Source: a virus | DNA length: 64,000 nt | Strand: one strand, 5' to 3' | IMG/VR virus record: IMGVR_UViG_3300031963_000013 | In this document: positions 1-64,000 of the stretch, piece by piece | Numbering within the stretch: position 1 is the stretch's first letter | Layout of the letters: the number at the start of each line of letters is the position of its first letter | Notes under the pieces: generated by a model | What the model was told of the DNA's origin: nothing | Seen by the model: the letters and a program-made list of their open reading frames with translations, nothing else | The model's database searches: none | Made by a program: the position numbers and the translations under genes

Positions 1-3000
1 TCGAAAAAGGTTTGGATAAAGACTTGTTAAGATACAAAATAGCCAAATCAGTAAGAAACAGCGACGGTAACTACGACGCGATGTTGGGAATAGTTACGAA
101 CTTTAGCTTTACTTCCAACACCGACGGCGGTTACGATTGTAGTTTAAAATTGATGAGTTTAGGCGTTTTGGGTGAAAGCGTTAGAGTTAACAACGTAAAC
201 AGTCTAACAAAAGTATTTAGCGCAGCGGTACAAAAGCTCATAAATAACGCAAACGCTGTAATTCGTAGAAATTATGAAAATGCAATAGCCGCTCAGATCC
301 AGAGTGCTTCTCAAAACGCTAGCACGATTGGTATGTGGCCACAGTGTTTTAAAACACTAGTTGACGCTGGTACTGCTAAAATACGGCGATTGTTCGACGG
401 TACGCACGTTATAGAATATCAAGACGTTAGAAATAAGATACTGTATTATTTTTATTATAATGGAAGATACGTGGACGCAAACAATCAACAAAAAGTGGGA
501 GATTGGAAGTGCGTTGGTAATATTTTATACATTGATGGAAATAGATTAATATTAAACGATCAATTTACGTATTCTCAAGCGGTTAATAGAGACAATATTA
601 ATAAGGTAAAAAGATATACTAGTGGATGGATTAAAAACTCTAGTCAATTTGAACAATTCAATTATATATACGCAGAAGGTAATACTGTTTTTATTGCATT
701 TGAAAAATTTCAAAAAATAATTTCACCAAGAGACGATACATTTAAAGCTAAGTTAGATTTTGATCAAATAGGCATTAATTCTGAAAATCTATGGAGTGTA
801 CCACCTCGTCTTCGATTTGAAGATCCGAGAGAAGTTGTTAGTGATAATAATAAATTAACTAGAGGATCTGGTGTTAACGCGTTTTTGATGTCTTCTTTTA
901 GTGAAAATACCTATAACAACATAAATTATAACTCAATAACCCGATATGAAGTTGAAGCAACTAATAAAATATTAGAGAGAGCATATTTTTATGATTCAAA
1001 GTATAAATTAAATAACGAATACATAGAGTTTACAATAAATGTATCTTATGAATTAGAGGATGAGTCATTAAAAACAGTAAATTATGTTGATGATATAGAA
1101 AAAAGATTGAATGATATAATTTCAAATAAAGATACGCCATTCGAAGTAAAAATAACCCGTTTTAGTAACTTAAGAGAGGGAGTTGATAAATTAAAATATC
1201 AAATAGATGGAACCTTTCCTATAAATGTAACCGAAACAATTACTCGCAGTTCACCAACAGGAGGAACATTAACTAAAACGCAAACAAAACCAAAAACAGT
1301 AACTTATAGAATTGAATTTGACGATAGCGATATATTCAAAGACATTCAAATAGAACCAGGATCAAACAGCCTAACCGGAAATTTAATAGATGCTACTGCA
1401 GCTGCTGAACAACAACCGCAAACTCAAGAAACACAGGAAGAGGAAGGTCCAACCTTGTTACAGTCATCTGAAATACAAAATAAAGAAGCAGCTCAATACA
1501 AATCCCAACTAGAGATAATACTTAGGGCTATACAATTGAACTCCTTTGCTACGGTTGAAAACATAACAGGAGTTACTAAAATACCGTGGTTAAAAAGCGA
1601 TAATAATAAAACAAATAAAACATTTGTAAAAGACCTCTTTATAAACGGGGCTTTCACAAAAGATTTTGATTATTTAACAAGCCCAAAGGTGTTAACTACG
1701 CAAGAAATAGAAGACTATTACACAAAACAAAATAGCGATCACCGGTTTAAAATTCAAGCTTTGTTTGGTTTTCACAAAGCTTTGATGTACGAGAATTACG
1801 ACGAGGGACTAAAAAATTCTTTTTTAGAAAAATTAAAAGAAGAAAAATACCAGGTAGATTTTGAACAGTTATTCACTTCTTACATAATACCCTACAGACA
1901 GAGTCAGAGTTTGATAGAGGGCGTTGACATTCACTACCCGTGTTATATACCATTGTCTTGGTTCTTTTTTATATTGAATCACTGTTGTTTGCTTTACGAC
2001 ACTAGTAAGAAAGACTCTAACGTACCTTTGTTTTATTTGGATTTCAACCCCAAGTCAAACGTGTGTCAAACTTCACCAAGCTCGTTAACAACCGATCCGT
2101 TGAAGTTTGTGATACCATTTAACGGTAATCTTAGTGATTATAAAGCAATCTTTGATAAATTGTTAGTTAATAACGAATATGTATTGGGTGATGAATCAGA
2201 TCCAGAGAATAAATTACCACAACAAAAATTGTGGAACGAGGATAGCATTTCTCAATCAATACCAAAAACAATAGATGGTGAGGATAAAAACGGCTATAGA
2301 TCTAAGTTTTTAAATACGTTGGTTAGCATAGATTACCTTTTGAGTTCAATTAAATCTTTCTCATTTAAAGACGAAACAGACAGCGTTTATTTTAAGGCTT
2401 TGATTGAAAACGTTTTAGCGGATTTGAGTAGGTATACAGGTTTAAATAACGCGTTTAGATTAAGCTATTGCGATGAAGCTAACTGTTTCGCAGTAGTCGA
2501 TGATCAATTTGTTCCAGGCGTAGCAATGGCAAACACTGTAGATGCATTAACTGAAAATGCGCATAAAAAATACAAAAGATTGGGATTAAGCACACAATGC
2601 GAATTGCCGCTATTCGGTAAAAAATCGGTAGCGAGGGATTTTAGAATCAGTACAGACATCAGCACAAAACTTGCGAGTATGCTTGCGATATCCGCAAACG
2701 CAGATGTTGGTAACAGAACAACAGCCGCAACTGATGCGACAACCTTTGGTAAACCTAACATAGGACTGGAAGATAGATATAAAACGGTTATAACCGCTAA
2801 CCAAGACAATGAGCTCAACAAAAAAGCAAACGATAGGAATGTAGTTAGATCTGAAAGAGAGGCCGCTCAGCAATTCAATAACGCTATATCCATGTTTTAC
2901 AAAGGCGCGCCAATAGGAGGAACAACTGGGGATGCGATAACAGAAAATTACACGTCTCACGCCACGTCTTACTACGTAGAACGCGTTGCCAAACTAAGGG

Positions 3001-3845
3001 GAGAGGACTCCGGTTCTGAATCTACCATGGTATTACCGTTATCTATCGACTTTTCGACAGACGGAATTTCAGGTTTGTCAATGATGCAAGGTTTTACCGT
3101 TAACGATCAACTGTTACCCTACTCGTATACTTCTACAAATCTAAGTCGATTAAAAGGCAAAGATAGAAGAGTGGGATTCGTTGTTACAGGCTTGAATCAC
3201 ACGATAGAAAACAACACTTGGACCACAGAAGTAAAAGGCAACATGTATTTTATCAAGAGTAAAGAAGACTTTAATAGACAGGCCGGTAAACAAGCTCAGG
3301 GTAACTTTGTTATTCCTTTGTTACAAACATTTAACCAATCTTCTGCAAACACAGAATATACGACTGATAATAAACAATCTTCACAAGAAGCAAAAACAGC
3401 GGCAGAAAAATATTTACGCAGAGCAATAACAGATAAAGAATGGAATGAATTAGTTTCTGCAGTATTTGCTGAGGCTAGTAGAAATACGACTGAAGAAGCA
3501 TGGGTAATGGCAGTGATACTAAATAGAACTAGAACTAAATTTAATAAAGCTAATACAATAACAGATGTGTTAACTCAAAAATTCCAATTCCAATCTGTTA
3601 CAGGGGATAAGAAGAATGGATATAGGCCTAAAGAAAATTATATAAAAGGACCTTCCTCAAGGCAAGCTAATTCTATATATAATGCGACTAAGATATTGGA
3701 GACAATACCAGAAAATTATTTATATTTTACGTCTAATGTAGTTGCAGCATACAAAGACGTACCAAACGGTTTAAATTTTAGAGATTCATTGTTGAAAAAA
3801 GGCGGAAAAATAATAGGCGATACTATATTCTCAACAACAGCGTAA
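1..3845 (+). CDS. Large virion (baseplate hub/tail-associated) protein with C-terminal SleB/Hydrolase_2-type cell-wall hydrolase; 5'-truncated by window edge
   Basis: Frame is open from the window start. C-terminal ~150 aa has SleB-like motifs AVFAEASR, VMAVILNR, DVLTQKFQF, YLYF, IGDTIF. The preceding DGISG..GF.V...LLP..Y..F.VTGLNHTI....WTT resembles a hub-protein end. Confidence 0.7.
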   Translation, partial: EKGLDKDLLRYKIAKSVRNSDGNYDAMLGIVTNFSFTSNTDGGYDCSLKLMSLGVLGESVRVNNVNSLTKVFSAAVQKLINNANAVIRRNYENAIAAQIQSASQNASTIGMWPQCFKTLVDAGTAKIRRLFDGTHVIEYQDVRNKILYYFYYNGRYVDANNQQKVGDWKCVGNILYIDGNRLILNDQFTYSQAVNRDNINKVKRYTSGWIKNSSQFEQFNYIYAEGNTVFIAFEKFQKIISPRDDTFKAKLDFDQIGINSENLWSVPPRLRFEDPREVVSDNNKLTRGSGVNAFLMSSFSENTYNNINYNSITRYEVEATNKILERAYFYDSKYKLNNEYIEFTINVSYELEDESLKTVNYVDDIEKRLNDIISNKDTPFEVKITRFSNLREGVDKLKYQIDGTFPINVTETITRSSPTGGTLTKTQTKPKTVTYRIEFDDSDIFKDIQIEPGSNSLTGNLIDATAAAEQQPQTQETQEEEGPTLLQSSEIQNKEAAQYKSQLEIILRAIQLNSFATVENITGVTKIPWLKSDNNKTNKTFVKDLFINGAFTKDFDYLTSPKVLTTQEIEDYYTKQNSDHRFKIQALFGFHKALMYENYDEGLKNSFLEKLKEEKYQVDFEQLFTSYIIPYRQSQSLIEGVDIHYPCYIPLSWFFFILNHCCLLYDTSKKDSNVPLFYLDFNPKSNVCQTSPSSLTTDPLKFVIPFNGNLSDYKAIFDKLLVNNEYVLGDESDPENKLPQQKLWNEDSISQSIPKTIDGEDKNGYRSKFLNTLVSIDYLLSSIKSFSFKDETDSVYFKALIENVLADLSRYTGLNNAFRLSYCDEANCFAVVDDQFVPGVAMANTVDALTENAHKKYKRLGLSTQCELPLFGKKSVARDFRISTDISTKLASMLAISANADVGNRTTAATDATTFGKPNIGLEDRYKTVITANQDNELNKKANDRNVVRSEREAAQQFNNAISMFYKGAPIGGTTGDAITENYTSHATSYYVERVAKLRGEDSGSESTMVLPLSIDFSTDGISGLSMMQGFTVNDQLLPYSYTSTNLSRLKGKDRRVGFVVTGLNHTIENNTWTTEVKGNMYFIKSKEDFNRQAGKQAQGNFVIPLLQTFNQSSANTEYTTDNKQSSQEAKTAAEKYLRRAITDKEWNELVSAVFAEASRNTTEEAWVMAVILNRTRTKFNKANTITDVLTQKFQFQSVTGDKKNGYRPKENYIKGPSSRQANSIYNATKILETIPENYLYFTSNVVAAYKDVPNGLNFRDSLLKKGGKIIGDTIFSTTA

Positions 3846-3846
3846 T

Positions 3847-4491
3847 ATGTCAATAAGATACTATCCATCATTTAGAGTAAAGACAAATTTAAGAACAGAG
3901 GGAAGCGACTTTCTCTTGAACGGAAAACCGTACAGGGGTTTTTATTACCAAACCTTTGACAGCAGGTTCTATTCAGGCAAGAATCCAGCTACTGGTAAAA
4001 ACGAGAGACTCACTCCAATCTCTACGTACGAGAACGCTCCCGGCATAAACGACTACGTTGCCCCGTATTCTGCTGTTGAGAAATTCGCTTCTTCAACAGG
4101 AGTAAAAAGACTGACCGCCGTACAACCAAACAAAACAGAACCCGTGTCTTATTATCCCACACCAACTGAGCAAGACTACAAAAAGGGCTCAATAGTTAGG
4201 TACTTTGTGAAGAGGATCAACGATCAGGGATACGTAAAAGAAATATCGCAAGAAGAGTATGCTTCGATAAAAAACGGTACAGCCACTTACGACGTATCTT
4301 TCTACCAAATAGCCGAGCTTTTTTGGAAACTAACTGGACCTATAAACACTGTTAGGCTTTCTCAATACGACATAAGAGCGGGCATAGTTGATACAAATAA
4401 GCGACTCACTGAAAACTTAGACAAAACTTTCCTTGGAATAAAAGCGTTCATAGGTGAGGAGTACGCGAAATTTTCAAGAGTCACCCAATAG
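3847..4491 (+). CDS. Hypothetical phage protein, probably baseplate-associated
   Basis: 214 aa ORF directly coupled to the virion gene; function inferred from context only. Confidence 0.5.
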   Translation: MSIRYYPSFRVKTNLRTEGSDFLLNGKPYRGFYYQTFDSRFYSGKNPATGKNERLTPISTYENAPGINDYVAPYSAVEKFASSTGVKRLTAVQPNKTEPVSYYPTPTEQDYKKGSIVRYFVKRINDQGYVKEISQEEYASIKNGTATYDVSFYQIAELFWKLTGPINTVRLSQYDIRAGIVDTNKRLTENLDKTFLGIKAFIGEEYAKFSRVTQ

Positions 4492-4545
4492 ATAAGTTTT
4501 TCTGGCTAATTTATAGCAATTATATTGCGTTAAAATAAAGGTTAT

Positions 4546-5844
4546 ATGTATTTTTTGATTGAGACAGAAGATCAACTGCGATCTTTACCGATAACTGATA
4601 CTTGTTTTGTACAAGCAGTTCCTTACAACTACAATTATAATCCTGTTTTATCAAAAGCGTGTCTGTTCTATTATAGAACAAAAGATAAGGGTTACATAAT
4701 GTCCATAGATCACTCTGAAACCTTTTCTCTAAAGGAATGTCTTATTGTAGATTTTATAGAAAAACACAAAAAGGTATTCTTACTAAACAAAAAATTCCAC
4801 TCAAAATACTTTAACACAAAAAATGCTGTGGATCTTTTGTTCACAGAGTTAGAGTTAAACGGAGAAATATCAAATCAAGAACTAAGGACAACAGTACAGA
4901 TAGATTACGATAGAAGATTTTACGATTTAGATTATTTAAACAAAGTTCTACCTATAACTAAACACTACGAACACTTAGAGAACCTGTACGATAAATACAG
5001 CGAGTACATAAAAAAGTGCGCTAGTAACGAAAAGATAGACAAAGTTATAGAAGCGTACGATTACGTTGAAAGGTCCCCCATAAGAGTTAAATTACAGGAC
5101 TTTTTAACAGTTAATTCAGTAAAAAACCAAAGCGTGTTTATAGAAGGAGACCTAGTGTACGGAAACTATAATTTGTACAATCAAACGGGACGTCCCACAA
5201 ACTCTTTTAACGGGGTTAACTTTCTTGCAATACCAAAGAAAGAAGAACACAGAAAGTGCATCATTCCCAGTAACGACTACTTTGTTGAGTTTGATTTCGA
5301 TGCTTACCACGTGAGATTGATAGCTAACGAATTAGGCATCAAACTACCAGACACCTCTGTCCACGAGTACTTGGCCAAGCAGTACCTCCAAAAGGACAAC
5401 ATATCAGAGAGCGAATACAAACAATCCAAGACAGAAACCTTCTCTGCGCTGTATGGGAACGCATCCGGTAAGCACCATCACGTACCGATCATAAAAGCGA
5501 TACATGATCTATCCCAAAAAATAACGCGCAGGTACGACTCGGATGAGCTCCTGGAGCTGCCTACCGGAGTAAAAATACACAAAAAGTGCGGTCCGGATTC
5601 TAATAAGATATTCAATTACTATGTACAGAATTTAGAAACTTACAATAACGTTGAAAAAATACTGCAATTGAAGAAATTGCTAAAAGGCAAAAAGACAAGG
5701 CTTTTACTCATAACATACGATTCGTTTTTGTTCGATTATTCGGTAGAAGACGGTAAAGAGTTGCTTGTGAGCATCAAGAGCACTTTAGAGAAAAACAACA
5801 CTCCGGTGAAGTTTAAATACGGTAAAGATTACTCCTTCATATAA
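4546..5844 (+). CDS. Short, divergent family-A DNA polymerase-like protein
   Basis: TGR motif; motif A EFDFDAYHVRL; motif B SKTETFSALYG; motif C LITYDSFLFD; 432 aa. Confidence 0.8.
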   Translation: MYFLIETEDQLRSLPITDTCFVQAVPYNYNYNPVLSKACLFYYRTKDKGYIMSIDHSETFSLKECLIVDFIEKHKKVFLLNKKFHSKYFNTKNAVDLLFTELELNGEISNQELRTTVQIDYDRRFYDLDYLNKVLPITKHYEHLENLYDKYSEYIKKCASNEKIDKVIEAYDYVERSPIRVKLQDFLTVNSVKNQSVFIEGDLVYGNYNLYNQTGRPTNSFNGVNFLAIPKKEEHRKCIIPSNDYFVEFDFDAYHVRLIANELGIKLPDTSVHEYLAKQYLQKDNISESEYKQSKTETFSALYGNASGKHHHVPIIKAIHDLSQKITRRYDSDELLELPTGVKIHKKCGPDSNKIFNYYVQNLETYNNVEKILQLKKLLKGKKTRLLLITYDSFLFDYSVEDGKELLVSIKSTLEKNNTPVKFKYGKDYSFI

Positions 5845-5869
5845 TTTAATATATTTATAGATACTAGTT

Positions 5870-6298
5870 ATGATGTTTTTACAAGAAGACGAACTTTCAA
5901 GAGAAATGATGACAAACAAACTGTTCTGTACATTCACAACAGAAGAACATTTGGACGAGCTAATATCAGAAATAAATAGGGAATACCCAGTTCTTTATAA
6001 AAAGATTTTTGTGCTAAGTTCCCCAGACTCCGAAGAACTGATGTGCACATATAACATAGACTACGAGGTTACCCAACCACGCATAATAAAAAATACGATA
6101 CTTGTTCACAGAAAAAAAGAAACAAACACGCTATACACAATAAACTCTTTGAACGCTTTGATCATGAGTTTAAACGGAGGAGTGTTGAACAACAAGTATC
6201 CAATTCACTGGCCAGACTACAGAAACTCGATATTGCTAGTGCAAGACGGGGGTTTCAAAAAGAGAAACACCGAAGTTAAAAAGGTAGTACACTTGTAA
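5870..6298 (+). CDS. Hypothetical phage protein
   Basis: 142 aa ORF preceded by TATTTATA at 5852. Confidence 0.6.
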   Translation: MMFLQEDELSREMMTNKLFCTFTTEEHLDELISEINREYPVLYKKIFVLSSPDSEELMCTYNIDYEVTQPRIIKNTILVHRKKETNTLYTINSLNALIMSLNGGVLNNKYPIHWPDYRNSILLVQDGGFKKRNTEVKKVVHL

Positions 6299-6357
6299 CG
6301 TAATCTTTAGATTTTAACTCTTTTCACATATATTTACTCAATAAAGTTACAAAAATT

Positions 6358-7194
6358 ATGGACATCAAGCAGTTACGCGCACGCCTTGAAGCGCTACAGA
6401 ACCCTAAGAGTTCTCAAAAAGGCGATTTACCAAAGACCCTATGGGCACCGACTGTTGGAAAGCATTCGGTTAGAATTGTACCTTCTATGTACAATAAAAC
6501 AAATCCGTTCACAGAGCTTTATTTCCACTACGAGATTGGCAACAAAACGATGATTTCTTTGACAAATTTTGGAGAGAAGGATCCCATCGTAGAGTTCGCG
6601 CAAAAGCTTAGAAAATCCTCAGAAAGGGAGGATTGGATGCTTGCAAAGAAGCTTGAACCAAAGATGCGAGTTTTTGCTCCCGTTATCGTTAGAGGACAAG
6701 AAGACAAAGGCGTCATGTTATGGGGCTTCGGAAAACAAATCTTTATGGACTTGTTATCTATTGCTGAAGACGAGGACGTAGGAGACTACACAGACGCTCT
6801 CTCTGGCAGAGATATAACTATCGAGACGCTGGGAAAGGAAACAACAGGTCTTACTTACAACAAATCTACGATCAGAGTTAGAACAAAAGTTACGCCTCTT
6901 TCAGAAAACGCAGACGAGATCAAGAAGTGGTTACAAAACCAACCCGATCCAAAAGCGCAATTTAAAAAATACGGTTATGACGAATTGAAAGCAGCTCTTT
7001 TGGGTTACTTGAATCCAGAATCTGAAGAAGAAACAACCACTACGACTGTAGCGCCACAAAAGCCCGCAGAAGAGCAAACAACTGGTGATTTACCCTGGGA
7101 GAAAAAACCAGAGGGTGAGTCAAACAAAAAGTACTCTTTAAATACATCGAAACCAGACGTTGACTCTAAGATAGACGAATTATTCGATTTCTAA
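6358..7194 (+). CDS. Single-stranded DNA-binding protein (T4 gp32-like)
   Basis: VRIVP..ELYFHY..DPI, LWGFGK, D.TD...GRDI motifs; acidic tail IDELFDF; lies before the recombinase. Confidence 0.8.
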   Translation: MDIKQLRARLEALQNPKSSQKGDLPKTLWAPTVGKHSVRIVPSMYNKTNPFTELYFHYEIGNKTMISLTNFGEKDPIVEFAQKLRKSSEREDWMLAKKLEPKMRVFAPVIVRGQEDKGVMLWGFGKQIFMDLLSIAEDEDVGDYTDALSGRDITIETLGKETTGLTYNKSTIRVRTKVTPLSENADEIKKWLQNQPDPKAQFKKYGYDELKAALLGYLNPESEEETTTTTVAPQKPAEEQTTGDLPWEKKPEGESNKKYSLNTSKPDVDSKIDELFDF

Positions 7195-7204
7195 CAACCA
7201 CATA

Positions 7205-7230
7205 AAAGCCCCTCTAACGAGGGGCATTTT
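7205..7230 (+). terminator. Intrinsic terminator-like hairpin
   Basis: GCCCCTC-TAAC-GAGGGGC followed by ATTTT after the SSB gene. Confidence 0.7.
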
Positions 7231-7238
7231 AATCTAAT

Positions 7239-8306
7239 ATGGCAAAAGCTACAAAAAGTTTGAATGGCGCCATTTCCGGAGCAGTGAAGGGCCAATTCAA
7301 TTTAGAGAATTTTAAAAAGAAAAAGAACTTAAGCACAACTTCCGTAAAGTTTAAGGACGATAGGTGGATACCTCTCTCAAAAGCTTTTCAAGAGGCTTTA
7401 CAGATTCCTGGTTTACCGATCGGTCACATATCGCTTTTAAGAGGGCACTCAGACACAGGAAAAACAACGGCTTTATTGGAAGCAGCAGTATCGTGTCAAA
7501 AGATGGGCGTACTGCCGGTGTTCATTATCACAGAGATGAAGTGGTCTTGGGAACACGCAAGACTCATGGGACTTCAATTCAACGAAGTCGCAGATTCAGA
7601 TGGAGTTGTTTGCGATTACGACGGCTTCTTTATATACGTAGATAGAGAAAAGTTGAATTGCGTTGAAGACGTTGCAGCGTTTATCGCAGACATACTAGAC
7701 GAACAAAAGAAGGGCAACTTGCCTTACGACCTTTGTTTCTTCTGGGACTCTGTTGGTTCGATACCGTGTAAAATGTCTGTAGATAAGTCCACTAACAATA
7801 ACGAGTGGAACGCAGGAGCTATGTCACAGCAGTTCGGTAACTTCATCAACCAAAGAATAGTATTGTCAAGAAAGGAAAGTCAACAGTACACAAACACGCT
7901 CATCGCTATTAACAAAGTGTGGGTGGCAAAGCCTGACAATCCAATGAGTCAACCAACCCTACAGAACAAAGGGGGTAATACCATGTACTTCGACGCTTCT
8001 CTAGTTATCACTTTCGGTAACGTAGCAAAGGCGGGTACAAACAAAATCAAAGCAACTAAAGGCGGTAAAGATATCGAATTTGCTAAAAGAACAAGAATAT
8101 CCTGCGATAAGAATCACGTTACTGGGGTTACAGCTGTCACAAAAGTGATAATGACTCCCCACGGATTTATTGCTGATTCACCGTCGTCTATAAACAATTA
8201 CAAAAACGATCATTCGGAAGAATGGATGAAAGTGTTCGGATCAACAGACTTTGAATTGATAGAAGAGCAAGTGGAAACCTCAGTAGTTTACGACGATACA
8301 GAATAA
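7239..8306 (+). CDS. RecA/UvsX-family recombinase
   Basis: GLPIGHISLLRGHSDTGKT (Walker A), FFWDSVG (Walker B), KGG..MYF.AS. Confidence 0.85.
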   Translation: MAKATKSLNGAISGAVKGQFNLENFKKKKNLSTTSVKFKDDRWIPLSKAFQEALQIPGLPIGHISLLRGHSDTGKTTALLEAAVSCQKMGVLPVFIITEMKWSWEHARLMGLQFNEVADSDGVVCDYDGFFIYVDREKLNCVEDVAAFIADILDEQKKGNLPYDLCFFWDSVGSIPCKMSVDKSTNNNEWNAGAMSQQFGNFINQRIVLSRKESQQYTNTLIAINKVWVAKPDNPMSQPTLQNKGGNTMYFDASLVITFGNVAKAGTNKIKATKGGKDIEFAKRTRISCDKNHVTGVTAVTKVIMTPHGFIADSPSSINNYKNDHSEEWMKVFGSTDFELIEEQVETSVVYDDTE

Positions 8307-8315
8307 AAACAAACA

Positions 8316-9332
8316 ATGAAAGAAGATTATAAAAAAATGTTCGACTCTCTCACAGAACAAAAAGAGGAGTTGAATATAGACAGTCGTGTGTTGTTGATAG
8401 ACTCTTTGAACATGTTCATGAGGTCTTTCGCAATAATACAACACACAAACAAAAGTTTAACACCTATAGGAGGCCTAACAGGTTTCCTTAGGTCGTTAGG
8501 CAGCTCGATAAGCCTCGTAAGACCAACGAGAGTTATACTAGTTTTCGATGGCAAAGGTTCTTCGACAAACAAGAGGTACATATATCCAGAGTACAAAGCA
8601 AACAGAGGCATAAGAAGGATAACCAACTGGGATCACTACGAGAATCAAGAAGATGAGTCAGAATCCATGACTAACCAACTTGTTAGATTGATAGAATACC
8701 TAAAGTGTTTACCCGTAGATCTTGTTTCTATTGACAAAATTGAAGCAGACGACGTGATAGGACGCTTAGCAAAGAAGTACGGAAAAGAAGTCACCGTAGT
8801 TTCAAGCGATAGGGATTACTTGCAATTGGTCGACGATAGGATAACTGTGTTTTCTCCCACAAAAAAGATATTCTACAATAAACGTAGAGTTCTAGAGGAA
8901 TACGGTGTACACCCAAACAATTTCTTGATTCAGAAGATGCTTCTCGGAGACACTGGTGATAACGTTCCAGGCGTCAACGGTCTTGGCCAAAAGACACTAT
9001 TGAAGGAGTTTCCAAAGCTGGCCAACGAGACGCCAGTAACCCTGGAAGAGATTTTGGAAGTTTGCGAAGGCGGAAGTAAGAAAGTTCATGGAAATGTATT
9101 AAGTTTCAAGAACCAACTGAAGATAAACCAGTTGTTGATGGACCTTAACAATCCTAACATACCTGATGAAGACGTACTCGCTCTCGAAAACATGCTACTA
9201 GAACCGTATAAGCATTTTGATTCCCAGGAATTTGTAAAATTGTATAACGAAGACGATTTAGGCGCTAGCATAAAAGAACCGAGATCGTGGCTATACAAAA
9301 ATTTTAACGAACTAAGTAAATACAAAATGTAA
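8316..9332 (+). CDS. 5'-3' exonuclease / flap endonuclease (PolI 5' domain or T4 RNase H-like)
   Basis: LLIDSLN, VFDG, YPEYKANR, EADDVIG, SSDRDYLQL, GDTGDNVPGVNGLGQKT. Confidence 0.92.
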   Translation: MKEDYKKMFDSLTEQKEELNIDSRVLLIDSLNMFMRSFAIIQHTNKSLTPIGGLTGFLRSLGSSISLVRPTRVILVFDGKGSSTNKRYIYPEYKANRGIRRITNWDHYENQEDESESMTNQLVRLIEYLKCLPVDLVSIDKIEADDVIGRLAKKYGKEVTVVSSDRDYLQLVDDRITVFSPTKKIFYNKRRVLEEYGVHPNNFLIQKMLLGDTGDNVPGVNGLGQKTLLKEFPKLANETPVTLEEILEVCEGGSKKVHGNVLSFKNQLKINQLLMDLNNPNIPDEDVLALENMLLEPYKHFDSQEFVKLYNEDDLGASIKEPRSWLYKNFNELSKYKM

Positions 9333-9333
9333 T

Positions 9334-10713
9334 ATGAGTACACTAAATACGTTGCAACAATACGGGGTTGGATTTCAGATAAAAGTGTTGTCTTCTTTGC
9401 TAAAACATAAAGAGTTTCTACACGGTATATACGATATTTTAAATCACGAAGAGTTCGATAATCCTGCGCACCGTTGGATTGTTTCAGAAACTCTAAAGTA
9501 CTATTCCAAGTACCACACTAATCCAACGCCAGAGTACATGGCTGTAGAAGCCAAGAAATTGGATAATGAGATTTTAAAGATAAGCGTAGTAGAACAGTTA
9601 AAAGAGTGCTTAAAAGCCATTAACGAAGACAGGGAATACGTTGAGATCGAGTTCAGCAACTTCTGTAGAAACCAAAAGCTTAAGCAAGCGTTGATGAGTT
9701 CTGTAGAAATGTTAACCAAGGGTCAATACGACGATATCAGATCTACAATCGATCAAGCTCTAAAGGCGGGTCAAAGTCGAGACATCGGACACGAATACGA
9801 AAAAGACATAGAAACTAGATACCGCTTGGAAGAACGCGGAGCAGTTCCAACAGCTTGGGAACACATAAATGAGTTATTGATGGGAGGTTTAGGAGGCGGA
9901 GATTTGGGCATGGTATTGGGATCCCCAGGTGGAGGTAAGTCTTGGTTTTTAATTAATCTGGGCGCAATGGCTGTAAAGGCTGGATACAACGTGAATCACT
10001 ACACTTTGGAGCTTTCTCAAGAATACGTAGCAAAAAGGTACGATTCTCTATTCACAGGCATTGAGTTTCAAAACATACACAAGAAAGAGAACAGAGAGTT
10101 GATAGAAAGCACAATACAACAGCTGCCAGGCAAACTGTTAGTTAGAGAATATCCAATGGGAAAAACAACTGTATCAACAATAGAAACTCACATTCAAAAG
10201 TGCGTCAGTCTGGGAAACAAACCAGATCTGGTGATAATAGACTACGTGGATCTGATAAAATCAAGATCTAAGTCGAGCGAAAGAAAGGACGAGATAGACG
10301 ATGTATACACTTCTGTGAAAGGTCTTGCTAGACAGCTCAAGCTTCCAATATGGACTGTAAGTCAAGTTAATAGAATGGGAAGCAAAGACGATATCATCGA
10401 AGCGGATAAGATAGCTGGTTCTTACGATAAGATCATGATTGCCGATTTCGCAATGTCTCTATCTAGAAAAAGGGAAGACAAATTGAACGGCACAGGTAGA
10501 ATTCACGTCATAAAGAACCGATTCGGTTCAGACGGCATGACTTTTGCTGCTAAAATAGACACCTCTAACGGAAACATACAGATAGATTCTAACGAATTAG
10601 ACGAATCGGAGATACAAACTTACGATAATAACAAACAAAATAATAACATGAATAACTCTGACCGAAGATATTTATCAGATATGGCTAACAAATTTTTTGA
10701 GCTAGGGGGTTAA
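9334..10713 (+). CDS. Replicative DnaB/gp41-like helicase
   Basis: GSPGGGKS, YTLEL, VIIDYVDL, TVSQVNR, KNRFG. Confidence 0.92.
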   Translation: MSTLNTLQQYGVGFQIKVLSSLLKHKEFLHGIYDILNHEEFDNPAHRWIVSETLKYYSKYHTNPTPEYMAVEAKKLDNEILKISVVEQLKECLKAINEDREYVEIEFSNFCRNQKLKQALMSSVEMLTKGQYDDIRSTIDQALKAGQSRDIGHEYEKDIETRYRLEERGAVPTAWEHINELLMGGLGGGDLGMVLGSPGGGKSWFLINLGAMAVKAGYNVNHYTLELSQEYVAKRYDSLFTGIEFQNIHKKENRELIESTIQQLPGKLLVREYPMGKTTVSTIETHIQKCVSLGNKPDLVIIDYVDLIKSRSKSSERKDEIDDVYTSVKGLARQLKLPIWTVSQVNRMGSKDDIIEADKIAGSYDKIMIADFAMSLSRKREDKLNGTGRIHVIKNRFGSDGMTFAAKIDTSNGNIQIDSNELDESEIQTYDNNKQNNNMNNSDRRYLSDMANKFFELGG

Positions 10714-10760
10714 AATCGAAAAACAAACATATTTATTGATACAGTTAAAACATTAAGAAA

Positions 10761-10961
10761 ATGAGCTTATTAAATAAATTTTTGAACGCGATCAAGGGTG
10801 ACGGTTTTAGATTGTCTGATAATCCTCCCAAGTATACTGATGAAATGTTACTCATGAACGCTGAGGCTAACTCAACGGCTGCTGTTAACTCAACAAAAAA
10901 CGTTTTGAAAACTCAAAAGGCTGTTAATAAAGCTAACACCACTATACCAAGCGGTAGATAG
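10761..10961 (+). CDS. Small hypothetical protein
   Basis: 66 aa ORF with TATTTAT at 10730. Confidence 0.55.
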   Translation: MSLLNKFLNAIKGDGFRLSDNPPKYTDEMLLMNAEANSTAAVNSTKNVLKTQKAVNKANTTIPSGR

Positions 10962-11084
10962 TTAACTCAAACATCACATTACTACTATTCATTTTTTGAT
11001 TGAAAGATCAAGGGTAAAATTTTTTGCTATAGAGAAAACCTATAGGGTATATTATATTATTTAAAATTTAAACTTATATGTAAA

Positions 11085-12947
11085 ATGCACATTACGCAAT
11101 CGATATTAAGCGATTTGACTACGTACATGAAGTACTCAAAGTACAAAAAAGAGTCAAAAAGAAGAGAATCTTGGAAAGAGTTAGTAGACAGGAACAAGAG
11201 CATGCACTTGAAGAAATTTCCTGAGTTAGAAAAAGAAATAGAACACGCTTATTCGTATGTGTACGATAAAAAAGTTTTGCCTTCTATGAGAAGTATGCAG
11301 TTCGCTGGTAAACCTATAGAAATATCTCCAAATAGAGTATATAACTGCGCGTATCTACCAATTGATGATATACGCTCATTTTCAGAGGTTATGTTTCTTT
11401 TGTTGGGAGGCACAGGCGTTGGATACTCTGTTCAACGACACCACATAGAAAAGCTTCCAGAAATTATAAAACCAAACGCTAACAAACACAGAAGGTTTTT
11501 GATAGGAGACAGCATCGAGGGATGGGCAGATTCGATCAAAGTATTGATTAGATCGTATTTTGAAGGCGGTTCAACGGTTGTTTTCGATTTCTCAGACATT
11601 AGAGCAAAAGGAGCCGAACTAGTTACATCAGGAGGTAAAGCACCTGGTCCTCAACCGTTAAAAGAGTGTTTGGTAAAAATCGAAGGCATTCTATCTACAA
11701 AAGAAAATAACTCAAAACTTTCTTCGATAGAAGTTCATGACATCGTTTGTCACATAGCAGATGCTGTATTAGCAGGAGGAATTCGTAGAGCAGCACTTAT
11801 CAGCTTATTTAGCGCTGATGATGAGGAAATGATAGCTGCAAAATCTGGAGCCTGGTGGGAATCAAACCCGCAACGTGGAAGAGCTAACAACTCTGCTGTG
11901 TTATTGAGAAATAAAGTAACAAGAGAGTTCTTCATGTCTCTTTGGGAAAAAATTAAAAACTCTGGTTCAGGAGAACCCGGCATATACTTGAATAACGATA
12001 AAGATTGGGGCACGAACCCTTGTTGCGAAATCGCTTTACGCCCTTACCAGTTCTGTAACCTTTGCGAAGTAAATGTTTCTGATGTGGTAGATCAAGAGGA
12101 TCTAAACAATAGAGCAAAAGCGGCATCGTTTATTGGCACCCTTCAAGCTTCTTACACAGATTTCCACTACTTAAGACCTGTTTGGCAAAGAACGACAGAG
12201 AAAGAGGCTTTAATTGGCGTTGGCATGACTGGAATAGGTTCGGGAAAAGCTCAGAAGTTCGATCTTAAAGAGGCAGCATTGGCAGTAAAAGAAGAAAACG
12301 AAAGAGTGGCTAAAATGCTTGGAATAAACACCGCTGCGAGATGCACAACTATCAAACCTTCAGGTACAAGCTCTTTGGCGTTAGGCACGTCTTCAGGCAT
12401 CCACGCGTGGCACAACGATTACTATATCAGACGCATACGTGTTGGCAAAAACGAAGCAATATATACCCACCTATCAATTCACCATCCTGAGCTAGTAGAG
12501 GACGAGTACTTTAGACCTCACGATACAGCTGTTATTTCTGTTCCGCAAAAAGCACCAGACGGAGCTATATTAAGAACAGAATCCGCTTTAGATCTTTTGC
12601 AAAGGGTAAAGTTCTTCTACGAAAATTGGATAAAACCAGGACACAGAACAGGACAAAACACTCACAACATATCTGCTACGGTTTCTATAAAAGACAACGA
12701 GTGGGAAGAAGTTGGAGAGTGGATGTGGGAAAACAAACACTGTTATAACGGACTTTCAGTTTTACCTTACTCTGATCACACATACGTTCAAGCGCCTTTC
12801 GAGGATTGCACAAAAGAAAAGTACGAAGAGATGTTGTCACACCTAACAAACTTGGATCTTACTCAAGTTGTTGAATTCGAAGACTTAACCAATCTTAGAG
12901 CAGAGGCTGCTTGCGCAGGGGGAGAGTGTACTATAACAGAATTGTAA
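11085..12947 (+). CDS. nrdJ: Class II (adenosylcobalamin-dependent) monomeric ribonucleotide reductase
   Basis: YNCAY, GTGVG, TNPCCEI, FCNLCE, IKPSGTSS, C-terminal CAGGEC; no beta subunit nearby. Confidence 0.9.
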   Translation: MHITQSILSDLTTYMKYSKYKKESKRRESWKELVDRNKSMHLKKFPELEKEIEHAYSYVYDKKVLPSMRSMQFAGKPIEISPNRVYNCAYLPIDDIRSFSEVMFLLLGGTGVGYSVQRHHIEKLPEIIKPNANKHRRFLIGDSIEGWADSIKVLIRSYFEGGSTVVFDFSDIRAKGAELVTSGGKAPGPQPLKECLVKIEGILSTKENNSKLSSIEVHDIVCHIADAVLAGGIRRAALISLFSADDEEMIAAKSGAWWESNPQRGRANNSAVLLRNKVTREFFMSLWEKIKNSGSGEPGIYLNNDKDWGTNPCCEIALRPYQFCNLCEVNVSDVVDQEDLNNRAKAASFIGTLQASYTDFHYLRPVWQRTTEKEALIGVGMTGIGSGKAQKFDLKEAALAVKEENERVAKMLGINTAARCTTIKPSGTSSLALGTSSGIHAWHNDYYIRRIRVGKNEAIYTHLSIHHPELVEDEYFRPHDTAVISVPQKAPDGAILRTESALDLLQRVKFFYENWIKPGHRTGQNTHNISATVSIKDNEWEEVGEWMWENKHCYNGLSVLPYSDHTYVQAPFEDCTKEKYEEMLSHLTNLDLTQVVEFEDLTNLRAEAACAGGECTITEL

Positions 12948-13149
<202 letters not shown>

Positions 13150-13159
13150 AAATAAAAAA

Positions 13160-13360
13160 ATGACATTTGTTATAACAAGAGAAAGCGTGTATTTCGTTAT
13201 TTGTGTGGCATTGCTAATTTTACAGATATACCAATATTATAGACTAAATCAAACGGAAAAGCATGTTGAAATACTAACAAATCAACTAATGATATTGTTT
13301 TTATCAATAAGACCCAAAGAAGATGGAAAAAAAGAAATCCAAGAAGAAAAAGAAGGCTGA
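13160..13360 (+). CDS. Small membrane protein
   Basis: N-terminal hydrophobic helix. Confidence 0.55.
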   Translation: MTFVITRESVYFVICVALLILQIYQYYRLNQTEKHVEILTNQLMILFLSIRPKEDGKKEIQEEKEG

Positions 13361-13523
13361 AGGATTGGGAGACTCTATAGCAAAAGTCACCGAATTGCTT
13401 TATCTTGATAAACTAGCACAGTTTGTTGCTGAGTCTATGGGAGAAGATGATTGTGGGTGCACAAGGAGAAAAGAAAAACTTAACGAATTATTTCCATACA
13501 AAGATAAACACAAAGAAGAATAG
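13323..13523 (+). CDS. Small hypothetical phage protein
   Basis: GLGDSIAKVT...DCGC..RKEKLN pattern. Confidence 0.55.
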   Translation: MEKKKSKKKKKAEGLGDSIAKVTELLYLDKLAQFVAESMGEDDCGCTRRKEKLNELFPYKDKHKEE

Positions 13524-13525
13524 TT

Positions 13526-15835
13526 ATGACAACAAAAAGTTATGTGCTCGTAGACTCTTTAGACAAAGTTAAAGAGATGGCAAAGTATATTGCAAGCGAT
13601 GAATTGATATCGTTTGATACAGAAACAAACTCCCTTAACACAAGAAGCGGAAAAATAATAGGTTTTTCTGTTACATCAAAAATAGGTACTGGTTATTACA
13701 TACCAACGATGGTTTTTTCTGATGGACAATTAAAAGACTATTACATAGAAAAAAAGGAATTAGCTCACGAAATAGCAAAAAAATTGTTATCCCTTTTGGT
13801 TGGTAAAAAAATAATAGGTCACAACCTATCTTTCGATTGTAGATTTGTAAAAAACTTCTATGGTATAGACCTAACTCCTTACATACACGCAGACACCATG
13901 CTGCTTGTTCACACGTTAAACGAGGAAGGCGCAGGGTACTCTTCGAACTCTCCGTTTGCTTTAAAAGAAATAGCTAAAATGGTTCAGAGTCAAATCGGTT
14001 TGGACGTAACCGCTGAAGCGAACGAAGAGCAGATAGAGCTAAAATCTTCTATAAAAGCAAACGGAGGATCAATATCAAAAGACAACTACGAAATATATAA
14101 AGCAGATCTACAAATATTAGCTAAATACGCTGTCGCAGATACAGATCTTGCGCTTCGCATATTCAACTACTTCGAACCAAAACTTGACGAAGAGAATTTA
14201 AGAAAGTTCTTTTACGAAGACGAGGTGATGCCACTTTATAGAGAGGTTACTATACCTATGGAAGATTGCGGTGTTAAGCTTGACATGGATTTGATGTCAT
14301 CTGCGAAGCAGCGAATCTCAGCTGATCTAAAAAAGTATCATGATTTGGTTGTAAAAACGTTGTTAGAAAAAGAAAACGTCAGAACGTGGGTTTTGATAAA
14401 GGCGATGGACGCTTATCCTCCAAATCACAAAGGTTCATACGCTCAAGAGCTTGTAAAATATTACGATCTAAAACTTTCTATATCAGAAAAGACTGGTAAG
14501 TACTCGCTTAATTCGAACGATATCCACGATCTTGAAGATGGACCGATAAAAGAGTTCCTACTTACAGGAGACGAAACAAAGTTACCTGACGATGTCAAAG
14601 CTAAAATTTCCATGAACATGTGGAAAGAGAGTAATAATGGAAACTATTTCAATATCCAATCAAAGGATCACATGGGAGAAATAGCATTCGCAGCGTTGGG
14701 AATAAAGCCACTGTCTGAAACTAAAACTGGAAAACCCCAATTCGATGACGACTTGATTCAATCGATTGCACCAAAACACCCGTGGGCAAAAGACTTGCGA
14801 ATATACAATAAGCTGCTTAAAATAAAATCAACATACATCGATAGGTTTTTAGAAGCAGAAGAACACGGAAAATACTACTTTTATTACAAGCAACACGCAA
14901 CTGTGTCAGGAAGATACGGATCAGATGCGCAACAGTTACCCAGGCCAAAAGAGGACGGAGATGACGAACCTATAGTTATAGAGTACAATAACATGATTAG
15001 AGCTTTCTTTGTGCCTAAAGAGGGTAACATATTCATAGATTGCGATTACGAGTCTCTCGAACCAAAGGTGTTTTCTCACGTATCTAACGACGAGGGATTA
15101 AAAGACATTTTTAGAAACAATTGGGACTTTTACTCCACCATCGCAATAAAAACAGAAAAATTAAACCAATACTCTCCAGACAAAAAAGCGCCAAACTTCT
15201 TAAAAAAGGTTGCTCCCCAAATCAGAAACAAAGCAAAGGCTTACTCGTTGGGTATTCCTTACGGAATGGGTGCATACGCGTTGGGAATGACGCTTGGAGT
15301 TAAAAAGAAAGAGGCGGAAGAGCTTGTGAACGGATACTTAAACGGGTTTCCCAACCTTAAAAAATGGATGGAAGATTCTAGAGAATTTACAAAAAAGAAC
15401 GGTTACATAAAAACGCAAGTAGGAAGAATTAGACACTTGCCAAAAGTAAAAAAACTGTACGAACATTTTGGAGATTCTTTGTTAGAGTTTGAAACAAGAA
15501 GACAGCTAGAGAAAAGTCACGGACCCGATAAAGCAAGATCTCTAGTGTTAGATTACAAGAATGGTTTAAACAACTGCATCAACGTGCAAATACAGGGCCT
15601 TGCAGCTTCCATCGTTAATAGAGCTGCGATTGCCATAAACAGAGAGTTCAAAAATAAAGGCATAAACGGTTTGGTGATAGCGCAAATACACGATCAGCTG
15701 GTTATGGAAGTGGAAGAGCATCGCGCTGAAGAAGCTGCTAAAATAGTACAAAATAAAATGGAAAATACCACAGTGTTGAGCGTGGATTTAGTGGCTCCAC
15801 CAGCTATAGCCCACAATCTTAGAGACGGCCATTGA
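13526..15835 (+). CDS. polA: Family-A DNA polymerase (3'-5' exonuclease + polymerase)
   Basis: ExoI SFDTET, ExoII HNLSFD, ExoIII YAVAD; motif A DCDYESLEPK; motif B RNKAKAYSLGIPYG; motif C QIHDQL. Confidence 0.95.
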   Translation: MTTKSYVLVDSLDKVKEMAKYIASDELISFDTETNSLNTRSGKIIGFSVTSKIGTGYYIPTMVFSDGQLKDYYIEKKELAHEIAKKLLSLLVGKKIIGHNLSFDCRFVKNFYGIDLTPYIHADTMLLVHTLNEEGAGYSSNSPFALKEIAKMVQSQIGLDVTAEANEEQIELKSSIKANGGSISKDNYEIYKADLQILAKYAVADTDLALRIFNYFEPKLDEENLRKFFYEDEVMPLYREVTIPMEDCGVKLDMDLMSSAKQRISADLKKYHDLVVKTLLEKENVRTWVLIKAMDAYPPNHKGSYAQELVKYYDLKLSISEKTGKYSLNSNDIHDLEDGPIKEFLLTGDETKLPDDVKAKISMNMWKESNNGNYFNIQSKDHMGEIAFAALGIKPLSETKTGKPQFDDDLIQSIAPKHPWAKDLRIYNKLLKIKSTYIDRFLEAEEHGKYYFYYKQHATVSGRYGSDAQQLPRPKEDGDDEPIVIEYNNMIRAFFVPKEGNIFIDCDYESLEPKVFSHVSNDEGLKDIFRNNWDFYSTIAIKTEKLNQYSPDKKAPNFLKKVAPQIRNKAKAYSLGIPYGMGAYALGMTLGVKKKEAEELVNGYLNGFPNLKKWMEDSREFTKKNGYIKTQVGRIRHLPKVKKLYEHFGDSLLEFETRRQLEKSHGPDKARSLVLDYKNGLNNCINVQIQGLAASIVNRAAIAINREFKNKGINGLVIAQIHDQLVMEVEEHRAEEAAKIVQNKMENTTVLSVDLVAPPAIAHNLRDGH

Positions 15836-15841
15836 TAAAAA

Positions 15842-15870
15842 GTTAACATTAAGTTAATGTCACATTTAAA
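15842..15870 (+). promoter_or_regulatory. Candidate operator upstream of TonB receptor
   Basis: GTTAACA (15842) and GTTAATG (15853) 11 bp apart; perfect palindrome ACATTAA-G-TTAATGT at 15846-15860. Confidence 0.45.
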
Positions 15871-15907
15871 CTTTTTAAAAGTACTTTTTGTATTTATTTA
15901 AAATGAT

Positions 15908-18160
15908 ATGAAAAGGTTAATTTTATTGGTTTTATTTTTTATCTGTTTCTCTCTTAGTAGCTTTTGTCAAGACACCGTATTCAATAGGACACTATCTGAA
16001 ATTACAATTTACCACACAGGAAAAAAATCAAGCGAAAATTCTGTTTTAACTTCCATACGTAACAACTCTTCGATATCGGATGGTTTATCAATAGAGTTCG
16101 TTAAAAAAACACCTGATAGAAGTTTGGGAGACGCTTTAAAAAGAATAAGCGGAGTTACAGTACAAAACGATAAGTTTGTATTGGTTAGAGGGTTGGCAGA
16201 TAGATACAACTCTGCGATGCTCAATAAAACCATGCTTCCGTCAACAGAACCAGACAGAAGAGCGTTCTCTTTCGATATCATACCAACAAACTTGATAGAC
16301 AATGTAGTTGTTAATAAATCAGCGTCGGCTAACCTACCGGGAGATTTTGCTGGCGGAGTTATTCAGGTTTCTACTAAAGAGGTTTCTAACAACTTTTTTA
16401 ACATTGGAATTGGAAGCGGATACGGGTTGATTTCGACAAATAAAAAATTCCAATTGGTTGATAAGATAGATTTTCCAACAAACTTCCCGTCAACTTACAA
16501 ATTTAGAACAGGCAGCAACGGAGATAAGAGAGCTTATACTAAGTTAATGCCTTCTCCACTGTCTGAAAGTTTTACTTCTCCTTTGAATGTAAACAGCAAT
16601 TTATCTATTGGAATAAAGAAAAAAAGTTTCAATCTATTATTTAGCTCAACCGCAAGGAACTCGTTTTCTTTAAATTACACAGATAGACAAGACTACCAGT
16701 CTTCAACAGAACTCGCCTACAAATACAAGGACACTTCATTTATAAACACAAAGTCTGTCAACGGGTTATTAAACATAACTTATCTAAATAAAAATAGGTT
16801 TAGTCTCAAAACCCTGTTCAATCATCAAGTAGAACAACTGTACTTAGTTCGTAGCGGAGATAACTTCGATAACTTACAAAGCGTAAGAAGCAATTCTTCT
16901 AACAACGTTATAAAAACCGTAATTAACACTCAATTTGATTCCAAAATTAAAAATTGGAACATTAATTTGGGACACAACCTCACTCTTAGAGATCAACCCG
17001 ACTATAGAATTAATCCAGTAACTAAATCTTTAAACTCAAACGAAAACTACTCTATTGCTTTTAGAGATACATACAGATTCTGGAGCATTATGAATGAAAA
17101 CAGTTTTAATTTTGGTGTAAACACTAATTTTAAAAACTTAAAAATAGGCGGAAGTTACGTTAACCGAGGCAGATCTTTCCAAGCTAGAGTTTTTAGGTAT
17201 GATTTTATAGACATGTTAAACGAAATAACGAACAATACTGATAGGTATAGTGCAAATTTTAACTTGCTTAGCAGCTATGCTATGATAGATAAAGACTATA
17301 AAAAGTGGAAATTTAACGTAGGAATTAGAAACGAATACAACGAATTTAAAGTAAATACAGCGGATTTTAGCGGAGATGGGATTGAAGTTTATAGAAAATA
17401 TTTTGATCCTTTACCGTCATTAAATGTTTCTTACAATCTAGCAAAAACAAAATATAGATTCTCTCTAAGCAAAACTCTTTCCAGACCAGAATTTAGAGAA
17501 GTAGCCAATTTTGCCTATTACGATTTTGTAAGAAACGCACAATTGCTTGGTAATTCTAATTTACAAAAAACTGACATATACAACTTGGATTTGAAGTACG
17601 AATTTTATCCAAAGACAGGAGAAAATGTGTCTGTTTCTGTGTTTGGTAAAAATTTTCTTAGACCGATAGAACAGATTGTGGCAGATGGTTCCGTACCTTC
17701 AAATTTGTTATTGACTTACACAAATCCAAAATCTGCAGTATTATACGGTATAGAATTTGATGTTCGTAAAAAAATAAGTAAGGCTTTTGATTTTTACATG
17801 AATTCATCTTTTGTCAATTCTAATGTTAGGGGATTGAATCGCCAGATGCAAGGACAATCAAACTACGTAATAAACGGAGGCTTAAACTTTCATAAAAAGA
17901 ATAATACGGTTAACGTAACTTATAACAGGGTCGGAGATAGAATATCAGCTGTTGGCTTTCAAGGTTACGACGATATATTTGAAAATTCTAGAAACGTAAT
18001 AGACTTTGTATACCTATATAAACTAAAAAATACAGAGTTTAAGCTTGCCGTAAGCGATATATTGGCCCAACCAACAGTATATTACCAAAAAACAAGGGGC
18101 GAATTAATTAAAACAAACAACGAACAAACCATTTCAATATCATTAAACATAAACCTATGA
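15908..18160 (+). CDS. TonB-dependent outer-membrane receptor
   Basis: Signal peptide; plug motifs DALKRISGVTV, VRGLADRYN, FDIIP, GDFAGG; barrel motifs SRPEFRE, GNSNL, N.DLKYEFY; alternating C-terminal strand. Confidence 0.9.
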   Translation: MKRLILLVLFFICFSLSSFCQDTVFNRTLSEITIYHTGKKSSENSVLTSIRNNSSISDGLSIEFVKKTPDRSLGDALKRISGVTVQNDKFVLVRGLADRYNSAMLNKTMLPSTEPDRRAFSFDIIPTNLIDNVVVNKSASANLPGDFAGGVIQVSTKEVSNNFFNIGIGSGYGLISTNKKFQLVDKIDFPTNFPSTYKFRTGSNGDKRAYTKLMPSPLSESFTSPLNVNSNLSIGIKKKSFNLLFSSTARNSFSLNYTDRQDYQSSTELAYKYKDTSFINTKSVNGLLNITYLNKNRFSLKTLFNHQVEQLYLVRSGDNFDNLQSVRSNSSNNVIKTVINTQFDSKIKNWNINLGHNLTLRDQPDYRINPVTKSLNSNENYSIAFRDTYRFWSIMNENSFNFGVNTNFKNLKIGGSYVNRGRSFQARVFRYDFIDMLNEITNNTDRYSANFNLLSSYAMIDKDYKKWKFNVGIRNEYNEFKVNTADFSGDGIEVYRKYFDPLPSLNVSYNLAKTKYRFSLSKTLSRPEFREVANFAYYDFVRNAQLLGNSNLQKTDIYNLDLKYEFYPKTGENVSVSVFGKNFLRPIEQIVADGSVPSNLLLTYTNPKSAVLYGIEFDVRKKISKAFDFYMNSSFVNSNVRGLNRQMQGQSNYVINGGLNFHKKNNTVNVTYNRVGDRISAVGFQGYDDIFENSRNVIDFVYLYKLKNTEFKLAVSDILAQPTVYYQKTRGELIKTNNEQTISISLNINL

Positions 18161-19362
18161 AGAAATTAATCACGCTTTTAATGCTAACAACGTATTTGGT
18201 GTCTTGCAAAAAACAGTTGGGACAGGACGAAGACGTTTTGAACGTACCATCTTCCACAATCATATCCGGTACTATCAACACAACTATAAATTTGACTTCT
18301 GATAAAGTGTGGACTTTAAAGGGGTACGTTTACATAACAGACGGAGCAAAAATTATCATTCAACCCGGTACGGTTATAGTTTCTGATGTGGCCGAAAAGG
18401 GTGCTTTGTGTATAGAAAGAGGCGCTCAAATCATAGCAGAAGGAACTCCTTCAAAGCCAATAATATTCACATCAGGTAAGCCAATAGGAGAAAGATCCCC
18501 GGGTGATTGGGGAGGCATTGTTATTTTGGGAAAAGCAAAAACAAACAGATCCTCTGAACCCACTATAGAGGGCGGGATAGGTAGACCTTACGGTGGAACC
18601 AACAACGAAGATAACAGTGGAATATTAAAGTACGTTAGAATAGAGTACGCAGGAATAGCCGCTCTACCGAACTCAGAAATTAACGCGTTGACTTTGGGAG
18701 CAGTTGGATCAGGAACCACGATAGAATACGTACAAACAATATACGCTAATGATGACGCTTTTGAATTTTTTGGAGGCACAGTTTCTCCCAAAAACCTTTA
18801 TGCTTATGCAACAGCTGACGACGATTTTGATTTTGATTTCGGTTACACTGGCACTGTTACGAGGGGAGTTGCTAAAAGAGACCCATCTTTTGTAGACAAC
18901 GGAGACGCTGGGAATGGCGTTGAGTGCGACAACGACGGTGTTGGGTCACCTGCACAACCTTTCACACACCCCAAACTGGTTAGCATGGTTTTGATAGGTC
19001 CTTTTGAATCTTCTGCGTTATCGAACCACAATTTGGGTTTAAGGTGGAGAAGAGCTACTCAATTCACAGTTAGCGATTCTAAAATAATAGGTTACATGAA
19101 GGGTTCGTTCTCAATCGAATCAAATGAAACAGCACAATCGTACAGGGACAATTTGAGTGCTTTCACAAATAACGAGATTCAATCCTTTGATCCAACACAA
19201 AACTTCAGATCAACTTCGGTACTTTTAACAGCAGCGCAGATGAAAAGCAAAGCAATTGTTGAAGGCAATAAAGAAACGTTTTATACCAAAAACGAAGCTG
19301 AGACACTGTCTAAACCCTTTTGGGTAAATGGATGGACAAGGTTTCCACAAAAGGGGTATTAA
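18157..19362 (+). CDS. Lipoprotein (beta-helix-like), TonB receptor partner
   Basis: Lipobox LVSC; PGDWGGIVILG, SGILKYVRIEYAG, DDAFEFFGG, DDDFDFD. Confidence 0.8.
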   Translation: MKKLITLLMLTTYLVSCKKQLGQDEDVLNVPSSTIISGTINTTINLTSDKVWTLKGYVYITDGAKIIIQPGTVIVSDVAEKGALCIERGAQIIAEGTPSKPIIFTSGKPIGERSPGDWGGIVILGKAKTNRSSEPTIEGGIGRPYGGTNNEDNSGILKYVRIEYAGIAALPNSEINALTLGAVGSGTTIEYVQTIYANDDAFEFFGGTVSPKNLYAYATADDDFDFDFGYTGTVTRGVAKRDPSFVDNGDAGNGVECDNDGVGSPAQPFTHPKLVSMVLIGPFESSALSNHNLGLRWRRATQFTVSDSKIIGYMKGSFSIESNETAQSYRDNLSAFTNNEIQSFDPTQNFRSTSVLLTAAQMKSKAIVEGNKETFYTKNEAETLSKPFWVNGWTRFPQKGY

Positions 19363-19423
19363 AACCAATGTCACTTAAAAGATAAGTTGTTATAAGTTAG
19401 TAGAAAGTTGTTTATTTATACAT

Positions 19424-19495
19424 AAACGCTAGTACTTGGTGGGCTAGCAGTTACGAAAAACAATAATTAACCGCTCACTTAATAGGAGCACAAAA
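19424..19495 (+). repeat. 72-bp direct repeat, copy 1 (orphan copy of the hsp20 leader)
   Basis: 70/72 identical to 20160-20231. Confidence 0.95.
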
Positions 19496-19543
19496 TCTCA
19501 GAGATGGTCACTAACACATATTTATAATAAAACTAAGAGTACA

Positions 19544-20098
19544 TTGAAAAGCTTAATAACAATAATAAAAGAAATAATTGATCAATCTATTCAACAAGCC
19601 AAATACGAAAAATGGGAATTGGGTTTAATTAAAGCTTGGGGACAATTACTATATCTTGGCTATCATGAACTTCCTAAAACTATAAATAAAATTGTTGACG
19701 AAAAAATAACAAAAAAGACTTTTGAAGAATACTATGAAAATGCTGATACAGATGAAGATTTGCAAGATTGGATGAGCGATTCACCGCCTACTATGAATGG
19801 AGGATTTGCTGTATTTGATAAAAATAGATTATCTTCGATGTTAACACAAATTGCTAATAAAACAAAAACAACCGAACCAATAAAAGTTTATCGATACGAA
19901 AATGTAGACTATGAAGAGGGTTGGAATTCATACACTACAGACATAGATGATGCTACTTACGGCGGAGACAACTTAAGAATGAAATCTTATAATATACCGA
20001 CAGGCTATCCTGTTATATTTGCTGGAGATATTGCAGATAGAAACGAAGTAATTATAAACATGTCTTCAGCAGATAAAGCAAAGTTTTTAAATAAATAG
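19544..20098 (+). CDS. Putative ADP-ribosyltransferase-like protein (R-S-E type), inserted gene
   Basis: KVYR...WNSYTT...RNEVII spacing; own TATTTATA at 19519; AT-rich; lies between the 72-bp repeats. Confidence 0.45.
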   Translation: MKSLITIIKEIIDQSIQQAKYEKWELGLIKAWGQLLYLGYHELPKTINKIVDEKITKKTFEEYYENADTDEDLQDWMSDSPPTMNGGFAVFDKNRLSSMLTQIANKTKTTEPIKVYRYENVDYEEGWNSYTTDIDDATYGGDNLRMKSYNIPTGYPVIFAGDIADRNEVIINMSSADKAKFLNK

Positions 20099-20159
20099 TT
20101 TTAGTATCACTAAAAACTAAAACAGTAATAAGAATCCAAAATTAAGTATATTTATAAGC

Positions 20160-20231
20160 AAACGCTAGTACTTGGTGGGCTAGCAGTTACGAAAATTAAT
20201 AATTAACCGCTCACTTAATAGGAGCACAAAA
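20160..20231 (+). repeat. 72-bp direct repeat, copy 2 / structured hsp20 5' leader
   Basis: Hairpins GCTAGT..GCTAGC and GCTC..GAGC; preceded by TATTTATA at 20149. Confidence 0.9.
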
Positions 20232-20246
20232 CACAGGAGGTTTAAA

Positions 20247-20657
20247 ATGACACAATTACAACATTGGGCAATGGACCCATTCGACATCATGTGGAAGAAC
20301 TTTTTTGACACAAGTTCCACATTCAACAGCATCAAGACAAAGATCAATTATCCCGTAGACATTTACGAAACAGACAGCGGACTTAGGTTCGAACTAGCCG
20401 TTGTAGGTTTAGAAAAGAAAGACCTAAAAATCCAAGTGGAAGGAAATACACTTAGAGTGATTCACGAAGGACTTGGTGAAACGGAGACACGTGAATACAT
20501 TCAACGAGGTATCGCAAGACGATCCTTCGACCTTGCTTGGAGAGTTGCAGACAAATTCAATCTCGCTAAACTCGAAGCTACGATGGAAAAGGGGCTTCTA
20601 ATACTGGATGTTCCAGCAGAGAAGACTAAAATCCTAAAAGAAATCGCCATCAACTAA
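20247..20657 (+). CDS. hsp20: Small heat-shock protein Hsp20
   Basis: YPVDIYE, ELAVVG, RGIARRSF, ATMEKGLL alpha-crystallin motifs. Confidence 0.92.
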   Translation: MTQLQHWAMDPFDIMWKNFFDTSSTFNSIKTKINYPVDIYETDSGLRFELAVVGLEKKDLKIQVEGNTLRVIHEGLGETETREYIQRGIARRSFDLAWRVADKFNLAKLEATMEKGLLILDVPAEKTKILKEIAIN

Positions 20658-20680
20658 AGCTAAGCCCGCCAAGTTAAGTT

Positions 20681-20872
20681 ATGTTATCTATTTGTAAAAA
20701 TTACATAAAAGTAAACGAATCTCTTTTTTACGTAAAACGTACCTGGCCAGAAGAAAGGATCAAGAACGTAGATCTAATAAAAGAGTGGCTTAACACAGAA
20801 ACGGTGTTTAAAAAAGACGGTATTATATACTTTTGTCAACAAATAGAGGATCTTGAAATAATAAACAATTAA
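20681..20872 (+). CDS. Hypothetical protein
   Basis: 63 aa ORF with AAGTTATG start in the chaperone operon. Confidence 0.6.
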   Translation: MLSICKNYIKVNESLFYVKRTWPEERIKNVDLIKEWLNTETVFKKDGIIYFCQQIEDLEIINN

Positions 20873-20884
20873 ACAAAAACAAAT

Positions 20885-21178
20885 ATGCAAAAATTAAAAC
20901 CACTAAATGGGATAGCCGTACTGAAGGTCGTCGAAGAAGAAGAGATGACTTACGGAAACATAGTTTTACCAGATATGGGTAAAGAACGTCCAGACATGGG
21001 AGAAGTTGTAGAGTGCAGTGACACCTATAATTGGCACAAAGGATCTTATTACGAAACCAAACTCAAACCAGGCCAAAGAGTGCTAATTCCAAAAATGGGT
21101 TCTATGAAAGTTAACGTAGACGGAGAAGATTACATATTAATCAAAGAAACAGAAATTTTAGCAATTTTAGAAAAATAA
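20885..21178 (+). CDS. groES: Co-chaperonin GroES
   Basis: LKPL, GNIVLPD..KE.P, GEVV, DGEDYILIKETEILA. Confidence 0.9.
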   Translation: MQKLKPLNGIAVLKVVEEEEMTYGNIVLPDMGKERPDMGEVVECSDTYNWHKGSYYETKLKPGQRVLIPKMGSMKVNVDGEDYILIKETEILAILEK

Positions 21179-21182
21179 AAAT

Positions 21183-22805
21183 ATGAGTACAACAAAATTT
21201 GTAAAAGGACAAGAACTTAAAGAGAAGTTACTTGCAGGTATAGAAAAACTAAACGACGCAGTTGGTTCTACGCTTGGTCCAGGAGGAAGAACCGTTTTGA
21301 TAAAAGAACTAAACGGAGAAACCAAAATTTCAAAAGATGGCGTATCTGTAGCTAAAAGCTTTGGCGAATTAGAGGATCCTATAGAAACGATTGGAGCAAA
21401 CTTAGTAAAACAAGTGAGTATCAAATCTGCTAACGAGGCCGGCGATGGAACAACAACCTCTACTATCATTGCAACTGAAATGATTAAGGAAGGTCTAAAA
21501 GAAATAAGACAGGGAACAAATGCTGTTGAAATTAAGAATCAGATAGATAGCATAGTTAGCGAAATCATAGATCAAATAAAAAATAAGTCTGTTGATATAG
21601 AATCAGAAGAGCAGATCAAACAAGTAGCTACTATCTCTGGTAACAACGACACAGAAATTGGAAGTCTTATCGCTACCGCTATTGACAAAGTTGGAAGAGA
21701 GGGCGTAATCACTTTAGAAGAGTCTAAAACTGGAGACACTCAATTGGAAGTTGTTGAGGGCATGCAGTTTGAAAGGGGTTACAAGAGTCCGTACTTTGTA
21801 ACAAACAACAACACAATGCAGTCTATTTTAGAAAATCCTTATATTTTACTATACGACGGTAAAATATCTACCGCTCAAGAGCTATTGCAGGTGATGACAA
21901 AGGTTAACTCTGAAAATAAACCGTTGCTTGTGATAGCTGAAGACTTTGGAGACGAAGCTTTAGCGACAATGATTGTTAACAAGATGCGTGGCATAGTTCA
22001 AGCGTGCGCTGTTAAAGCTCCTGACTTCGGAGAGCGAAAGACACTGATTTTAGAAGACATAGCTATCTTAACAGGCGGACAAGTACTTTCTAAAGACAAA
22101 GGACACAAGCTAGATAAACTTCCAGCCGGCCAGTTGAGTCAGTATTTGGGAACGTGTAGATTAGTAACAGTGTCAAAGGACGAAACAACCATCGTAGACG
22201 GAAAAGGGGATTTAGAAAAGATAGAAACTAGAGCAAAAGAAATAAAAGAGCAGATAGACAAAGCAACATCGTTCTTTGAAAAAGAGAAGCTACAAGAGAG
22301 ACTTGGTAAAATGATCGGCGGAGTTGCAATCATCAGCGTAGGCGGCAATTCAGAAGTAGAGATAAAAGAGAAGAAGGATAGATTAGAAGATTCGCTATAC
22401 GCGACAAAAGCTGCATTAGCTGAAGGTATCGTACCAGGAGGAGGAAGCATATTATACCAACTTTCTTTAAAATTAAAATCCGAAGACACAACAAGCGCTA
22501 GTGTGGCCAAAGAGATCGTTAGGAAAGCGATTCAAGCTCCATTTAAAAAGATACTATCAAACGCAGGAGTCGAGGATTGGTGGAATAAAGTGCCTAACGA
22601 AGGAGAAGTTTACGACGCTAAGAGCCACAGAATAGTAAATGGACTCGAAGCAGGCATCATAGATCCAGCTAAGGTTGTGATCACAGCTCTACGAAACGCA
22701 TCATCTGTAGCAGGCACAGTACTCACAACAGAAAGCGTAGTGTTTGAGAAGAAAGATAAAGATGAGAAAGCTGATCCGATGGCAGGAATGATGGGAGGAA
22801 TGTAA
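21183..22805 (+). CDS. groEL: Chaperonin GroEL
   Basis: TLGPGG, KDGVSVA, AGDGTTT, EGMQFERGY, GIIDP.KV, GGM tail. Confidence 0.97.
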   Translation: MSTTKFVKGQELKEKLLAGIEKLNDAVGSTLGPGGRTVLIKELNGETKISKDGVSVAKSFGELEDPIETIGANLVKQVSIKSANEAGDGTTTSTIIATEMIKEGLKEIRQGTNAVEIKNQIDSIVSEIIDQIKNKSVDIESEEQIKQVATISGNNDTEIGSLIATAIDKVGREGVITLEESKTGDTQLEVVEGMQFERGYKSPYFVTNNNTMQSILENPYILLYDGKISTAQELLQVMTKVNSENKPLLVIAEDFGDEALATMIVNKMRGIVQACAVKAPDFGERKTLILEDIAILTGGQVLSKDKGHKLDKLPAGQLSQYLGTCRLVTVSKDETTIVDGKGDLEKIETRAKEIKEQIDKATSFFEKEKLQERLGKMIGGVAIISVGGNSEVEIKEKKDRLEDSLYATKAALAEGIVPGGGSILYQLSLKLKSEDTTSASVAKEIVRKAIQAPFKKILSNAGVEDWWNKVPNEGEVYDAKSHRIVNGLEAGIIDPAKVVITALRNASSVAGTVLTTESVVFEKKDKDEKADPMAGMMGGM

Positions 22806-22812
22806 TAACAAG

Positions 22813-22837
22813 GAGCGCCCTAACAAGGCGCTCTTTT
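22813..22837 (+). terminator. Intrinsic terminator
   Basis: GAGCGCC-ctaacaa-GGCGCTC-TTTT. Confidence 0.8.
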
Positions 22838-22856
22838 CACATAATAAATAAAGTAT

Positions 22857-23738
22857 ATGTTCGAAAACAAGTGCACAACAAAAGAAAGCCTAGACGAAAC
22901 CAACGGTAGGAATCTAGAGTACTACCTAAACATAACCAAAGACTATAAACATAATTTTACATTCGTAACAAAAGACATAGATGGCTTTAAAGTCATAGAT
23001 GATGGAGAGTTTCAGTATGGGACTAAAGCTAAGATGGCAGATTTTTTTATATCCCAAATTAAGGAAGATTCAATGGTGTATTGCTGTCCGAGAACGGGAT
23101 ATGCTCCTTACTCTTTGTGTTACCTAGCCAAGAAGTACAACAAGAAACTGTACCTTGTAATGCCAGCCTCAGAGAAAGCGTCGGAACACCAACTCACAGC
23201 CATAGAAGAAGGCGGCATACCTTTGTTCGTAAGGATACCAGCGATGCCAACAGCAAACATATGGGCAAAGAAGTTCGCAGAAAAGATTGGAGCTAGGTTC
23301 CTTCCATTTGGTCTTAAGCACGAGATGGTTGTGGCAGGCGGTGTTAGAGTGTTCTACGATAACTTCAAAGACTCAAACATAGAAACGATGTGGTCTGTAT
23401 TCTCTACCGGGGTACTATCAAGAACTCTTCAGATAGCAATACCTAAAGCTGAATTCAACGCGGTAGCAGTAGCAAGAAACATTCAAGAGGGAGAATTAGG
23501 CAGAGCAAACTTCTACAGTTATGATAAGGCGTTCACCAAAAACTCAAGGATCACACCGCCTTTCGACTGCGTTCTCACCTACGACGCTAAAGGCTGGGAA
23601 ATGATCAAACAACACGGGAAACAAGGAGACTACTTTTGGAACGTGGCGCCGGCTATGAGAAAACCGAATCTAAAACCAAGCGACATAGACTCGAATAGGG
23701 CGTGGGGAGATTTCACAGATTTAGAGCGTGGTATTTAA
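22857..23738 (+). CDS. PLP-dependent enzyme, fold type II (PALP/TrpB-like)
   Basis: GTKAK (candidate PLP Lys), RTGYAPYSL..LA...K.YLVMP, FSTGVLSR, TYDAK, FWNVA. Confidence 0.65.
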   Translation: MFENKCTTKESLDETNGRNLEYYLNITKDYKHNFTFVTKDIDGFKVIDDGEFQYGTKAKMADFFISQIKEDSMVYCCPRTGYAPYSLCYLAKKYNKKLYLVMPASEKASEHQLTAIEEGGIPLFVRIPAMPTANIWAKKFAEKIGARFLPFGLKHEMVVAGGVRVFYDNFKDSNIETMWSVFSTGVLSRTLQIAIPKAEFNAVAVARNIQEGELGRANFYSYDKAFTKNSRITPPFDCVLTYDAKGWEMIKQHGKQGDYFWNVAPAMRKPNLKPSDIDSNRAWGDFTDLERGI

Positions 23739-23791
23739 AACATCTATTTAATTTATTTAATTTTTTATATATTTATATTAAATATAATACA

Positions 23792-24091
23792 ATGAGTCAA
23801 AGAGTACAAGAATCTAAATCTCCAAAAAGTAAAGGTTTTAAAGAAGTGTATACTGGAGAGTATAATCTTTTTTTAAAGAAACATAGCGGATACGATGATG
23901 AATATTTAATAATTATTATGATTGGAGATAATGAAGTAGATACACAAATGATAGTGCGTGGAGACGGAAGAGTTGTTGGGTCTACTGGGTGTGATTGTAC
24001 AATGTTTTTTCAAGCAATATCTAAAGATATGGTTAAAAATCTAAAAAAATATGACTTGAAAAAAATGTCAAAAAACTTAAAACAGACTTAA
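23792..24091 (+). CDS. Hypothetical protein (AT-rich insert)
   Basis: ATG 23792 follows TATTTATA at 23770; own terminator downstream. Confidence 0.55.
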   Translation: MSQRVQESKSPKSKGFKEVYTGEYNLFLKKHSGYDDEYLIIIMIGDNEVDTQMIVRGDGRVVGSTGCDCTMFFQAISKDMVKNLKKYDLKKMSKNLKQT

Positions 24092-24124
24092 TAAGTCTAT
24101 AAGCTAAAATCACTTAATTGTTTT

Positions 24125-24149
24125 AAAGCATCTTTATGGTGCTTTTTTT
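24125..24149 (+). terminator. Intrinsic terminator
   Basis: AAAGCATC-loop-GGTGCTTT followed by T-run. Confidence 0.7.
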
Positions 24150-24214
24150 ATGACTTTAAAAAGTACTGCGATTTTTGATTTTACCAGTTCACTACTATTT
24201 AGTAAATTGCTGTT

Positions 24215-24586
24215 ATGGTGTTAGCTATAATAGGAAGTCGGTCATTTAACGATATGGAACTTTTAGAGGAAAAGCTTTCTGAGTACGTAGGAAAAGCCAC
24301 TAGAGTAGTTAGCGGTGGAGCTAAAGGAGCAGATTCTTTGGCAGAAAGATGGGCATTCAGACACGGATGCGATCTTTCAATTCACTTACCGGACTGGAAA
24401 AAACACGGTAAAAAGGCCGGATTCATTAGGAATATTGAGATAATAAACGAGTGCGATGAGTGCGTAGCTTTTTGGGACGGTAAGAGTAGAGGCACACACC
24501 ACTCAATATTTATGTGTAACAAGCTTAACAAAAAAGTAACAATAGTAGAGTATGAAAAAATTGATAGAGGGAATAAGATACAATAA
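24215..24586 (+). CDS. SLOG-fold protein (DUF2493/YspA-like)
   Basis: AIIGSRSF, VSGGAKGADSLA, AGFIRN, AFWDGKSRGT. Confidence 0.85.
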   Translation: MVLAIIGSRSFNDMELLEEKLSEYVGKATRVVSGGAKGADSLAERWAFRHGCDLSIHLPDWKKHGKKAGFIRNIEIINECDECVAFWDGKSRGTHHSIFMCNKLNKKVTIVEYEKIDRGNKIQ

Positions 24587-25301
24587 AGAGAGCGATAAGT
24601 TCGAATTCGTGTGGAATGATGATGCTCCTGGTGATCTTGTCAATCTAAAATTACAGAGGTACAACAAGCTGTTATCCACAAAGGATGGCAACAAAGTGTA
24701 TTACGCGTATAAGATAGATAGCGCTCAAAAGGATCAAAGTGCTCTTTTAAGAAAAAGCATAAAGTACATGGACACGAAAGTAAACCGTGAAGATGTGGAA
24801 TTGATGATCTCTAAAGCTGTTGTTAACTTTAATGCCCTATCTCCGCTTTCTAACTACGATCTTATCATAACCCCTAAGAGTACTTCAAACGTATTGGATC
24901 TATTAAAGAACTTCATACACGCTAAGGCAGGAAGTAATACGCTGCTATATTCTGACGTATTTGTAAAGAACACAGTAGACAACATTCAATTTGACGAAGA
25001 GAAGCTAAACAAATTGCCACAAGACAAGCGTGATAAAATAGTTTTGATACTAAATAAAGTCTTCAGTAAACAGGACTATAAGATTAAATCTTTGCCTCCC
25101 AGATTCAGAAAGTATGTAATGAATTTTTTAAAGTTTAATACAGAAGTAGAGAAGAGGCTAATGAACAAGATAATCGGAGGTAAAATACTGTTGGTAGACG
25201 ATATATTGACCGAGGGTACAACTATAAAAAGTATGTCAAATCTTCTAAAAAGCGTTAATGCACTCGACGTAACCTCTTTTGTACTATTAACCAATAAATA
25301 A
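24552..25301 (+). CDS. Phosphoribosyltransferase-fold protein
   Basis: C-terminal PRPP-binding loop KILLVDDILTEGTTI; IITPKST. Confidence 0.7.
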   Translation: MKKLIEGIRYNKESDKFEFVWNDDAPGDLVNLKLQRYNKLLSTKDGNKVYYAYKIDSAQKDQSALLRKSIKYMDTKVNREDVELMISKAVVNFNALSPLSNYDLIITPKSTSNVLDLLKNFIHAKAGSNTLLYSDVFVKNTVDNIQFDEEKLNKLPQDKRDKIVLILNKVFSKQDYKIKSLPPRFRKYVMNFLKFNTEVEKRLMNKIIGGKILLVDDILTEGTTIKSMSNLLKSVNALDVTSFVLLTNK

Positions 25302-25353
25302 TTACTAAAAACTATTAGTACGAATTCAAAAAAATATTTAGTAAATTACAGTT

Positions 25354-25629
25354 ATGAAACAGAATAGCATACTACAACAAGCACACGAGATTGTATTCGA
25401 ACGCGGTGAAGAGAAGGAACGCCAATATGGACCTTTTGAAGAAGGCATGGAACAAACAGCTAGAATAGCTTCCGAAATGTCAAGAAAAGAACTAACAGCT
25501 TTCGACGTATACAATGTTCTTATAGCTCTTAAACTATCTAGAGCTTCTTGGAATTACAAAGAAGACAACTATCTAGACGCAGTTGCATACATGGCATCGT
25601 TAGACAAGTATCTATCAAACAAAAAATAA
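25354..25629 (+). CDS. DUF6378-like all-alpha nucleotide pyrophosphohydrolase candidate
   Basis: ILQQA..IV...ERQYG, LKLSR, DNYLDAVAY. Confidence 0.65.
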   Translation: MKQNSILQQAHEIVFERGEEKERQYGPFEEGMEQTARIASEMSRKELTAFDVYNVLIALKLSRASWNYKEDNYLDAVAYMASLDKYLSNKK

Positions 25630-25635
25630 ACAGTT

Positions 25636-25911
25636 ATGACTTACACACTTACATTTCTTGGGGTTGCAATTACCCTGTTCTTGGCCGATGTATTTTGGGC
25701 CCTATATTTCATTAAGATCGAAGAGAGAAACAGCCTGATGTCAGGAGTATACGGATCACTAATCTATTTATTTGGTGCATTCGCAGTTACCCAATACACA
25801 GAAGACAAAAGCTTCATCATTGCTGCAGTTCTTGGAGCTTTCTTAGGAACATATGTAACAGTTGAATGGAAAAGAAGAAAAGACAAAAAAGAAAAAACAA
25901 CAAACGTATAA
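25636..25911 (+). CDS. Small membrane protein
   Basis: Three hydrophobic segments. Confidence 0.65.
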   Translation: MTYTLTFLGVAITLFLADVFWALYFIKIEERNSLMSGVYGSLIYLFGAFAVTQYTEDKSFIIAAVLGAFLGTYVTVEWKRRKDKKEKTTNV

Positions 25912-25912
25912 C

Positions 25913-26350
25913 ATGAAAATTAAAAAAATCAGAGACGTAAAGACGCCTTCCAGAGGCACACCAGACAGCGCAGGCATAGACTTCTATATTCCTGATGATT
26001 ATATTACGCAAGCTAAAACGCTGCACCCAGGTGAATCGGTGCTGATCCCAAGCGGTATTAAAGCGAATGTACCTGATGGATACGGACTTGTAGCTATGAA
26101 TAAGAGCGGTGTAGCCACAAAGCAAGGCTTGACCTACGGCGCCCAGTTGGTGGACCCAGATTATACAGGAGAGATACATATACATGTCTTCAACGTATCT
26201 GATAAACCGCAGACCATTCAACCTGGTCAGAAGATCATGCAGTTTGTCCTCATTCCAATCAACTTCGAAAACGTAGAACTAGTAGATGAGTTACCAGAAA
26301 AACAAACAACAAGAGGCGATAAAGGGTTTGGAAGTACGGGAGTCTTCTAA
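25913..26350 (+). CDS. dut: Trimeric dUTPase
   Basis: SAGIDF, KSG, VDPDYTGEI, KIMQ, RGDKGFGSTG. Confidence 0.95.
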   Translation: MKIKKIRDVKTPSRGTPDSAGIDFYIPDDYITQAKTLHPGESVLIPSGIKANVPDGYGLVAMNKSGVATKQGLTYGAQLVDPDYTGEIHIHVFNVSDKPQTIQPGQKIMQFVLIPINFENVELVDELPEKQTTRGDKGFGSTGVF

Positions 26351-26756
26351 GCAACAAAGATTGGACAGCGTTTACATGGCCATGGCTTTGGCCGTGTCTA
26401 CGCTTTCTCACTGCAAACGAAGCCAAGTGGGTGCCATACTCGAAAAGGGGCAAAACATAATAAGTATGGGGTATAACGGCACCCCAAGCGGAATGGATAA
26501 TTGTTGCGAAGATGAAGACAACAATACGAAACCCATTACACTACACGCCGAAATGAATGCAGTTATTAAGGCAGCAAAGACTGGAAACTCGGTACAAGAC
26601 TCAACTCTTTACATCACACTCGCGCCCTGTATAGAGTGTGCCAAATACCTATTGCAATCCGGAATCCAGAGAGTTGTATATTTACAGGACTACAGGAATA
26701 TGTCGGGAGTAGAACTATTAAAACAATTCATAAAAGTAGAAAAGCATGATAAATAA
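26286..26756 (+). CDS. dCMP deaminase (start uncertain)
   Basis: VGAIL, GYNG, HAEMNA, PCIECAK. Confidence 0.93.
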   Translation: MSYQKNKQQEAIKGLEVRESSKQQRLDSVYMAMALAVSTLSHCKRSQVGAILEKGQNIISMGYNGTPSGMDNCCEDEDNNTKPITLHAEMNAVIKAAKTGNSVQDSTLYITLAPCIECAKYLLQSGIQRVVYLQDYRNMSGVELLKQFIKVEKHDK

Positions 26757-27393
26757 TAACATATACAAGAATCCAACAGAAGCGTTTGAGCAAGCTTACC
26801 ACTACATAAATTCGTACGGTAAGTTCTTTGCAGGAACCAAAGCCATGTTCAATGCATCTTTCAGCGTATTGAATCCATTGGATAACGTAATCAAAACAGA
26901 AGTTAGAAAGTTCAATCAAGGGTACGCAGACTACGAATGGGATTGGTATCTCAAAGGCGATAGAGACGCATCAGAAATATCAGAAAGAGCAAAGATATGG
27001 AAGAACATGATGATACCAGGTACTACAAACGTCATTAGTAACTATGGATCTTTTTGGAATAAAAATGGCCAGTTAGACAGAATGGTTAACGAGCTTAAGA
27101 ATAATCCAAGCACAAGAAGAGCTGTGTTGGTTCACTACGACCCCAACGAATTGGATCTATACCAATACGATACGCCGTGCAACCTGGTTCTTAACTTCTA
27201 TCTCGAGGATGATAGGTTAGAATTGACAGTGTTTGCAAGATCTATAGACTTGTGGTTCGGGTATTGTAACGATCAGTATTGCTTCTCAAAGTTAATGCAG
27301 TTGGTATCAGAAAGAACTGGTTACCAAGTTGGCAAAATGCATTGGGCAATCACTAATCTCCATTTGTACGAGAGACACTGGAACAAACTATAA
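26746..27393 (+). CDS. Thymidylate-synthase-fold enzyme with dCMP hydroxymethylase-type signature
   Basis: TRRA, catalytic PC, RSIDLWFGYCND (Asp at the ThyA N177 position), NLHLY. Confidence 0.75.
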   Translation: MINNNIYKNPTEAFEQAYHYINSYGKFFAGTKAMFNASFSVLNPLDNVIKTEVRKFNQGYADYEWDWYLKGDRDASEISERAKIWKNMMIPGTTNVISNYGSFWNKNGQLDRMVNELKNNPSTRRAVLVHYDPNELDLYQYDTPCNLVLNFYLEDDRLELTVFARSIDLWFGYCNDQYCFSKLMQLVSERTGYQVGKMHWAITNLHLYERHWNKL

Positions 27394-27408
27394 AAACAAA
27401 TAAAGGTT

Positions 27409-27861
27409 ATGACAATCAGATTAAGCAGAGAGTTTTTAGAAGAACAGTTGGCAAAACTAACTCCAACTTCCTACAATCCATATTATTGGCACAGGAGATA
27501 CAAATCAAAAGAAGAGCTAAGTAACAAGTATCCGCTATACGAGAGGATAGCGCACGGAGACTTCGATCATTCTGAGTACTACTATCAAGCTGAATACGAG
27601 ATGTATCTACTAGAAGATAAACTAAAGACTTGTAAAAACGTAGACGAAGAGCACGACGCTAGAGGTTTGTTTATGGAAAGGCGTAGAAAGTTGATAGCAG
27701 ATTACGAGAAAGAAGAAGCTAAGCGAATGGATAAACTAAAGTCCTCTTTCGTTAAAACTTTTAAGATAAACAAAGATCTACTAGAATCTATTATGGAAAA
27801 CTTTGAAGGGGATTTGTTAGATTTATACCAATACATAAAAACAAAAAAATATGAACAGTAA
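27409..27861 (+). CDS. Hypothetical protein
   Basis: 150 aa ORF with GGTTATG start. Confidence 0.6.
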   Translation: MTIRLSREFLEEQLAKLTPTSYNPYYWHRRYKSKEELSNKYPLYERIAHGDFDHSEYYYQAEYEMYLLEDKLKTCKNVDEEHDARGLFMERRRKLIADYEKEEAKRMDKLKSSFVKTFKINKDLLESIMENFEGDLLDLYQYIKTKKYEQ

Positions 27862-28090
27862 CCCAAGTTCACCGAAACTGAACATCACAATAGACAAGAC
27901 CACAGGTGTTGTTTGCGAAGAGTGTGGATGCAATGTATTCACAGAAGTGCTTATGCTAAGAAAGGCTTCCAAGTTTATAACAGGCACAGCGCAAGATGCA
28001 TTGATCCCAATTCCAGTGTTTGCATGCGCAAAGTGCAAGCACATCAACAAAGATATGCTATCTCCCGATCTTAAAAACGTAGAGGAGTAA
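27851..28090 (+). CDS. Zn-ribbon protein
   Basis: CEEC...CAKC. Confidence 0.65.
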   Translation: MNSNPSSPKLNITIDKTTGVVCEECGCNVFTEVLMLRKASKFITGTAQDALIPIPVFACAKCKHINKDMLSPDLKNVEE

Positions 28091-28093
28091 ATT

Positions 28094-28354
28094 ATGGGAG
28101 ATTATAGAAGCGAAACAGGTTTTACGACTTTGAATGGCAACAATTCTAGAACAATACTAAAAACTGATTCTATAGTTGACTCTGTGATTGATTCTTTCGT
28201 AGATAGATCAAGGATAGGGAAAGAAAAGTACGGTACCGATTTAGATAGAAGCGACCTTAGTCTTTACGATTGGATAGAACACATGCAAATGGAATTGCAA
28301 GATGCAATACTGTACTTAGAAAAAATTAAAAAGGTTATAGGTGGAAAAAACTAA
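28094..28354 (+). CDS. Small MazG-like all-alpha NTP pyrophosphatase candidate
   Basis: RSRIGKEKYG...WIEHMQMELQDAILY. Confidence 0.5.
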   Translation: MGDYRSETGFTTLNGNNSRTILKTDSIVDSVIDSFVDRSRIGKEKYGTDLDRSDLSLYDWIEHMQMELQDAILYLEKIKKVIGGKN

Positions 28355-28404
28355 ACTAGAAATTCACTTGTTATATGGAACTACGCATATTTATTATAAA
28401 CAAT

Positions 28405-29163
28405 ATGCAAATTTATAAAACAACTAACTTAGTAAATTCAAAGATCTATATAGGAAAAGACGTTAAAGCTAGACCAAGTTATCTAGGATCTGGATTAGCA
28501 CTAAAATCTGCTATTAAAAAGTATGGAGCTGAACTCTTTAAGAAAGAAGTGTTAGAGGATAACATAATTGATAAGTCTGTATTAGCTAGTAGAGAGAAGT
28601 ATTGGATAGCTTATTATAATTCTAACAATCCGAATATAGGTTACAATCTAACAAAGGGCGGAGATGGAGGAGATGTTTGTATAGGTAGAGTTACTATAAA
28701 TAAAGATAACGTGGAAAAGAAAGTGGCTAAAAGTGAATTAGAGTTTTATATAAATAATGGATGGAAGTTGGGATTAACAGAAGATCATAAATTAAATTGT
28801 AGTATTGGTCGCAAAGGCAAGGGTTTAGGAAAAGATAATGGAAATTATGGAAATCCCACAGGATTTAAAGGAAATGCTACATCTTTCAAACCAGGAGAAT
28901 TACACCCGATGTATAATAAAAAACAAAGTATAGACACTATTAATAAAAAAATTGAAACTAAAAGAAAAAACGGCACTTTATCAAATAACGGTTCAGAAAA
29001 AAGAAAAAAACCTATATTACAATACGATTTAAGCCACAATTTTGTAAAAGAGTGGTCGGGAGTTAGAGAAGCGATGAATGCATATAATCAAGCTAGAGTA
29101 GGCGACGTAGCAAATGGAAATGCTAAAACTGCAGCTGGATATTATTGGAAATGGAAAAATTAA
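28405..29163 (+). mobile_element. Free-standing GIY-YIG homing endonuclease with NUMOD-type DNA-binding repeats
   Basis: QIYKTTN..KIYIG, YLGSG, REKYWI, GYNLTKGGDG, HPMYNKK, PILQYDL, TAAGYYW; own TATTTAT at 28388. Confidence 0.9.
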
Positions 29164-29167
29164 AGTT

Positions 29168-30082
29168 ATGAGCAAAAAAAATGAATTAAAAATTAATCAT
29201 GCGTATCAAAAATCAGTGAGTTATTCTCAGTACTCTATGTACGAATCTTGCCAGTATCAGTGGTATTTAGCTTATGTAAAGAAAAAGAAGATATTTAAAC
29301 CAGGCATATTTCTATGTTTTGGTACTTCTTTTCACGAAACGTTACAGAATTACCTTGAAGTTATGTACAACAAATCCATAACTGCAGCTAACGAAATAGA
29401 TCTGTCCGCTTACTTAGAAGACAGAATGATAGAGAACTATAAGAAAGATCTTGAAGACAGCAACAACAATCACTACACAACAAAAGAAGAGTTTTCAGAG
29501 TTTATTGCAGATGGTGTAACAACTTTGGAGTGGTTTAAGAAAAATAGAGCAAAATACTTTTCAAAGAAAGATACTGAGTTGGTAGGCATAGAAATCCCTG
29601 TCTTACAATCAGTTACAGAATACAGTCCAAACGTGCTAATTCAGGGTTACATAGACTTCATACTGTATCACAAGAACACAGATACTTACACGATATACGA
29701 TATAAAAACATCTACTCGTGGATGGGGAGATAAGGAAAAGAAGGACGAAATAAAGCTTAGTCAAATTTTGTTATACAAGCACTTTTATTCCAAAGCGCTT
29801 AACATAGATCAAGACAAGATAGACGTAAAATTCTTTATAGTAAAAAGAAAGATATACGAAAACGTAGAGTTTCCCATACCTAGGATTCAAGAATTCGCTC
29901 CTGCTAACAAGACTAAGAAGGTTAAAGATGCTTACAATAGACTTGAAAACTTCATAAAGGAGTGCTTCACTCCAGAAGCCAAGTACAATACCGAGAGAAT
30001 CTATAAAAAGAACCTATCTTCTTGTAAGTGGTGTCAATTCTCAAACAGTCCCGAACTTTGTAATAAAAAACATGAGGAATAA
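29168..30082 (+). CDS. PD-(D/E)XK nuclease (RecB/Cas4-like)
   Basis: SYSQ..C, FGTSFHE, GYIDFI, IYDIKTS, Q..LY, CKWCQF...C. Confidence 0.85.
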   Translation: MSKKNELKINHAYQKSVSYSQYSMYESCQYQWYLAYVKKKKIFKPGIFLCFGTSFHETLQNYLEVMYNKSITAANEIDLSAYLEDRMIENYKKDLEDSNNNHYTTKEEFSEFIADGVTTLEWFKKNRAKYFSKKDTELVGIEIPVLQSVTEYSPNVLIQGYIDFILYHKNTDTYTIYDIKTSTRGWGDKEKKDEIKLSQILLYKHFYSKALNIDQDKIDVKFFIVKRKIYENVEFPIPRIQEFAPANKTKKVKDAYNRLENFIKECFTPEAKYNTERIYKKNLSSCKWCQFSNSPELCNKKHEE

Positions 30083-30123
30083 ATGTATATTTCTATGTTT
30101 ATGTATATTTATATAAAACAACA

Positions 30124-30345
30124 ATGGAGAAGAAATTTTCAACAACAACAGTCAAACTACCTGATAAAATGTACCAGGACTACAAGATAATGTCAATAAG
30201 ATCAACGATGAACTTCCAAGATCTTGTGCATAGATCTATGTTCTTGTATTTAACGGACTCTAACTTTAGACACAAAATACACCAAACGTACACAACTCAC
30301 TACACGGGTAGCGATATGATGAATGCTATAACTAATCACATATAA
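30124..30345 (+). CDS. Ribbon-helix-helix-like small DNA-binding protein
   Basis: TTTVKLP strand followed by two predicted helices; TATTTATA at 30106. Confidence 0.5.
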   Translation: MEKKFSTTTVKLPDKMYQDYKIMSIRSTMNFQDLVHRSMFLYLTDSNFRHKIHQTYTTHYTGSDMMNAITNHI

Positions 30346-30352
30346 ACATTTT

Positions 30353-31795
30353 ATGCTAGAAGGTTACATTGAAAAATCAAAAAGAAAAAAGATATTGTTG
30401 ATGGGAGACGATCTTAGGATGCACTCCGGTATCGCAACAATGTCAAGAGAAATCGTGTTAGGTACCGCTCACAGATTCAATTGGGTAAATTTAGGTGCCG
30501 CAATCAACCATCCAGATTTTGGTAAAAGGCTGGATCTATCACAAGACACAAACAATGTTACAGGTTTGAGCGACAGTAGCGTTATGCTGTACCCGTCAAA
30601 CGGTTACGGAACGCCAGAAGTAGTTAGACAACTTTTGGAGATAGAAAAACCAGACGCTATAATGCTTTTCACAGACCCGAGATATTGGATCTGGTTTTTT
30701 CAAATGGAAAGCGAGATAAGAAAGAAAATACCTGTAATTTACTACCACATATGGGACGATTATCCAGCGCCATTGTACAATTCTCCTTACTACGAATCTT
30801 GCGATTTACTCATGGGAATATCGAAGCAAAGTAAACTTATTAGCGAATTAGTGCTTGGAGATAAAATCAAAGGAAAAATATCCACTTACGTTCCTCACGG
30901 AATAAACGAAAAGTACTTTTACCCGATAAATGAATTCATGGTAGAAGACTATAAAAAATTGCAAGATGAAAAAAAGGCGATTTTTGGAGAAGACATTCCA
31001 GAGTTTGTTGTGTTTTACAACGCAAGAAACATCAGAAGAAAGTGTACATCTGATCTCATAGCAGCTTATTCTGTATTCTGTGATAAAATAGGAAAAGAAA
31101 AAGCAAAGAAGTGCGCTTTATTGTTACACACCCAAGCTATTGATGAAAACGGAACGAACTTAAACGCAGTAACAGAATTGCTCTGCGATCCTGAGTATCA
31201 AAAAGTAAAATTCGTACAACACTCGCTACCCACGGATGCCATCAACAGGCTTTATAACATGGCAGACGTTACGGCTCTAATTAGCTCTAACGAAGGTTGG
31301 GGACTATCTTTAACCGAATCGATGATGGCTGGCAGAATGATCATAGGCAACGTGACTGGAGGAATGCAAGATCAAATGAGGTTCGAAGATGAAAAAGGTA
31401 AATGGGTCAATCTAACCAAAGACTTTCCTTCAAACCACTACGGCAGATACAAAAAGTGCGGTAAATGGGCAGTACCAGTTTTTCCAACTAATTTAAGCCT
31501 TGTTGGATCGATACCAACTCCTTACATATTCGATGATAGATGTGATTTTAGAGACGTTGCTAAAGCTATAGAAGACATTTACAACATGTCACCTGAAGAG
31601 AGACAAGAGCGCGGGCTGGCAGGAAGGGATTGGGTTACTTCAGAAGAGTCAATGATGAGCTCAAAAAACATGTGCAATAACGTTATATTTTCTATAGAAA
31701 CAACATTCAAGAGTTGGAAACCAAAGAGCAAATTTGAACTCATAAAGATAGAAAAATTACCAAGAAAACAAATAAAACACAAACTAGTATACTAA
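30353..31795 (+). CDS. Glycosyltransferase GT-B (GT4-like)
   Basis: VPHGI, NARNIRRK, NEGWGLSLTESMMAG. Confidence 0.88.
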   Translation: MLEGYIEKSKRKKILLMGDDLRMHSGIATMSREIVLGTAHRFNWVNLGAAINHPDFGKRLDLSQDTNNVTGLSDSSVMLYPSNGYGTPEVVRQLLEIEKPDAIMLFTDPRYWIWFFQMESEIRKKIPVIYYHIWDDYPAPLYNSPYYESCDLLMGISKQSKLISELVLGDKIKGKISTYVPHGINEKYFYPINEFMVEDYKKLQDEKKAIFGEDIPEFVVFYNARNIRRKCTSDLIAAYSVFCDKIGKEKAKKCALLLHTQAIDENGTNLNAVTELLCDPEYQKVKFVQHSLPTDAINRLYNMADVTALISSNEGWGLSLTESMMAGRMIIGNVTGGMQDQMRFEDEKGKWVNLTKDFPSNHYGRYKKCGKWAVPVFPTNLSLVGSIPTPYIFDDRCDFRDVAKAIEDIYNMSPEERQERGLAGRDWVTSEESMMSSKNMCNNVIFSIETTFKSWKPKSKFELIKIEKLPRKQIKHKLVY

Positions 31796-31797
31796 AT

Positions 31798-33111
31798 ATG
31801 AAACCGTTATGCGTAATAAGCGCTCCAATAGACACTGCTAGTGGATACGGAGCCAGAGCCAGAGATTTTGTTAAAGCTCTATATGAATTGAAAAAAGATC
31901 AGTGGGAAATAAGATTGCTCTCACAGAGATGGGGTTCAACTGCTTGGGGATACATACAAGAACACGAATCAACGTGGGGTTTTTTAAACAATCTTATGTT
32001 GCCAAACAACCAACTCACAAGACAACCCGATTACTGGTTTCAGATTACTGTACCTAACGAATTTCAAAGAGTTGGAAAGCTAATGAATGTCGGATTGACA
32101 GCTGGAATAGAAACAACAATATGTCATCCGTCTTGGGTAGACGGGGTTAATAGAATGGACTTAACTCTAGTGTCTTCTGAGCACGCCAAAAACGTTTTTA
32201 AAAACTCACAATTCGAAGAGAGAGATCAACAGAACAATCTGAAGAGGAAGATATCCTTGGAAAAACCAGTAGAGGTGCTCTTCGAGGGACTTGACTTGAG
32301 TAGGTTTTTCTATATCGATGATAAAGACATACCTAAAACAGAAATAGCAGAATCTTTAAAACAAATTAACGAAGAATTTAATTACCTATTTGTTGGCCAC
32401 TGGTTGCACGGAGATAACGGAGAAGACAGAAAGAACATCTCAGGATTGATAAGGTTGTTTTTAGAAACATTCAAGAACAAGAAGAAACGTCCTGGTTTGA
32501 TTCTAAAAACCACAAAGGTAGCTAACAGCGTGATGGACAGAGATGAAATCTTGGAAAAAATAGAGAGCATAAGAAACTCTATCAATTCGAACGATTTACC
32601 GAACATATATCTACTTCATGGAGATCTTAATGAAGAGGATATGAACATAGTTTACAACCACCCGAAAGTGAAAGCTATGGTGTATTTTGGACACGGCGAA
32701 GGTTTTGGTAGACCACTACTAGAGTTTTCGATATCTAAGAAACCCATTATAGCATCGGGCTGGTCGGGCCATCTAGATTTTCTTAACAACGAGTATTGCG
32801 TTCTAATACCGGGAGAATTAAAAAACATTCATCCATCTGCGGTAGTAGAAAACATATTGATACCAGAATCCCAGTGGTTTAAAGTGGATGAAAAAGTTGC
32901 AAAAAAGTCTATGGAACAAGTCTACGAGAATTATAGCAAAGTAGTTTCTGAAAAATCCAGCAGACAATCCTATTACGTAAAGAGCAATTTTTCTTTTGAA
33001 AAAATGACTGAGAAACTTATGAACTACGTGGATGCTTTTCCAAAACCGGTAGAAGTAAAGCTTCCTACTCTCAAGAAAATTGAATTACCTTCTTTAAAAA
33101 AAATAGGATAA
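31798..33111 (+). CDS. Glycosyltransferase GT-B (GT4-like)
   Basis: SGYG, DRKN, GEGFGRPLLE, PIIASGWSGHLDF. Confidence 0.88.
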   Translation: MKPLCVISAPIDTASGYGARARDFVKALYELKKDQWEIRLLSQRWGSTAWGYIQEHESTWGFLNNLMLPNNQLTRQPDYWFQITVPNEFQRVGKLMNVGLTAGIETTICHPSWVDGVNRMDLTLVSSEHAKNVFKNSQFEERDQQNNLKRKISLEKPVEVLFEGLDLSRFFYIDDKDIPKTEIAESLKQINEEFNYLFVGHWLHGDNGEDRKNISGLIRLFLETFKNKKKRPGLILKTTKVANSVMDRDEILEKIESIRNSINSNDLPNIYLLHGDLNEEDMNIVYNHPKVKAMVYFGHGEGFGRPLLEFSISKKPIIASGWSGHLDFLNNEYCVLIPGELKNIHPSAVVENILIPESQWFKVDEKVAKKSMEQVYENYSKVVSEKSSRQSYYVKSNFSFEKMTEKLMNYVDAFPKPVEVKLPTLKKIELPSLKKIG

Positions 33112-33112
33112 C

Positions 33113-33340
33113 ATGAAAGACAAACACTTTGTAATATGGTTGAAGGGTTTCGTAACAGCTTGTCACAGTCATTTACCAACCCCTGCTCAGTGGGATCAAT
33201 TGGTAGAAAAACTAAACACTGTTAAGAGCGAGGGCGATAAACAAACACAAGATGATTGTTTGGCTCCAACTCTGGCTTCTTACTACTACTCGACAAACAC
33301 CAATCAAATAGCAAAAAGTAAAAAGATATTACATGACTAA
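33113..33340 (+). CDS. Hypothetical protein
   Basis: 75 aa coupled ORF. Confidence 0.55.
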   Translation: MKDKHFVIWLKGFVTACHSHLPTPAQWDQLVEKLNTVKSEGDKQTQDDCLAPTLASYYYSTNTNQIAKSKKILHD

Positions 33341-33785
33341 ACAAAAAACAGATTCATTGATTGATTGCCCGTTATGCAAAGAAAAATTCGCTTGTTATTC
33401 CATAAAGATGAATGAGAATAAAAACACCTACCTTTGCTTGGGGTGTGGCTACCAATCAAACGATCTCATGAAACAGGGAGATTTTGACGAAGAGCAATAC
33501 GAACAAGAAATGCCTGAGTTGTATAAAGACTTAAAGAGATTGGACGAAGAAAACAGGGTTTGGTATCCGTCTGTGGTGAATATTCAAGAAAAGGGCACAG
33601 TATTTGTTAATGGCACTTGTAAAGAAGACGCTAGATGGTCGGCGATAAAGAGCGTTGAATTGACAGAAGAAGAAAAACAAAAACCCATGTTCAAGGATAA
33701 AACTCACAAATCAGACTCATCAACTCTAAAGGACTTTGGATCAGATTATCTGAGCTGTCTAGAATATATTGGGATAGATGTGTAA
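33333..33785 (+). CDS. Zn-ribbon hypothetical protein
   Basis: CPLC...CLGC. Confidence 0.6.
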   Translation: MTKQKTDSLIDCPLCKEKFACYSIKMNENKNTYLCLGCGYQSNDLMKQGDFDEEQYEQEMPELYKDLKRLDEENRVWYPSVVNIQEKGTVFVNGTCKEDARWSAIKSVELTEEEKQKPMFKDKTHKSDSSTLKDFGSDYLSCLEYIGIDV

Positions 33786-33794
33786 AATTATAAT

Positions 33795-34415
33795 ATGGCA
33801 ACAATATCTTACGCGATTCCTGTTTGTAACGAACACGAAGAATTAGATAAACTACTGACTCTTTTAATTAAGTGTAAAAGAAAAGAAGACGACATAGTTA
33901 TACAGTGCGATCAAGGAAATACAACAAAACAGGTGTATGAAGTTATATCAAAACACAGTGATCACGTAAAAGTTGTGGAGTTTCCTCTTAAAGGAGATTT
34001 CGCAAGTTTTAAGAACAATCTAAAAAAACATTGTGTAGCAGATTGGATATTTCAAATAGACGCAGACGAACTACTGCACGAAGTATTTCTAGAAAATTTG
34101 CCTGAAATACTGGAAAATAATCCTGAAGTACAACTGTTTTGTCTTCCAAGAATTAACACCGTTGAAGGATTGACTCAAGACCACATAAACAAATGGGGAT
34201 GGAGCGTTAACGAGAAAGGTTGGGTTAATTTCCCAGATGTTCAAACTAGAATAATCCAAAATTCTCCAAAAATACAGTGGGTTGGTAAAGTACACGAAGT
34301 GATATATGGGCACAGTTCACAAGCAGTTTTACCAATTGAAGAGGCGTACTGTATACTACATCACAAACACATTCGTAGACAAGAAATTCAAAATACGTTG
34401 TACTCAATGATATGA
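33795..34415 (+). CDS. Glycosyltransferase family 2
   Basis: IPVCNE, WIFQIDADE, PDVQTR, VHE. Confidence 0.88.
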   Translation: MATISYAIPVCNEHEELDKLLTLLIKCKRKEDDIVIQCDQGNTTKQVYEVISKHSDHVKVVEFPLKGDFASFKNNLKKHCVADWIFQIDADELLHEVFLENLPEILENNPEVQLFCLPRINTVEGLTQDHINKWGWSVNEKGWVNFPDVQTRIIQNSPKIQWVGKVHEVIYGHSSQAVLPIEEAYCILHHKHIRRQEIQNTLYSMI

Positions 34416-34461
34416 AAAAAGCTTCAATAACTAGAGTATAATAAAATAAAAAAACATAGTT

Positions 34462-34716
34462 ATGGTAAATCAAGAAACATACCAAGATCAAGAGAGAGTT
34501 TATACAGAGATAAGACAAAGATACTGTTTGCACAATTGGGTATTTCACTACAACCCGTTTACAGAATTATGGAACGCGATACACCGTGATAGATATGTTG
34601 ATTATTGGTATAATACAAATTCAAATTACGTACTAAAAAGCACCCAAATATACACACTAGTAGATTTGATTTTAAAGATTGAAAACAATAAATTAAATTT
34701 AGAAGACATAAAATAA
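34462..34716 (+). CDS. Hypothetical protein
   Basis: 84 aa ORF with AGTTATG start. Confidence 0.55.
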   Translation: MVNQETYQDQERVYTEIRQRYCLHNWVFHYNPFTELWNAIHRDRYVDYWYNTNSNYVLKSTQIYTLVDLILKIENNKLNLEDIK

Positions 34717-34723
34717 TCGCATA

Positions 34724-36046
34724 ATGGTTACAGAAAAACAGATACTCGAACTTGTGGAAGAGTACATAAAACAAAAACACGGCCAAAAGTCTTGGAAAGC
34801 AGGAGAAGATTGGGTGCAGTACGCAGGTCCGTATTTTGATTCCGAAGAATACGTTGCAGCAGTAAAAACCCTTCTTGGAGAATGGTTGGTTTTGGGAGCG
34901 GAAGCGATAAAATTTGAACGTAAATTCCCAAAGAAGTTTGATAAAAGTTACGGTCTATTGACTAATAGCGGTTCAAGCGCTAATCTTCTTATGATGTTAG
35001 CGATGACTTCTAAAAGATACAAGAACTTTCCGAAAGGCACAAAAGTAATTACGCCTATCGCAGGCTTTCCGACAACAATCAATCCAATACTTCAAGTTGG
35101 ATTTACACCAGTTTTCGTTGATATAGAGTTAGAGACACTTAATTTAGACCTTGATCAGGTGGAGCAAGCTTGCATAAACAATCCTGATGCAAAGATAATA
35201 ACTTTCGCTCACGTGTTAGGTAATCCTCCAAACATGAATAGGCTGATGGAGATTGTTAAGAAGTACAATCTAATACTGCTAGAAGACTGTTGCGATGCTT
35301 TAGGTTCCACTTACGAAGGCAAAGCTTTAGGTTCGTTTGGAGAAATGGCAAGTTGTTCGTTTTATCCTGCACACCATATCACAATGGGAGAGGGAGGTTT
35401 CGTAGCAATGAACGATCCACAGTTGGAGAGAATAGTGAGGAGCTTTAGAGAATGGGGAAGAGGTTGTTACTGCGTTGGAAAACAGAACTTACTTGAAAAG
35501 GGATCATGTGGTTGTAGGTTTAACAACTGGGTACCCAGCATACCAGACGAATTATTCGACCACAAGTACGTTTACGAAGAGATTGGTTATAACCTAAAAC
35601 CTATAGAACTTCAAGCTGCAATAGGGCTGGTGCAAATGAATAAATTGGAAGAGATAGGGCAGAAGAGAAAAGAAAACTATAAAAATCTGTTTAAAGCATT
35701 TGAGAAGTACAAGCAATATTTTCACTTACACGAAGCTCAACAAGGTGCAGACGTAGATTGGTTTGCTTTTCCTGTCACAGTAAAAGACGGAGCTCCATTC
35801 AAAAGATCAGACATTTGTAAGTTCTTTGAGTCAAATAAAGTGCAAACAAGACCGTACTTCGCTGGAAACGTTATGCTGCAACCAGCTTACGAAGGAATTA
35901 TGGATCCAAAAGAGGTCATAGAAAAATACCCTGTAGCAAGAAAAGTTACGACAGACACTTTTTTCTTAGGTACTTCACCAGTAATTAACAAAGAGAAAGT
36001 AGATTACATAGAATCTGTATTAGATAAATTTATAGAACAGTTATGA
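34724..36046 (+). CDS. rfbH: NDP-4-keto-6-deoxyglucose 3-dehydrase (E1; RfbH/DdhC)
   Basis: NSGSSANL, EDCCDALG, SFYPAHHITMGEGG (His in place of PLP Lys), Fe-S motif GRGCYC..CGC, DHKY. Confidence 0.9.
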   Translation: MVTEKQILELVEEYIKQKHGQKSWKAGEDWVQYAGPYFDSEEYVAAVKTLLGEWLVLGAEAIKFERKFPKKFDKSYGLLTNSGSSANLLMMLAMTSKRYKNFPKGTKVITPIAGFPTTINPILQVGFTPVFVDIELETLNLDLDQVEQACINNPDAKIITFAHVLGNPPNMNRLMEIVKKYNLILLEDCCDALGSTYEGKALGSFGEMASCSFYPAHHITMGEGGFVAMNDPQLERIVRSFREWGRGCYCVGKQNLLEKGSCGCRFNNWVPSIPDELFDHKYVYEEIGYNLKPIELQAAIGLVQMNKLEEIGQKRKENYKNLFKAFEKYKQYFHLHEAQQGADVDWFAFPVTVKDGAPFKRSDICKFFESNKVQTRPYFAGNVMLQPAYEGIMDPKEVIEKYPVARKVTTDTFFLGTSPVINKEKVDYIESVLDKFIEQL

Positions 36047-37026
36047 AAATTTGTTTTTTGACGGAGATGGGTTTAGAAGGCAAAGTTCCAAGCAATCACA
36101 CAAACATGAGGACAGAATTCGCTTGGATGTTTGCACTTGATGCTGATCACAGACACATAAGAAATTATCATAATGTTGTAGGATACGATCATGTTTTTAT
36201 TATATTCCCAAAAGGCGAAGTGTATCTTAACGCTGTAGGTGGAAAGTTAGTAGATAAGAAAAATCCGGTTAGCGATTTACTACATTCAGACTTCATAGAA
36301 GTATTAAAAAGCAACAACAAAAAGGTTCACTACGTTCAAGAAGGCCCGCACTGGTTATATAACGACTATGAATTAGCGGATCAAATACAGTTTTATAACA
36401 TGCTCTCTGGATGCGATTCTATATTCTCACACAACGAATCAGATGTACAGTACTATAGAGGCTTGCTTCCAACGAAACGAGTGCATGTGATGCCGACTTT
36501 AATGATAGAAAGCGTAATATCAAAAATACAGCAGAAGACAGAGGATAAGACGATAATCGGGGGAAACTTTGCTAGATGGTACGGAGGATTTGAAAGTTAT
36601 ATAGTAGCTCAAGAGTTTGAAGTGCCTATTTGGGGACAAACGTCCCATGCAACCAGAGACGGAGAGAGCCAATTAGTAAATTTACTCCCAAGAGTGATGT
36701 GGACTGACTGGATGATGCAGCTAAGTTCTTTCAAATATGCAGTACATTTGATGCCCACAGCTGCAGCAGGTACGTTTGGGTTAAACTGTGCGTACTTTGG
36801 CATACCGTGCATAGGAAACGAAGACGTAGATACACAGAGGTTGTGCCACCCCGATCTAGCAGTAAACGTCAAAGATATGAAAAAAGCCAGATCTTTGGCA
36901 AATAAGTTGAAGCAAGACGAGGGATTCTATGAACACTGTTCTAATTTAGCTATAACTAACTGCGAAAGATACTATAGTTTAAAACATTTTAACAACACAC
37001 TTAAAAATATATTACATGAACAATAA
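36043..37026 (+). CDS. Putative glycosyltransferase (GT-B-like)
   Basis: Cluster context; C-terminal CAYFGIPCIG. Confidence 0.45.
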   Translation: MKICFLTEMGLEGKVPSNHTNMRTEFAWMFALDADHRHIRNYHNVVGYDHVFIIFPKGEVYLNAVGGKLVDKKNPVSDLLHSDFIEVLKSNNKKVHYVQEGPHWLYNDYELADQIQFYNMLSGCDSIFSHNESDVQYYRGLLPTKRVHVMPTLMIESVISKIQQKTEDKTIIGGNFARWYGGFESYIVAQEFEVPIWGQTSHATRDGESQLVNLLPRVMWTDWMMQLSSFKYAVHLMPTAAAGTFGLNCAYFGIPCIGNEDVDTQRLCHPDLAVNVKDMKKARSLANKLKQDEGFYEHCSNLAITNCERYYSLKHFNNTLKNILHEQ

Positions 37027-37747
37027 ACATGTGTTAGTAATTACCGGTTGCGATGAAGCCATGCATTCAGTGCTAGATCTTACTATACCTTCAAAATTAA
37101 GATACACTCAAAAACATGGATACGACTTTAATGTGCTGAGATCTTTTAGATCATTTCCGCACATAGGTGTAGATGCTAAAAACCCTATCGGTTTAGGATT
37201 TGCTCGTACCATACATGTATTTCAAATGTTAGAGCACTACGATGTTGTTATGTGGATAGATGGAGACTCTGTTATCACGAACGATAATTTTACAATAGAT
37301 GATTTTATAAATGATCAACATACGATATATTTTTCTTACGATTGGCCTGTTGCTATGGACGGTAGTACTGGCCACGTTGGATTTAGTGGTGGTAATTTTA
37401 TAATAAAATCCACAGAACACGTTGAAGAATTATATAGTACATTTATAGAATATAGTAAACATTTCTTAAACGATCACGGAGCAGACCAAACGTGTTTAAA
37501 CGTAATACACAATAACACACCACTTAGAAAGCACTACGGATTGTTAGAACACAAATACTTAAACGCAGTGCCTGAGTTTATAACAAGAACTAGCGTGTGG
37601 CAAGCAGATCCAAATAGAACTGGTCCAAATAGGCGTTTTAGTATACCTTCTCCGTGGAATAAAGATTGTTTTCTTGCCCACTTAACCGGATGTAATACGG
37701 CTGACAGAATAGATTTACTACAAAACGAGTTCAAAGATTATTTGTAA
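37016..37747 (+). CDS. Glycosyltransferase GT-A (GT34/MNN10-like)
   Basis: Y..KHGYD, VMWIDGD, DQ..LN, FLAHL. Confidence 0.75.
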   Translation: MNNKHVLVITGCDEAMHSVLDLTIPSKLRYTQKHGYDFNVLRSFRSFPHIGVDAKNPIGLGFARTIHVFQMLEHYDVVMWIDGDSVITNDNFTIDDFINDQHTIYFSYDWPVAMDGSTGHVGFSGGNFIIKSTEHVEELYSTFIEYSKHFLNDHGADQTCLNVIHNNTPLRKHYGLLEHKYLNAVPEFITRTSVWQADPNRTGPNRRFSIPSPWNKDCFLAHLTGCNTADRIDLLQNEFKDYL

Positions 37748-37748
37748 T

Positions 37749-39398
37749 ATGAAACAAAATAAGTTCAAAATAATAATCGCGTCTTATAACAATGAAGATT
37801 GGGCATATTACAATATAGTTAGTGTGCTCAATCAAACTTATAAAAATTTTAATGTAGTTTATGTTGATGACTGTTCTACAGATAATACCAATTCAATAGT
37901 ATCTGATCTTATAAAAAATGATAATAGATTTAATCTTATAAGAAACAAAACAAATCTTGGAGCCGATGGAGGAGCAATATATAACTATATTAGATTTTAC
38001 GAATCGCTAGAAGACGAAGAGATATGTGTATCTATGTGCGGAGATGATTGGCTGATAGATGAAAATGTATTAGAGAATCTAAATAACTACTACAACAAGT
38101 ACGATGTTTGGATGACATACGGAGAATTCTATGTTTACGATGGGTCAGAGGATGTTTTAAAAGCCAATCCACAAAATACCCCATATCCAGACTTTGTGCA
38201 TCAATATAAGCTATATAGAAAAGACATATGGAGAGCAAGTCATTTATTAACTTTTAGGGGATTTTTAGCAAAAAAGATAGATCTTAATGATATAAAATCA
38301 AGATACAATAACAAGTGGTTTTATCATGCACCTGACTTAGCTGTTGCTTATCCGTGTTTAGAAATGTGTCCAAAAGAAAAGATAGGTGTTGTTGATTTTC
38401 CAACATATGTTTGGAATTCAAGCGAGCAGTGTCAAGTAAGAACTAGGCACAGAGAGTCTGAAGACAACATGAAATATGAAATCGAAATTAGAAACAAAAA
38501 ACACTACAAGGAGGGTTTAACTGGAGAAAAATTACCTCAGATAAACGCTATTGGTGGAAGTAGAGAAAACAACGATATACCAAAAGATTTTACTTATGTG
38601 TATAATATGCGTGATGGAGAATTTGATGCTGTCATAATACCTGATATGGAGATCATTAGATACATTGAAGGGCAAATATGCATAGACAAGAAGTGTCCAG
38701 TGATAGCTGATATACACGAACCTCCTTATTTGTTTGAGCAACAGAGAGTTTACGATACTGTATACAAAAACTATAAGATGTTTGATCGTATACTCACTTA
38801 CGATGAAAGACTACTAACACTACCAAACGCAGTATTCAGAAACGGAGGGTACGAATGTGTATTAAATAAAAGCGTACACACTGAAGAATATCCGACATTA
38901 TCAGACGCCAGTCTATATTCAATATATGATAAAAGTAAAAGCGTATCTATAATAAGTTCGAACAAAACATTTACGGATGGCCACAGATACCGCGTATCTT
39001 GCGTAGAATTAATAAGGCGTAACGATCAGAGTGTGGACATTTATGGAATGGGTTATAACCCAATAAATGGAAAATTGATCGGTTTAAAAGATTATAAGTA
39101 TTCTATCGCTATAGAAAACGGTGTATATAAAAACTATTTTACTGAAAAAATATTGGATTGCTTTTTAACAGGCACTATTCCAATCTATAGGGGATGTACA
39201 AACATTTTAGATTTTTTTAATCAAAAAGGAATAATTACTTTTGATACCCATGAAGAGCTTTTAGAAGTATTAAAAACAATAAGAAATGGTGGTTATGATA
39301 TAGACAAGACAATTATAGAGGAGAACTACGAATTGGCTTTGAAGTATCGATACGACAATGATAAGATATTTAATAAATACATAAAAGATTTAATATGA
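37749..39398 (+). CDS. Two-domain glycosyltransferase (GT2 + GT10 fucosyltransferase-like)
   Basis: IASYN, VDDCSTD, GDDW; C-terminal YKYSIAIEN..YFTEKILDCF..GTIPIY.G. Confidence 0.8.
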   Translation: MKQNKFKIIIASYNNEDWAYYNIVSVLNQTYKNFNVVYVDDCSTDNTNSIVSDLIKNDNRFNLIRNKTNLGADGGAIYNYIRFYESLEDEEICVSMCGDDWLIDENVLENLNNYYNKYDVWMTYGEFYVYDGSEDVLKANPQNTPYPDFVHQYKLYRKDIWRASHLLTFRGFLAKKIDLNDIKSRYNNKWFYHAPDLAVAYPCLEMCPKEKIGVVDFPTYVWNSSEQCQVRTRHRESEDNMKYEIEIRNKKHYKEGLTGEKLPQINAIGGSRENNDIPKDFTYVYNMRDGEFDAVIIPDMEIIRYIEGQICIDKKCPVIADIHEPPYLFEQQRVYDTVYKNYKMFDRILTYDERLLTLPNAVFRNGGYECVLNKSVHTEEYPTLSDASLYSIYDKSKSVSIISSNKTFTDGHRYRVSCVELIRRNDQSVDIYGMGYNPINGKLIGLKDYKYSIAIENGVYKNYFTEKILDCFLTGTIPIYRGCTNILDFFNQKGIITFDTHEELLEVLKTIRNGGYDIDKTIIEENYELALKYRYDNDKIFNKYIKDLI

Positions 39399-40363
39399 AA
39401 AAAATAGTATACGTTACAGGTTGTCTAGGTTTTATAGGATCTTACGTAACAAGGAAATGTTTAGAACTCGGTTGGTATGTTAAAGGAGTTGATAAGATAA
39501 CTTACGCGGCTAATAAAGATTTGCTTACTGAGTTTAAGAAAAATAAGAACTTTTCGTTTGTACACTGCGATATAAACGAATTGACTTTTCTTTACGATTG
39601 CGATTATGTGATAAACACGGCTGCCGAAACACACGTAGGTAATTCTATAATGAGTAGTTTAGAATTTGTAAAATCAAATATAGATGGCGTACACAATTTA
39701 CTTGAGTTAATAAAAAACTATAGAAGCGAAAATGGCAAAAAACCAGCGTTGATACATTTTAGCACAGACGAAGTTTATGGAGATATAGAAAGCGGAGATC
39801 ATTACGAAACAGACACGCTAAAACCTAGTAACCCATACTCAGCTACAAAAGCGGCCGCAGACATGCTCGTTATGGCTTGGGGAAGAACTCACAATATCCC
39901 ATACATGATTGTTAGACCTACAAATAATTACGGAATGGGTCAATATGTTGAGAAACTCATACCAAAAGCAATAAAGTTTTTGAATATAGGTAGGAAAATA
40001 CCTTTACACAATAACGGAGAACCCTATAGAAACTGGTTACACGCAGAAGATACTGCTACTGCAGTAATTACATTAATCGAAAAAGGAAAAATAGGAGAGA
40101 TATACAACGTAGCTGGTGGATTTGAACAACAGAATATAGATACTATAAAAAAGATAATTACAGAGTACGTAGAAATAGCAAACTGGCAAGACTTTTACGA
40201 CATAGAACATTACGTAGATTTCTCTTGCGACAGACCTGGTCAAGACGTACGCTACGCATTGAACGATGATAAACTAAGATCTTTAGGTTGGTCACCAAAA
40301 AAACAGTTTGATGCAGAATTAAAACATATTGTAAATTATTATAAGAACAAATTTGTATGGTAA
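39395..40363 (+). CDS. rmlB: dTDP-glucose 4,6-dehydratase-like
   Basis: GCLGFIG, AAETHV, STDEVYG, YSATK, RPGQDVRY. Confidence 0.9.
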   Translation: MKKIVYVTGCLGFIGSYVTRKCLELGWYVKGVDKITYAANKDLLTEFKKNKNFSFVHCDINELTFLYDCDYVINTAAETHVGNSIMSSLEFVKSNIDGVHNLLELIKNYRSENGKKPALIHFSTDEVYGDIESGDHYETDTLKPSNPYSATKAAADMLVMAWGRTHNIPYMIVRPTNNYGMGQYVEKLIPKAIKFLNIGRKIPLHNNGEPYRNWLHAEDTATAVITLIEKGKIGEIYNVAGGFEQQNIDTIKKIITEYVEIANWQDFYDIEHYVDFSCDRPGQDVRYALNDDKLRSLGWSPKKQFDAELKHIVNYYKNKFVW

Positions 40364-42123
40364 AAGTTAGTGATTTAGTGGCAGAGTTTCTGGTAGAAAA
40401 GAAAATACAGGTTGCTTTTGGAATAATAGGATCTGCAAATTCACACATATTTGATTCAATATCGGATAAAGGTTACACAAAAGTAGTGTACGTTCACCAT
40501 GAGCAAGCAGCAGTGATGGCAGCGGGGTCTTACTATAGGGCCACTGGAAAAATATCTGCGGCTATAGTTACTGCTGGAGCCGGATCAGCAAACGCGATAA
40601 CCGGAGTCATTAGTAATTGGGCTGATTCTATACCGTGTTTAGTAATATCAGGACAAGAATCCACAAAATATATAAAAGAGCATGCCAACTTAAGGATGAT
40701 TGGAACTCAAGGTTTTGATGTAGTTGAGATGGTTAAACGCGTTACAAAGTATGCTAAGACTGTTATAGATAAGAATGAAATAGTCAAGTGTCTTAACGAA
40801 GCATGTAGTTTTGCGCTTAGTGATAGACACGGTCCTTCATGGATAGATGTTCCTTTTGATATACAAAGTGCATTTGTAAATAAAGAAGAACTTGAAGTGT
40901 TTGAAGAACCCAAATCAGATCTTACAGCTGTAAGCGTTAAAGAATTACTAGATTTGTTAAAAACCTCAAAAAGACCAGTAATATTAGGAGGATACGGCAT
41001 AAAGGCGTCAAATAGTCAAAAAGAATTCGATAGTCTAGTAAGATCATACAAAATACCCGTCTTACTATCTTGGTCAGCTATAGACGTACTATCCCACGAT
41101 CACCCGTATAACTTCGGAACTTCTGGACTTTACGGACAGAGGCGAGCTAACTTCATATTACAGAATTGTGATCTATTGATAGTGCTTGGTAGTAGATTGG
41201 CTTTACCTCAAACGGGATACAACATAGATAACTTTGCACCAAACGCAAAAATTATTATGGTTAACAACGACCGAAATGAATTAGATAAGTACGCAAATAG
41301 ATACGACATAAAGATACCATTCGACGTTAAGCAAATAATCTCATGTCTTTTAGCGATTAAGTATGATAATAACATCTCAGAATGGTATGACAGGTGCGTA
41401 AAGTATAATTTAGATTTTCCAATAATAGAGGAGACCCACAAAATAGATAACGAGAGTTTTGATAATTCGTACGTGTTGATTAACAAACTCTCTGATTTGA
41501 TGTGTAAAAACGACATCCTTGTCATCGGTCAGGGAACTCCTTTACCGTGTGCACACCAAGCTTTCAAAATAAAAGAAGATCAGATAGCTTTTGCATCCAA
41601 CGGTTTGGGAGAAATGGGACACGGATTACCATCAGCAGTAGGTGCAGCTTTAAGCGGAAAAAAAGCCGTGTTACTAGATGGAGATGGAAGCATGATGATG
41701 AATTTACAAGAGCTACAAACAGTGGTAGGGTATAATCTTCCTATAAAAATAATAGTGTTTAACAATGAGGGATACTTATTCATCAAGCACACTCAAAAAA
41801 TGCTTTTTAATGGGAGATACACAGGCGTTGATTTAAACACTGGGGTCACTTTACCGAAGTTCGAGAAGATAGCAAATGCGTTTGGTATACCGTACTTTGA
41901 CTCTAAATCATCTTCTTTAGAGGATTTCATAAACCACGATGGATATGCCATATACGAGTGCCACATGAATCCAGAGCAAGATTTGATACCAAAAGTAAAA
42001 GGCGTTCCCGTAGCAGACGCTATATTGGCACCTCCGTTAGAAGAGATGTCACCCCTATTAACAATACAAGAGATAGAGAATAATATGATAAACATTAATG
42101 CACTTTCTTATAAATTAAGATGA
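40357..42123 (+). CDS. ThDP-dependent acetolactate-synthase-like enzyme (YerE-like)
   Basis: HHEQAA, ISGQ, GSRL, GDGSMMMNLQEL...NN; located in a deoxysugar cluster. Confidence 0.85.
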   Translation: MVKVSDLVAEFLVEKKIQVAFGIIGSANSHIFDSISDKGYTKVVYVHHEQAAVMAAGSYYRATGKISAAIVTAGAGSANAITGVISNWADSIPCLVISGQESTKYIKEHANLRMIGTQGFDVVEMVKRVTKYAKTVIDKNEIVKCLNEACSFALSDRHGPSWIDVPFDIQSAFVNKEELEVFEEPKSDLTAVSVKELLDLLKTSKRPVILGGYGIKASNSQKEFDSLVRSYKIPVLLSWSAIDVLSHDHPYNFGTSGLYGQRRANFILQNCDLLIVLGSRLALPQTGYNIDNFAPNAKIIMVNNDRNELDKYANRYDIKIPFDVKQIISCLLAIKYDNNISEWYDRCVKYNLDFPIIEETHKIDNESFDNSYVLINKLSDLMCKNDILVIGQGTPLPCAHQAFKIKEDQIAFASNGLGEMGHGLPSAVGAALSGKKAVLLDGDGSMMMNLQELQTVVGYNLPIKIIVFNNEGYLFIKHTQKMLFNGRYTGVDLNTGVTLPKFEKIANAFGIPYFDSKSSSLEDFINHDGYAIYECHMNPEQDLIPKVKGVPVADAILAPPLEEMSPLLTIQEIENNMININALSYKLR

Positions 42124-42824
42124 TAGACTTAACACTACAAACAATACCATCGCCATTAGTATCTGAATTGCTTACACACTCTAATTTAGACGGAGTTCTT
42201 TTGGATACTGAGCATGGACACTTTAACAACGAGACTCTTTACTCGTGTATACAGGTAATTACTTTAAGCCATAAAAAGTGTTTTGTACGATTTACAGATC
42301 TAAATAAACAATTGGTGAGAATGTGTTTGGATGCTGGCGTTGATGGAGTCGTATTTTCTACTGTTAATGACTACGTGTACGCGAAAGAAATAATAGAATA
42401 CTGCAAATACCCTAATCAAGGAGGAAACAGAGGAATAGGACTTGTGAGAGAAAATGGATGGGGCAAACACAAGTTGGGTAACAATAAACCAACAATAATA
42501 ATTCAAGTAGAAACAGCAAAAGCGATTGGTAATATACATGAACTATTAAAGTTATCTTCAGAAGTAGATTATTATTTAGTTGGACCATACGATATATCTT
42601 CAAGTCTCCTAAAACCAGGAGAATTTGAAGATGAAAACTTTGTGAATAAAATGGACTTGATTTATAAATGTATTCCGATAAGCAAATTAGGTTTATTTTT
42701 ACCAACCAAACAAGACATAGAAAGATTTAGAAAGCAAAAAAAAGATAGACCGAATTTATTAATTTGGGGAATGGACACGGACTTTATTTTACAATCCTTA
42801 AAAGATATACAAAATGGTAATTGA
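42120..42824 (+). CDS. HpcH/HpaI aldolase family protein
   Basis: DTEHG, LDAGVDG, G.RG.G, QVET, VGPYD. Confidence 0.85.
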   Translation: MIDLTLQTIPSPLVSELLTHSNLDGVLLDTEHGHFNNETLYSCIQVITLSHKKCFVRFTDLNKQLVRMCLDAGVDGVVFSTVNDYVYAKEIIEYCKYPNQGGNRGIGLVRENGWGKHKLGNNKPTIIIQVETAKAIGNIHELLKLSSEVDYYLVGPYDISSSLLKPGEFEDENFVNKMDLIYKCIPISKLGLFLPTKQDIERFRKQKKDRPNLLIWGMDTDFILQSLKDIQNGN

Positions 42825-43569
42825 TTTAAAACAAAGCTTAGATAACTTAGGCAAAAATTGGGACGTCATAGGCATGAAACAATCTTTCGAAGACGAAGGT
42901 GTTTTACTGAATGACGTTGTTGCATTTAAAAGAGTAACAGAAATATGCGGACTACAATCTTTTGTAAAGATAGGTGGATGCGAAGCTAAGAGCGATCTTT
43001 ATAATTGCATAAGGATGGGCATAAACGGAATAATAGCGCCTATGGTAGAAACGCCTTTTGCTTTAGACAAGTTTATAACAATGATGAAAGATTATCCAAA
43101 CAGAGCCGATTCTTATATTGTTATAGAAAGCAAAACTGCCTATGAAAACATAGATAGTATACTAGAAAATGGCCGCGGTAACCTGAAAGGGATAATTGTT
43201 GGCAGATCAGACTTTTCTAAGTCATATAATCTAAATAAGTCAGAGGTAGACAGCGGTTTCATATACGACAAGGTAGAAGACATATTGACAAAGGCAAAAA
43301 AGTATAATTATATGACTACCATGGGAGGTAACGTATCAACAAGAAGTACTAAATTTATAAAAGATGCTTTCTCAAAAGGTTTGTTAGATAGAATAGAAAC
43401 AAGAAACGTTGTTATAGGTTTAAATAAATCTAACATAGTCAACATAGATAATAACATACAAAAAGCTCTTGACTTTGAAATAGAGTGGTTACAATATAAA
43501 TTATCAATATCATCGAAGCTTAGCGCCGATTATTCAGAAAGAATAGGTTTATTAAAAAATAGAAAGTAA
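42814..43569 (+). CDS. HpcH/citrate-lyase-like TIM-barrel protein
   Basis: KIGGCEA, IAPMVET, VIES, VGRSD. Confidence 0.7.
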   Translation: MVIDLKQSLDNLGKNWDVIGMKQSFEDEGVLLNDVVAFKRVTEICGLQSFVKIGGCEAKSDLYNCIRMGINGIIAPMVETPFALDKFITMMKDYPNRADSYIVIESKTAYENIDSILENGRGNLKGIIVGRSDFSKSYNLNKSEVDSGFIYDKVEDILTKAKKYNYMTTMGGNVSTRSTKFIKDAFSKGLLDRIETRNVVIGLNKSNIVNIDNNIQKALDFEIEWLQYKLSISSKLSADYSERIGLLKNRK

Positions 43570-43570
43570 A

Positions 43571-44731
43571 ATGCAAGAAAGATACAGCACGCTTCAAAGA
43601 TTATTAAACGAAGAGAAATGTTTTAAACTTATTTGCGGAGCGGGAAATGAAGATAAGCATCACGTTAAAAAACTAGCGTTTGTGTATACATTAGCAGGCG
43701 CTAAAGTCTTGGACGTTTCAGCTAATGTTGAGGTTGTTAAATACGCAGGACAGGGCATAGACATGGCCTTCCAATACGCAAATAAGCTAGGCATAACTCT
43801 AACAACAAGACCTTTTATTATGGTTAGTATAGGAATGCCTGGCGATCATCATGTTAGAAAGTCTTATATAGATCCTAACACTTGTGTATCTTGCGGCCTG
43901 TGCGCTCCCGTGTGTCCCACAAACGCAATACCATTTGGCTTTGAAAAGAATCTCGAACACTACATAAATCTTGGAGGTAGTTATGAAGTAGAAGATCAAA
44001 GTAAAGAGATAGTGATAAAAGATTTGTGTATTGGTTGTGGAAAGTGTAGTAATATATGTCCAAAGGATTATATAATATCGTATAGACATAACGAAAGACA
44101 GCTGAGAGAGTTACTCCCTAAATGTATGGAAGCGGGAGCAGAAACGTTTGAATTACATGCTGCTGTTGGAGAAGACGAGATTACACTTAAGGAGTGGCAA
44201 TTAATAAGTGAAATAAATCCGAACAACTTTAATTCTATGTGTTTGGATCGATTGAACTTGGGGAATTTGAATTTAGAACACAGAATAGAAGAGGCAAAAA
44301 GAATATCAAACAACAAGATTATCATTCAAGCTGATGGATATCCCATGAGTGGAGGAGCAGATGATTATAACACAACGCTTCAAGCTATATCTACTGCAGA
44401 CGTTATAAATAAAAAGTTTAATATTAGATTAGACAAAAAATCAGTTAAAAAGGATGGAGACAAAGTTATAACAAATAAAGTTTATAGAGCTCACGGTCAC
44501 CATCAAGGAGTTTATATAGTCTTATCAGGAGGTACAAATTCTCATAGCAAAAAATTATCAGAACTCGTTGGTGTTAGATGTAATGGAATAGCTATAGGTA
44601 CATTTGCAAGAAATATTATCGAACAGTACATAGACGATGTAAACTTTTACGAAGACGATAATCTAATAAAATCAGCTTACAAAATAGCAAAAAAATTAGT
44701 AACAGAAAATATAGGAGAGATATATGAATAA
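43571..44731 (+). CDS. LdpA-like iron-sulfur protein (two 4Fe-4S motifs)
   Basis: FKLICGAG, DHHVRK, CVSCGLCAPVCP, CIGCGKCSNICP, ELH, QADGYPMSG, SGGTN. Confidence 0.75.
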   Translation: MQERYSTLQRLLNEEKCFKLICGAGNEDKHHVKKLAFVYTLAGAKVLDVSANVEVVKYAGQGIDMAFQYANKLGITLTTRPFIMVSIGMPGDHHVRKSYIDPNTCVSCGLCAPVCPTNAIPFGFEKNLEHYINLGGSYEVEDQSKEIVIKDLCIGCGKCSNICPKDYIISYRHNERQLRELLPKCMEAGAETFELHAAVGEDEITLKEWQLISEINPNNFNSMCLDRLNLGNLNLEHRIEEAKRISNNKIIIQADGYPMSGGADDYNTTLQAISTADVINKKFNIRLDKKSVKKDGDKVITNKVYRAHGHHQGVYIVLSGGTNSHSKKLSELVGVRCNGIAIGTFARNIIEQYIDDVNFYEDDNLIKSAYKIAKKLVTENIGEIYE

Positions 44732-45101
44732 GATTTATAAAATAGCGGTAGACTTTGACGGAACGTTGTGTGAATACGCTTTTCCAAAAATAGGAGAACA
44801 GAAGGATCATCACATAAAGCTAATGAAAATTCTTATAGAATTAAGAAAAAAAGGGCATAAATTAATACTGTGGACGAATAGAGGCGATAATGAACAGTAT
44901 CCTGTCTTGAGTGAAGCTATCGAGTGGTGTAAAAATCGTGGATTAGAATTTGATGCAATTAATCAAAATCTGCAAGATCAAGTAAAATTATCGGGGCCTA
45001 GTCCCAAAATTATGGCGGACTATTATATAGATGACAAAGCTTTACAATTCAGCGATGAGGAAACCAAAATAAAAACAATAGAAGTTTTATCTACTCTATG
45101 A
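44724..45101 (+). CDS. HAD-superfamily phosphatase
   Basis: AVDFDGT, LWT.R, K..ADYYIDD. Confidence 0.85.
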   Translation: MNKIYKIAVDFDGTLCEYAFPKIGEQKDHHIKLMKILIELRKKGHKLILWTNRGDNEQYPVLSEAIEWCKNRGLEFDAINQNLQDQVKLSGPSPKIMADYYIDDKALQFSDEETKIKTIEVLSTL

Positions 45102-46018
45102 ATATCATTATAACTGGGGGGAACGGTTTTTTGGGATCTAGCATTGTCAGAAAATTTTTAAACAGTAATCATAACGTACTTGTGTTTTCTAAAAACTCAA
45201 ATAACATATCAGATATATTACACAAGATAAAGTATATACAATCAGACAATGATGATCTTATTTTACACAAAGATGCCATAAGCACTTTTCAACCACACGT
45301 AGTAGTTCATTGCGGTTGGTTCGGGGGAAATAGCCACGCTGACATTAACGATATGAATCAGTTCCATCGTAATGTACCATCAAGCATAAAACTAATAGAA
45401 ATTATAAACGAATTAGAAAACAAGCCAATGTTTGTGGGTTTTGGAAGCTTTGCTGAAAATGGAAAAATGCGATATCAAATAAGCGAACAAGATTCAGAAA
45501 ATCCAACCAATTTATATGGACTTTCAAAGTTAACTTTTAAGAATTATAGTAAAATGCTCTGTGATTCATATGGAATAGATTGGACTTGGATAAAACCCTG
45601 TTACATATACGGACCGAATGATGTTAAGACCAGACTAATACCGAGACTGATTAGTAAGTTTATAAAACACGAAGACGTAGTATTAGATGAATGTAAGTCT
45701 ATCGTTGATTACTTGTACATAGACGATTTCTCAGAGTATGTTTACCAACTAATAACAACAAGATGTTTGGGAGTGTACCACTTATGTTCAGGCAATCAAT
45801 ATAAGCTCAGAGATATAGTCGTATTGATAAAAAAACTAACTAACAGTAAGAGTGCTGTAATTTTTGACAAAACTAAAAATAGAGATTCTGCATTTGATTA
45901 CGTGTGCGGAAATAACCATAAACTAAAAAGCGTGTTAAATGTAGAAAATAATGTAAATTTAATAGAAGGAATAAAAAAAACTATAAATTATGAAAGATCT
46001 TGTAGTAATAAAGGATAA
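45098..46018 (+). CDS. NAD-dependent epimerase/reductase (extended SDR)
   Basis: TGGNGFLG, YGLSK, IYGP. Confidence 0.88.
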   Translation: MNIIITGGNGFLGSSIVRKFLNSNHNVLVFSKNSNNISDILHKIKYIQSDNDDLILHKDAISTFQPHVVVHCGWFGGNSHADINDMNQFHRNVPSSIKLIEIINELENKPMFVGFGSFAENGKMRYQISEQDSENPTNLYGLSKLTFKNYSKMLCDSYGIDWTWIKPCYIYGPNDVKTRLIPRLISKFIKHEDVVLDECKSIVDYLYIDDFSEYVYQLITTRCLGVYHLCSGNQYKLRDIVVLIKKLTNSKSAVIFDKTKNRDSAFDYVCGNNHKLKSVLNVENNVNLIEGIKKTINYERSCSNKG

Positions 46019-46637
46019 TAAATGGGTATGGCCAAAGAACGATGTAACTAGTTGGCCCGGTCAAAACGATAGCGTAAATTTAGTAGATTATGTTTTGCCT
46101 TATGTTAAAAACAAAGGTGTCATGGTACAAGCGGGTGGTAACTGTGGATTCATATTAAGCCAATTCGTACCTCACTTTAAAGCAGTATACACATTCGAAC
46201 CAGATCCTGTTAACTTCTATTGTTTGAGTCAAAACGTAACTTCTCCAAATGTCATAAAAATGCAAGCTTGCGTAGGAAACAATAAAAAAACCGTACAGAC
46301 ACAGCAGCTGATTAGAGAAGACAAGCCAGTCGATATAGGAGGCGTGCATATTTCTGGAGAGGGTTATACCCCAACCATTAGAGTAGACGATTTGAATTTG
46401 CCAGCTTGTGATCTTATACAGTATGATGTTGAGGGATACGAATTAGAGGCTTTGTTGGGTACCTTAGAAACTATTAAAAAGTATAAACCAACTATATGTT
46501 TAGAATTTTGTGAAAAGTGGTTAAATAGGTATGACACTAATACAGAAAGCGTATTAAGTCTTATGAAAGACTTGGGATATGTTGAGGTTTCTAGTATAAG
46601 AGTTGATAAGATATTTTTACATAAAGATAATTTATAA
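45990..46637 (+). CDS. FkbM-family methyltransferase
   Basis: QAGGNCG, FEPDP.N, DVEGYE. Confidence 0.85.
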   Translation: MKDLVVIKDNKWVWPKNDVTSWPGQNDSVNLVDYVLPYVKNKGVMVQAGGNCGFILSQFVPHFKAVYTFEPDPVNFYCLSQNVTSPNVIKMQACVGNNKKTVQTQQLIREDKPVDIGGVHISGEGYTPTIRVDDLNLPACDLIQYDVEGYELEALLGTLETIKKYKPTICLEFCEKWLNRYDTNTESVLSLMKDLGYVEVSSIRVDKIFLHKDNL

Positions 46638-46638
46638 G

Positions 46639-47925
46639 ATGAATTCAAAAATAACTTTCGCTACAAACACCGGGCCCGGCACTTTAGAATACACTAAACT
46701 ATTATTGAGATCCCTTAAAGAAAACTTAGATAACAAAGAGCACGAGATACTTGTGTTTATAGACTCTGACAACGATGGCACTTTGGATTATTTAAAATCC
46801 ATTAAAAAAGACTTTCATGATTTAAAGATCGTTACTCACAAAGTTAAACCAGTAGTAGGACCAGAAAGAAATTGCAATCTTATCGCAGAACTAGCTAAGC
46901 ATGATATAGTCAGTTATCTCCAAAGCGATATGGTAGTATCAAAACACTACGACACAAACGTGCTAAGTAGTTTAGAAGAAAATACTATAATGAGTTCTAC
47001 AAGAGTAGAACCCCCTCTTCACGAACAATCAGACAAAACTTTTACTGCTAATTTTGGTTTGAATCCAGAAGAGTTCAACATGCGTGCCTTTTTAGAATAC
47101 TCAGAAAAAGTAAAGTCGAACAAAAGCTTAGACTATTTTTTTGCCCCCTATACGTTTCATAAAGACACGTGGAATAAAATGGGTGGATATGACACCGTAT
47201 TCAGAAGATCGAGGTGCGATTCAGATTTAGTGCAAAGGTGCATGCAATTGGGAATAAAATTAAAACAAACATTTTCTGCTAATGTATATCATTTCACGTG
47301 CGTATCTTCTAGAGGCAAAAACTGGTTCGATTCGGAAAACAAAGAAGCTCAGAACAGGGTTTTAATGCAAAACAAAGCAGACATGGTTGAATTAAGAAGA
47401 TTTGTTAGGAAGTGGGGATCTTTTAATCACGGAGAGTCTATATTATTTAAGTACGATATAGACTTATTTATTCACTCTGAAGACGATTCACTACTTAGTT
47501 TAGCTGTAAATTTAGAACCCTATTTTAGTAAGGTGTATTTAATGAATCCTAACCTTTTGGAAAAAGCAAAAAATACGCAGCAAATAGATTTAGAGCATGA
47601 GTACGCAAACAATCTTTACGGATTCTCAAATGAAGATTGGCAAGCATCTAAGAAGTTCTACAACAAAACTGACTACAACCAAATATACAAATTAACTGAC
47701 AGCCACAACAAATACAATGCGTGTTTATACTTACATTCAACAGAAAATTTAGATTATATCTATCAAAACATACAGCATTTACACAAACTAATAGATGAAG
47801 TAGAGGAATTAGGAGATTATGAGTTCGGATCCGCTGTATTATCGATTAAAAACAAAGTGCTTGTTCAAAACGATTTGTGTGTGAAAAATCCAGAATTTGA
47901 TATGAGCTTATTAACTATCGAATAA
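46639..47925 (+). CDS. Glycosyltransferase family 2
   Basis: FIDSDNDGT, QSDM, GGYD..F, DSD, YHF. Confidence 0.75.
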   Translation: MNSKITFATNTGPGTLEYTKLLLRSLKENLDNKEHEILVFIDSDNDGTLDYLKSIKKDFHDLKIVTHKVKPVVGPERNCNLIAELAKHDIVSYLQSDMVVSKHYDTNVLSSLEENTIMSSTRVEPPLHEQSDKTFTANFGLNPEEFNMRAFLEYSEKVKSNKSLDYFFAPYTFHKDTWNKMGGYDTVFRRSRCDSDLVQRCMQLGIKLKQTFSANVYHFTCVSSRGKNWFDSENKEAQNRVLMQNKADMVELRRFVRKWGSFNHGESILFKYDIDLFIHSEDDSLLSLAVNLEPYFSKVYLMNPNLLEKAKNTQQIDLEHEYANNLYGFSNEDWQASKKFYNKTDYNQIYKLTDSHNKYNACLYLHSTENLDYIYQNIQHLHKLIDEVEELGDYEFGSAVLSIKNKVLVQNDLCVKNPEFDMSLLTIE

Positions 47926-47952
47926 ACTAAATATTTATATAAAACAATAGAA

Positions 47953-48261
47953 ATGCCAGCAAAACCACAATACCCAATAACCATAGCAGGGAAGAATTTA
48001 ATTCTGCAGTTCGATATATCAGACGCTCCAACAAAATTAGGAATCAACATGCAATTCGTAAGCAAAGAAGATTTTGCAGACGAGAGAGACAAGCAGGATC
48101 TTGCTAATAAATTAAGCGTAGTACTTCAAAAGAAGTTCGGCGATGCTGGGCTAGCTATAGATTACAACGAAAGAAATCCTTATAAAAATGTTATTAGTTA
48201 TATAATTCCTTTGAGCGCTATCTCTAATTTAATTATGAGTACTTTTAAAGGCGTTAAATAA
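47953..48261 (+). CDS. Hypothetical protein
   Basis: TATTTATA at 47932. Confidence 0.6.
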   Translation: MPAKPQYPITIAGKNLILQFDISDAPTKLGINMQFVSKEDFADERDKQDLANKLSVVLQKKFGDAGLAIDYNERNPYKNVISYIIPLSAISNLIMSTFKGVK

Positions 48262-48279
48262 AAAAATAAAAATAGAGTT

Positions 48280-48621
48280 ATGGCAAAAAAAAGAAGGTTA
48301 AGGGCTATAATCGATAATCTACAGCAAGTAACGTCTCTCGATCTGCAAAATTCAGAACAGTTTAACGCGCTTCTGATGAAAGAAACCCCGGAAGCGATTG
48401 CAGACGCCATAAAAAACAAACTGACTTACGCAACTATTTTTGAAATAAACAATACTAATCATTACGTAGAGATACACAAAAGGGACTGGCAGACTGCTCT
48501 TGAAGTGTGTTTAGATCACTACTCGTCGGAGGATCAGGAGGATTACGAAAAGTGCGTAGACATAAAAAAGTTGATAGAGCAAATAAATTCTAAAAAAACA
48601 AAACATCAAGAGAATGCCTGA
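48280..48621 (+). CDS. Hypothetical protein with C-terminal UVR-like helix pair
   Basis: EDYEKCVDIKKLI. Confidence 0.5.
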   Translation: MAKKRRLRAIIDNLQQVTSLDLQNSEQFNALLMKETPEAIADAIKNKLTYATIFEINNTNHYVEIHKRDWQTALEVCLDHYSSEDQEDYEKCVDIKKLIEQINSKKTKHQENA

Positions 48622-49024
48622 AAACTATAAAGAAGTTCAATCGGCAGTTAACGAGCTCCTAAAAGTATCATCAACTGTAAAAAGACGAGTTAAAACCGAA
48701 TCAGAGAAGAAGTTGGATTTTTTTGTTAGTGTTATGAATATGCTAGAAGACATTGAGGCAAGATCCATGATAGCCCAATTTGATTTTGATATAGATCTTT
48801 CTAAGTACGATGAAAAATACATGGACATTATAGATACTTTGTTGTACATATCTTACGGTAAAGAGTGTTACAATTTAATAAGTTTTTATAGGTTTGAAAG
48901 AATAAACCACGCAGATGGATCTATCAATCCAATAATAATAGAAGCCACTGGCGAAGAGGTGTTTTTAGAAAATCCTTACGATCTATACAATATGATGAGA
49001 AGGATCAATTCAAACATTGAGTAA
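48614..49024 (+). CDS. Hypothetical protein
   Basis: 136 aa coupled ORF. Confidence 0.55.
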   Translation: MPENYKEVQSAVNELLKVSSTVKRRVKTESEKKLDFFVSVMNMLEDIEARSMIAQFDFDIDLSKYDEKYMDIIDTLLYISYGKECYNLISFYRFERINHADGSINPIIIEATGEEVFLENPYDLYNMMRRINSNIE

Positions 49025-49025
49025 G

Positions 49026-49760
49026 ATGAACGACAACAATCCACAAAGAAAAGAATGGGTACATCTGGGATTGCAGTTGACAGAGGACCAGATACGAGAA
49101 GCCATGTCGAAAACAACCAGCAATAAAAAGGCCTCACAGTATTTAGACGTATCGTATCCAACCTACAAGAAGTACGCTAAAATGTATAGGGATTGGGACA
49201 CAGGAAAAACCCTTTTCGAGCTACACATGAACGAAGCAATGAAAGGCGTAGTAGGTAGAACTTGGATAGGCGGTAAACCCAGAATGAATTGGGATAACAT
49301 ACTCAGAGAGAATCAGAAGGCCACACCCGAAAGGCTTTTAAAACTCAAACAGAGTCTCATAGATTACAACAAACTCGAGTGCAGGTGTTATAGGTGCAAT
49401 TACAACCAACAAAGGATCGAAGACCACAAAGTTCCTTTGCTTCTGAATTTTAAGAACGGTGATAAAACCAATTGGAAGATGCAAAACATAGAATTCGTGT
49501 GTTACAATTGTGCTTTTGTTTACGCGTTGGACTTTTTCGATGAATCGGTAACCAGAACGGTGGAATCTTACATGATAAACGCGAAACAGGGAAAAAAGGA
49601 AAAGTCAGAGTTTTACCAATTAGACGATTTTTATTTAGACTACATAAAAAAACTGGGCATAGAATTGGATCACCTAAATAAAGATTCAGTTGAGAAAGCA
49701 GACACAATCCAAGTAAGCGAAAGACAGGACGACGTAAATGATCTGATAGATTACTTATAG
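49026..49760 (+). CDS. HTH plus degenerate HNH/Zn-finger protein
   Basis: ASQYLDVSYPTYKKYA (HTH-like); CYRC...LLLNFKNGDKTN...NIEFVCYNC (catalytic His absent). Confidence 0.65.
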   Translation: MNDNNPQRKEWVHLGLQLTEDQIREAMSKTTSNKKASQYLDVSYPTYKKYAKMYRDWDTGKTLFELHMNEAMKGVVGRTWIGGKPRMNWDNILRENQKATPERLLKLKQSLIDYNKLECRCYRCNYNQQRIEDHKVPLLLNFKNGDKTNWKMQNIEFVCYNCAFVYALDFFDESVTRTVESYMINAKQGKKEKSEFYQLDDFYLDYIKKLGIELDHLNKDSVEKADTIQVSERQDDVNDLIDYL

Positions 49761-49861
49761 GGATATACCCAGTGTCACACCACCGCATCATAACTTCAAC
49801 TTTAAACAGTAATTAGTCTCCAAAAGAAAGCTGGCCATGAGCTCCCAAATCACTCAAACGC

Positions 49862-49980
49862 AACTGATTGGAAATCAAAGCTTTGTAACTGATTGAAAAT
49901 CAAGCCTTTGCAACTCGTTGGTTTCCAATGCATATAAACTATTGGTTTCCAAAGCTTTGGGATAACTGATTGGTTTTCAA
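49862..49980. repeat. Five phased ~17-bp units, AACTnnTTG-N5-CAA
   Basis: Units at 49862, 49887, 49912, 49936/7 and 49964. Confidence 0.9.
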
Positions 49981-50072
49981 TCAAGAATTTTAAAAAAAAG
50001 TGCTAAATTATTTTTTTATTTGGGGATAGTTTCGTATATTTACCTTTCTTGTAACAAATCAAATTCAAAGTT

Positions 50073-51008
50073 ATGCAAAAAAGTAAACTATCCTACGGAC
50101 AAATGTATTACGCTAAATTGAAAGCCAGAGAGTATGGAATAAGCGTTGAAGATTATTTAGCAAATAAGGGCAAAAAGAGTTACGCGATAAAGAAAAACGT
50201 AACAGTCACTAAAACAGAAGAAATATCGTTGGACAAAGTAGTACGACTCAGCGATCTGAATGTTAGTGATAGCATGTTGAAATGTAATTCTACTGGACTT
50301 ATTGTCGATACTATATATTCGCACGAGGGCGGTATACCTGTAGGCACAAACATAATGTGTACAGGTGACCCGGGTGTGGGTAAGACTACACTGTTGCTTC
50401 ACACATTGGCAAATTTACAAAAGAAGAATCCGCATTTGAAGTGCTTGTTTGTCTGCGCAGAAATGTCGAAAATACAAATGTTCAAGTACATGCGTAGGTT
50501 CCCAGTGTTTGGCGAAGTGACAACTGTTTTTTCGTCAGATTACATGAACCATAATTTCAAAGAAGTAATGGAGAAGCTGATGGACGAGGGTTACGATTAC
50601 GTGCTTGTTGATTCAATAGTTGAAGTGCTAGAATCAGTAAAAGAGGACAACGGTATGTCTCAAGTTACCGCAGAAAAGTGGTTGATCGATCTTTGCGTAA
50701 AGAATAACGAGGCAAACAACAAGAGAAAAGTATATACCACTTTCATGCTTGTACAACAGGTAACCAAAAACGGTGTGTTTGTGGGTAGCAACAAGCTTAA
50801 ACACATCACAGATGCGCACATGGAAATGAAACGCGAGTCTGAAAGAGACGGTGGGGCTACGTACATAATGTTCTCTAAAAACAGAAACGGTCAAGCAGGC
50901 ATACGATTCAACTACCAACTTTCAAACAGTGAGATCGATTACGGTACAATGGTTAGCGAAGACGACAGCGAACAGAGGTCTTTTGCTTTAGAAAACGGTG
51001 TTAACTAA
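50073..51008 (+). CDS. RadA/Sms-like RecA-fold ATPase
   Basis: GGIP.G, GDPGVGKTT, AEM, VLVDSI, QVTKNG.FVGS..LKH..D, SKNR.G. Confidence 0.85.
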   Translation: MQKSKLSYGQMYYAKLKAREYGISVEDYLANKGKKSYAIKKNVTVTKTEEISLDKVVRLSDLNVSDSMLKCNSTGLIVDTIYSHEGGIPVGTNIMCTGDPGVGKTTLLLHTLANLQKKNPHLKCLFVCAEMSKIQMFKYMRRFPVFGEVTTVFSSDYMNHNFKEVMEKLMDEGYDYVLVDSIVEVLESVKEDNGMSQVTAEKWLIDLCVKNNEANNKRKVYTTFMLVQQVTKNGVFVGSNKLKHITDAHMEMKRESERDGGATYIMFSKNRNGQAGIRFNYQLSNSEIDYGTMVSEDDSEQRSFALENGVN

Positions 51009-51024
51009 TAAAACTATAAAAGTT

Positions 51025-51417
51025 ATGAACAAAGAACAAAATGAATTAATGAGCATATTGCTCAATTACACAGCAACCTTTACTTTATGCTATTTCCTTG
51101 CGGCGCCAATAATACTTTTCATAAACCTAATTTTAGATGATGGACCGATAAAAAAGTTTATGAAAAAATCTGTGACTATAGTATTTTATTTGTTTCTTTT
51201 GCTTTTGTTCGGTTGGCCCTTTTTCTGGTTTATCAGCCTTTTCGTACATAGCATTAGTAGCGTAGACGTTTTTTTGAACTATTTATGGTTCTTTTGTGGA
51301 TTTGTTTTGGGTTTATTAATAGCTTACTTTATATACGGTATACTATGTTTAATATTAGCGCCTTTTGGAATAGCGTTATTTTCTTTCACCCAAATAATTA
51401 AAAAAATAAAAGAATAA
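51025..51417 (+). CDS. Integral membrane protein
   Basis: Several long hydrophobic segments. Confidence 0.65.
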   Translation: MNKEQNELMSILLNYTATFTLCYFLAAPIILFINLILDDGPIKKFMKKSVTIVFYLFLLLLFGWPFFWFISLFVHSISSVDVFLNYLWFFCGFVLGLLIAYFIYGILCLILAPFGIALFSFTQIIKKIKE

Positions 51418-51421
51418 TTGC

Positions 51422-52045
51422 ATGAATAAAAAAATGGACAAAAACGTATCAGCTTTTTTAGATCACGTAAAAAAGGAATGCGAAAAACACGATGTGAAGT
51501 TAACACTAAGAAACGTTAAGTATTTTAGATTATCTCCAAAAGTGACCTGCGGTGGTTATTTTGACGATGTGAATAAAGAACTAGCGTGCTCTACAAATAG
51601 AGAGGATTGGTTAGATTTGTTAGTGCACGAGTACGCTCATATGACACAGTGGCTTGATCGTGATAACTGTGTAGAGTGGATGAACGAGCAAAAATTCAAA
51701 TCACTTGAAAAATTGGACGAATGGTTAAACGGCAAAACAAAGTATAGAATGAAGTTCCATCTTGGTGTTTGTAGAGACCTTGAACTAGACAACGAAAAAA
51801 GAACAGTAGAACTAATAAAGAAATTTGGGTTGCAAAAACACATAGACATAGATTTTTATACTAAGAAAGCAAATGCGTACGTTCTTTTCTACAACTACAT
51901 GAATTTTACAAGGCGTTGGTGCAACACGAAAAACCCGTTTTACAAAAACAATGAGCTAATCAAAAAAATGTCGAACAAATTTGATATGAATTACAACGAA
52001 TTGGATTCACACATAAAATTAACTTTTGACAAATGCAAAATATAA
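51422..52045 (+). CDS. Zincin-type metallopeptidase-like protein
   Basis: GGYF...LVHEYAH...LE. Confidence 0.65.
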   Translation: MNKKMDKNVSAFLDHVKKECEKHDVKLTLRNVKYFRLSPKVTCGGYFDDVNKELACSTNREDWLDLLVHEYAHMTQWLDRDNCVEWMNEQKFKSLEKLDEWLNGKTKYRMKFHLGVCRDLELDNEKRTVELIKKFGLQKHIDIDFYTKKANAYVLFYNYMNFTRRWCNTKNPFYKNNELIKKMSNKFDMNYNELDSHIKLTFDKCKI

Positions 52046-52437
52046 ACCAATCTAGATTACACAGGGGTCATGCGAAGCGGGTTTTGGATTGGTGCATTGA
52101 ACGATATGGAAAATCGAAGTATAGTAAGCATTATCCAACTATTAGGTTCATAAAGTTTACTGATTACGAAAACATCGGTCTGCTTGGATATTACGAGCCA
52201 GAATTTTGTGAAATATTCATAAATAGTGAGGATCATTTAAACGTAGACGAATTGTGCAAGACAATCATTGAGGAGTATCAGCACTACATGCAATCCGATA
52301 GCCAATATCAGAAAATGGCCAAGGTATACAGTTACGATCAACACCCGCTTGAAAAGCAAGCTCAAAAGATAGCAAATACACATTATAAAATTTGTGTAAA
52401 AGAATTAAAAAAATACCATAAGACATTCTTCTTTTAA
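52033..52437 (+). CDS. Zincin-like protein with degenerate HExxH
   Basis: LGYY...IIEEYQH...HPLE..A. Confidence 0.5.
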   Translation: MQNINQSRLHRGHAKRVLDWCIERYGKSKYSKHYPTIRFIKFTDYENIGLLGYYEPEFCEIFINSEDHLNVDELCKTIIEEYQHYMQSDSQYQKMAKVYSYDQHPLEKQAQKIANTHYKICVKELKKYHKTFFF

Positions 52438-52462
52438 ACAATTCATAATATTTATATTCAGT

Positions 52463-52672
52463 ATGTTAATTGACGTATTAGACAAGGTAGCAAACAAAAA
52501 AATACCCGCTGGGGTCCACAAGTATTTGCATGTAGATAGTAGAAAGGCATGGGTTGAATCAGTTATATATTTAGTAGAAAATGCTAATGTAAAACTAGAC
52601 GTTCGTACTTTAAACACGCTAACAAAGAATTGGGAATCTATTTTATATAAAAAATACAGCACGTTAAATTAA
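52463..52672 (+). CDS. Hypothetical protein
   Basis: TATTTATA at 52449. Confidence 0.5.
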   Translation: MLIDVLDKVANKKIPAGVHKYLHVDSRKAWVESVIYLVENANVKLDVRTLNTLTKNWESILYKKYSTLN

Positions 52673-52673
52673 G

Positions 52674-52940
52674 ATGAATAGTAACATGCCCTTCACAACA
52701 GAAGCACTACAGTACGGGATATTAGGAATAGTAGCACTGCTACTAGGGTATTTTGCATGGTCGCAATGGCAAAGACTCGAAAGAAAAAACTTAGAGTTAG
52801 AAAAAAAGGTAGATAGACTACAAAGTGAGATCATAGAAATAATGGGAGAAGAGAGGGATCGCATGGCAACCCTAGTTCAAGACAACACAAAAGCAATTCA
52901 AGAGTTATCAAGAATCATTTTAGAGTACATAGTAAAATAA
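52674..52940 (+). CDS. Single-TM plus coiled-coil protein, holin-like (BhlA/UviB architecture)
   Basis: QYGILGIVALLLGYFAW followed by a charged coiled coil. Confidence 0.45.
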   Translation: MNSNMPFTTEALQYGILGIVALLLGYFAWSQWQRLERKNLELEKKVDRLQSEIIEIMGEERDRMATLVQDNTKAIQELSRIILEYIVK

Positions 52941-52962
52941 AAACAAACCAAAAATCAAAGTT

Positions 52963-53169
52963 ATGAAAAAAATGTATTGCAAAATCTGCAACAAGGAAAT
53001 TCATCCAAAAAGAGTTCAATTAGGTTACAACGACACTTGCGTAGATCACTCGTCAACTTCAAGGTACACAGGAGTTATATCCGCGTCAGGTAAGTCAGAT
53101 TACGAGATAAACGTAATAAGAAACAAAGAGCAAGCACAGCACATCGTATCACTCTCTAATATTTATTAA
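52963..53169 (+). CDS. Small Zn-finger protein (DksA/TraR-like pattern)
   Basis: CKIC..EI..KR......TCVDH. Confidence 0.5.
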   Translation: MKKMYCKICNKEIHPKRVQLGYNDTCVDHSSTSRYTGVISASGKSDYEINVIRNKEQAQHIVSLSNIY

Positions 53170-53174
53170 AAAAC

Positions 53175-53357
53175 ATGAAATTAGACAACCTAACTTCTGA
53201 AGAAAAAAAGCAACTTAAGGAGTACATTCACAGCTTGAAAGAGATAAAGAAGTGCATCTCTGAACTTTTAGAAAAGGCAAACGTAAAAACAAACGATTTG
53301 GATGAAGTAGGTGGAAACATGTCAAAGGGTTTGACTCTGCATGTTGCTGAAAATTAA
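53175..53357 (+). CDS. Hypothetical protein
   Basis: TATTTAT at 53160. Confidence 0.5.
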   Translation: MKLDNLTSEEKKQLKEYIHSLKEIKKCISELLEKANVKTNDLDEVGGNMSKGLTLHVAEN

Positions 53358-53374
53358 TAATAAATTAACAAGTT

Positions 53375-53716
53375 ATGCATTTATTTTTAGGTACTTTTTA
53401 TGGTTTCATAGGCCAAGTAATTAGTTTCTTAGCTTTACAAGGATCTTACAAGTACAATTTTCTAAAGGACAACGAGTGGATAGTAATTGCATCAGGAATG
53501 CCTACAGCTTTCTTTTTTTACAAAAGCGTTCATCACTTTATTGTTGCTTTTAACGGAGAGATGTGGCCGTCTAGACTTCTTGGATACTCTATAGGAGCGA
53601 TCGTATTTTACTTCATGTCTGCCATCTTATTTAAGGAAGCACTTACAATGAAAACAGTGGTGTGTTTGATTCTGTCATTGGTGATAATGCTGGTTCAAAT
53701 ATATTGGAAAAATTAA
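53375..53716 (+). CDS. Four-TM membrane protein (SMR/DMT-like size)
   Basis: Four hydrophobic segments; LFKE.LT pattern. Confidence 0.55.
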   Translation: MHLFLGTFYGFIGQVISFLALQGSYKYNFLKDNEWIVIASGMPTAFFFYKSVHHFIVAFNGEMWPSRLLGYSIGAIVFYFMSAILFKEALTMKTVVCLILSLVIMLVQIYWKN

Positions 53717-53740
53717 ACAACAAATAAAATTAAAAAGTTT

Positions 53741-53953
53741 ATGAAATTTACAAAAATTTACGAAATACTGCAGGATCTGGAAGAACACGAAAAGATAGAA
53801 ATGCTAAGATTGTTACAAGCGGAAGTGGAAGATTGGGATAGTTTATCCGTATCTGCTGTAGAGTATCAAAACGCTATTAAAACTCTAGAGAAAGCTTACT
53901 ACACGGATGGAGTCCGCGCCGAGACTATCTTAAAAATAGCAAAAAAATACTGA
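53741..53953 (+). CDS. Hypothetical protein
   Basis: A-rich leader, 70 aa. Confidence 0.55.
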   Translation: MKFTKIYEILQDLEEHEKIEMLRLLQAEVEDWDSLSVSAVEYQNAIKTLEKAYYTDGVRAETILKIAKKY

Positions 53954-53965
53954 TAAAACAAGTGT

Positions 53966-54157
53966 ATGATTGATAAGATTGAGAATTTCAACGAAAACAA
54001 AGCTTTGGATTTGTTTGAGCTCATAGAATTGATGTTTAACAATAAGCCAGACAAAAGAAAGAAGTTAGAATACACAGAGTGGAAGAACAACATAAACTCG
54101 TGGATAAACAAATGTAACAAGCTTTGCAAATTTAAAGTTTACGATAACCAAAAATAA
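53966..54157 (+). CDS. Hypothetical protein
   Basis: 63 aa ORF in a tight gene string. Confidence 0.5.
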   Translation: MIDKIENFNENKALDLFELIELMFNNKPDKRKKLEYTEWKNNINSWINKCNKLCKFKVYDNQK

Positions 54158-54161
54158 AAAA

Positions 54162-54371
54162 ATGAAAAAGTATTTCCAAGTAAAGGTCCAATTCCGTCAA
54201 GAAGACGAAAGAGGTAAAATCAAAAAAGTGAATGTACAATACCTAGTCGATGCTATGAGTTGCACCGAAGCCGAAGCGAGAGTTGTTAAGTGGCTCGGAA
54301 GTATGAATGACTACGAAGTAAAATCTGTGTCTGAGTCACAAATAGCGGAAGTGATAGCTGTAGACAACTAA
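54162..54371 (+). CDS. DUF4494-like protein
   Basis: GKIKKV..QYLVDAMSCTEAEAR...YEVKSV. Confidence 0.75.
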   Translation: MKKYFQVKVQFRQEDERGKIKKVNVQYLVDAMSCTEAEARVVKWLGSMNDYEVKSVSESQIAEVIAVDN

Positions 54372-54449
54372 TTGTTTGGTGCATACACACTAGAACCGAT
54401 AATTTTATAGTCTAAAACAAATATAGTATATTTACTTAAATAGTTAGTT

Positions 54450-54653
54450 ATGTCATACTACATGATTCTGTGTTTAATAGTCATAGTTATTGCTCAAGCA
54501 GTTTATATCCTATATTTGCAATTCAACTTAGAAGAATACATGTATAAAATATCCTTCCTAGTGGATCAGCTCAAGAAGGTATCAAGCTCATTACACCACT
54601 TTCGAAGTGACAAAAAACAAAACGAATTAACAAAAGATAAAAATACAAAATAA
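54450..54653 (+). CDS. Small membrane-anchored protein
   Basis: N-terminal TM; promoter candidate at 54396-54434. Confidence 0.55.
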   Translation: MSYYMILCLIVIVIAQAVYILYLQFNLEEYMYKISFLVDQLKKVSSSLHHFRSDKKQNELTKDKNTK

Positions 54654-54655
54654 AG

Positions 54656-54922
54656 ATGCTTACGATTAAATACTTCACTGCTACCTGGTGTGCTCCTTGT
54701 CGAGCTTTTGGGCCAATAGTAGATCAAGTTACGCAACAATACGCAAATAAAGTCAATCTCGTAAAGATAGACATCGAGACTAACGAGAGAGAAGTTTTTG
54801 GTTATTCGATTGTCAGCGTTCCGACTATGGTGTTTTTAAAAGGTGACACTGTTGTTCGTGTGCACAAGGGCGCAATGTCAAAACAACAACTTCAATCTTT
54901 GATAGAAGATTCGATTCACTAA
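54656..54922 (+). CDS. trx: Thioredoxin
   Basis: FTATWCAPC, SVPT. Confidence 0.92.
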   Translation: MLTIKYFTATWCAPCRAFGPIVDQVTQQYANKVNLVKIDIETNEREVFGYSIVSVPTMVFLKGDTVVRVHKGAMSKQQLQSLIEDSIH

Positions 54923-54943
54923 AACAAATTAAATAAAGGTTAT

Positions 54944-55300
54944 ATGAATGCTTCAAGCGAATTAACTCTCAAGAGTTTGTATCCCCCTGTGTGTGTATAC
55001 GGCGATTACTCAAAAAGCTGGTACATAATAGCCGATGGAGTTTGGCACCAGGTTAGAAGGAAGTACTCGTGGATGGAATTGGAGAAAATGTGGGAAAGAA
55101 GAGTAAGTACAAAGATCGAATATCCTAGAAAAAAAATCAATCACGAAAAGAAGAAGTGGCTCGTAGTCGGTAGCAAAGGAAACAATTACACTGTAGAAGT
55201 TTCTGGAGCAAATTGGACTTGTACGTGTCCATCTCACGGTTTTGGAAGAGGGAGAGACTGTAAACACATAACTCAAATAAAATCAAAAAATGGACAATAG
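54944..55300 (+). CDS. SWIM Zn-finger protein
   Basis: GSKGNNY.V...CTCP.......CKH. Confidence 0.8.
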   Translation: MNASSELTLKSLYPPVCVYGDYSKSWYIIADGVWHQVRRKYSWMELEKMWERRVSTKIEYPRKKINHEKKKWLVVGSKGNNYTVEVSGANWTCTCPSHGFGRGRDCKHITQIKSKNGQ

Positions 55301-55628
55301 AATAGAGTACATAGATTCGCTGATACAAAGCATCACAGAACTAGAAGAGTCTTCAAACCCAGAGTACCGAATGGAAGAGCGCCAGTTTGAATTGTTCAAA
55401 GAACACTTGGTTCGTACGTGCAACGATAACTACCGCAAGTATTTAAGGGGAGAGCTAGACAGTTACGAAATCACAGAGCAGCAGTACGACGATGTGTACG
55501 ATGAATCATGTTTGGAATACGCTTCAGAGGTTCTTGACAACCTCGTAGATATGGGCTTTATGGAGGCAAGCGTATCTGAAACTGGAGAGATCCTATATGG
55601 AGCAATAGATCACAATAAAAACAAATAA
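55290..55628 (+). CDS. Acidic hypothetical protein
   Basis: 112 aa coupled ORF. Confidence 0.55.
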   Translation: MDNRIEYIDSLIQSITELEESSNPEYRMEERQFELFKEHLVRTCNDNYRKYLRGELDSYEITEQQYDDVYDESCLEYASEVLDNLVDMGFMEASVSETGEILYGAIDHNKNK

Positions 55629-55635
55629 AAGTTAT

Positions 55636-55731
55636 ATGAAAAAAGAAACAAAAAACGCCATCATCGTCATTGCGGCGATATTAGTATACGTTGCAACTGC
55701 AGCGTTGGTATCTTACTTATTAGGAGCATAA
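55636..55731 (+). CDS. 31-aa single-TM microprotein (not in ORF track)
   Basis: MKKETKNAIIVIAAILVYVATAALVSYLLGA after an AAAAGTTAT leader. Confidence 0.55.
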   Translation: MKKETKNAIIVIAAILVYVATAALVSYLLGA

Positions 55732-55761
55732 ACAATAGTAATCAAAAAACCCAAAATAAAA

Positions 55762-56418
55762 ATGAAAACAACAATTTTATCGTTGATAGCTTTATTAGCA
55801 TTAACAACGTCCAACGCGCAAACAACAAACAGTGGAGGAGGACAATCACCAGAGAACACAGTTATTAGAATGAGATACGCAGGTTACCAGCAAGGCAACC
55901 ACGTATTCGTAATAAAAAACAAGAGAAACTGTGTGATAGGCATAACCACGAGAGTGGACACCGAGCAAGCTAGGGACACCACCATCCCCGCCCAAGACTC
56001 TATAGAGTTTAAAGTGCCAAAGCCAAGCGCTTTTACCCAAACAAAGTTCAGAGCAAAGGTTACTGAGGACTGCGTTCAAGATCCCAACCTGGGGTGGATA
56101 GAGATGGTAGTGCCATTCGCAAGCGCTTTATCTTTGTACGAAAGAGACCCCGAATATGTGAGAGAGAGACAGGGAATGACAGTTAAACTCGCATCAGTGG
56201 GAGCTGTGTTGGTAACCATGGGAGACAGCAAGAACTACTCAGTCTCAGTAGAAGAGCACGATCAACTCGGAAGAAAACTGTTAACAACCCAAATAAGGGC
56301 AACAAGATCTGCAACTGTGACTTTACCGAGGAGGCAACAGAACCAAATAACGTATTTAGTAGTAACAGTTCAAAGCAACCTACCCCATACGTTTACCTTA
56401 AAGAGAGTCCAACAGTAA
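55762..56418 (+). CDS. Secreted protein with possible T9SS C-terminal sorting domain
   Basis: Signal peptide ending SNA|Q; C-terminus DQLGRKL...TYLV.V...TLKRV. Confidence 0.5.
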   Translation: MKTTILSLIALLALTTSNAQTTNSGGGQSPENTVIRMRYAGYQQGNHVFVIKNKRNCVIGITTRVDTEQARDTTIPAQDSIEFKVPKPSAFTQTKFRAKVTEDCVQDPNLGWIEMVVPFASALSLYERDPEYVRERQGMTVKLASVGAVLVTMGDSKNYSVSVEEHDQLGRKLLTTQIRATRSATVTLPRRQQNQITYLVVTVQSNLPHTFTLKRVQQ

Positions 56419-56453
56419 CAAAACAAAAGTTATTAATAACCAAGCTTGAAATT

Positions 56454-56663
56454 ATGGAAAAGAAATTAACAATGATCGATCCACCAAGCGGTTGGCAATT
56501 TGGTTTCCCAAAACCAATACCTGAAGATAGAAAAAATGATGTTATTCCTTGGCTTATAGAACAAGGGTATCCTCAACATCTTATAGATGAACTAGGTGAG
56601 CATTTTTGTTGTAGATATTGGGAACAACCTGATGGAATAAAAACTAAAAAAGAAATAATATGA
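56454..56663 (+). CDS. Hypothetical protein
   Basis: IDPPSGW.FGFPK; 69 aa. Confidence 0.6.
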   Translation: MEKKLTMIDPPSGWQFGFPKPIPEDRKNDVIPWLIEQGYPQHLIDELGEHFCCRYWEQPDGIKTKKEII

Positions 56664-57427
56664 AAAATCTACATTTATTGCCTACATACAAACCAAGTAG
56701 GTTATCAATACTAAATAGTGGTAAACTTAACTTTGGAGCAGAAATAATAAGTTCTTCTAACTCAAAACCTCAACACATCTACATCACTTCTGATGAAGAA
56801 ATTAAAGAAGGAGATGGTAGTTGGATTTTAGATTTAAGGTCAAATAGAAAGGCTAAAAATATAAATAACCATATTAAGGTTTGGAATGAAAACTGTAAAA
56901 AAATCACCCTAACAACAGACCAAGACTTAATCAAAGATGGTGTACAAGCTATTGATGATGAGTTTTTAGAATGGTTTGTAAAGAATCCAAGTTGTGAGGA
57001 AGTTGAAGTTGGATATGGGTGGATTAGACTTACTGAAACTGACAATGAAGGATATTGGGTTTCTATTCCTGATAAACAATTTGAAATGCAACAAGAAGAA
57101 CCTAAACAAGAAACACTTGAAGAAGTTGCTGAAAGATTACATCCAGTATGTATAAAACCTATACTTGATAAGTATGATGATAGAGTAACTAATGTTATTA
57201 GTGAAGAAGATGTAAATGAAGATTGCAGAGAGAGTTTTATTGAAGGTGCTAAATGGCAACAAGAAAGAATGTATAGTGAGGAAGATTTAAAGAAAGCATA
57301 TTTTTCCGCTATTGAAATAACTGGTGAGGGTTGGAATGGAGAATATGCTCAAGGTAATAATCCTAATATTGAAGAAACATTCCAAGAAGAGTTTAATCAA
57401 TGGTTTGAACAATTTAAAAAGAAATAA
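56660..57427 (+). CDS. Hypothetical protein, modular-array member
   Basis: Contains ETLEE, GAKWQQERMYSEE and FEQFKKK modules. Confidence 0.65.
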   Translation: MKNLHLLPTYKPSRLSILNSGKLNFGAEIISSSNSKPQHIYITSDEEIKEGDGSWILDLRSNRKAKNINNHIKVWNENCKKITLTTDQDLIKDGVQAIDDEFLEWFVKNPSCEEVEVGYGWIRLTETDNEGYWVSIPDKQFEMQQEEPKQETLEEVAERLHPVCIKPILDKYDDRVTNVISEEDVNEDCRESFIEGAKWQQERMYSEEDLKKAYFSAIEITGEGWNGEYAQGNNPNIEETFQEEFNQWFEQFKKK

Positions 57428-57428
57428 C

Positions 57429-57767
57429 ATGAATAAAGAATTTATCCCTTACGAACAAGCATTAGCACTTAAAGAACTTGGGTTTGATGAACCTTGTTTT
57501 GCTTGGTATGTTAGTGAGAAGCATGGATTGGAATATGGCAAAGTAATACAATCAGACTTACTCAGAGATGCTGTCATTGCACCAACATTCTCACAAGCAT
57601 TTAGATGGTTTAGAGAGAAATATGAACTATATTCTTTTGTATTTAAGTTTGATGAAGGATTTGGTTATGAAACTTACAAAGAAGGTGTAACACAAACCAA
57701 TGATTCATTTGACACCTATGAAGAAGCAGAACTTGCTTGTCTTAATAAGTTAATTGAAATTGTATAG
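57429..57767 (+). CDS. Hypothetical protein, modular-array member
   Basis: MNKEFIPYEQALALKELGFDEPC...TYEEAELACL. Confidence 0.65.
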   Translation: MNKEFIPYEQALALKELGFDEPCFAWYVSEKHGLEYGKVIQSDLLRDAVIAPTFSQAFRWFREKYELYSFVFKFDEGFGYETYKEGVTQTNDSFDTYEEAELACLNKLIEIV

Positions 57768-57792
57768 AGAACAATTTAAAAATTAAATAACT

Positions 57793-58236
57793 ATGGCACA
57801 ACAAACAGCAGTAGAATTTTTAATAAAAGCATTTCAAGGTGCTTATGGAGATAAAGTAATAAATGTAGTATCTGTACAAGTTGAACAAGCCAAACAAATG
57901 GAGAAGCAGCAAATATTTGATGCCTTTAAAGAAGGAGTATCAGATGGATTTGATGGCTGGGGAGATACATATAAAGAAAAATACTACAATGAAACTTATG
58001 GAAGTAAGGGAAGTGATGAATTTAAAACTAATTTAGACAGATTGCCTTTCCCTGAATTAGTAGAAGAAATTGCTAAGTATTATGAAAAAGTACCTATAAT
58101 AGAAGCCACATCTTCCCAAACAGAAATATCAGATGAGGAGATAGAGAAAGAATCAAATAGAATTAATGGGGTATATTCAATAGCATTTGAGGAAGGAGCC
58201 AAATGGTACAGAGAACAATTAAAAAAGAAAATATGA
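57793..58236 (+). CDS. Hypothetical protein, modular-array member
   Basis: QTAVE, EQAKQMEKQQ and GAKW modules. Confidence 0.65.
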   Translation: MAQQTAVEFLIKAFQGAYGDKVINVVSVQVEQAKQMEKQQIFDAFKEGVSDGFDGWGDTYKEKYYNETYGSKGSDEFKTNLDRLPFPELVEEIAKYYEKVPIIEATSSQTEISDEEIEKESNRINGVYSIAFEEGAKWYREQLKKKI

Positions 58237-58469
58237 CACCAAAAGAAAAAGCAAAAGAGTTATGCAATAAGTTTTTAAGAACTTATAAAGTTGATCTTTA
58301 TCCTCCATTTAATTCAGCAAGTCAAGAAGCCAAACAATGTGCTTTAATAGCAGCAGATGAGATATTAAATGTCGTATCACGATATAATGCCAGTTGGCAT
58401 TGGCCAATGGATACTGCAAACGAATTTTATTATTGGCAAGAAGTAAAACAAGAAATTGAAAAGTTATGA
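58233..58469 (+). CDS. Hypothetical protein, modular-array member
   Basis: MTPKEKA..AKQCALI..YWQEVKQEIEKL. Confidence 0.65.
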   Translation: MTPKEKAKELCNKFLRTYKVDLYPPFNSASQEAKQCALIAADEILNVVSRYNASWHWPMDTANEFYYWQEVKQEIEKL

Positions 58470-58642
58470 ATAAAGAATTATTAACTAAATTATTAAGTGC
58501 GGCTCAGGAATTGGTAGTAACCCCTAAAGCCGATTATATCCACCTTTCCGAAGAATTCATACAGAAAAAAGCTGACGAAGAGAATGTATCATTTGAGGAA
58601 ATGGTAAATATTATTGAAAATTATCTGAAACCAAAACAATAG
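58466..58642 (+). CDS. 58-aa hypothetical protein (not in ORF track)
   Basis: ATGA overlap; MNKELL...; fills the gap in the array. Confidence 0.5.
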   Translation: MNKELLTKLLSAAQELVVTPKADYIHLSEEFIQKKADEENVSFEEMVNIIENYLKPKQ

Positions 58643-58648
58643 AAAGTT

Positions 58649-58849
58649 ATGAATAAAGAAAGATACAATCAGATTATTGATGTGGCGTATGAGAATTATA
58701 CTCAAACCAAGATTATTAAAACTAATAGTGGTGAAACACACATATCTCCTATAGGTCATTATAATGGAATGACCAAAGAAGAATTCATCAACAAATGTAA
58801 AACTGACACAGAGTTCTCAGAAATGTGGGGATTAAAAAGAAAAATCTAA
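58649..58849 (+). CDS. Hypothetical protein, modular-array member
   Basis: MNKE start module. Confidence 0.55.
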   Translation: MNKERYNQIIDVAYENYTQTKIIKTNSGETHISPIGHYNGMTKEEFINKCKTDTEFSEMWGLKRKI

Positions 58850-58863
58850 TCATAACGATTTAT

Positions 58864-59166
58864 ATGGAAAATAAACAAACAGCAGCAGAATGGCTAATAG
58901 ACCAACTACGTCAACTTGCACATAACCCAAGCACACATCTAGGAATGGGTGATATAAGAGTTACACAAGGAATACTTGATGATCTTGAAGAACAAGCCAA
59001 ACAAATGGAGAAGGAGCAAGCTGAAAGAATGTATAGTGAGGCAATTGAGTTTGCTGAGTGGATTAGAATCAAGGACTTCCAAACTGCATCTAAAGATAAT
59101 TGGATTGGCTTAAATATGAAATGCTATACAACAAAAGAATTATTTGAACAATTTAAAAAGAAATAA
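58864..59166 (+). CDS. Hypothetical protein, modular-array member
   Basis: QTAAEWL + EQAKQMEKEQ + ERMYSE + FEQFKKK. Confidence 0.65.
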   Translation: MENKQTAAEWLIDQLRQLAHNPSTHLGMGDIRVTQGILDDLEEQAKQMEKEQAERMYSEAIEFAEWIRIKDFQTASKDNWIGLNMKCYTTKELFEQFKKK

Positions 59167-59168
59167 TT

Positions 59169-59402
59169 ATGACACCAAAAGAGAAAGCAGAAGAGTTGGT
59201 TATTAAAATGTATCAGCCACTACTAGCTTCAAAAGAAGCAGAAAAAGGTAAAGAACATTTATATTATCAATATAAGGCAGCCAAACAATGTGCTTTGATT
59301 TGTGTGCAGGAAATACAAAGTAGAATTGTTAATCACCCGATGGATTGGGGCGCAAGTTCTTTGTATTGGGGACAAGTAAAACAAGAAATTGAAAAGCTAT
59401 GA
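59169..59402 (+). CDS. Hypothetical protein, modular-array member
   Basis: Paralog of 58233-58469. Confidence 0.65.
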   Translation: MTPKEKAEELVIKMYQPLLASKEAEKGKEHLYYQYKAAKQCALICVQEIQSRIVNHPMDWGASSLYWGQVKQEIEKL

Positions 59403-59593
59403 GTAAAAGACAAACTGCTGTTGAATGGTTAGTAGATGAGTTATTAGATGGTAAACTTTTAATGCCATCACTAATCGAAGAAGCCAAACAAATGGAGAAG
59501 GATCAAATGAAAATAATGTTCGAGAAGGGAATAAAATTCATGTCTCCACCCCCTGGAAACAGCTATATGGCAATCAAAAACCCAAAGCAATAA
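59399..59593 (+). CDS. Hypothetical protein, modular-array member
   Basis: QTAVEWL + EEAKQMEKDQ. Confidence 0.6.
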   Translation: MSKRQTAVEWLVDELLDGKLLMPSLIEEAKQMEKDQMKIMFEKGIKFMSPPPGNSYMAIKNPKQ

Positions 59594-59595
59594 AA

Positions 59596-59901
59596 ATGAA
59601 ATACACCTACGACATAAGACAGTTCAAATACAACAAAGAGACAAACACCCTGTACGCTGAAGCTTTCAACCTAGAGGCACAGCTGCCCGACGGAAGCACG
59701 CACCAAGACCCGTTCCCAAGCGGTAGGGGACAGTTCTACGTAAAGAACCACGAAACCGGCAACGAGAGAAGGTTCACTTCCCTAAAGGAACAAACGGTCA
59801 AGTACTACGACAACCACGAGGAAGAGGGCTGGACCCAAGAGTTCACGCAGTGGGTGTTCGAGTCCGAGGACGGCATCAAGTGCGTGGTGAACCTTGACTA
59901 A
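59596..59901 (+). CDS. Hypothetical protein
   Basis: 101 aa; strongly C-ending codons. Confidence 0.65.
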   Translation: MKYTYDIRQFKYNKETNTLYAEAFNLEAQLPDGSTHQDPFPSGRGQFYVKNHETGNERRFTSLKEQTVKYYDNHEEEGWTQEFTQWVFESEDGIKCVVNLD

Positions 59902-60174
59902 CCGGCGCAAAAACCGAGGGGTACCCAAGGCAACGGCCGGAAAAACCGAAATCACCAAAGAAACACGGAAGCTGGGGGATAGACACGTAGGGGGAAATAC
60001 TCCCGTCTTCACCATCATCGCCAAAAAAATTGTCCGATATGTTGCTAAGGCAAAAAAAGAGAAGAACCATGAGCACGGGTGCAGCACAGGACGCATATAA
60101 AAATAGCTACCGCAAACACCGCTGTACGAACCAACGATAATTATTTTATCGCAAGTGTGCATATTTATTGTTAG

Positions 60175-60455
60175 AATACACGCACCAGTGTAGCGAAACT
60201 AAGCAGTCACCGTTGACCGTACGGCAGTGAAACAATAACGGCACAAGTCTCACAGAGCTCAGGAACAATAGAGGTTTTAGGTATACCATCGGTAGTAGAC
60301 CAAAGGCAAGCAGGGTGGCAACGAGCGTTGGGGCACAAAAGCACTCTCGGTCCAAGTAATCGAACCCGTCGGTGGACATGGGAATAAAATTTACTTGCTC
60401 GGTGAAGGGGACTCCTGGAATCGGGCACGAGTGGTGTAATGTGGTTACTCGATAG
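60175..60455 (+). ncRNA. Candidate structured non-coding RNA
   Basis: No + strand ORF; TATTTAT at 60162; hairpins at 60177-92, 60207-30, 60280-301, 60396-427, 60428-51. Confidence 0.5.
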
Positions 60456-60497
60456 ATATTCTTTACAGTTTAGGGGGAATTCAGTACATTTACCCTT

Positions 60498-60695
60498 ATG
60501 GTATCGATACACTTCTTATACGTTCTATTTTTTACTCTCAACGTTTTGGTGGTTGCGGGAGGCATCAAGTTCTTGAGCAGCTACACTTGCAACACAGAAA
60601 GGGACATGGACACGGTCGCTTACGTTAAATTCTCGATATGGGTGAACGCCGGACTGGCCGCCCTCTGGTGTGCCCTGGCCTTCCTGGGTAACTGA
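60498..60695 (+). CDS. Small two-TM membrane protein
   Basis: Two hydrophobic segments. Confidence 0.5.
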   Translation: MVSIHFLYVLFFTLNVLVVAGGIKFLSSYTCNTERDMDTVAYVKFSIWVNAGLAALWCALAFLGN

Positions 60696-60759
60696 TTGGT
60701 TTCCAATGGGGTGCAACTCTTTGGTACCCAAGGCGTTGGTGCAACTGATTGGTTCCCAA
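60690..60759. repeat. Three phased 17-bp units, AACTnnTTG-N5-CAA (second array)
   Basis: Units at 60690, 60715 and 60743; same motif and downstream context as 49862-49980. Confidence 0.9.
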
Positions 60760-60843
60760 CAAAGAATTTTAAAAATAGTTACGAAATTATTTCTCCAGCT
60801 CGCAGGAATGTGGTATATTTACCCAGTAACAAATCACTTAAAT

Positions 60844-61227
60844 ATGTCGCATTTCGTATCAACCCAGGCCCAGTTAAGACAGTTAGAGACACGCAACTTA
60901 GTTCGCAAGCACAATTCCGATCCCATCGTATACAAGCGATTCGCCGCATCGAAGGTAAGCGATCACGTTAAGCCTATGACGGTTGTTGAATTCACCGACC
61001 TGTTGGGCCGTAAGCACCGCATCCCTGTACGCAACAAGAAAATGATGCGCGAGGCGCAGGAGTTTTTGGCCATCTTCAAGCGCGAGGTTAGCGATGTGAA
61101 CGCTATCATTAACGAGTACCCGATGTCGTACGGTAAGGTTGCGCCCGAGTTTGCGGCTGATTGCGTTAACGAACTTCTTGCTTACGGCCTTTCTGAGGAA
61201 TTGGTTAAGCGCATCATCGGTTACTAA
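60844..61227 (+). CDS. Hypothetical early protein
   Basis: ATG 60844 follows TATATTTA at 60814; the longer ORF call runs through the repeat array. Confidence 0.7.
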   Translation: MSHFVSTQAQLRQLETRNLVRKHNSDPIVYKRFAASKVSDHVKPMTVVEFTDLLGRKHRIPVRNKKMMREAQEFLAIFKREVSDVNAIINEYPMSYGKVAPEFAADCVNELLAYGLSEELVKRIIGY

Positions 61228-61272
61228 TCTGTACGCCGTTGCTGGCCTGGAAAACACCCAAAACAAACAAAC

Positions 61273-61395
61273 AGTCAGGTGGCGGAATTGGTAGACGCTA
61301 TATCAATAGTAGTGGAGACATAGAGTGGAATCTATGCCGCCCGCCAAAAAGAAAGAACTGATAAACCATTACAGGTTCGATTCCTGTCCTGACCA
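61273..61395 (+). ncRNA. tRNA-like RNA with expanded anticodon arm (not a canonical tRNA)
   Basis: Acceptor GTCAGG/CCTGAC; D-arm GCGGAATTGGTAGACGC; T-arm ACAGG-TTCGATT-CCTGT; ~53-nt insert closed by TATCA/TGATA. Confidence 0.75.
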
Positions 61396-61412
61396 CTAAA
61401 ACAATAAAAGTT

Positions 61413-61760
61413 ATGAAAAAAACAAAACAATCGGTGAGCGGCACAAGCTATCACGGCGATACGGTAAGAGCGACGCTGCTAGACATGTACGCGATACTTG
61501 GACAACCAACCGACAGGAACGGAGACAAAACAACCTACGAATGGCACATGGAGACAGAATCCGGCCACGTATTTACAGTGTACGATTGGAAGGAGTACAG
61601 ACAGTTCGGTCCAAACGAGCGCATAGAGTGGCACATCGGCGGCCACACAGGTGCTGTAACTGCGGAAGCTATGTACAAAATAGCCGATCTGCGTAACGCG
61701 CTTGAGAGAATGTCTTCGGACATGAGAGACCTTGTTTCGGGCCAGATCGAGCTCATCTAA
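61413..61760 (+). CDS. Hypothetical phage protein
   Basis: DKT.YEW...FTVYDWK...WHIGG. Confidence 0.7.
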   Translation: MKKTKQSVSGTSYHGDTVRATLLDMYAILGQPTDRNGDKTTYEWHMETESGHVFTVYDWKEYRQFGPNERIEWHIGGHTGAVTAEAMYKIADLRNALERMSSDMRDLVSGQIELI

Positions 61761-61802
61761 CACAGACACTAATCACTCACATAAACAAAAACAATAAAAG
61801 TT

Positions 61803-62615
61803 ATGAACACAAACAACAATTGGACAAGACAGAACTTAGAAGGCATCTCAATGGAAGTAGCAAAGGATAAAGCACCAGCCATCTTTGCGACCAAGCCCGC
61901 AGATTACATCAACACGAAGCTGTACCACTTCACACCGACAACCGAGATCGTTGACTACATGAAGGATCTGGGTTACGTATTAACAGACGCCAAACAGTCT
62001 AAGACAAAGATCGCACTAAGGAACAACTACGGTACACACATCGTATCCTTCCAGCACCCCGAGATATTCGTTAAGGACAACCAAGGAGGCATAGAAGCAA
62101 GGCCAACCATCGTACTACTCAACAGCCACGACGGATCGAGGCCGATACAATTCGAAATGGGACTCTTCAGACTGGTGTGCAGCAACGGCCTGATGGTGAA
62201 GTCTATGGACATGGGAAGCTTCAAAGAGAGACACACCAAGTACACCTTCCAACAGGTGAAGGACCTCATAGCATCCAAGATAGACACCCTCCCCAAGGTG
62301 GTAGAGAAGATCAACGACTGGAACTCCCTAGAGATGACGCCCAAACAGAGGCACCGCTTTGCCCTCGAGGCCCTGAAGATAAGAGCGGGAGAGGAGAGGG
62401 TGCCCGAAGATTACGAGCTGCACTCCATCCTCGAACCAAAACGCAAGGAGGACAACGGCAACACCCTCTGGAAGACGTTCAACGTTGTACAGGAGAACCT
62501 GATCAAGGGCGGCTTCCAAATGAACAACCGCACCGCCCGCGGCATCACCAACCCCGTACAGGACATGGTGCTGAACAAGGGGCTTTGGCAGTTGGCGGAA
62601 GAGTTCGCTGCTTAA
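61803..62615 (+). CDS. DUF932/DUF945-family protein
   Basis: LLNSHDGS, GLFRLVCSNG, LWKTFNVVQENLIKGG, N..LW. Confidence 0.85.
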   Translation: MNTNNNWTRQNLEGISMEVAKDKAPAIFATKPADYINTKLYHFTPTTEIVDYMKDLGYVLTDAKQSKTKIALRNNYGTHIVSFQHPEIFVKDNQGGIEARPTIVLLNSHDGSRPIQFEMGLFRLVCSNGLMVKSMDMGSFKERHTKYTFQQVKDLIASKIDTLPKVVEKINDWNSLEMTPKQRHRFALEALKIRAGEERVPEDYELHSILEPKRKEDNGNTLWKTFNVVQENLIKGGFQMNNRTARGITNPVQDMVLNKGLWQLAEEFAA

Positions 62616-62915
62616 GTCGGTCGCTAGCGCGGTGCTAAAGGAGTCTAGCGGCTTGTTAGCGCCCCGCCAAAGCGATAATTGTTGTAGACAGGGGCCCTTA
62701 GCGCTGGGGCCCTTGCTTTAAGCCAAATATACCAACAAGGGAATTTTCAAAACCGGCACTTTCATATATACAAAAACATAAGTTATGTATCGCATAGAAT
62801 ATAGAAATTACACATGGGTAGTAGTAGATACTGTTACTGGTGCCGGAATAGTGTGCTTTCCTACACAAATCGCAGCAGTAAATTGGATAAATTCTAAAAA
62901 ACAAAAACAAATAGC

Positions 62916-63131
62916 ATGAACGCAGAAAGCATCAGAAGTTACACAAAGCGGGAGCTTCAAAATCTACCGACTATCGAACAAGCTTGGGACGGTGACGAGT
63001 TAAAGATCGACGACGGAACTGTTAGGGTGTGGTTAACGAATCGCGAGAACAGGCAGTACAACGGAGATTATACGATCGAAGTACTAATGAATGGCCGGTG
63101 GGTACAGAGCAATCAAAATTTTCCAATCTAA
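62916..63131 (+). CDS. Hypothetical protein
   Basis: Leader AAAAACAAATAGCATGA shared with the next gene. Confidence 0.6.
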   Translation: MNAESIRSYTKRELQNLPTIEQAWDGDELKIDDGTVRVWLTNRENRQYNGDYTIEVLMNGRWVQSNQNFPI

Positions 63132-63143
63132 AAAACAAATAGC

Positions 63144-63587
63144 ATGAGCAAAAAATCAAACGAAATCGCGTTCGCAGTAAAATCGAAGTACTTTTCGGTA
63201 TACGAAGCGTACAAAAAGGAATTAGAAAAGATCGGGTACAAGTGGAACCACAATTTCAACCCGTTCCAAGAGCTAATAACAAAAGACAGAACGTGCATAT
63301 ATGTAGGCACAGGCTGGCAGGGTTACTGCGATGCACCGATGATGTCATTCAGCAACCCCGGCCGATGCGCTAGAGTGTACAATTTGGATAGCGAGTTCGA
63401 AGCGGCGGTATCTTACGCTAAGTCAGAGTACGATTGCCACAAGCTTGTGGCAATTGAAAAAGTGATTCTCAACCGCGACTATGTTGTCGAAGTGTACCAC
63501 GATAGGATAGTAGTCTGCGGGGAAACGTTCTATCAACCAGAGGTTACAGCGCTTTTCAGGGCGGCAAAAAACGCAGGCTTAGTGTAA
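63144..63587 (+). CDS. Hypothetical protein
   Basis: 147 aa; shared leader. Confidence 0.65.
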   Translation: MSKKSNEIAFAVKSKYFSVYEAYKKELEKIGYKWNHNFNPFQELITKDRTCIYVGTGWQGYCDAPMMSFSNPGRCARVYNLDSEFEAAVSYAKSEYDCHKLVAIEKVILNRDYVVEVYHDRIVVCGETFYQPEVTALFRAAKNAGLV

Positions 63588-63644
63588 AAAGCCACCGCGG
63601 GCCAGGGGAAATTTTCTAAACAAAGCAAAATCGTATATTCAAGT

Positions 63645-63818
63645 ATGGACAAACAATCAAGCACACTCGTAAAAGGCCTGCTGGCCGTAGCGAAAGAGTA
63701 CATCGAGTACCGGTACAAGAAAGAAGTGATATCGCTCGAACTCGAAGACGGCAGCGGCAGAAAGTTTATAGTGGTTACCAAGGACCAGCCACTGAAAAGA
63801 CAGTTCATTCGACTCTAA
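63645..63818 (+). CDS. 57-aa hypothetical protein (not in ORF track), possibly leaderless
   Basis: MDKQSST...ELEDGSGRKF; TATATTCA at 63634 immediately before the ATG. Confidence 0.55.
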   Translation: MDKQSSTLVKGLLAVAKEYIEYRYKKEVISLELEDGSGRKFIVVTKDQPLKRQFIRL

Positions 63819-63869
63819 AAAACCACCCAGACAACCAAATAATAAGTAAATTTAAACAAAATCAAAGTT

Positions 63870-64000
63870 ATGTACACAAACATTCAACAAGCGATCGCAG
63901 CGGTAGAGTCTGCGTATCCGTCTATTTTCACAAAACAGGACGTTATCAAGCTGTTAAACAACATCGACATCAAAGACGAGGAACCCATAGCGGTAAACGT
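63870..64000 (+). CDS. Hypothetical protein, 3'-truncated
   Basis: AAAATCAAAGTTATG leader; frame open to the window end. Confidence 0.55.
   Translation, partial: MYTNIQQAIAAVESAYPSIFTKQDVIKLLNNIDIKDEEPIAVN

Follow-up and report, generated by a model that had tools for sequence, protein, structure and literature searches.

In the T-even phages the pathway to 5-hydroxymethylcytosine (hmC) DNA comprises gp42, the cd dCMP deaminase, the gp56 dCTPase/dUTPase, td, the gp1 kinase and glucosyltransferases. To our knowledge, the amino-acid-type DNA hypermodifications known so far are all on thymine and are all begun by a DNA kinase. Thymidine hypermodification pathways have been described for phages M6, ViI, PaMx11, SP10 and PhiW-14, and M6 gp52 and ViI gp226 have been shown biochemically to be decarboxylases of DNA-bound amino acids; the characterised PLP enzymes of the gp52 type all use 5hmdU derivatives (PMC8989533). 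TS homologues with Asp177 and a changed residue 147 have been reported from environmental contigs enriched for fully modified cytosine, in the company of domains of dCMP deaminases and all-alpha NTP pyrophosphatases (PMC8670742), and the N177D change by itself converts ThyA to a dCMP methylase (cited in PMC8670742). In this enzyme family N177D goes with dCMP as substrate and L143D/E with a hydroxymethyl product, while D169N is the mark of the 5-hydroxy-dCMP synthases (PMC13326640).

The stretch of DNA analysed here (the window, 64,000 nucleotides) belongs to a large, uncultured phage from water, an Immutovirus-like myophage of about 160-190 kb, the host of which is probably a member of the Bacteroidota. 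Our tentative reading of the region described below is that it holds the nucleotide half, and one tailoring enzyme, of a cytosine-replacement/hypermodification pathway. Its genes are:

22857-23738, + strand: divergent fold-type II PLP enzyme, 293 aa (phrog_7093 at 1e-22)
24215-24586, + strand: SLOG-fold YAcAr (YspA-like) protein (PF10686 at 3.4e-16)
24552-25301, + strand: 249-aa protein with a C-terminal PRPP-binding (phosphoribosyltransferase/ComF-like) motif (PF00156 at 2e-07, residues 202-248)
25354-25629, + strand: DUF6378 four-helix protein (PF19905 at 3e-13)
25913-26350, + strand: trimeric dUTPase (PF00692 at 7e-22; NCBIfam dut, 102.3 bits)
26286-26756, + strand: dCMP deaminase (PF00383 at 2.3e-24; phrog_174 at 1e-51)
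26746-27393, + strand: TS-fold synthase, 215 aa (Pfam PF00303, E 2.4e-24)
27409-27861, + strand: conserved 150-aa protein downstream of the synthase (homologue in 26 of 42 related loci)
27851-28090, + strand: 79-aa Cys-rich protein, CEECGC...CAKCKH (homologue in 19 of 42 related loci)
28094-28354, + strand: predicted two-helix protein, 86 aa (PHROGs of unknown function only)

The synthase contains the motif RSIDLWFGYCND, which aligns with RSNDVVFGFRND of T4 gp42, ARSNDMALGNPFN of B. subtilis ThyA and RSCDVFLGLPFN of E. coli ThyA. These alignments place an Asp at the site of ThyA Asn177, as the initial annotation of this DNA had claimed. The pattern RS.D......ND and the PC nucleophile are kept in all of the 120 nearest homologues (65-97% identity, 210-219 aa), and Asp177 is thus not due to chance or a sequencing error. 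Another Asp lies three residues ahead of the catalytic Cys, at the ThyA Leu143 site (YDTPC, versus ALAPC in E. coli and SDFMC in T4), an assignment that rests on an ungapped count from the Cys since the MAFFT alignment is gapped at that column. Asp169 is retained (RSID), an Asn occupies the ThyA H147 site, and the equivalents of C146, R126, R127, R166, S167, E58, Y94, H207 and Y209 of ThyA are conserved. The C-terminal tail of ThyA, which closes the active site for hydride transfer, is absent, and the protein stops just past the HLYERH block. The combination D143/D169/D177 is the published signature of 5-hydroxymethyl-dCMP synthases, and on these residues we predict that the enzyme is of this type, and neither a ThyA nor a 5-hydroxy-dCMP synthase. 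As D169N is absent, flavin-dependent hydroxylation is not predicted.

The same conclusion, a dCMP-type enzyme rather than ThyA, had been drawn in the initial annotation with a phylogeny proposed as a check, and the tree is in line with it. In it, ThyA groups with the dUMP hydroxymethylases in a single clade (support 93/88), and the clade of the window's synthase, T4 gp42 and VPE25 all fall outside this group. Furthermore, two of five related contigs (G002 and G003) encode both a short Asp-type synthase and a separate canonical, full-length ThyA, which matches the ThyA profile end to end in both; the G002 sequence reads Asn (RSVDTFLGLPFN). No second ThyA or ThyX was found in G001, a relative that is 82% complete.

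The locus resembles T4 in having a TS-fold enzyme with the Cys, an Asp at the L143 site, Asp169 and Asp177, a dCMP deaminase partner and a dUTP-cleaving enzyme, as well as in its AT-rich genome and a separate ThyA (here in related genomes). It differs in the synthase itself, which shares only 28% identity with gp42 and lacks about 30 residues of its length, in that no gp56-type dCTPase, gp1-type kinase or alpha/beta-glucosyltransferase was recognised here, and in that the window's companions are the PLP enzyme and DUF6378. The clustering of the synthase with a dCMP deaminase and a dUTPase, pointed out earlier, holds: both are Pfam matches, and the dUTPase, deaminase and synthase genes overlap head to tail, the deaminase gene overlapping the end of the dUTPase gene and the start of the synthase gene. 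For the dUTPase, the ATG at 25913, directly past an upstream stop, is a likelier start than the TTG at 25862 of the listed ORF. The deaminase is present in 36 of the 42 related loci, and where relatives lack the dUTPase, their cluster encodes a MazG, dUTPase_2 or PRA-PH enzyme. The family searches revealed neither a dNMP kinase nor a dCTPase.

The proteins at 25354 and 28094 had been put forward as all-alpha pyrophosphatases that could play the part of the T4 gp56 dCTPase. The all-alpha prediction agrees with the structural models, while the assignment as pyrophosphatases found no match in the family searches: neither protein matches MazG, PRA-PH or dUTPase_2 in Pfam, NCBIfam or PDB sequences, which leaves the gp56-like role unsupported, and Pfam gives DUF6378 only for the former and nothing for the latter. 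The AF2 model of the DUF6378 protein is a confident four-helix protein (pLDDT 88) with no MazG, HisE or dimeric dUTPase match in structure comparison, the best matches being generic helical bundles with Z below 7. This protein is the most constant companion of the synthase (40 of 42 loci and the independent lineage L055), and it adjoins or is fused with MazG in one locus (L018). The 28094 protein, with a low-confidence two-helix AF2 model (pLDDT 61), has homologues in 12 of 42 loci, and D25, D29, D33, E67 and D70 are invariant in its family.

The PLP enzyme gave no Pfam, NCBIfam or direct PDB match, but a profile of its family (A2) matches cysteine synthases and serine dehydratases in the PDB (E 1e-8), with the Schiff-base Lys aligned to the Lys of the KDR motif, and Lys57 is invariant in the family (n=63 sequences). 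The enzyme proposed at 22857 is thus real, though divergent. The earlier comparison with the ViI and M6 decarboxylases is likewise borne out. The profile aligns with M6 gp52 over 221 columns (hhalign probability 98.6%, E 1e-15), K57 is aligned to K36 of gp52, and both proteins have the C-terminal block PFP..YD.K.W..FWN; these alignments mark the enzyme as homologous to the decarboxylases M6 gp52 and ViI gp226. The locus thereby shares with M6 and ViI a homologous PLP enzyme with an aligned Schiff-base Lys, and the predicted logic of making a hydroxymethyl-pyrimidine first and tailoring it once in DNA. Unlike these pathways, the predicted base is a cytosine and not a uracil, and no 5-hmdU DNA kinase, Pfam-recognisable ADDT or radical SAM isomerase is found here. 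In agreement with the statement in the initial annotation that the window holds no base kinase or DNA amino-acid transferase, neither the 5-hmdU DNA kinase nor a known amino acid:DNA transferase gave a tblastn match in the window, and PF18748 (5-hmdU DNA kinase) and PF18724 (ADDT) had no match in the five related contigs.

Of the 42 synthase loci, 28 carry the PLP gene. It also stands beside Asp-type synthases in lineages whose replication genes are unrelated or were not seen, as in L055, where PolA is unlike that of the window and the synthase and PLP enzyme are 42% and 44% identical to the window's, and in L056, with a synthase only 28% and a PLP enzyme 40% identical. The co-occurrence across phages that had been named as a possible point of refutation therefore speaks for the pairing, which is kept in unrelated lineages. 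In one related group (L038-L043) the fetched locus contains the synthase but no PLP gene, and more distant PLP homologues adjoin DNA methylases and not synthases. In relatives and in unrelated phage lineages, the PLP gene is flanked by two unannotated families, here called X and Y, most relatives having the order X-Y-PLP, X-PLP or Y-PLP; these would take the place of the kinase and transferase of M6 and ViI. X is SGNH-like, by motif only. For Y, no similarity could be detected to the M6 gp51 transferase, to Pfam or to PDB sequences, and in one group the synthase and a Y-like domain are joined in a single ORF of 604 aa. A language-model search, to be read as a lead only, placed Y with clusters of which 13-36% of the members carry PF18723 (HMUDK_hel), and PF18724 (ADDT) occurs in 12% of the members of one cluster. 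Neither family was found within the 64-kb window, and the window's closest subgroup is also without them: L032, L033 and L045 have the PLP gene and lack both X and Y, and L031 has neither X nor Y.

Taken together, the locus may represent a probable kinase-less hmC hypermodification pathway, the chemistry of which is predicted only. Judging from residues and the T4 paradigm, the dUTPase and dCMP deaminase would supply dUMP for dTMP, made by the host ThyA or by a phage ThyA elsewhere in the genome, and the synthase would convert dCMP and methylene-tetrahydrofolate to 5-hydroxymethyl-dCMP, which would be phosphorylated and incorporated in phage DNA. Homology and gene association suggest that, after replication, the 5hmC in DNA would be activated and receive an amino-acid-like group, possibly through X (with its SGNH-like motifs) and Y, encoded outside the window. 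The PLP enzyme would then decarboxylate this adduct or trim it in another way, in the manner of M6 gp52 and ViI gp226 on thymine adducts. The route would involve no DNA kinase, and DUF6378 would be an obligatory companion. Since an hmC gene set lies beside a PLP enzyme of the adduct-trimming type, the phage DNA probably carries a chemically undescribed cytosine decoration. It is tempting to go further and to speculate that X, of SGNH type, activates the 5hmC hydroxyl in DNA, for instance by acylation, that Y, either very remotely related or analogous to the amino acid:DNA transferases, then introduces an amino acid by exchange, that the gp52-like enzyme decarboxylates it to leave an aminoalkyl-type substituent on cytosine, and that DUF6378 assists 5hm-dCMP synthesis as a new accessory factor. 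A route of this kind, widespread among phages of aquatic habitats and leading independently of a kinase to an undescribed cytosine base derived from an amino acid, is rather doubtful when all of these roles are taken jointly.

Several other explanations should be considered. The DNA may contain plain 5hmC, or 5hmC with another decoration, with the PLP enzyme serving an unrelated role, for instance in nucleotide or amino-acid metabolism with its SLOG and PRTase-like neighbours. This is somewhat improbable; it would fit with the lack of X and Y in the window and its closest subgroup, with a locus (L054) in which a SLOG gene also adjoins the PLP homologue (in the order PLP homologue, 161 aa, YAcAr), and with the methylase contexts of the distant homologues. 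However, the nearest characterised homologue, M6 gp52, acts on DNA adducts, the PLP gene stays beside Asp-type synthases across unrelated lineages, and both the YAcAr gene, an insertion specific to this genome, and the PRTase-like gene are absent from all 42 related loci. The textbook order of a dTMP supply route could also suggest an ordinary operon of dUTPase, dCMP deaminase and ThyA with an unrelated PLP gene nearby, but the invariance of Asp177 in 120 homologues, the separate canonical ThyA in relatives and the position of the window's clade outside that of ThyA make this highly improbable.

That the synthase is a dCMP methyltransferase, leading to 5-methylcytosine DNA as in Xanthomonas phage XP12, or to dTMP once the adjacent deaminase has acted on 5-methyl-dCMP, is quite unlikely. 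N177D suffices to make ThyA a dCMP methylase (cited in PMC8670742), the deaminase gene overlaps that of the synthase, and G001 is without a second ThyA or ThyX; yet the L143 site is an Asp, as in T4 gp42 and MilA, and not a bulky hydrophobic residue, the ThyA tail is missing, and the PLP, X and Y companions would have no use for a methyl group. The tight coupling of deaminase and synthase, by gene overlap and in 36 of 42 loci, would also suit deamination of 5hm-dCMP to 5hm-dUMP and a final hypermodification of the thymine type found in M6 and ViI, where the characterised gp52-type enzymes all work. This we consider very unlikely, as neither PF18748 nor PF18724 occurs in the window or the five related contigs, as the direct route would run through a dUMP hydroxymethylase, and as modules that combine a TS homologue and a dCMP deaminase come specifically from contigs enriched in modified cytosine (PMC8670742).

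The preferred reading, a cytosine-directed pathway, brings the locus close to the 5hmC carbamoyltransferase cassettes detected by MetaGPA (PMC8670742), with an Asp177 TS homologue and a dCMP deaminase in environmental phages, an all-alpha NTP pyrophosphatase (here in relatives) and a decoration of the 5hmC hydroxyl, predicted in our case; unlike these cassettes, it has no carbamoyltransferase, and the tailoring enzyme is a PLP enzyme. It likewise resembles the 5-hydroxy-dCMP synthases of RB69 and DLP3, which operate with arabinosylation, in N177D, an acidic L143 site and a TS homologue that is predicted to feed DNA hypermodification, but the diagnostic D169N is absent, RSID keeping the Asp, and the sugar island shows no link to the module (PMC13326640 for comparison). 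The glycosyltransferase island downstream of the module is found also in Flavobacterium phage immuto, which has no synthase module, and the sugar alternative raised in the initial annotation thus gains no support from it.

If the cytosine-directed pathway is correct, cytosine would join thymine as a substrate of amino-acid-type chemistry, with an activation step that dispenses with a kinase, and the module would predict a new natural DNA base, with effects on restriction and CRISPR evasion, on sequencing and metagenome recovery biases, and on the enzyme toolbox for DNA labelling. DUF6378, X and Y would gain a testable context. Both enzyme families, the synthase with 909 database proteins and the PLP enzyme with 737 representative clusters, are plentiful in public metagenomes, where they occur on phage contigs of up to 187 kb, so the modification could be common in nature. 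As to the remaining genes, the 27409-27861 protein has no family match in Pfam, PHROGs or NCBIfam, and the protein at 24552-25301 has further weak NCBIfam PRTase/ComF matches. The CEECGC...CAKCKH pattern of the 27851-28090 protein, read by eye, suggests a zinc ribbon.

The synthase encoded at 26746-27393 is a TS-fold protein of 215 amino acids. When its block RSIDLWFGYCND is aligned with RSNDVVFGFRND of the T4 dCMP hydroxymethylase gp42 and RSCDVFLGLPFN of E. coli ThyA, an aspartate occupies the Asn177 site (ThyA numbering). The nucleophilic cysteine, the phosphate-binding arginine and serine and the equivalents of Glu58, Tyr94, His207 and Tyr209 are retained, and so is Asp169; the His147 site holds an asparagine, and in the motif YDTPC an aspartate stands three residues before the cysteine, at the site which is Leu143 in ThyA and Asp in T4. 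Both the Asp and the Cys are conserved in every one of the 120 closest homologues in the database (210-219 aa). According to the diagnostic residues of a 2026 study, N177D indicates dCMP as substrate, L143D/E a hydroxymethyl product, as in T4 and MilA, and D169N the flavin-dependent 5-hydroxy-dCMP synthases of RB69 and DLP3 (PMC13326640). These criteria make the window enzyme a predicted 5hm-dCMP synthase; a 5-hydroxy-dCMP synthase is rejected, because Asp169 is kept. In a 2021 study, in which environmental phage DNA was selected for fully modified cytosine, the two most discriminating TS positions were Asp177 and an altered residue 147, and domains of dCMP deaminase and all-alpha NTP pyrophosphatase were found alongside those TS homologues (PMC8670742).

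The phylogenetic tree unites ThyA with the dUMP hydroxymethylases in one clade (support 93/88), and the window clade, T4 gp42 and the VPE25 enzyme, whose gene adjoins a beta-glucosyltransferase gene, all fall outside it, the deep branching order of these Asp types not being resolved by the tree. Two TS-fold paralogues with a dut gene between them (9159-9920 and 11992-12672) are found in the 53-kb gut phage BF486P2 of Bacteroides (locus L002). Asp occupies the Asn177 site in both; one shares 46% identity with the window enzyme, and the other is very divergent. The window itself holds no second TS gene. A search for a second ThyA or ThyX in five related IMG/VR contigs gave no ThyX in any of them, and two of the five carry the short Asp-type gene together with a full-length ThyA matched by the profile from end to end. 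The full-length copy that was read, in contig G002, is of the Asn type (RSVDTFLGLPFN) and lies 2 kb from the Asp-type gene. The presence in relatives of an Asp-type synthase and a separate ThyA matches the division of labour in T4 between td and gene 42. Our confidence is fairly high that 5hm-dCMP would be synthesised before replication, in the T4 fashion.

The companions of the synthase gene were counted at 42 related loci, all carrying the synthase: DUF6378 is present at 40, the dCMP deaminase at 36, the PLP gene at 28 and the dUTPase at 19. The deaminase gene overlaps the start of the synthase gene by 11 bases and is itself overlapped at its start by the dUTPase ORF; in relatives without dUTPase, a MazG, dimeric-dUTPase or PRA-PH enzyme takes its place in the cluster. 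Two further families, called X and Y here, accompany the PLP gene in most relatives, in the order X-Y-PLP, X-PLP or Y-PLP according to profile searches. Neither is near the module in the window or its nearest subgroup (loci L031-L033 and L045), where the PLP gene is present in the window, L032, L033 and L045 and absent from L031. The association extends to distant phages. Locus L055, a 44-kb phage whose PolA has no similarity to that of the window, has the order DUF6378, a 274-aa protein, X, Y, PLP, dUTPase and synthase (RSNDLWYGFCND, KDTPC); at L056 a synthase just 28% identical to that of the window is found with deaminase, dimeric dUTPase, UDG, X, Y and PLP, and L057 has Y, PLP and PRA-PH.

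The identification of the product of 22857-23738 as a PLP enzyme rests on profiles, since as a single sequence it has no match in Pfam, NCBIfam or PDB, and its BLASTP match to the PLP decarboxylase gp52 of phage M6 is no more than marginal. It matches phrog_7093 "threonine dehydratase" (1e-22), and a language-model search points to Trp-synthase-beta-like PLP enzymes. An exhaustive search gave 737 representative relatives. Lys57 is invariant across an alignment of 63 sequences, and the family profile matches cysteine synthases and serine dehydratases (E 1e-8) with this lysine aligned with the catalytic one. Against gp52, hhalign gives a probability of 98.6% and E 1e-15 over 221 columns, with Lys57 opposite gp52 Lys36, the residue proposed to form the internal aldimine; biochemical work has established that gp52 and its ViI counterpart gp226 decarboxylate glycine or serine on thymine in DNA (PMC8989533). 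The likeness to phage hypermodification decarboxylases, drawn as an analogy in the initial annotation, is on this profile evidence a real homology.

Homologues of the PLP protein at up to 37% identity occur as fusions with, or neighbours of, N6/N4 DNA methylases, Eco57I-type methylases and 2OG dioxygenase-like and cap-methyltransferase-like domains. The family looks like a general module for the tailoring of nucleic-acid adducts, and these fusions and neighbours may mark further undescribed nucleic-acid modifications. The gp52-like PLP domain has such partners repeatedly, in proteins P0289, P0293, P0303, P0305, P0327, P0339, P0350, P0358 and P0386 and at loci L005, L006, L058 and L059, where they also include Asp/Arg-hydroxylase-like dioxygenase, PCIF1-like, VP39-like and cap-guanine-N2 methyltransferase-like domains, and ParB/sulfiredoxin genes. 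In the window genome only, an insertion of a SLOG (YAcAr) gene and a ComF/PRTase-like gene (24215-25301) separates the PLP gene from DUF6378; at L054, too, a PLP homologue is followed by a YAcAr gene.

Members of family X have 311-329 aa and the motifs GDSHS and GNIDIRHH; a PDB profile search was empty, and the two members scanned had no Pfam match below E 0.1. Members of family Y have 319-348 aa and the motifs Y.GTNA and ED..C..D. Pfam was empty for all 23 of them, as was the PDB profile search, and hhalign with either 4 or 23 sequences gave no similarity to gp51, the amino acid:DNA transferase of M6. A feature search puts Y beside clusters with PF18723 (HMUDK_hel) in 13-36% of their members and, for one cluster, PF18724 (ADDT) in 12%; we regard this as a lead and not a result. 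The PLP gene is absent from the loci L038-L043 as fetched. At L038-L041, where X is present in the fetched locus, the C-terminus of the synthase continues without a stop into a Y-like domain, the fused frame being about 600 aa long (604 aa at L040:9983-11794); at L042 and L043 a Y-like frame lies directly downstream of the synthase. This fusion ties Y to the predicted product of the synthase.

Pfam searches of the five related contigs gave no PF18724 (ADDT) or PF18748 (5-hmdU DNA kinase, HMUDK) gene, and no Lipase_GDSL_2, HhH-GPD or thymidylate kinase. The pathway, if real, would use neither the known kinase nor the known transferase. After replication, the DNA would be tailored without a kinase and with participation of the gp52-like PLP enzyme; this second part of the reading, after 5hm-dCMP synthesis, rests on homology and gene association. 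No PLP pathway based on hmC is described in the literature searched.

Of the two small proteins, the DUF6378 protein at 25354 is modelled confidently as a four-helix structure, for which Foldseek found no match in PDB at E <= 0.001 and VIA-align wide gave generic helical matches only; hhalign gave no relation to the 28094 family, and the literature searched holds annotation mentions only. At locus L018, DUF6378 is in one frame with a MazG domain, which shares 84% identity with the L004 MazG. This joining shows DUF6378 as a companion of a pyrophosphatase, from which it does not follow that it is one itself. In the 86-aa protein at 28094, acidic residues are conserved along two predicted helices, and its structure model is too poor for use. 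The initial annotation had described a candidate cytosine hypermodification module of dCMP-type synthase, PLP enzyme and two all-alpha pyrophosphatase candidates; its observation is confirmed with the exception of the pyrophosphatase labels.

The window has a G+C content of about 36%, and its genes all lie on the + strand. The replication genes are gp32-like, UvsX-like, 5'-3' exonuclease, DnaB, class II RNR and PolA. Other features are as follows.

15908-18160, + strand: TonB-dependent-receptor-like protein, 750 aa, with Plug and outer-membrane beta-barrel domains, between PolA and the chaperone genes
20247-22805, + strand: consecutive Hsp20, GroES and GroEL genes
Downstream of the module, + strand: PD-(D/E)XK nuclease gene, followed by the sugar island
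30353-47925, + strand: 17-kb sugar/glycosyltransferase island, first part common to immuto; GT1, several GT2, GT34- and GT10-like domains, DegT aminotransferase, 4,6-dehydratase-like SDR, acetolactate-synthase-like TPP enzyme, two HpcH aldolases, 4Fe-4S protein, epimerase, FkbM methyltransferase
61803-62615, + strand: DUF932 gene

No near-identical phage record was found for the window. Its nearest cultured relative is the 160-kb Flavobacterium phage vB_FspM_immuto (PolA identity 53%), which has GroES, GroEL, nuclease and sugar island in the same order, and metagenomic relatives reach 180-187 kb. The sugar island was considered as a source of hmC decoration. In immuto, the block of GT1, GT, GT2 and aminotransferase follows the PD-(D/E)XK nuclease as in the window, the synthase/PLP module is absent at that place and the PLP gene is absent altogether; immuto has a 7-deazaguanine system (DpdA/Que genes) and an Asn-type ThyA. 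Because the block is conserved in a phage without the module there, the island is no evidence for glycosylated hmC, and this role was rejected.

Immuto and the metagenomic relatives also have the Hsp20/GroES/GroEL block conserved. An ORF of 262 aa between module and nuclease (28375-29163), found in just 4 of the 42 relatives and without Pfam match at E 0.001, has an N-terminus resembling a GIY-YIG homing endonuclease (KIYIGK...). At 60001-64000 the G+C content rises from about 0.35 to 0.47, and this stretch may have been inserted as foreign or mobile DNA.

Follow-up and report, generated by a model that had tools for sequence, protein, structure and literature searches.

Short blocks of coding DNA, which recur in frame in an array of small phage genes, probably serve as joints for homologous recombination and thereby re-sort these genes over evolutionary time. 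The array consists of eleven small co-directional ORFs on the (+) strand of an uncultured phage (positions 56454-59901 of the window, the whole stretch of 64,000 nucleotides that was analysed). We found that the blocks are conserved beyond the protein level, that the variable segments between them assort independently among related phages, that tracts of identity end inside blocks, and that one ORF of the array (g8) is a chimera of two modules. That in-frame blocks act as recombination joints had been proposed in an earlier note on this DNA, and the independent assortment, the tract ends and the unsaturated synonymous sites all support this.

In the proposed mechanism, homologous recombination between matching blocks would re-sort units from one variable segment up to half a gene or an entire gene, with the reading frame kept, and the exchange partners would be co-infecting phages with members of the same families. 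The drivers would presumably be the phage's own general recombination proteins; the window encodes a gp32-like SSB, two RecA/UvsX-like proteins, a 5'-3' exonuclease and a PD-(D/E)XK nuclease. Repeated block exchange, together with purifying selection on the fold core, would keep the blocks alike across phages whose core genes are synonymously saturated. The process would run on an evolutionary time scale.

Layout of the array and its exact repeats

Neighbouring ORFs of the array overlap by 4 nt at start and stop codons or are separated by a spacer of at most 25 nt, and all copies are complete, translationally coupled ORFs. About ten tightly coupled ORFs had been described before; eleven were found, as follows.

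g1, 56454..56663, (+): 69 aa; opens the coupled array; no modules in common with the other genes; its stop overlaps the g2 start
g2, 56660..57427, (+): 255 aa; taken as the reference for the main constant/variable family
g3, 57429..57767, (+): 112 aa; second family; accompanies g2 in varying order and copy number
g4, 57793..58236, (+): 147 aa; two-block N-terminal module also in g8 and g10; C-terminal end resembles g2 C4
g5, 58233..58469, (+): 78 aa; phrog_21441 family; g9 paralog
g6, 58466..58642, (+): 58 aa; has its start-codon block in common with g3 and g7
g7, 58649..58849, (+): 66 aa; C-terminal block seen again in other phages
g8, 58864..59166, (+): 100 aa; g4/g10-type N-terminal module fused in frame to a g2-type C4-V5-C5 module
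g9, 59169..59402, (+): 77 aa; phrog_21441 family; g5 paralog
g10, 59399..59593, (+): 64 aa; third gene with the g4-type N-terminal module
g11, 59596..59901, (+): 101 aa; closes the coupled array; no modules in common

The array is best explained as a hyperplastic accessory-gene region of a large phage (contigs up to ~173 kb), and the host of this phage probably belongs to the Flavobacteriales. The GC content of the array is ~0.32. The earlier view that the array is AT-rich unlike its flanks holds only for the stretches at 55-56 kb and 60-64 kb beside it, where GC is higher; numerous other regions of the window match the array in AT-richness.

A repeat search recovered every one of the exact blocks that had been listed before. 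For instance, there was a 24-mer at 57883 and 58990 (its core again at 59481), a 19-mer at 57263 and 59023, a 24-mer at 57404 and 59143, and a 23-mer at 58441 and 59374; start-codon blocks were found at 58233/59169 and at 57429/58466/58649. The repeats are all direct and include many different sequences. At k=17, 13 repeated blocks were observed vs a mean of 0.02 in Markov-1 simulations.

These matches could in principle come from ordinary old paralogs, with conserved peptide motifs written in AT-biased codons. The blocks do coincide with conserved peptide motifs, and the protein identity between array paralogs is only 34-40% (40% for g5 vs g9), as such a reading would have it. However, when the proteins were kept and synonymous codons were redrawn from local usage, 300 resamplings gave a mean of 1.7 and a maximum of 6 blocks, compared with the 13 observed. 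In addition, 101 of the 138 codons at identical residues of the paralogs were identical, whereas ~73 were expected. It is therefore confirmed that the exact blocks exceed both chance and what protein conservation plus codon bias would give.

Constant and variable parts of the genes

g2 is built from six constant blocks and five variable segments. The constant blocks are the following.

g2 C0, 56660..56704, (+): aa 1-15; mean pairwise nucleotide identity 0.82 across 79 genes; conserved at codon level
g2 C1, 56771..56824, (+): aa 38-55; one independent contig of the phage ends here, at 56798
g2 C2, 56897..57010, (+): aa 80-117; longest joint, 114 nt
g2 C3, 57095..57124, (+): aa 146-155
g2 C4, 57236..57286, (+): aa 193-209; also in g8, 59016-59041
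g2 C5, 57401..57427, (+): aa 248-255 plus stop; joint at the gene end; recurs where g8 ends, 59143-59166

C2 has 88-95% nucleotide identity in dozens of loci that are otherwise unrelated (mean pairwise identity 0.845), and the 26-nt core of C4 is 100% identical in 16 listed loci. At C3, short genes of other phages begin with a start codon at the block. The earlier observation that the sequence between blocks is unrelated was borne out, since the variable segments of g2 differ in length and are not alignable among 78 distinct relatives (mean nucleotide identity 0.44-0.55). Constant blocks of 24-114 nt alternate with non-homologous variable segments of 20-40 codons, and the gene starts and ends are constant blocks as well. 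The same architecture was found in the g4-type and g5/g9-type families. The g4 module has blocks at 57800-57825 and 57883-57906, and across the g4 family (69 sequences) the major-codon fraction at four-fold sites of the constant blocks is 0.66. The g5/g9 family has three constant blocks.

Conservation of the blocks extends to the codons. Among the 78 distinct relatives of g2, which lie on unrelated contigs, the major-codon fraction in the blocks is 0.89 for four-fold residues and 0.855 for six-fold ones. As a control, we compared the RNR core gene of the window with that of L018 (68% amino acid identity). Where the amino acid was identical, the codon identity was 0.53, 0.33 and 0.19 at 2-, 4- and 6-fold residues, and this gene is synonymously saturated, whereas the g2 blocks of the same phage pair have identical codons at 47/50, 15/17 and 8/11 of such residues. 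The synonymous-site comparison suggested in the earlier note thus placed the blocks far from saturation. Furthermore, the consensus codon differs from the genome-preferred codon in 27 of 80 conserved columns, one third, and therefore codon bias is not the cause of block conservation. Resampling, the RNR control and the non-preferred codons contradict the old-paralog reading, which is also at odds with the discordant assortment of variable alleles described below and is hardly credible. Inside the blocks, pS is 0.34 and pN is 0.165, as expected from coding constraint plus shallow ancestry.

Alternatively, the blocks could be conserved at the nucleotide level for a regulatory, RNA- or translation-level signal, and the mosaicism would be a side effect. 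Non-preferred codons are held at fixed positions, as such a signal could require, and block identity is star-like: pairwise identities of C2 are unimodal at ~0.86 with almost no pair >0.95, and two paralogs on the same contig resemble each other no more than do genes on different contigs. This pattern fits very frequent pool-wide exchange, and it fits direct selection on nucleotides equally well. Intragenomic gene conversion as the homogeniser was not supported by the same comparison of paralogs. C2 also folds more stably than mononucleotide shuffles, but only mildly (mean z -1.6), and RNAalifold gave no consensus structure in 60 C2 blocks, so RNA structure was rejected as the reason for C2 conservation. 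In addition, a shared signal is difficult to reconcile with many different block sequences in several unrelated families, all in frame and on conserved peptide motifs, with a pS that is still twice pN, and with recent exchange tracts that demonstrably stop inside blocks. We thus regard this alternative as unlikely.

Re-assortment among relatives and the fixed array of this lineage

The variable segments of g2 and its relatives assort independently. Every one of the 19 gene pairs (22 genes) with a variable allele in common, at 0.90 or higher, has another that stands at 0.65 or lower, and no gene pair is concordant at all five variable segments. For example, L063 has its V2 in common with L055 and L068, its V4 with L028 and L034, and its V5 with L022, and one V2 allele occurs in four different genes from different samples. 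The identity tracts begin and end inside constant blocks. Among more distant relatives, the order, copy number and content of the array vary, i.e. there is no fixed collinear array, as the reading of the blocks as joints had anticipated. For instance, 19 of 80 g2 loci contain the g3 family, which reaches six copies in a locus and three consecutive tandem copies.

The ORF at 58864 (g8) had been called a chimera, and both its g4/g10-type N-terminal module and its g2-type C-terminal module were indeed found in other combinations. The C-terminal module stands behind at least four kinds of N-terminus in 20 or more loci (73-94% amino acid identity), and the N-terminal module is present in L116 and L122, there with g4-like tails.

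Two contigs, L087 and L088, have a backbone near-identical to the window and diverge from it inside C2 and C3 of g2. L087 has 0 mismatches in 48660-56979, 14 in 56980-57115, and is unrelated after 57125; the left edge of its divergence lies in C2 (first mismatch at 56980), and after ~8.3 kb of identity this single contig carries a different gene set. L088 is identical to the window up to 57114, and from 57032 it is 100% identical to the L289/L292 allele, whose genomic context is different; the crossover lies within the exact 83-nt run 57032-57114. The similarity breaks of L087 and L088 are at 57125 and 57142, respectively, at C3. Both are single unreplicated contigs ending soon past the junction, and a search for replicate contigs of the L087 variant found none. 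If an assembler had hopped from one phage to another within the sequence that they share (an exact run of 83 nt in the case of L088), the contigs would look just the same.

Such hops raise the question of whether the mosaics in general are assembly artefacts, in which different phages were joined at shared blocks. The unreplicated state of L087 and L088 and the position of the L088 crossover in an exact repeat would agree with this, and the contig ends of independent assemblies of the phage (56798, 59407, 59533) cluster within the array. However, several mosaic alleles were recovered identically from two or three independent samples: L028 equals L025 at 99.99% identity, these being independent assemblies of one allele, and identical match tables were obtained for L026 with L028/L025, for L034/L035 and for L020/L022. 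The V2 allele shared by four genes also comes from different samples. Furthermore, the window contig, which carries both the g8 chimera and the repeats within the genome, is reproduced in at least 24 assemblies, and we infer that the k-mers of the final assembly far exceed most of the shared exact runs in length. An origin of the mosaics in assembly is thus quite improbable.

In the lineage of this phage itself, the array is best explained as fixed. At least six contigs of the phage, obtained from different samples, match at 100.000% identity over lengths of up to 12.8 kb that include the array, with no variation among independent assemblies across it. When the genes flanking the array on either side served as anchors, the loci retrieved mostly had the fixed array. 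The identity among assemblies does not support an active or dedicated form of the diversification system that had been proposed earlier. A programmed diversifier acting during infection cycles, such as a DGR, a shufflon or gene conversion from silent cassettes, would have the constant/variable layout and the tandem paralogs in its favour, although the likeness to cassette systems is superficial. No inverted repeat pairs are present in 55500-60500, only two short overlapping palindromes. The variable segments are unequal in length and unalignable, so there is no template/variable repeat pair; each copy is a complete coupled ORF, and no silent cassettes were found in the array. Pfam searches of the 20 large ORFs of the window detected neither a reverse transcriptase nor a site-specific recombinase, and PHROGs searches of 10 ORFs likewise gave no reverse transcriptase. 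A programmed system is thus very improbable here. The fixed array, and the fact that no reverse transcriptase was detected among the scanned ORFs and no inverted repeats or silent cassettes in the array, therefore point to shuffling over evolutionary time by general recombination, and the many different joint sequences also fit general homologous recombination rather than a site-specific enzyme.

Protein families and comparison with known systems

The array is best explained as holding members of several very large, previously undescribed families of small modular proteins. The g2 family has at least 7,995 metagenomic relatives and was found in 344 viral loci. With g2 as the query, tblastn detected no match at E<=1e-5 in 50,697 deposited phage genomes. 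The g9 family occurs in at least 466 viral loci in a pattern scan. When the ten array proteins were searched by sequence against Pfam, PHROGs and PDB, nothing was above threshold except phrog_21441, a profile of unknown function, which matched g5 (E 1.7e-14) and g9 (E 2.4e-14) over positions 1-75 of 75. There were weak matches of g3 to phrog_25117 and phrog_12005, and the g7 block at 58760-58836 has 83-86% identity in six loci. A literature search with motif strings and descriptions of intragenic mosaics found no paper on the array families.

In the predicted structure of g2, a beta-rich N-terminal domain (aa 1-145) precedes a C-terminal half made of helices (full model pLDDT 75.8; N-domain pLDDT 84.9, pTM 0.80). 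Foldseek searches of both models against PDB gave no clear relative (E 0.4 or worse). In VIA-align, the best match (Z 5.4) covered helical hairpins only, and the best for the N-domain (2.6) was to signal-peptidase/LexA-like barrels. Matches in BFVD were only to uncharacterised phage proteins, including those of Tenacibaculum phage PTm1 and a crAss-like phage. None of the family, fold or literature matches points to a function, including the anti-defence or host-takeover role considered possible in the earlier note. Judged solely by their constant/variable architecture and by where the array lies, the array proteins may be binding proteins of variable specificity for phage-host or phage-phage conflict.

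A close comparison may be made with the hyperplastic regions of T4-type phages, which carry PeSL cassettes (Arbiol et al. 2010, PMC2839356; also PMC4122927). Like the array, these regions are clusters of small non-essential genes without known function, their gene content differs between near-identical phages (here L087, a single contig), and their modules are shuffled by recombination between short conserved DNA motifs; T4-like recombination proteins are also present in the phage of the window. However, PeSLs are intergenic promoter-plus-terminator cassettes, whereas the array genes overlap or abut, and promoter- or terminator-like sites in the array (sigma-70 consensus only) did not exceed the shuffled expectation. 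The joints of the array are instead blocks of in-frame coding sequence that lie within genes or at their ends, and therefore exchange makes chimeric proteins at sub-domain scale and not only new gene orders.

The T-even gp38 tail-fibre adhesins have hypervariable segments between conserved glycine-rich motifs (Trojet et al. 2011, PMC3157838). As in g2, conserved motifs and hypervariable segments alternate in one gene, and as in the array proteins the conserved parts are the structural core. In contrast to gp38, the consensus blocks of the array are not glycine-rich, the proteins have no virion or adhesin signature and no Pfam, PHROG or PDB match to gp38, and they are small, multi-copy and tandem and belong to several families. 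The array joints also differ in being conserved to synonymous sites across phages with saturated core genes.

DGRs, like the array, produce phage-encoded protein variation on a constant scaffold. However, no equal-length template/variable repeat pair is present in 55500-60500, and the variable segments are unrelated and unequal in length, unlike the adenine substitutions of DGRs. The inverted repeats that bound the invertible segments of shufflons are absent as well.

In Neisseria pilE/pilS, Borrelia vlsE and Plasmodium var, constant DNA flanks variable mini-cassettes, and homologous exchange yields combinatorial protein variants. The array resembles these systems in the constant stretches that serve as exchange substrates around variable cassettes. 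It differs from the pilE/pilS type in lacking an expression site fed by silent donors, each copy being a complete ORF, and in showing no switching within a clone, independent assemblies being 100% identical. Many phage genomes together make up the exchange pool, which antigenic-variation systems keep within a single genome. As a tentative extension, which we consider conceivable but doubtful, the codon conservation of the joints may itself be selected. The blocks would then belong to a population-wide kit that assembles small binding proteins in frame from shared beta-hairpin/helix cassettes, a viral between-genome counterpart of antigenic-variation or antigen-receptor cassettes, and its logic might be common with that of the tRNA-shaped RNAs with swappable inserts that adjoin the array.

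Recombination at conserved linkers is a classical idea in phage biology, and most of the documented cases concern whole genes or tail-fibre adhesins. Here the principle applies at sub-domain scale, with cassettes of 20-40 codons, in several enormous families of small non-structural proteins, one of which has at least 8,000 members without a Pfam entry, a solved relative or a paper found. These families are a natural and very large data set on how short homologies shape viral protein evolution, on whether homology can persist because it favours exchange, and on the role of widespread 'dark matter' proteins of phages. In practice, metagenome assemblies become fragmented or wrongly joined at such arrays because of the shared blocks.

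Repeated blocks and distribution of the array families

The array consists of eleven closely packed, co-directional ORFs (g1-g11).

56454-59901, + strand: g1-g11; neighbours overlap by 4 nt or are separated by no more than 25 nt
56660-57427, + strand: g2, 255 aa

The repeat search located all of the exact blocks named in the earlier note, each where that note had placed it. At word size 17, we found 13 repeated blocks in the array; Markov simulations gave 0.02, and synonymous redraws from local codon usage, with the proteins kept, gave a mean of 1.7 and a maximum of 6 (300 trials). The array paralogs share only 34-40% protein identity. In addition, an identical codon was used at 101 of the 138 identical residues among paralogs, and about 73 were expected. 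Thus, the repeats are real and non-random, and protein conservation and codon bias are insufficient as their cause. The distinct composition described for the array held against its immediate flanks, but not against the window beyond them.

The ORF starting at 58864 (g8) had been read as a chimera, correctly, since both of its halves recur in other combinations. Its C-terminal module was found elsewhere, with 73-94% protein identity, in four types of setting. It ends full-length g2-type proteins and also short proteins starting at the constant block C3 of g2, and it follows other, unrelated N-termini; in locus L056, nucleotide identity is 94% over 157 nt. In loci L116 and L122, the N-terminal module is followed by g4-like tails. 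Every family copy in the array is a complete ORF.

None of the ten array proteins searched reached Pfam thresholds, and only g5 and g9 matched a PHROG (both 21441, with no assigned function). The metagenome protein collection contained at least 7,995 relatives of g2, every named one being "hypothetical", and IMG/VR contained 344. However, g2 had no match at E ≤ 1e-5 in deposited phage genomes. Among 185,579 species genomes there were 13 g2-type loci, all on MAG contigs, 6 of them binned as Flavobacterium or Flavobacteriales. A literature search found no paper on these families. In the best 80 of the 344 viral loci, the g2, g3, g4, g5, g7, g8, and g10 families occur together, with up to 13 family pieces per locus, and portions of g2 are also found as stand-alone genes. 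Order and copy number vary among these loci, so the relatives do not form a fixed collinear array. Much bigger tandem arrays of the same families were seen in other phages (L010/L011 and L029), with 8 pieces in one 10-kb stretch and 13 g2-type and g3-type pieces at another locus.

Constant blocks and variable segments of the g2 family

An alignment of 78 distinct g2-family genes, drawn from the best 80 viral loci, showed that five variable segments (V1-V5) alternate with six constant blocks.

Constant blocks of g2 in the alignment of 78 genes
C0: aa 1-15
C1: aa 38-55
C2: aa 80-117
C3: aa 146-155
C4: aa 193-209
C5: aa 248-255

Mean pairwise nucleotide identity was 0.66-0.85 in the blocks and 0.44-0.55 in the variable segments; the latter matches that of unrelated AT-rich sequences, and these segments also differ in length. 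Within the blocks, the commonest codon had a share of 0.89 at four-fold and 0.855 at six-fold residues, and median pS and pN were 0.34 and 0.165. The consensus codon differed from the genome-preferred codon in 27 of 80 conserved columns. For instance, ATC makes up 0.13 of the genome's Ile codons, yet at five positions 0.67-0.88 of the genes retain it.

The phage of L018, whose RNR is 68% identical to that of the window, served as control. Codon identity at identical RNR residues was 0.53, 0.33, and 0.19 (two-, four-, and six-fold), which is the saturation level, whereas the g2 blocks of this phage pair are unsaturated (47/50, 15/17, and 8/11, respectively). The g4-type and g5/g9-type families showed the same architecture more weakly, with 0.66-0.72 at four-fold sites.

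Pairwise identity of C2 was unimodal near 0.86, and hardly any pair exceeded 0.95. Paralogs on the same contig were no more similar than genes of different contigs, which contradicts within-genome gene conversion as the homogeniser. The C2 pattern fits either very frequent pool-wide exchange or direct nucleotide selection. No consensus RNA structure was found in C2, and its folding z-score was only mildly negative.

Re-assortment of variable segments

In 19 gene pairs (22 of 79 genes), one V allele was shared at ≥0.90 while another V segment was at ≤0.65, and no pair was concordant at all five V segments. For example, L028 and L034 differ in V2 and are identical in the rest. L063 has V2 in common with L055 and L068, V4 with L028 and L034, and V5 with L022; V3 and V5 are common to L013 and L041, whose V1 segments differ. 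Codon-by-codon profiles showed that the near-identical tracts start and stop within constant blocks. Several mosaic alleles were recovered by independent assembly from two or three samples. Furthermore, the C2-V3-C3 stretch of the window was found at 90-94% identity in five other metagenome contigs with unrelated surroundings. The proposal that the blocks act as recombination joints is thus supported at the evolutionary scale.

Two near-clonal contigs have junctions in C2 and C3. L087 has 0 mismatches to the window at 48660-56979 and 14 at 56980-57115; past 57125, similarity is limited to C4 and C5, and downstream L087 carries other members of the array families. L088 equals the window up to 57114 and, from 57032 on, is 100% identical to the L289/L292 allele, which has a different genomic context. 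L088 therefore matches both alleles over an exact 83-nt run (57032-57114), which places a crossover inside it. An assembler hop across the shared run would look identical; neither contig has a replicate, and each stops a short way past its junction.

As for re-assortment within the window phage, the earlier note had proposed a cassette-like diversification system. A programmed form of it was not supported, because at least six contigs assembled for this phage in different samples match the window at 100.000% identity, over up to 12.8 kb that takes in the array. There were no inverted repeat pairs in the array repeat search, no template/variable repeat pairs in the g2 family, and no reverse transcriptase among the window ORFs scanned (20 large ORFs against Pfam). 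The joints are many different sequences, and this diversity points to general homologous recombination as the probable route.

Independent assemblies of the window phage end within the array (56798, 57785/57907, 59407/59533, and 59712). In two samples, the paired contigs share terminal overlaps of 123 nt and 127 nt, which fall on the N-terminal modules of g4 and g10. These ends suggest branching of the assembly graph at blocks common to co-occurring phages or variants.

Positions 11940-11966 of L087 correspond to window 61272-61299. The alternative array thus extends to the tRNA-shaped RNA gene downstream and meets its constant 5′ arm, beyond which L087 and the window differ again; one variable region therefore holds both the shuffled protein genes and the RNAs with swappable inserts. 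Metagenome contig L289 carries an FKBP-type peptidyl-prolyl isomerase-like ORF (about 80-570, reverse strand); immediately downstream of this ORF is a g2-family gene with the V3 allele of the window, in an otherwise unrelated context.

Predicted structure, known systems, and phage setting

The full g2 model had a pLDDT of 75.8. The N-domain (aa 1-145) was modelled with a pLDDT of 84.9 and a pTM of 0.80 and comprises about twelve secondary-structure elements; V1, V2, and V3 are each predicted as a beta-hairpin that sits between conserved core strands and helices. Solved structures gave no convincing match to the g2 models, and BFVD matches were uncharacterised phage proteins only, including remote ones of Tenacibaculum phage PTm1 and a crAss-like phage. 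From architecture and array location, our working inference is that the array proteins are candidate variable-specificity binding proteins for conflict with the host or other phages.

The closest working analogue of the array is the PeSL-mediated shuffling in T4 hyperplastic regions, where the joints are intergenic regulatory cassettes (PMC2839356). However, the promoter and terminator scan (sigma-70 consensus only) showed no such cassettes in the array. The closest architectural analogue of the g2-type alternation is the gp38 adhesin, which has hypervariable segments between conserved motifs (PMC3157838), but the array proteins have neither homology to gp38 nor adhesin features.

The source phage is large and uncultured, and the identical g2 protein was found on contigs up to 172.7 kb, the longest found. 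The replication and recombination genes of the window encode a gp32-like SSB, two RecA/UvsX-like proteins, a 5′-3′ exonuclease, DnaB, RNR, DNA polymerase, and a PD-(D/E)XK nuclease.

6358-10713, 29114-30082, and 50073-51008: complete general recombination and replication set (SSB, two RecA/UvsX-like, exonuclease, DnaB, PD-(D/E)XK)
21183-22805: phage GroEL
about 30.3-47.9 kb: long sugar-nucleotide/glycosyltransferase cluster (DegT aminotransferase, two epimerase/dehydratases, GT2 and GT10 transferases, 4Fe-4S protein)

In addition, a 118-aa ORF (54944-55300) has a C-terminal CxC...CxH spacing that, judged by eye, recalls a SWIM zinc finger. A 750-aa protein (15908-18160) carries a TonB-dependent-receptor plug (PF07715) and an outer-membrane beta-barrel (PF14905), which is unusual phage cargo.

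Follow-up and report, generated by a model that had tools for sequence, protein, structure and literature searches.

Small tRNA-like stable RNAs have been known from phages T4 and T5 for decades, and the RNA family that we describe here shows that they are not curiosities of two coliphages. The closest known analogues of our element are T5 RNA1 and T4 rnaC. RNA1 (NC_005859 30501-30644), annotated as a 'tRNA-like stable RNA' within the T5 tRNA cluster, combines a normal T-arm with an acceptor stem and a D-arm of the Leu type whose loop core is that of our element. When the two were read side by side, both were seen to have the anticodon arm replaced, in RNA1 by a middle of ~83 nt, and the Rfam tRNA model aligned to RNA1 end to end with a large insertion and a score of 24 bits. 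However, RNA1 has a different minihelix that is not of the AGTCAGG type found here, is present as a single copy in T5, and is not part of any known family of swappable cores. T5 is also a cultured coliphage, whereas the shell of our element, that is, the tRNA frame around its core, was found in none of the 50,697 deposited phage records that we searched. In phage SPP1, neither the Rfam tRNA model (E values up to 0.1) nor a regular-expression search gave a hit, although elements with large inserts may escape the filters. The species 1 and 2 RNAs of T4 (rnaC and rnaD) are small stable RNAs at the end of the T4 tRNA cluster. At its end rnaC has a canonical T-arm and an acceptor-like stem, as the element does, but both T4 RNAs lack a match to the Leu-type D-arm, are unrelated in sequence and fit a tRNA model weakly (17.5 bits, tRNA-Sec).

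Parts of the design are also found outside these phages. In tmRNA, as in our element, a large insert separates two tRNA-like halves where the anticodon stem would be. tmRNA has no D-stem and is characterized by a G3.U70 alanine identity pair, pseudoknots and a tag open reading frame (ORF); in contrast, we found no G3.U70 pair, no pseudoknots and no tag ORF in the element. The tRNA scaffold of Ponchon and Dardel, designed for recombinant RNA expression, follows the same design logic as the element: reportedly, an arbitrary structured RNA takes the place of the anticodon arm in this man-made construct, which the cell then processes and stabilizes. Class II tRNA-Leu (RF00005) shares its D-arm, elbow, T-arm, U48 and A73 with the element but, unlike the element, has an anticodon stem-loop and a regular long variable arm. 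The minimal leucyl-tRNA synthetase (LeuRS) substrates of Larkin et al. 2002, as they are summarized in PMC9976931, kept the acceptor, the D-arm, the T-arm and A73, which are the parts conserved here; those substrates are laboratory constructs, whereas the element is a natural phage RNA known from sequence. Our literature search returned no description of this RNA family, nor of a natural phage tRNA scaffold with swappable cores, and the motifs in a 2026 preprint on bacterial tRNA mimics are other than those of this family.

The whole stretch of viral DNA that was analysed, 64,000 nt in length and hereafter called the window, carries a 123-nt tRNA-shaped RNA gene on its plus strand at 61273-61395, corresponding to tRNA positions 1-73 (Table 1). 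The initial annotation of the window had described an acceptor stem, a Leu-type D-arm, a perfect T-arm, complementarity for a closing stem, and a hairpin, and we recovered all of them in place. The acceptor stem consists of seven pairs, of which the first is A1.C72 and the remaining six are Watson-Crick. Annotated enterobacterial tRNA-Leu genes match the segment at 61277-61298, in which the D-arm lies, at all 22 nt (100% identity).

Table 1. Features of the tRNA-shaped RNA gene, in window coordinates
Feature	Position	Strand	Basis or remark
Whole RNA gene	61273-61395	+	Exact extent of the Rfam tRNA model match, 31.3 bits
Acceptor stem 5' strand, AGTCAGG	61273-61279	+	Pairs with 61388-61394; family hallmark heptamer
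U8	61280	+	Sequence reading
Leu-type D-arm, 3-bp stem and long loop (A14, A15, G18G19, A20a)	61282-61298	+	
72-nt core replacing the anticodon arm and variable region; last base U48 (61370)	61299-61370	+	
Possible closing stem, TATCA with TGATA, 53 nt enclosed	61301-61305 with 61359-61363	+	Sequence complementarity
Core hairpin CATAGA/TCTATG, 6-bp stem and 6-nt loop	61319-61336	+	Pair probabilities 0.97-0.999
CCGCCCGCC run, complementary to the D-stem 5' strand and position 9	61337-61345	+	Potential alternative pairing
T-arm, 5-bp stem and 7-nt loop TTCGATT	61371-61387	+	Exact family T-arm match
Acceptor 3' strand CCTGACC and discriminator A73 (61395)	61388-61395	+	
C74 and A-rich 17-nt spacer, then ATG of the next ORF (61413-61760)	61396-61415	+	

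The Rfam tRNA model aligned to the element with 61 nt inserted where 17 anticodon-arm positions belong. Its score of 31.3 bits (gathering threshold, 29; E value, 1e-4 for 501 nt searched) was obtained with permissive filters on a 501-nt stretch, and a default run on the whole window missed the element. A search for both shell halves gave one match in the window versus none in 100 shuffles, which is better than chance. In a standard run, ARAGORN called neither a tRNA nor a tmRNA at the element, and it found no tRNA gene anywhere in the 64-kb window. A canonical anticodon stem (5 bp, a 7-nt loop, U33 and a purine at 37) is absent in register from the element. Our analyses bear out the earlier proposal of an RNA shaped like a tRNA, with the acceptor/T minihelix and the D/T elbow retained and no anticodon that can be assigned.

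The core hairpin was present in every predicted fold. The closing stem reached a pair probability of ~0.35 in the isolated core; it was missing from the minimum free energy (MFE) structure of the whole element and from the fold in which only the shell pairs were enforced. In the energy model, the MFE structure (-36.4 kcal/mol) was favoured over the cloverleaf (-29.7 kcal/mol): the CCGCCCGCC run paired with 61279-61285 and beat the D-stem by 6.7 kcal/mol, so that the D-stem probability dropped to 1e-4, and the T-stem probability of this copy was 0.28. Energy models ignore tRNA tertiary contacts. This copy is atypical in its A1.C72 mismatch, in having C instead of U at position -1, and in its D-stem-competing core run, and for these reasons it might fold differently or be weakened.

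The element had initially been treated as a single curiosity. We found instead that it is one of four copies in a phage of ~150 kb and belongs to a very large family. Our collection comprised 370 distinct elements, whose cores fall into 262 unrelated types, and at least 240 phage contigs of IMG/VR bear the same shell. Searched as exact sequences, the 5' half and the 3' half (26 nt each) were both present in at least 120 IMG/VR contigs, and among 185,579 species genomes the shell was found in only five small MAG contigs. The AGTCAGG heptamer is present in 323 of the 370 elements, among which the frame is almost invariant. Compared with this family, our element showed no mismatch in its 26-nt 5' half (61273-61298) and none in a 23-nt 3' pattern, with U48, A73 and C74 all present. 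Its sole shell deviation is C72 for U72, and the same A1.C72 variant occurs in three other elements. We are highly confident that the element is a genuine member of the AGTCAGG-type RNA family; its core is a singleton among the 262 core types.

An identical copy of the element was found in four independent metagenome contigs of close relatives, which we located through the downstream protein and which are 100% identical. The relatives' contigs also revealed the three siblings, 10.4 kb downstream of this copy and ~550-1,300 nt downstream of a tRNA-Ser and a tRNA-Met gene. We observed no exact match to the core of this element in IMG/VR and found no relative with a diverged version of it, and neither flanking protein had a relative in IMG/VR.

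To judge from its sequences, the family has retained the upper part of a class II tRNA-Leu, namely the minihelix, the D-arm, U8, U48, the elbow, A73 and C74. Acceptor variants within the family are almost all wobble-preserving transitions, other acceptor types co-vary, and covariation was also seen in the T-stem and D-stem. Sequence conservation stops at tRNA positions 1 and 74, and the leader and trailer retain U-1 in 236 of 290 elements and C74 in 290 of 297. Among the 323 AGTCAGG-type members, U48 is present in 275 and A73 in 295. These patterns indicate that the shell is under selection at the RNA level. In the same phages, the stems of ordinary tRNA-Leu(UAA) genes are different ones and vary freely. 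The near-invariance of the shell exceeds structural need, and a scaffold model leaves it unexplained.

In our own register test, a normal anticodon arm was in register in only 3-4 of the 370 elements (~1%), and the canonical tRNAs sharing the minihelix were Lys-UUU (66.3 bits) and Ile-UAU. Because canonical tRNA-Lys and tRNA-Ile genes do occur, if rarely, on this minihelix, the shell family probably derives from phage tRNA genes. Ordinary tRNA genes were found near 75 of 144 loci. When 1,821 flanking ORFs were clustered, no protein family appeared in more than 10 of ~140 loci, the commonest being DUF932.

Core length varies between ~3 and ~140 nt, and that of the complete elements between 53 and 190 nt. 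Compensatory base changes were found in core helices of the family, and GNRA hairpins were about twice as frequent in the cores as expected (66 versus 31.3 +/- 5.2 in shuffles). The acceptor stem was more probable with the natural than with a shuffled core in 98 of 104 elements, and the D-stem probability was 0.47 with natural cores versus 0.28 with shuffled cores; in this folding model, natural cores are predicted to disturb the shell less than shuffled ones do. At one and the same site, phages with 88-95% identical flanks had core types that are unrelated to each other, and these types recurred in other phages and in other contexts. Elements also occur in arrays of up to eight copies in 3.2 kb, with some copies only 49-59 nt apart. 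We did not observe a motif common to the cores, as no 5- to 7-mer exceeded its shuffled expectation in 80 core clusters; GGTTAAT and GATAAC, which had been noticed by eye as core motifs, were likewise not above that expectation. A permissive Rfam scan of eight loci (~30 elements) returned only tRNA hits and one freshwater-1 RNA. When we looked for an antisense target of the core in the 64-kb window, the longest complementary matches were 10-11 nt, a length that we judged to be at chance level without a shuffle control.

Some bacterial LeuRS enzymes, such as that of Aquifex, use the variable arm of their tRNA. For E. coli, PMC9976931 (citing Larkin et al. 2002) states that tRNA-Leu variants without the anticodon and variable arms stay LeuRS substrates if A73 and the D/T-loop contacts are intact, and it gives A15-U48, G18G19 and A20a as LeuRS identity elements (PMC9976931). 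Our element has A73, A14, the A15-U48 Levitt pair, G18G19, A20a, U54-A58 and G19-C56, as judged by rules that are those of E. coli and maybe not those of the host. Because every known E. coli LeuRS identity element is retained, the RNA may be leucylated.

Of the explanations that we weighed, we lean modestly towards a tRNA-scaffolded non-coding RNA that would be processed, would possibly be leucylated, and would use its core as a specificity part. Among the roles proposed in the initial annotation, a scaffold for a small RNA fits best, given an almost invariant frame and 262 structured, swappable core types. The element would be transcribed together with its flanking genes. The shell would then direct a 5' cut by RNase P, 3' trimming and CCA addition, leaving a stable RNA of ~126 nt; this processing would incidentally sever the mRNA just upstream of the next ORF. 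Processing by RNase P and RNase Z had already been suggested, and the frequent U-1 and C74 of the family are consistent with RNase P cleavage and 3' processing of the tRNA type. The mature RNA might be charged with leucine and bound by EF-Tu. At the level of its sequence it cannot decode, because there is no anticodon loop; the proposed role as a decoy for anticodon nucleases is unlikely for the same reason, and a decoy for uncharged-tRNA sensors on the ribosome would likewise need an anticodon. From the cores, whose diversity, structure and exchange we observed, we infer a specificity part that would act in trans on a protein or RNA partner. Phage-host or phage-phage conflict would be the most plausible setting for such action, given the structure and extreme diversity of the cores and their cassette-like exchange between close relatives.

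A bolder version, possible but on balance rather doubtful, has one invariant tRNA-Leu chassis display and stabilize a large repertoire of structured RNA 'warheads' that phages exchange rapidly. RNase P and the CCA-adding enzyme would mature this chassis, which might in addition carry leucine and be bound by EF-Tu. Every core type would have its own target in the host or in a rival phage to bind or mimic, such as a type III antitoxin-like RNA or a defence protein that is RNA-guided or RNA-binding, and the arrays of up to eight copies would form an RNA-level counter-defence arsenal. The identical arms would permit exchange of the cassettes by recombination.

The conserved frame could also be accounted for by another role in RNA or by a role in DNA. 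The shell might serve only as RNA punctuation that attracts RNase P and RNase Z cuts and frees the A-rich leader, with the core as filler; tRNA punctuation is the processing precedent in mitochondrial transcripts. The element has the same orientation as its neighbouring genes and ends 17 nt before the ATG at 61413, a sibling (L251 11416-11513) is followed by a near-identical spacer and ATG, an ORF starts 10-40 nt after 96 of 321 elements, and the U-1 leader and C74 trailer are as such cuts would have them. We nevertheless consider this account unlikely. About 70% of the elements have no ORF directly following, some copies stand only 49-59 nt apart, the element is missing in front of the more distant homologues of the downstream protein, and punctuation needs structure alone, so it leaves the invariant sequence unexplained; nor would compensatory changes, an excess of GNRA hairpins or recurrent core types be expected of filler. 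The invariant arms might alternatively be recombination sites or homology arms of a DNA-level cassette or selfish element, its tRNA shape being a relic. This would agree with arms that are near-identical across very different phages while the tRNA-Leu genes of those phages vary, with wholesale core replacement at one site, with core types in different contexts, with tandem arrays, and with the lack of a conserved neighbouring gene. It is improbable all the same: changes in the arms preserve pairing, being wobble transitions or compensatory pairs, the limits of conservation coincide exactly with tRNA positions 1 and 74, the positions U8, A14, G18G19, U48, U54-A58 and A73 are kept, the cores co-vary as RNA helices, and the flanking-ORF clustering associated no recombinase or endonuclease gene with the family. 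Recombination between the arms can explain the shuffling of cores without being the function of the element.

Two further accounts concern this copy and its coding potential. With three siblings 10 kb away, it could be a weakened or decaying paralogue without function, as its A1.C72 mismatch and its C at -1 would suggest. The low D-stem and T-stem probabilities given above point the same way, since two of the siblings fold as cloverleaf shells in the same energy model, and the siblings score 43.4, 42.8 and 31.9 bits with the Rfam tRNA model versus 31.3 for this copy. Yet there is no deviation from the family consensus in the 5' half of 26 nt or in 23 nt of the 3' half, the tertiary and identity positions are all intact, the A1.C72 variant recurs elsewhere, the sequence is identical in four independent metagenome contigs, and the energy models leave tertiary contacts out; we regard decay as quite unlikely. 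Least probable of all, and in our judgement very nearly dismissed, is a decoding tRNA, either with an intron (an insert of 46-53 nt being removed) or tmRNA-like with the core being read. ARAGORN in intron mode does force a tRNA-Ser(AGA) with a 46-nt intron, an insert where the anticodon stem would be gives the element the topology of tmRNA, one reading frame of the core ends in TGA TAA, and a few family members on this minihelix are canonical tRNAs. But intron mode assigned Met, Ser and Phe anticodons to three near-identical relatives elsewhere, a body of the Leu type that lacks a long variable arm could not credibly carry a Ser anticodon, and an insert of 53-72 nt is far below the size of a group I/II intron. 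Rfam gave no group I/II intron, ribozyme or tmRNA hit, and no non-tRNA family at E values up to 10, so that the reading with an intron (group I, group II or bulge-helix-bulge) was rejected; the initial annotation, too, had judged the insert far too short for a group I/II intron. The tmRNA reading was rejected with it: ARAGORN reported no tmRNA, no ORF or motif is common to the cores, and pair 3-70 is U-A, whereas tmRNA needs G.U. A common tag ORF is ruled out because the cores vary from ~3 to ~140 nt and share no motif, and an anticodon arm stands in register in only the ~1% of elements noted above.

One tRNA-Leu-derived frame, nearly letter-identical, is thus common to hundreds of uncultured phages and bears at least 262 structured core types, which close relatives exchange and which also occur stacked in arrays. 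A frame that stays constant around a core that is structured, swappable and hypervariable is a pattern typical of molecules that take part in conflict or in specific recognition. The family offers a handle on an old question about phage tRNA-like RNAs, namely what each core binds and whether the frame carries leucine. It also matters for annotation, as tRNA finders miss these genes or, in intron mode, give them arbitrary anticodons. Should the frame turn out to be a natural scaffold for RNA expression, RNA engineering would have a direct use for it.

Lastly, we scanned the DNA around the element for transcription signals. Sigma-70 promoter and terminator scores near the element were at or below the level of shuffled sequence, and none was convincing. 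Across the family, a Bacteroidota-type TAnnTTTG box lies just upstream of 26 of 290 elements, in 10 of these 4 nt before position 1; upstream of our element in the window, no such box was found. Where the initial annotation had placed the element in a transcript driven by an operator array, we saw only three 22-nt repeats, at 60685-60759 of the window.

The element at window 61273-61395 (+), 123 nt long, read as a tRNA layout in which the middle has been replaced, leaving a D-arm-to-T-arm interval of 72 nt without an anticodon arm (its parts are listed in the table). The Rfam tRNA model matched it over the full length, with a score of 31.3 bits (gathering threshold 29), and aligned 61 nt as an insertion replacing 17 anticodon-arm positions; a default Rfam run on the whole window missed the element through its filters, and ARAGORN called neither a tRNA nor a tmRNA in the entire window. 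Each half of the shell, that is, of the upper tRNA body formed by the acceptor stem, D-arm and T-arm, had one match in the window and none in 100 shuffles. The 22 nt at 61277-61298, which include the D-arm, are 100% identical to annotated enterobacterial tRNA-Leu genes. The window is clearly of phage origin, its large ORFs all being on one strand, among them a DnaB-like helicase, ribonucleotide reductase, DNA polymerase and GroEL. A 21-codon ATG-to-TAA frame at 61334-61399, which crosses the 3' portion of the core (the sequence between D-arm and T-arm), the T-arm and the acceptor strand, is regarded as chance.

Parts of the element (window coordinates; tRNA numbering for single bases) and sibling copies in L251, a contig of a close relative
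Feature	Position	Strand	Remarks
Acceptor stem	AGTCAGG 61273-61279 / CCTGACC 61388-61394	+	Pair 1 is A.C, other six Watson-Crick
U8 and G9	Directly after acceptor 5' strand	+	Sequence reading
D-arm	61282-61298	+	Class II tRNA-Leu type: 3-bp stem, long loop
T-arm	61371-61387	+	Perfect; U48 just 5' of it
A73 and C74	3' of acceptor stem	+	Sequence reading
Siblings	L251 11099-11199, 11416-11513, 11734-11840 (~71.8-72.5 kb equivalent)		Different core each; 42.8, 43.4, 31.9 bits

Searching with the protein encoded downstream (61413-61760) brought up four metagenome contigs from close relatives, the longest 151 kb, and the element was 100% identical in all four. In the three relative contigs that extend far enough, three sibling copies follow 10.4 kb downstream, just after tRNA-Ser(UGA) and tRNA-Met, with tRNA-Leu(UAG) and tRNA-Arg(UCU) 3.5 kb beyond.

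A search pattern that required only the D-arm and T-loop, with 55-85 nt between them, matched 25 IMG/VR contigs, about half of which carried the same acceptor stem and T-stem even though these were not required. The exact 26-nt 5' half was found in at least 120 viral contigs of IMG/VR, as was the exact 26-nt 3' half when searched separately. Neither arm was present in any of the 50,697 deposited phage genome records, and the 5' half occurred in only five small MAG contigs (one genome per species, 185,579 species); this distribution identifies a gene of uncultured phages rather than a host tRNA. Labels on the MAGs and, in some members, an upstream TAnnTTTG box give hints, and only hints, of Bacteroidota hosts. 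The initial annotation had proposed a search for family members with variable inserts, and the fetched loci yielded 370 distinct elements whose cores fell into 262 clusters; 323 of the elements were of the AGTCAGG type, 53-190 nt long (median 104). Part of the arm invariance in this collection comes from collecting with exact patterns; evidence free of that bias is given by the independent half, by the statistics on leaders and trailers, and by the search anchored on the D-arm.

Conservation across the family extended from tRNA position 1 to position 74 and no further. At -1, 236 of 290 leaders had U, the base that bacterial RNase P prefers there. C74 was present in 290/297 elements, U48 in 275/323 and A73 in 295/323. 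Departures from the common acceptor stem were almost all wobble-keeping transitions, and in the D-arm-anchored set the remaining acceptor types had both strands changed. Compensatory variants were present in the T-stem and D-stem across the family and, within clusters, in core helices. Because the stems of ordinary tRNA-Leu(UAA) genes on the same contigs are variable and quite unlike those of the shell, the near-invariance of the shell is a property of the family. By these comparative criteria, the shell is selected as RNA.

The core is neither an anticodon arm nor an intron, nor is it filler. No k-mer was shared among the 262 clusters, and a permissive Rfam scan of the cores of ~30 elements returned no family other than tRNA. 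GNRA-capped hairpins were enriched twofold (66, versus 31.3 ± 5.2 in shuffled cores), generic 4-nt-loop hairpins were not enriched over shuffles, and natural cores disturbed shell folding less than shuffled ones. A 5-bp stem with a 7-nt loop in cloverleaf register occurred in only 3-4 of the 370 elements (Lys-UUU twice, Ile-UAU and one Cys). The canonical-looking tRNA-Lys(UUU), at 66.3 bits as a normal tRNA, and tRNA-Ile(UAU) genes with the family acceptor/T-arm minihelix lie at L038 13031-13101 (-), L096 and L195 4958-5030; this sharing suggests phage tRNA genes as the family's origin.

Cores are also exchanged. In seven contigs whose flanks are both 88-95% identical, five unrelated cores occupy one site; the sequence breaks abruptly ~12 nt inside the 5' arm and identity returns at the T-arm. 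Three of the five swapped core types were found again in further, unrelated contigs, and an array in locus L152 packs eight copies into 3.2 kb, every core different. Ordinary tRNA genes lay near 75 of the first 144 loci fetched (about half), and no protein family regularly adjoined the elements.

Within the window copy, the hairpin at 61319-61336 named in the initial annotation was robust (pair probability ≥0.97). The closing stem TATCA/TGATA proposed with it is possible, but weak: its probability was ~0.35 in the isolated core, and it was missing both from the whole-element MFE and when only shell pairs were enforced. In the MFE, a CCGCCCGCC run of the core (61337-61345) pairs with a D-stem strand, giving -36.4 kcal/mol versus -29.7 for the cloverleaf and a D-stem probability of 1e-4. 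The predicted fold may be artefactual, since the energy model takes no account of tertiary contacts, or it may be a genuine alternative conformer, or indicate that the copy is weakening. The copy is atypical in its A1.C72 pair, also found in three other elements, and in having C, not U, at -1. Decay of this copy is possible, with the intactness of all its shell positions counting against it.

What the sequence shows is a tRNA-Leu upper body with all tertiary and identity positions intact, no decoding arm, and a structured, diverse and exchangeable core. We propose that the shell would recruit RNase P, a nuclease that processes the 3' end, and the CCA-adding enzyme to yield a stable small RNA; this maturation would incidentally cut the mRNA 17 nt upstream of the following ATG. 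A review of Larkin et al. (2002) (PMC9976931) describes E. coli LeuRS as ignoring the anticodon and variable arm, and tRNA-Leu lacking both arms as still charged as long as A73 and the contacts between D-loop and T-loop are kept; on that account the element RNA may be leucylated, and could then be bound by EF-Tu. Target specificity would lie in the core, as the functional part of the RNA, and the way in which cores diversify hints at a possible conflict with hosts or with rival phages.

Were the shell instead a pure processing or punctuation signal serving only to cut transcripts, the position of 30% of elements before an ORF would be accounted for, but the structured cores and closely spaced copies would not. 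A cassette site acting at the DNA level accounts for invariant arms and core swapping, yet fails on the wobble-preserving changes, the tRNA-delimited conservation and the core covariation. A decoding, intron-bearing or tmRNA-like RNA fails several direct tests; in agreement with the initial annotation, which could assign no anticodon and judged the insert far too short for a group I/II intron, ARAGORN in intron mode returned arbitrary anticodons that differed even among near-identical relatives.

A phage tRNA-like stable RNA is, as a kind of object, old. T5 RNA1, annotated as a "tRNA-like stable RNA with unknown functions" within the T5 tRNA cluster (24 bits, tRNA model), likewise has a Leu-type D-arm, T-arm and acceptor stem around a ~83-nt middle, and T4 rnaC ends in a T-arm and acceptor-like stem. 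In phage SPP1 the tRNA model returned no element of this kind at E up to 0.1, although its filters may overlook large inserts. Judged against the literature searched and Rfam, what appears new is one near-invariant tRNA-Leu frame common to hundreds of phages, the hypervariable structured cores it carries, their cassette-like exchange between phages, and arrays of frame copies.

Several minor observations accompany these results. In four IMG/VR loci (L030, L033, L040 and L001), 50-80 nt lie between the T-stem and the 3' acceptor strand, forming a strong hairpin with loop TAGAAAT, followed in two cases by a TAnnTTTG Bacteroidota-type promoter box; this could mark a second site of insertion or be a small mobile element. 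On a related phage contig, L157 4124-4186 matched freshwater-1 RNA (RF02979) at 70.1 bits, just under the gathering score of 72, among tRNAs and tRNA-like genes. In the window, G+C jumps from ~0.33 to 0.44-0.52 at ~59,500 and stays high to the window end, and the element lies within this block of small ORFs (59500-64000). Some 600 G+C-rich nt at 59900-60500 hold no convincing ORF, contain short repeats such as AACCGGCGCAAAAACCGA at 59900 and 59932, and matched no Rfam family at E ≤ 1; they could be an uncharacterised RNA or a regulatory region. Three 22-nt direct repeats spaced by 25-28 nt (60685-60759) overlap the start of ORF 60670-61227 and are probably the "operator array" of the initial annotation; the two best copies (60710, 60738) contain a partial palindrome, TTGG-n3-CCAA, and a related 12-mer occurs at 59920. 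A 43-nt direct repeat of 84% identity, at 58990-59032 and 59477-59519 inside two small ORFs, suggests duplicated small genes.
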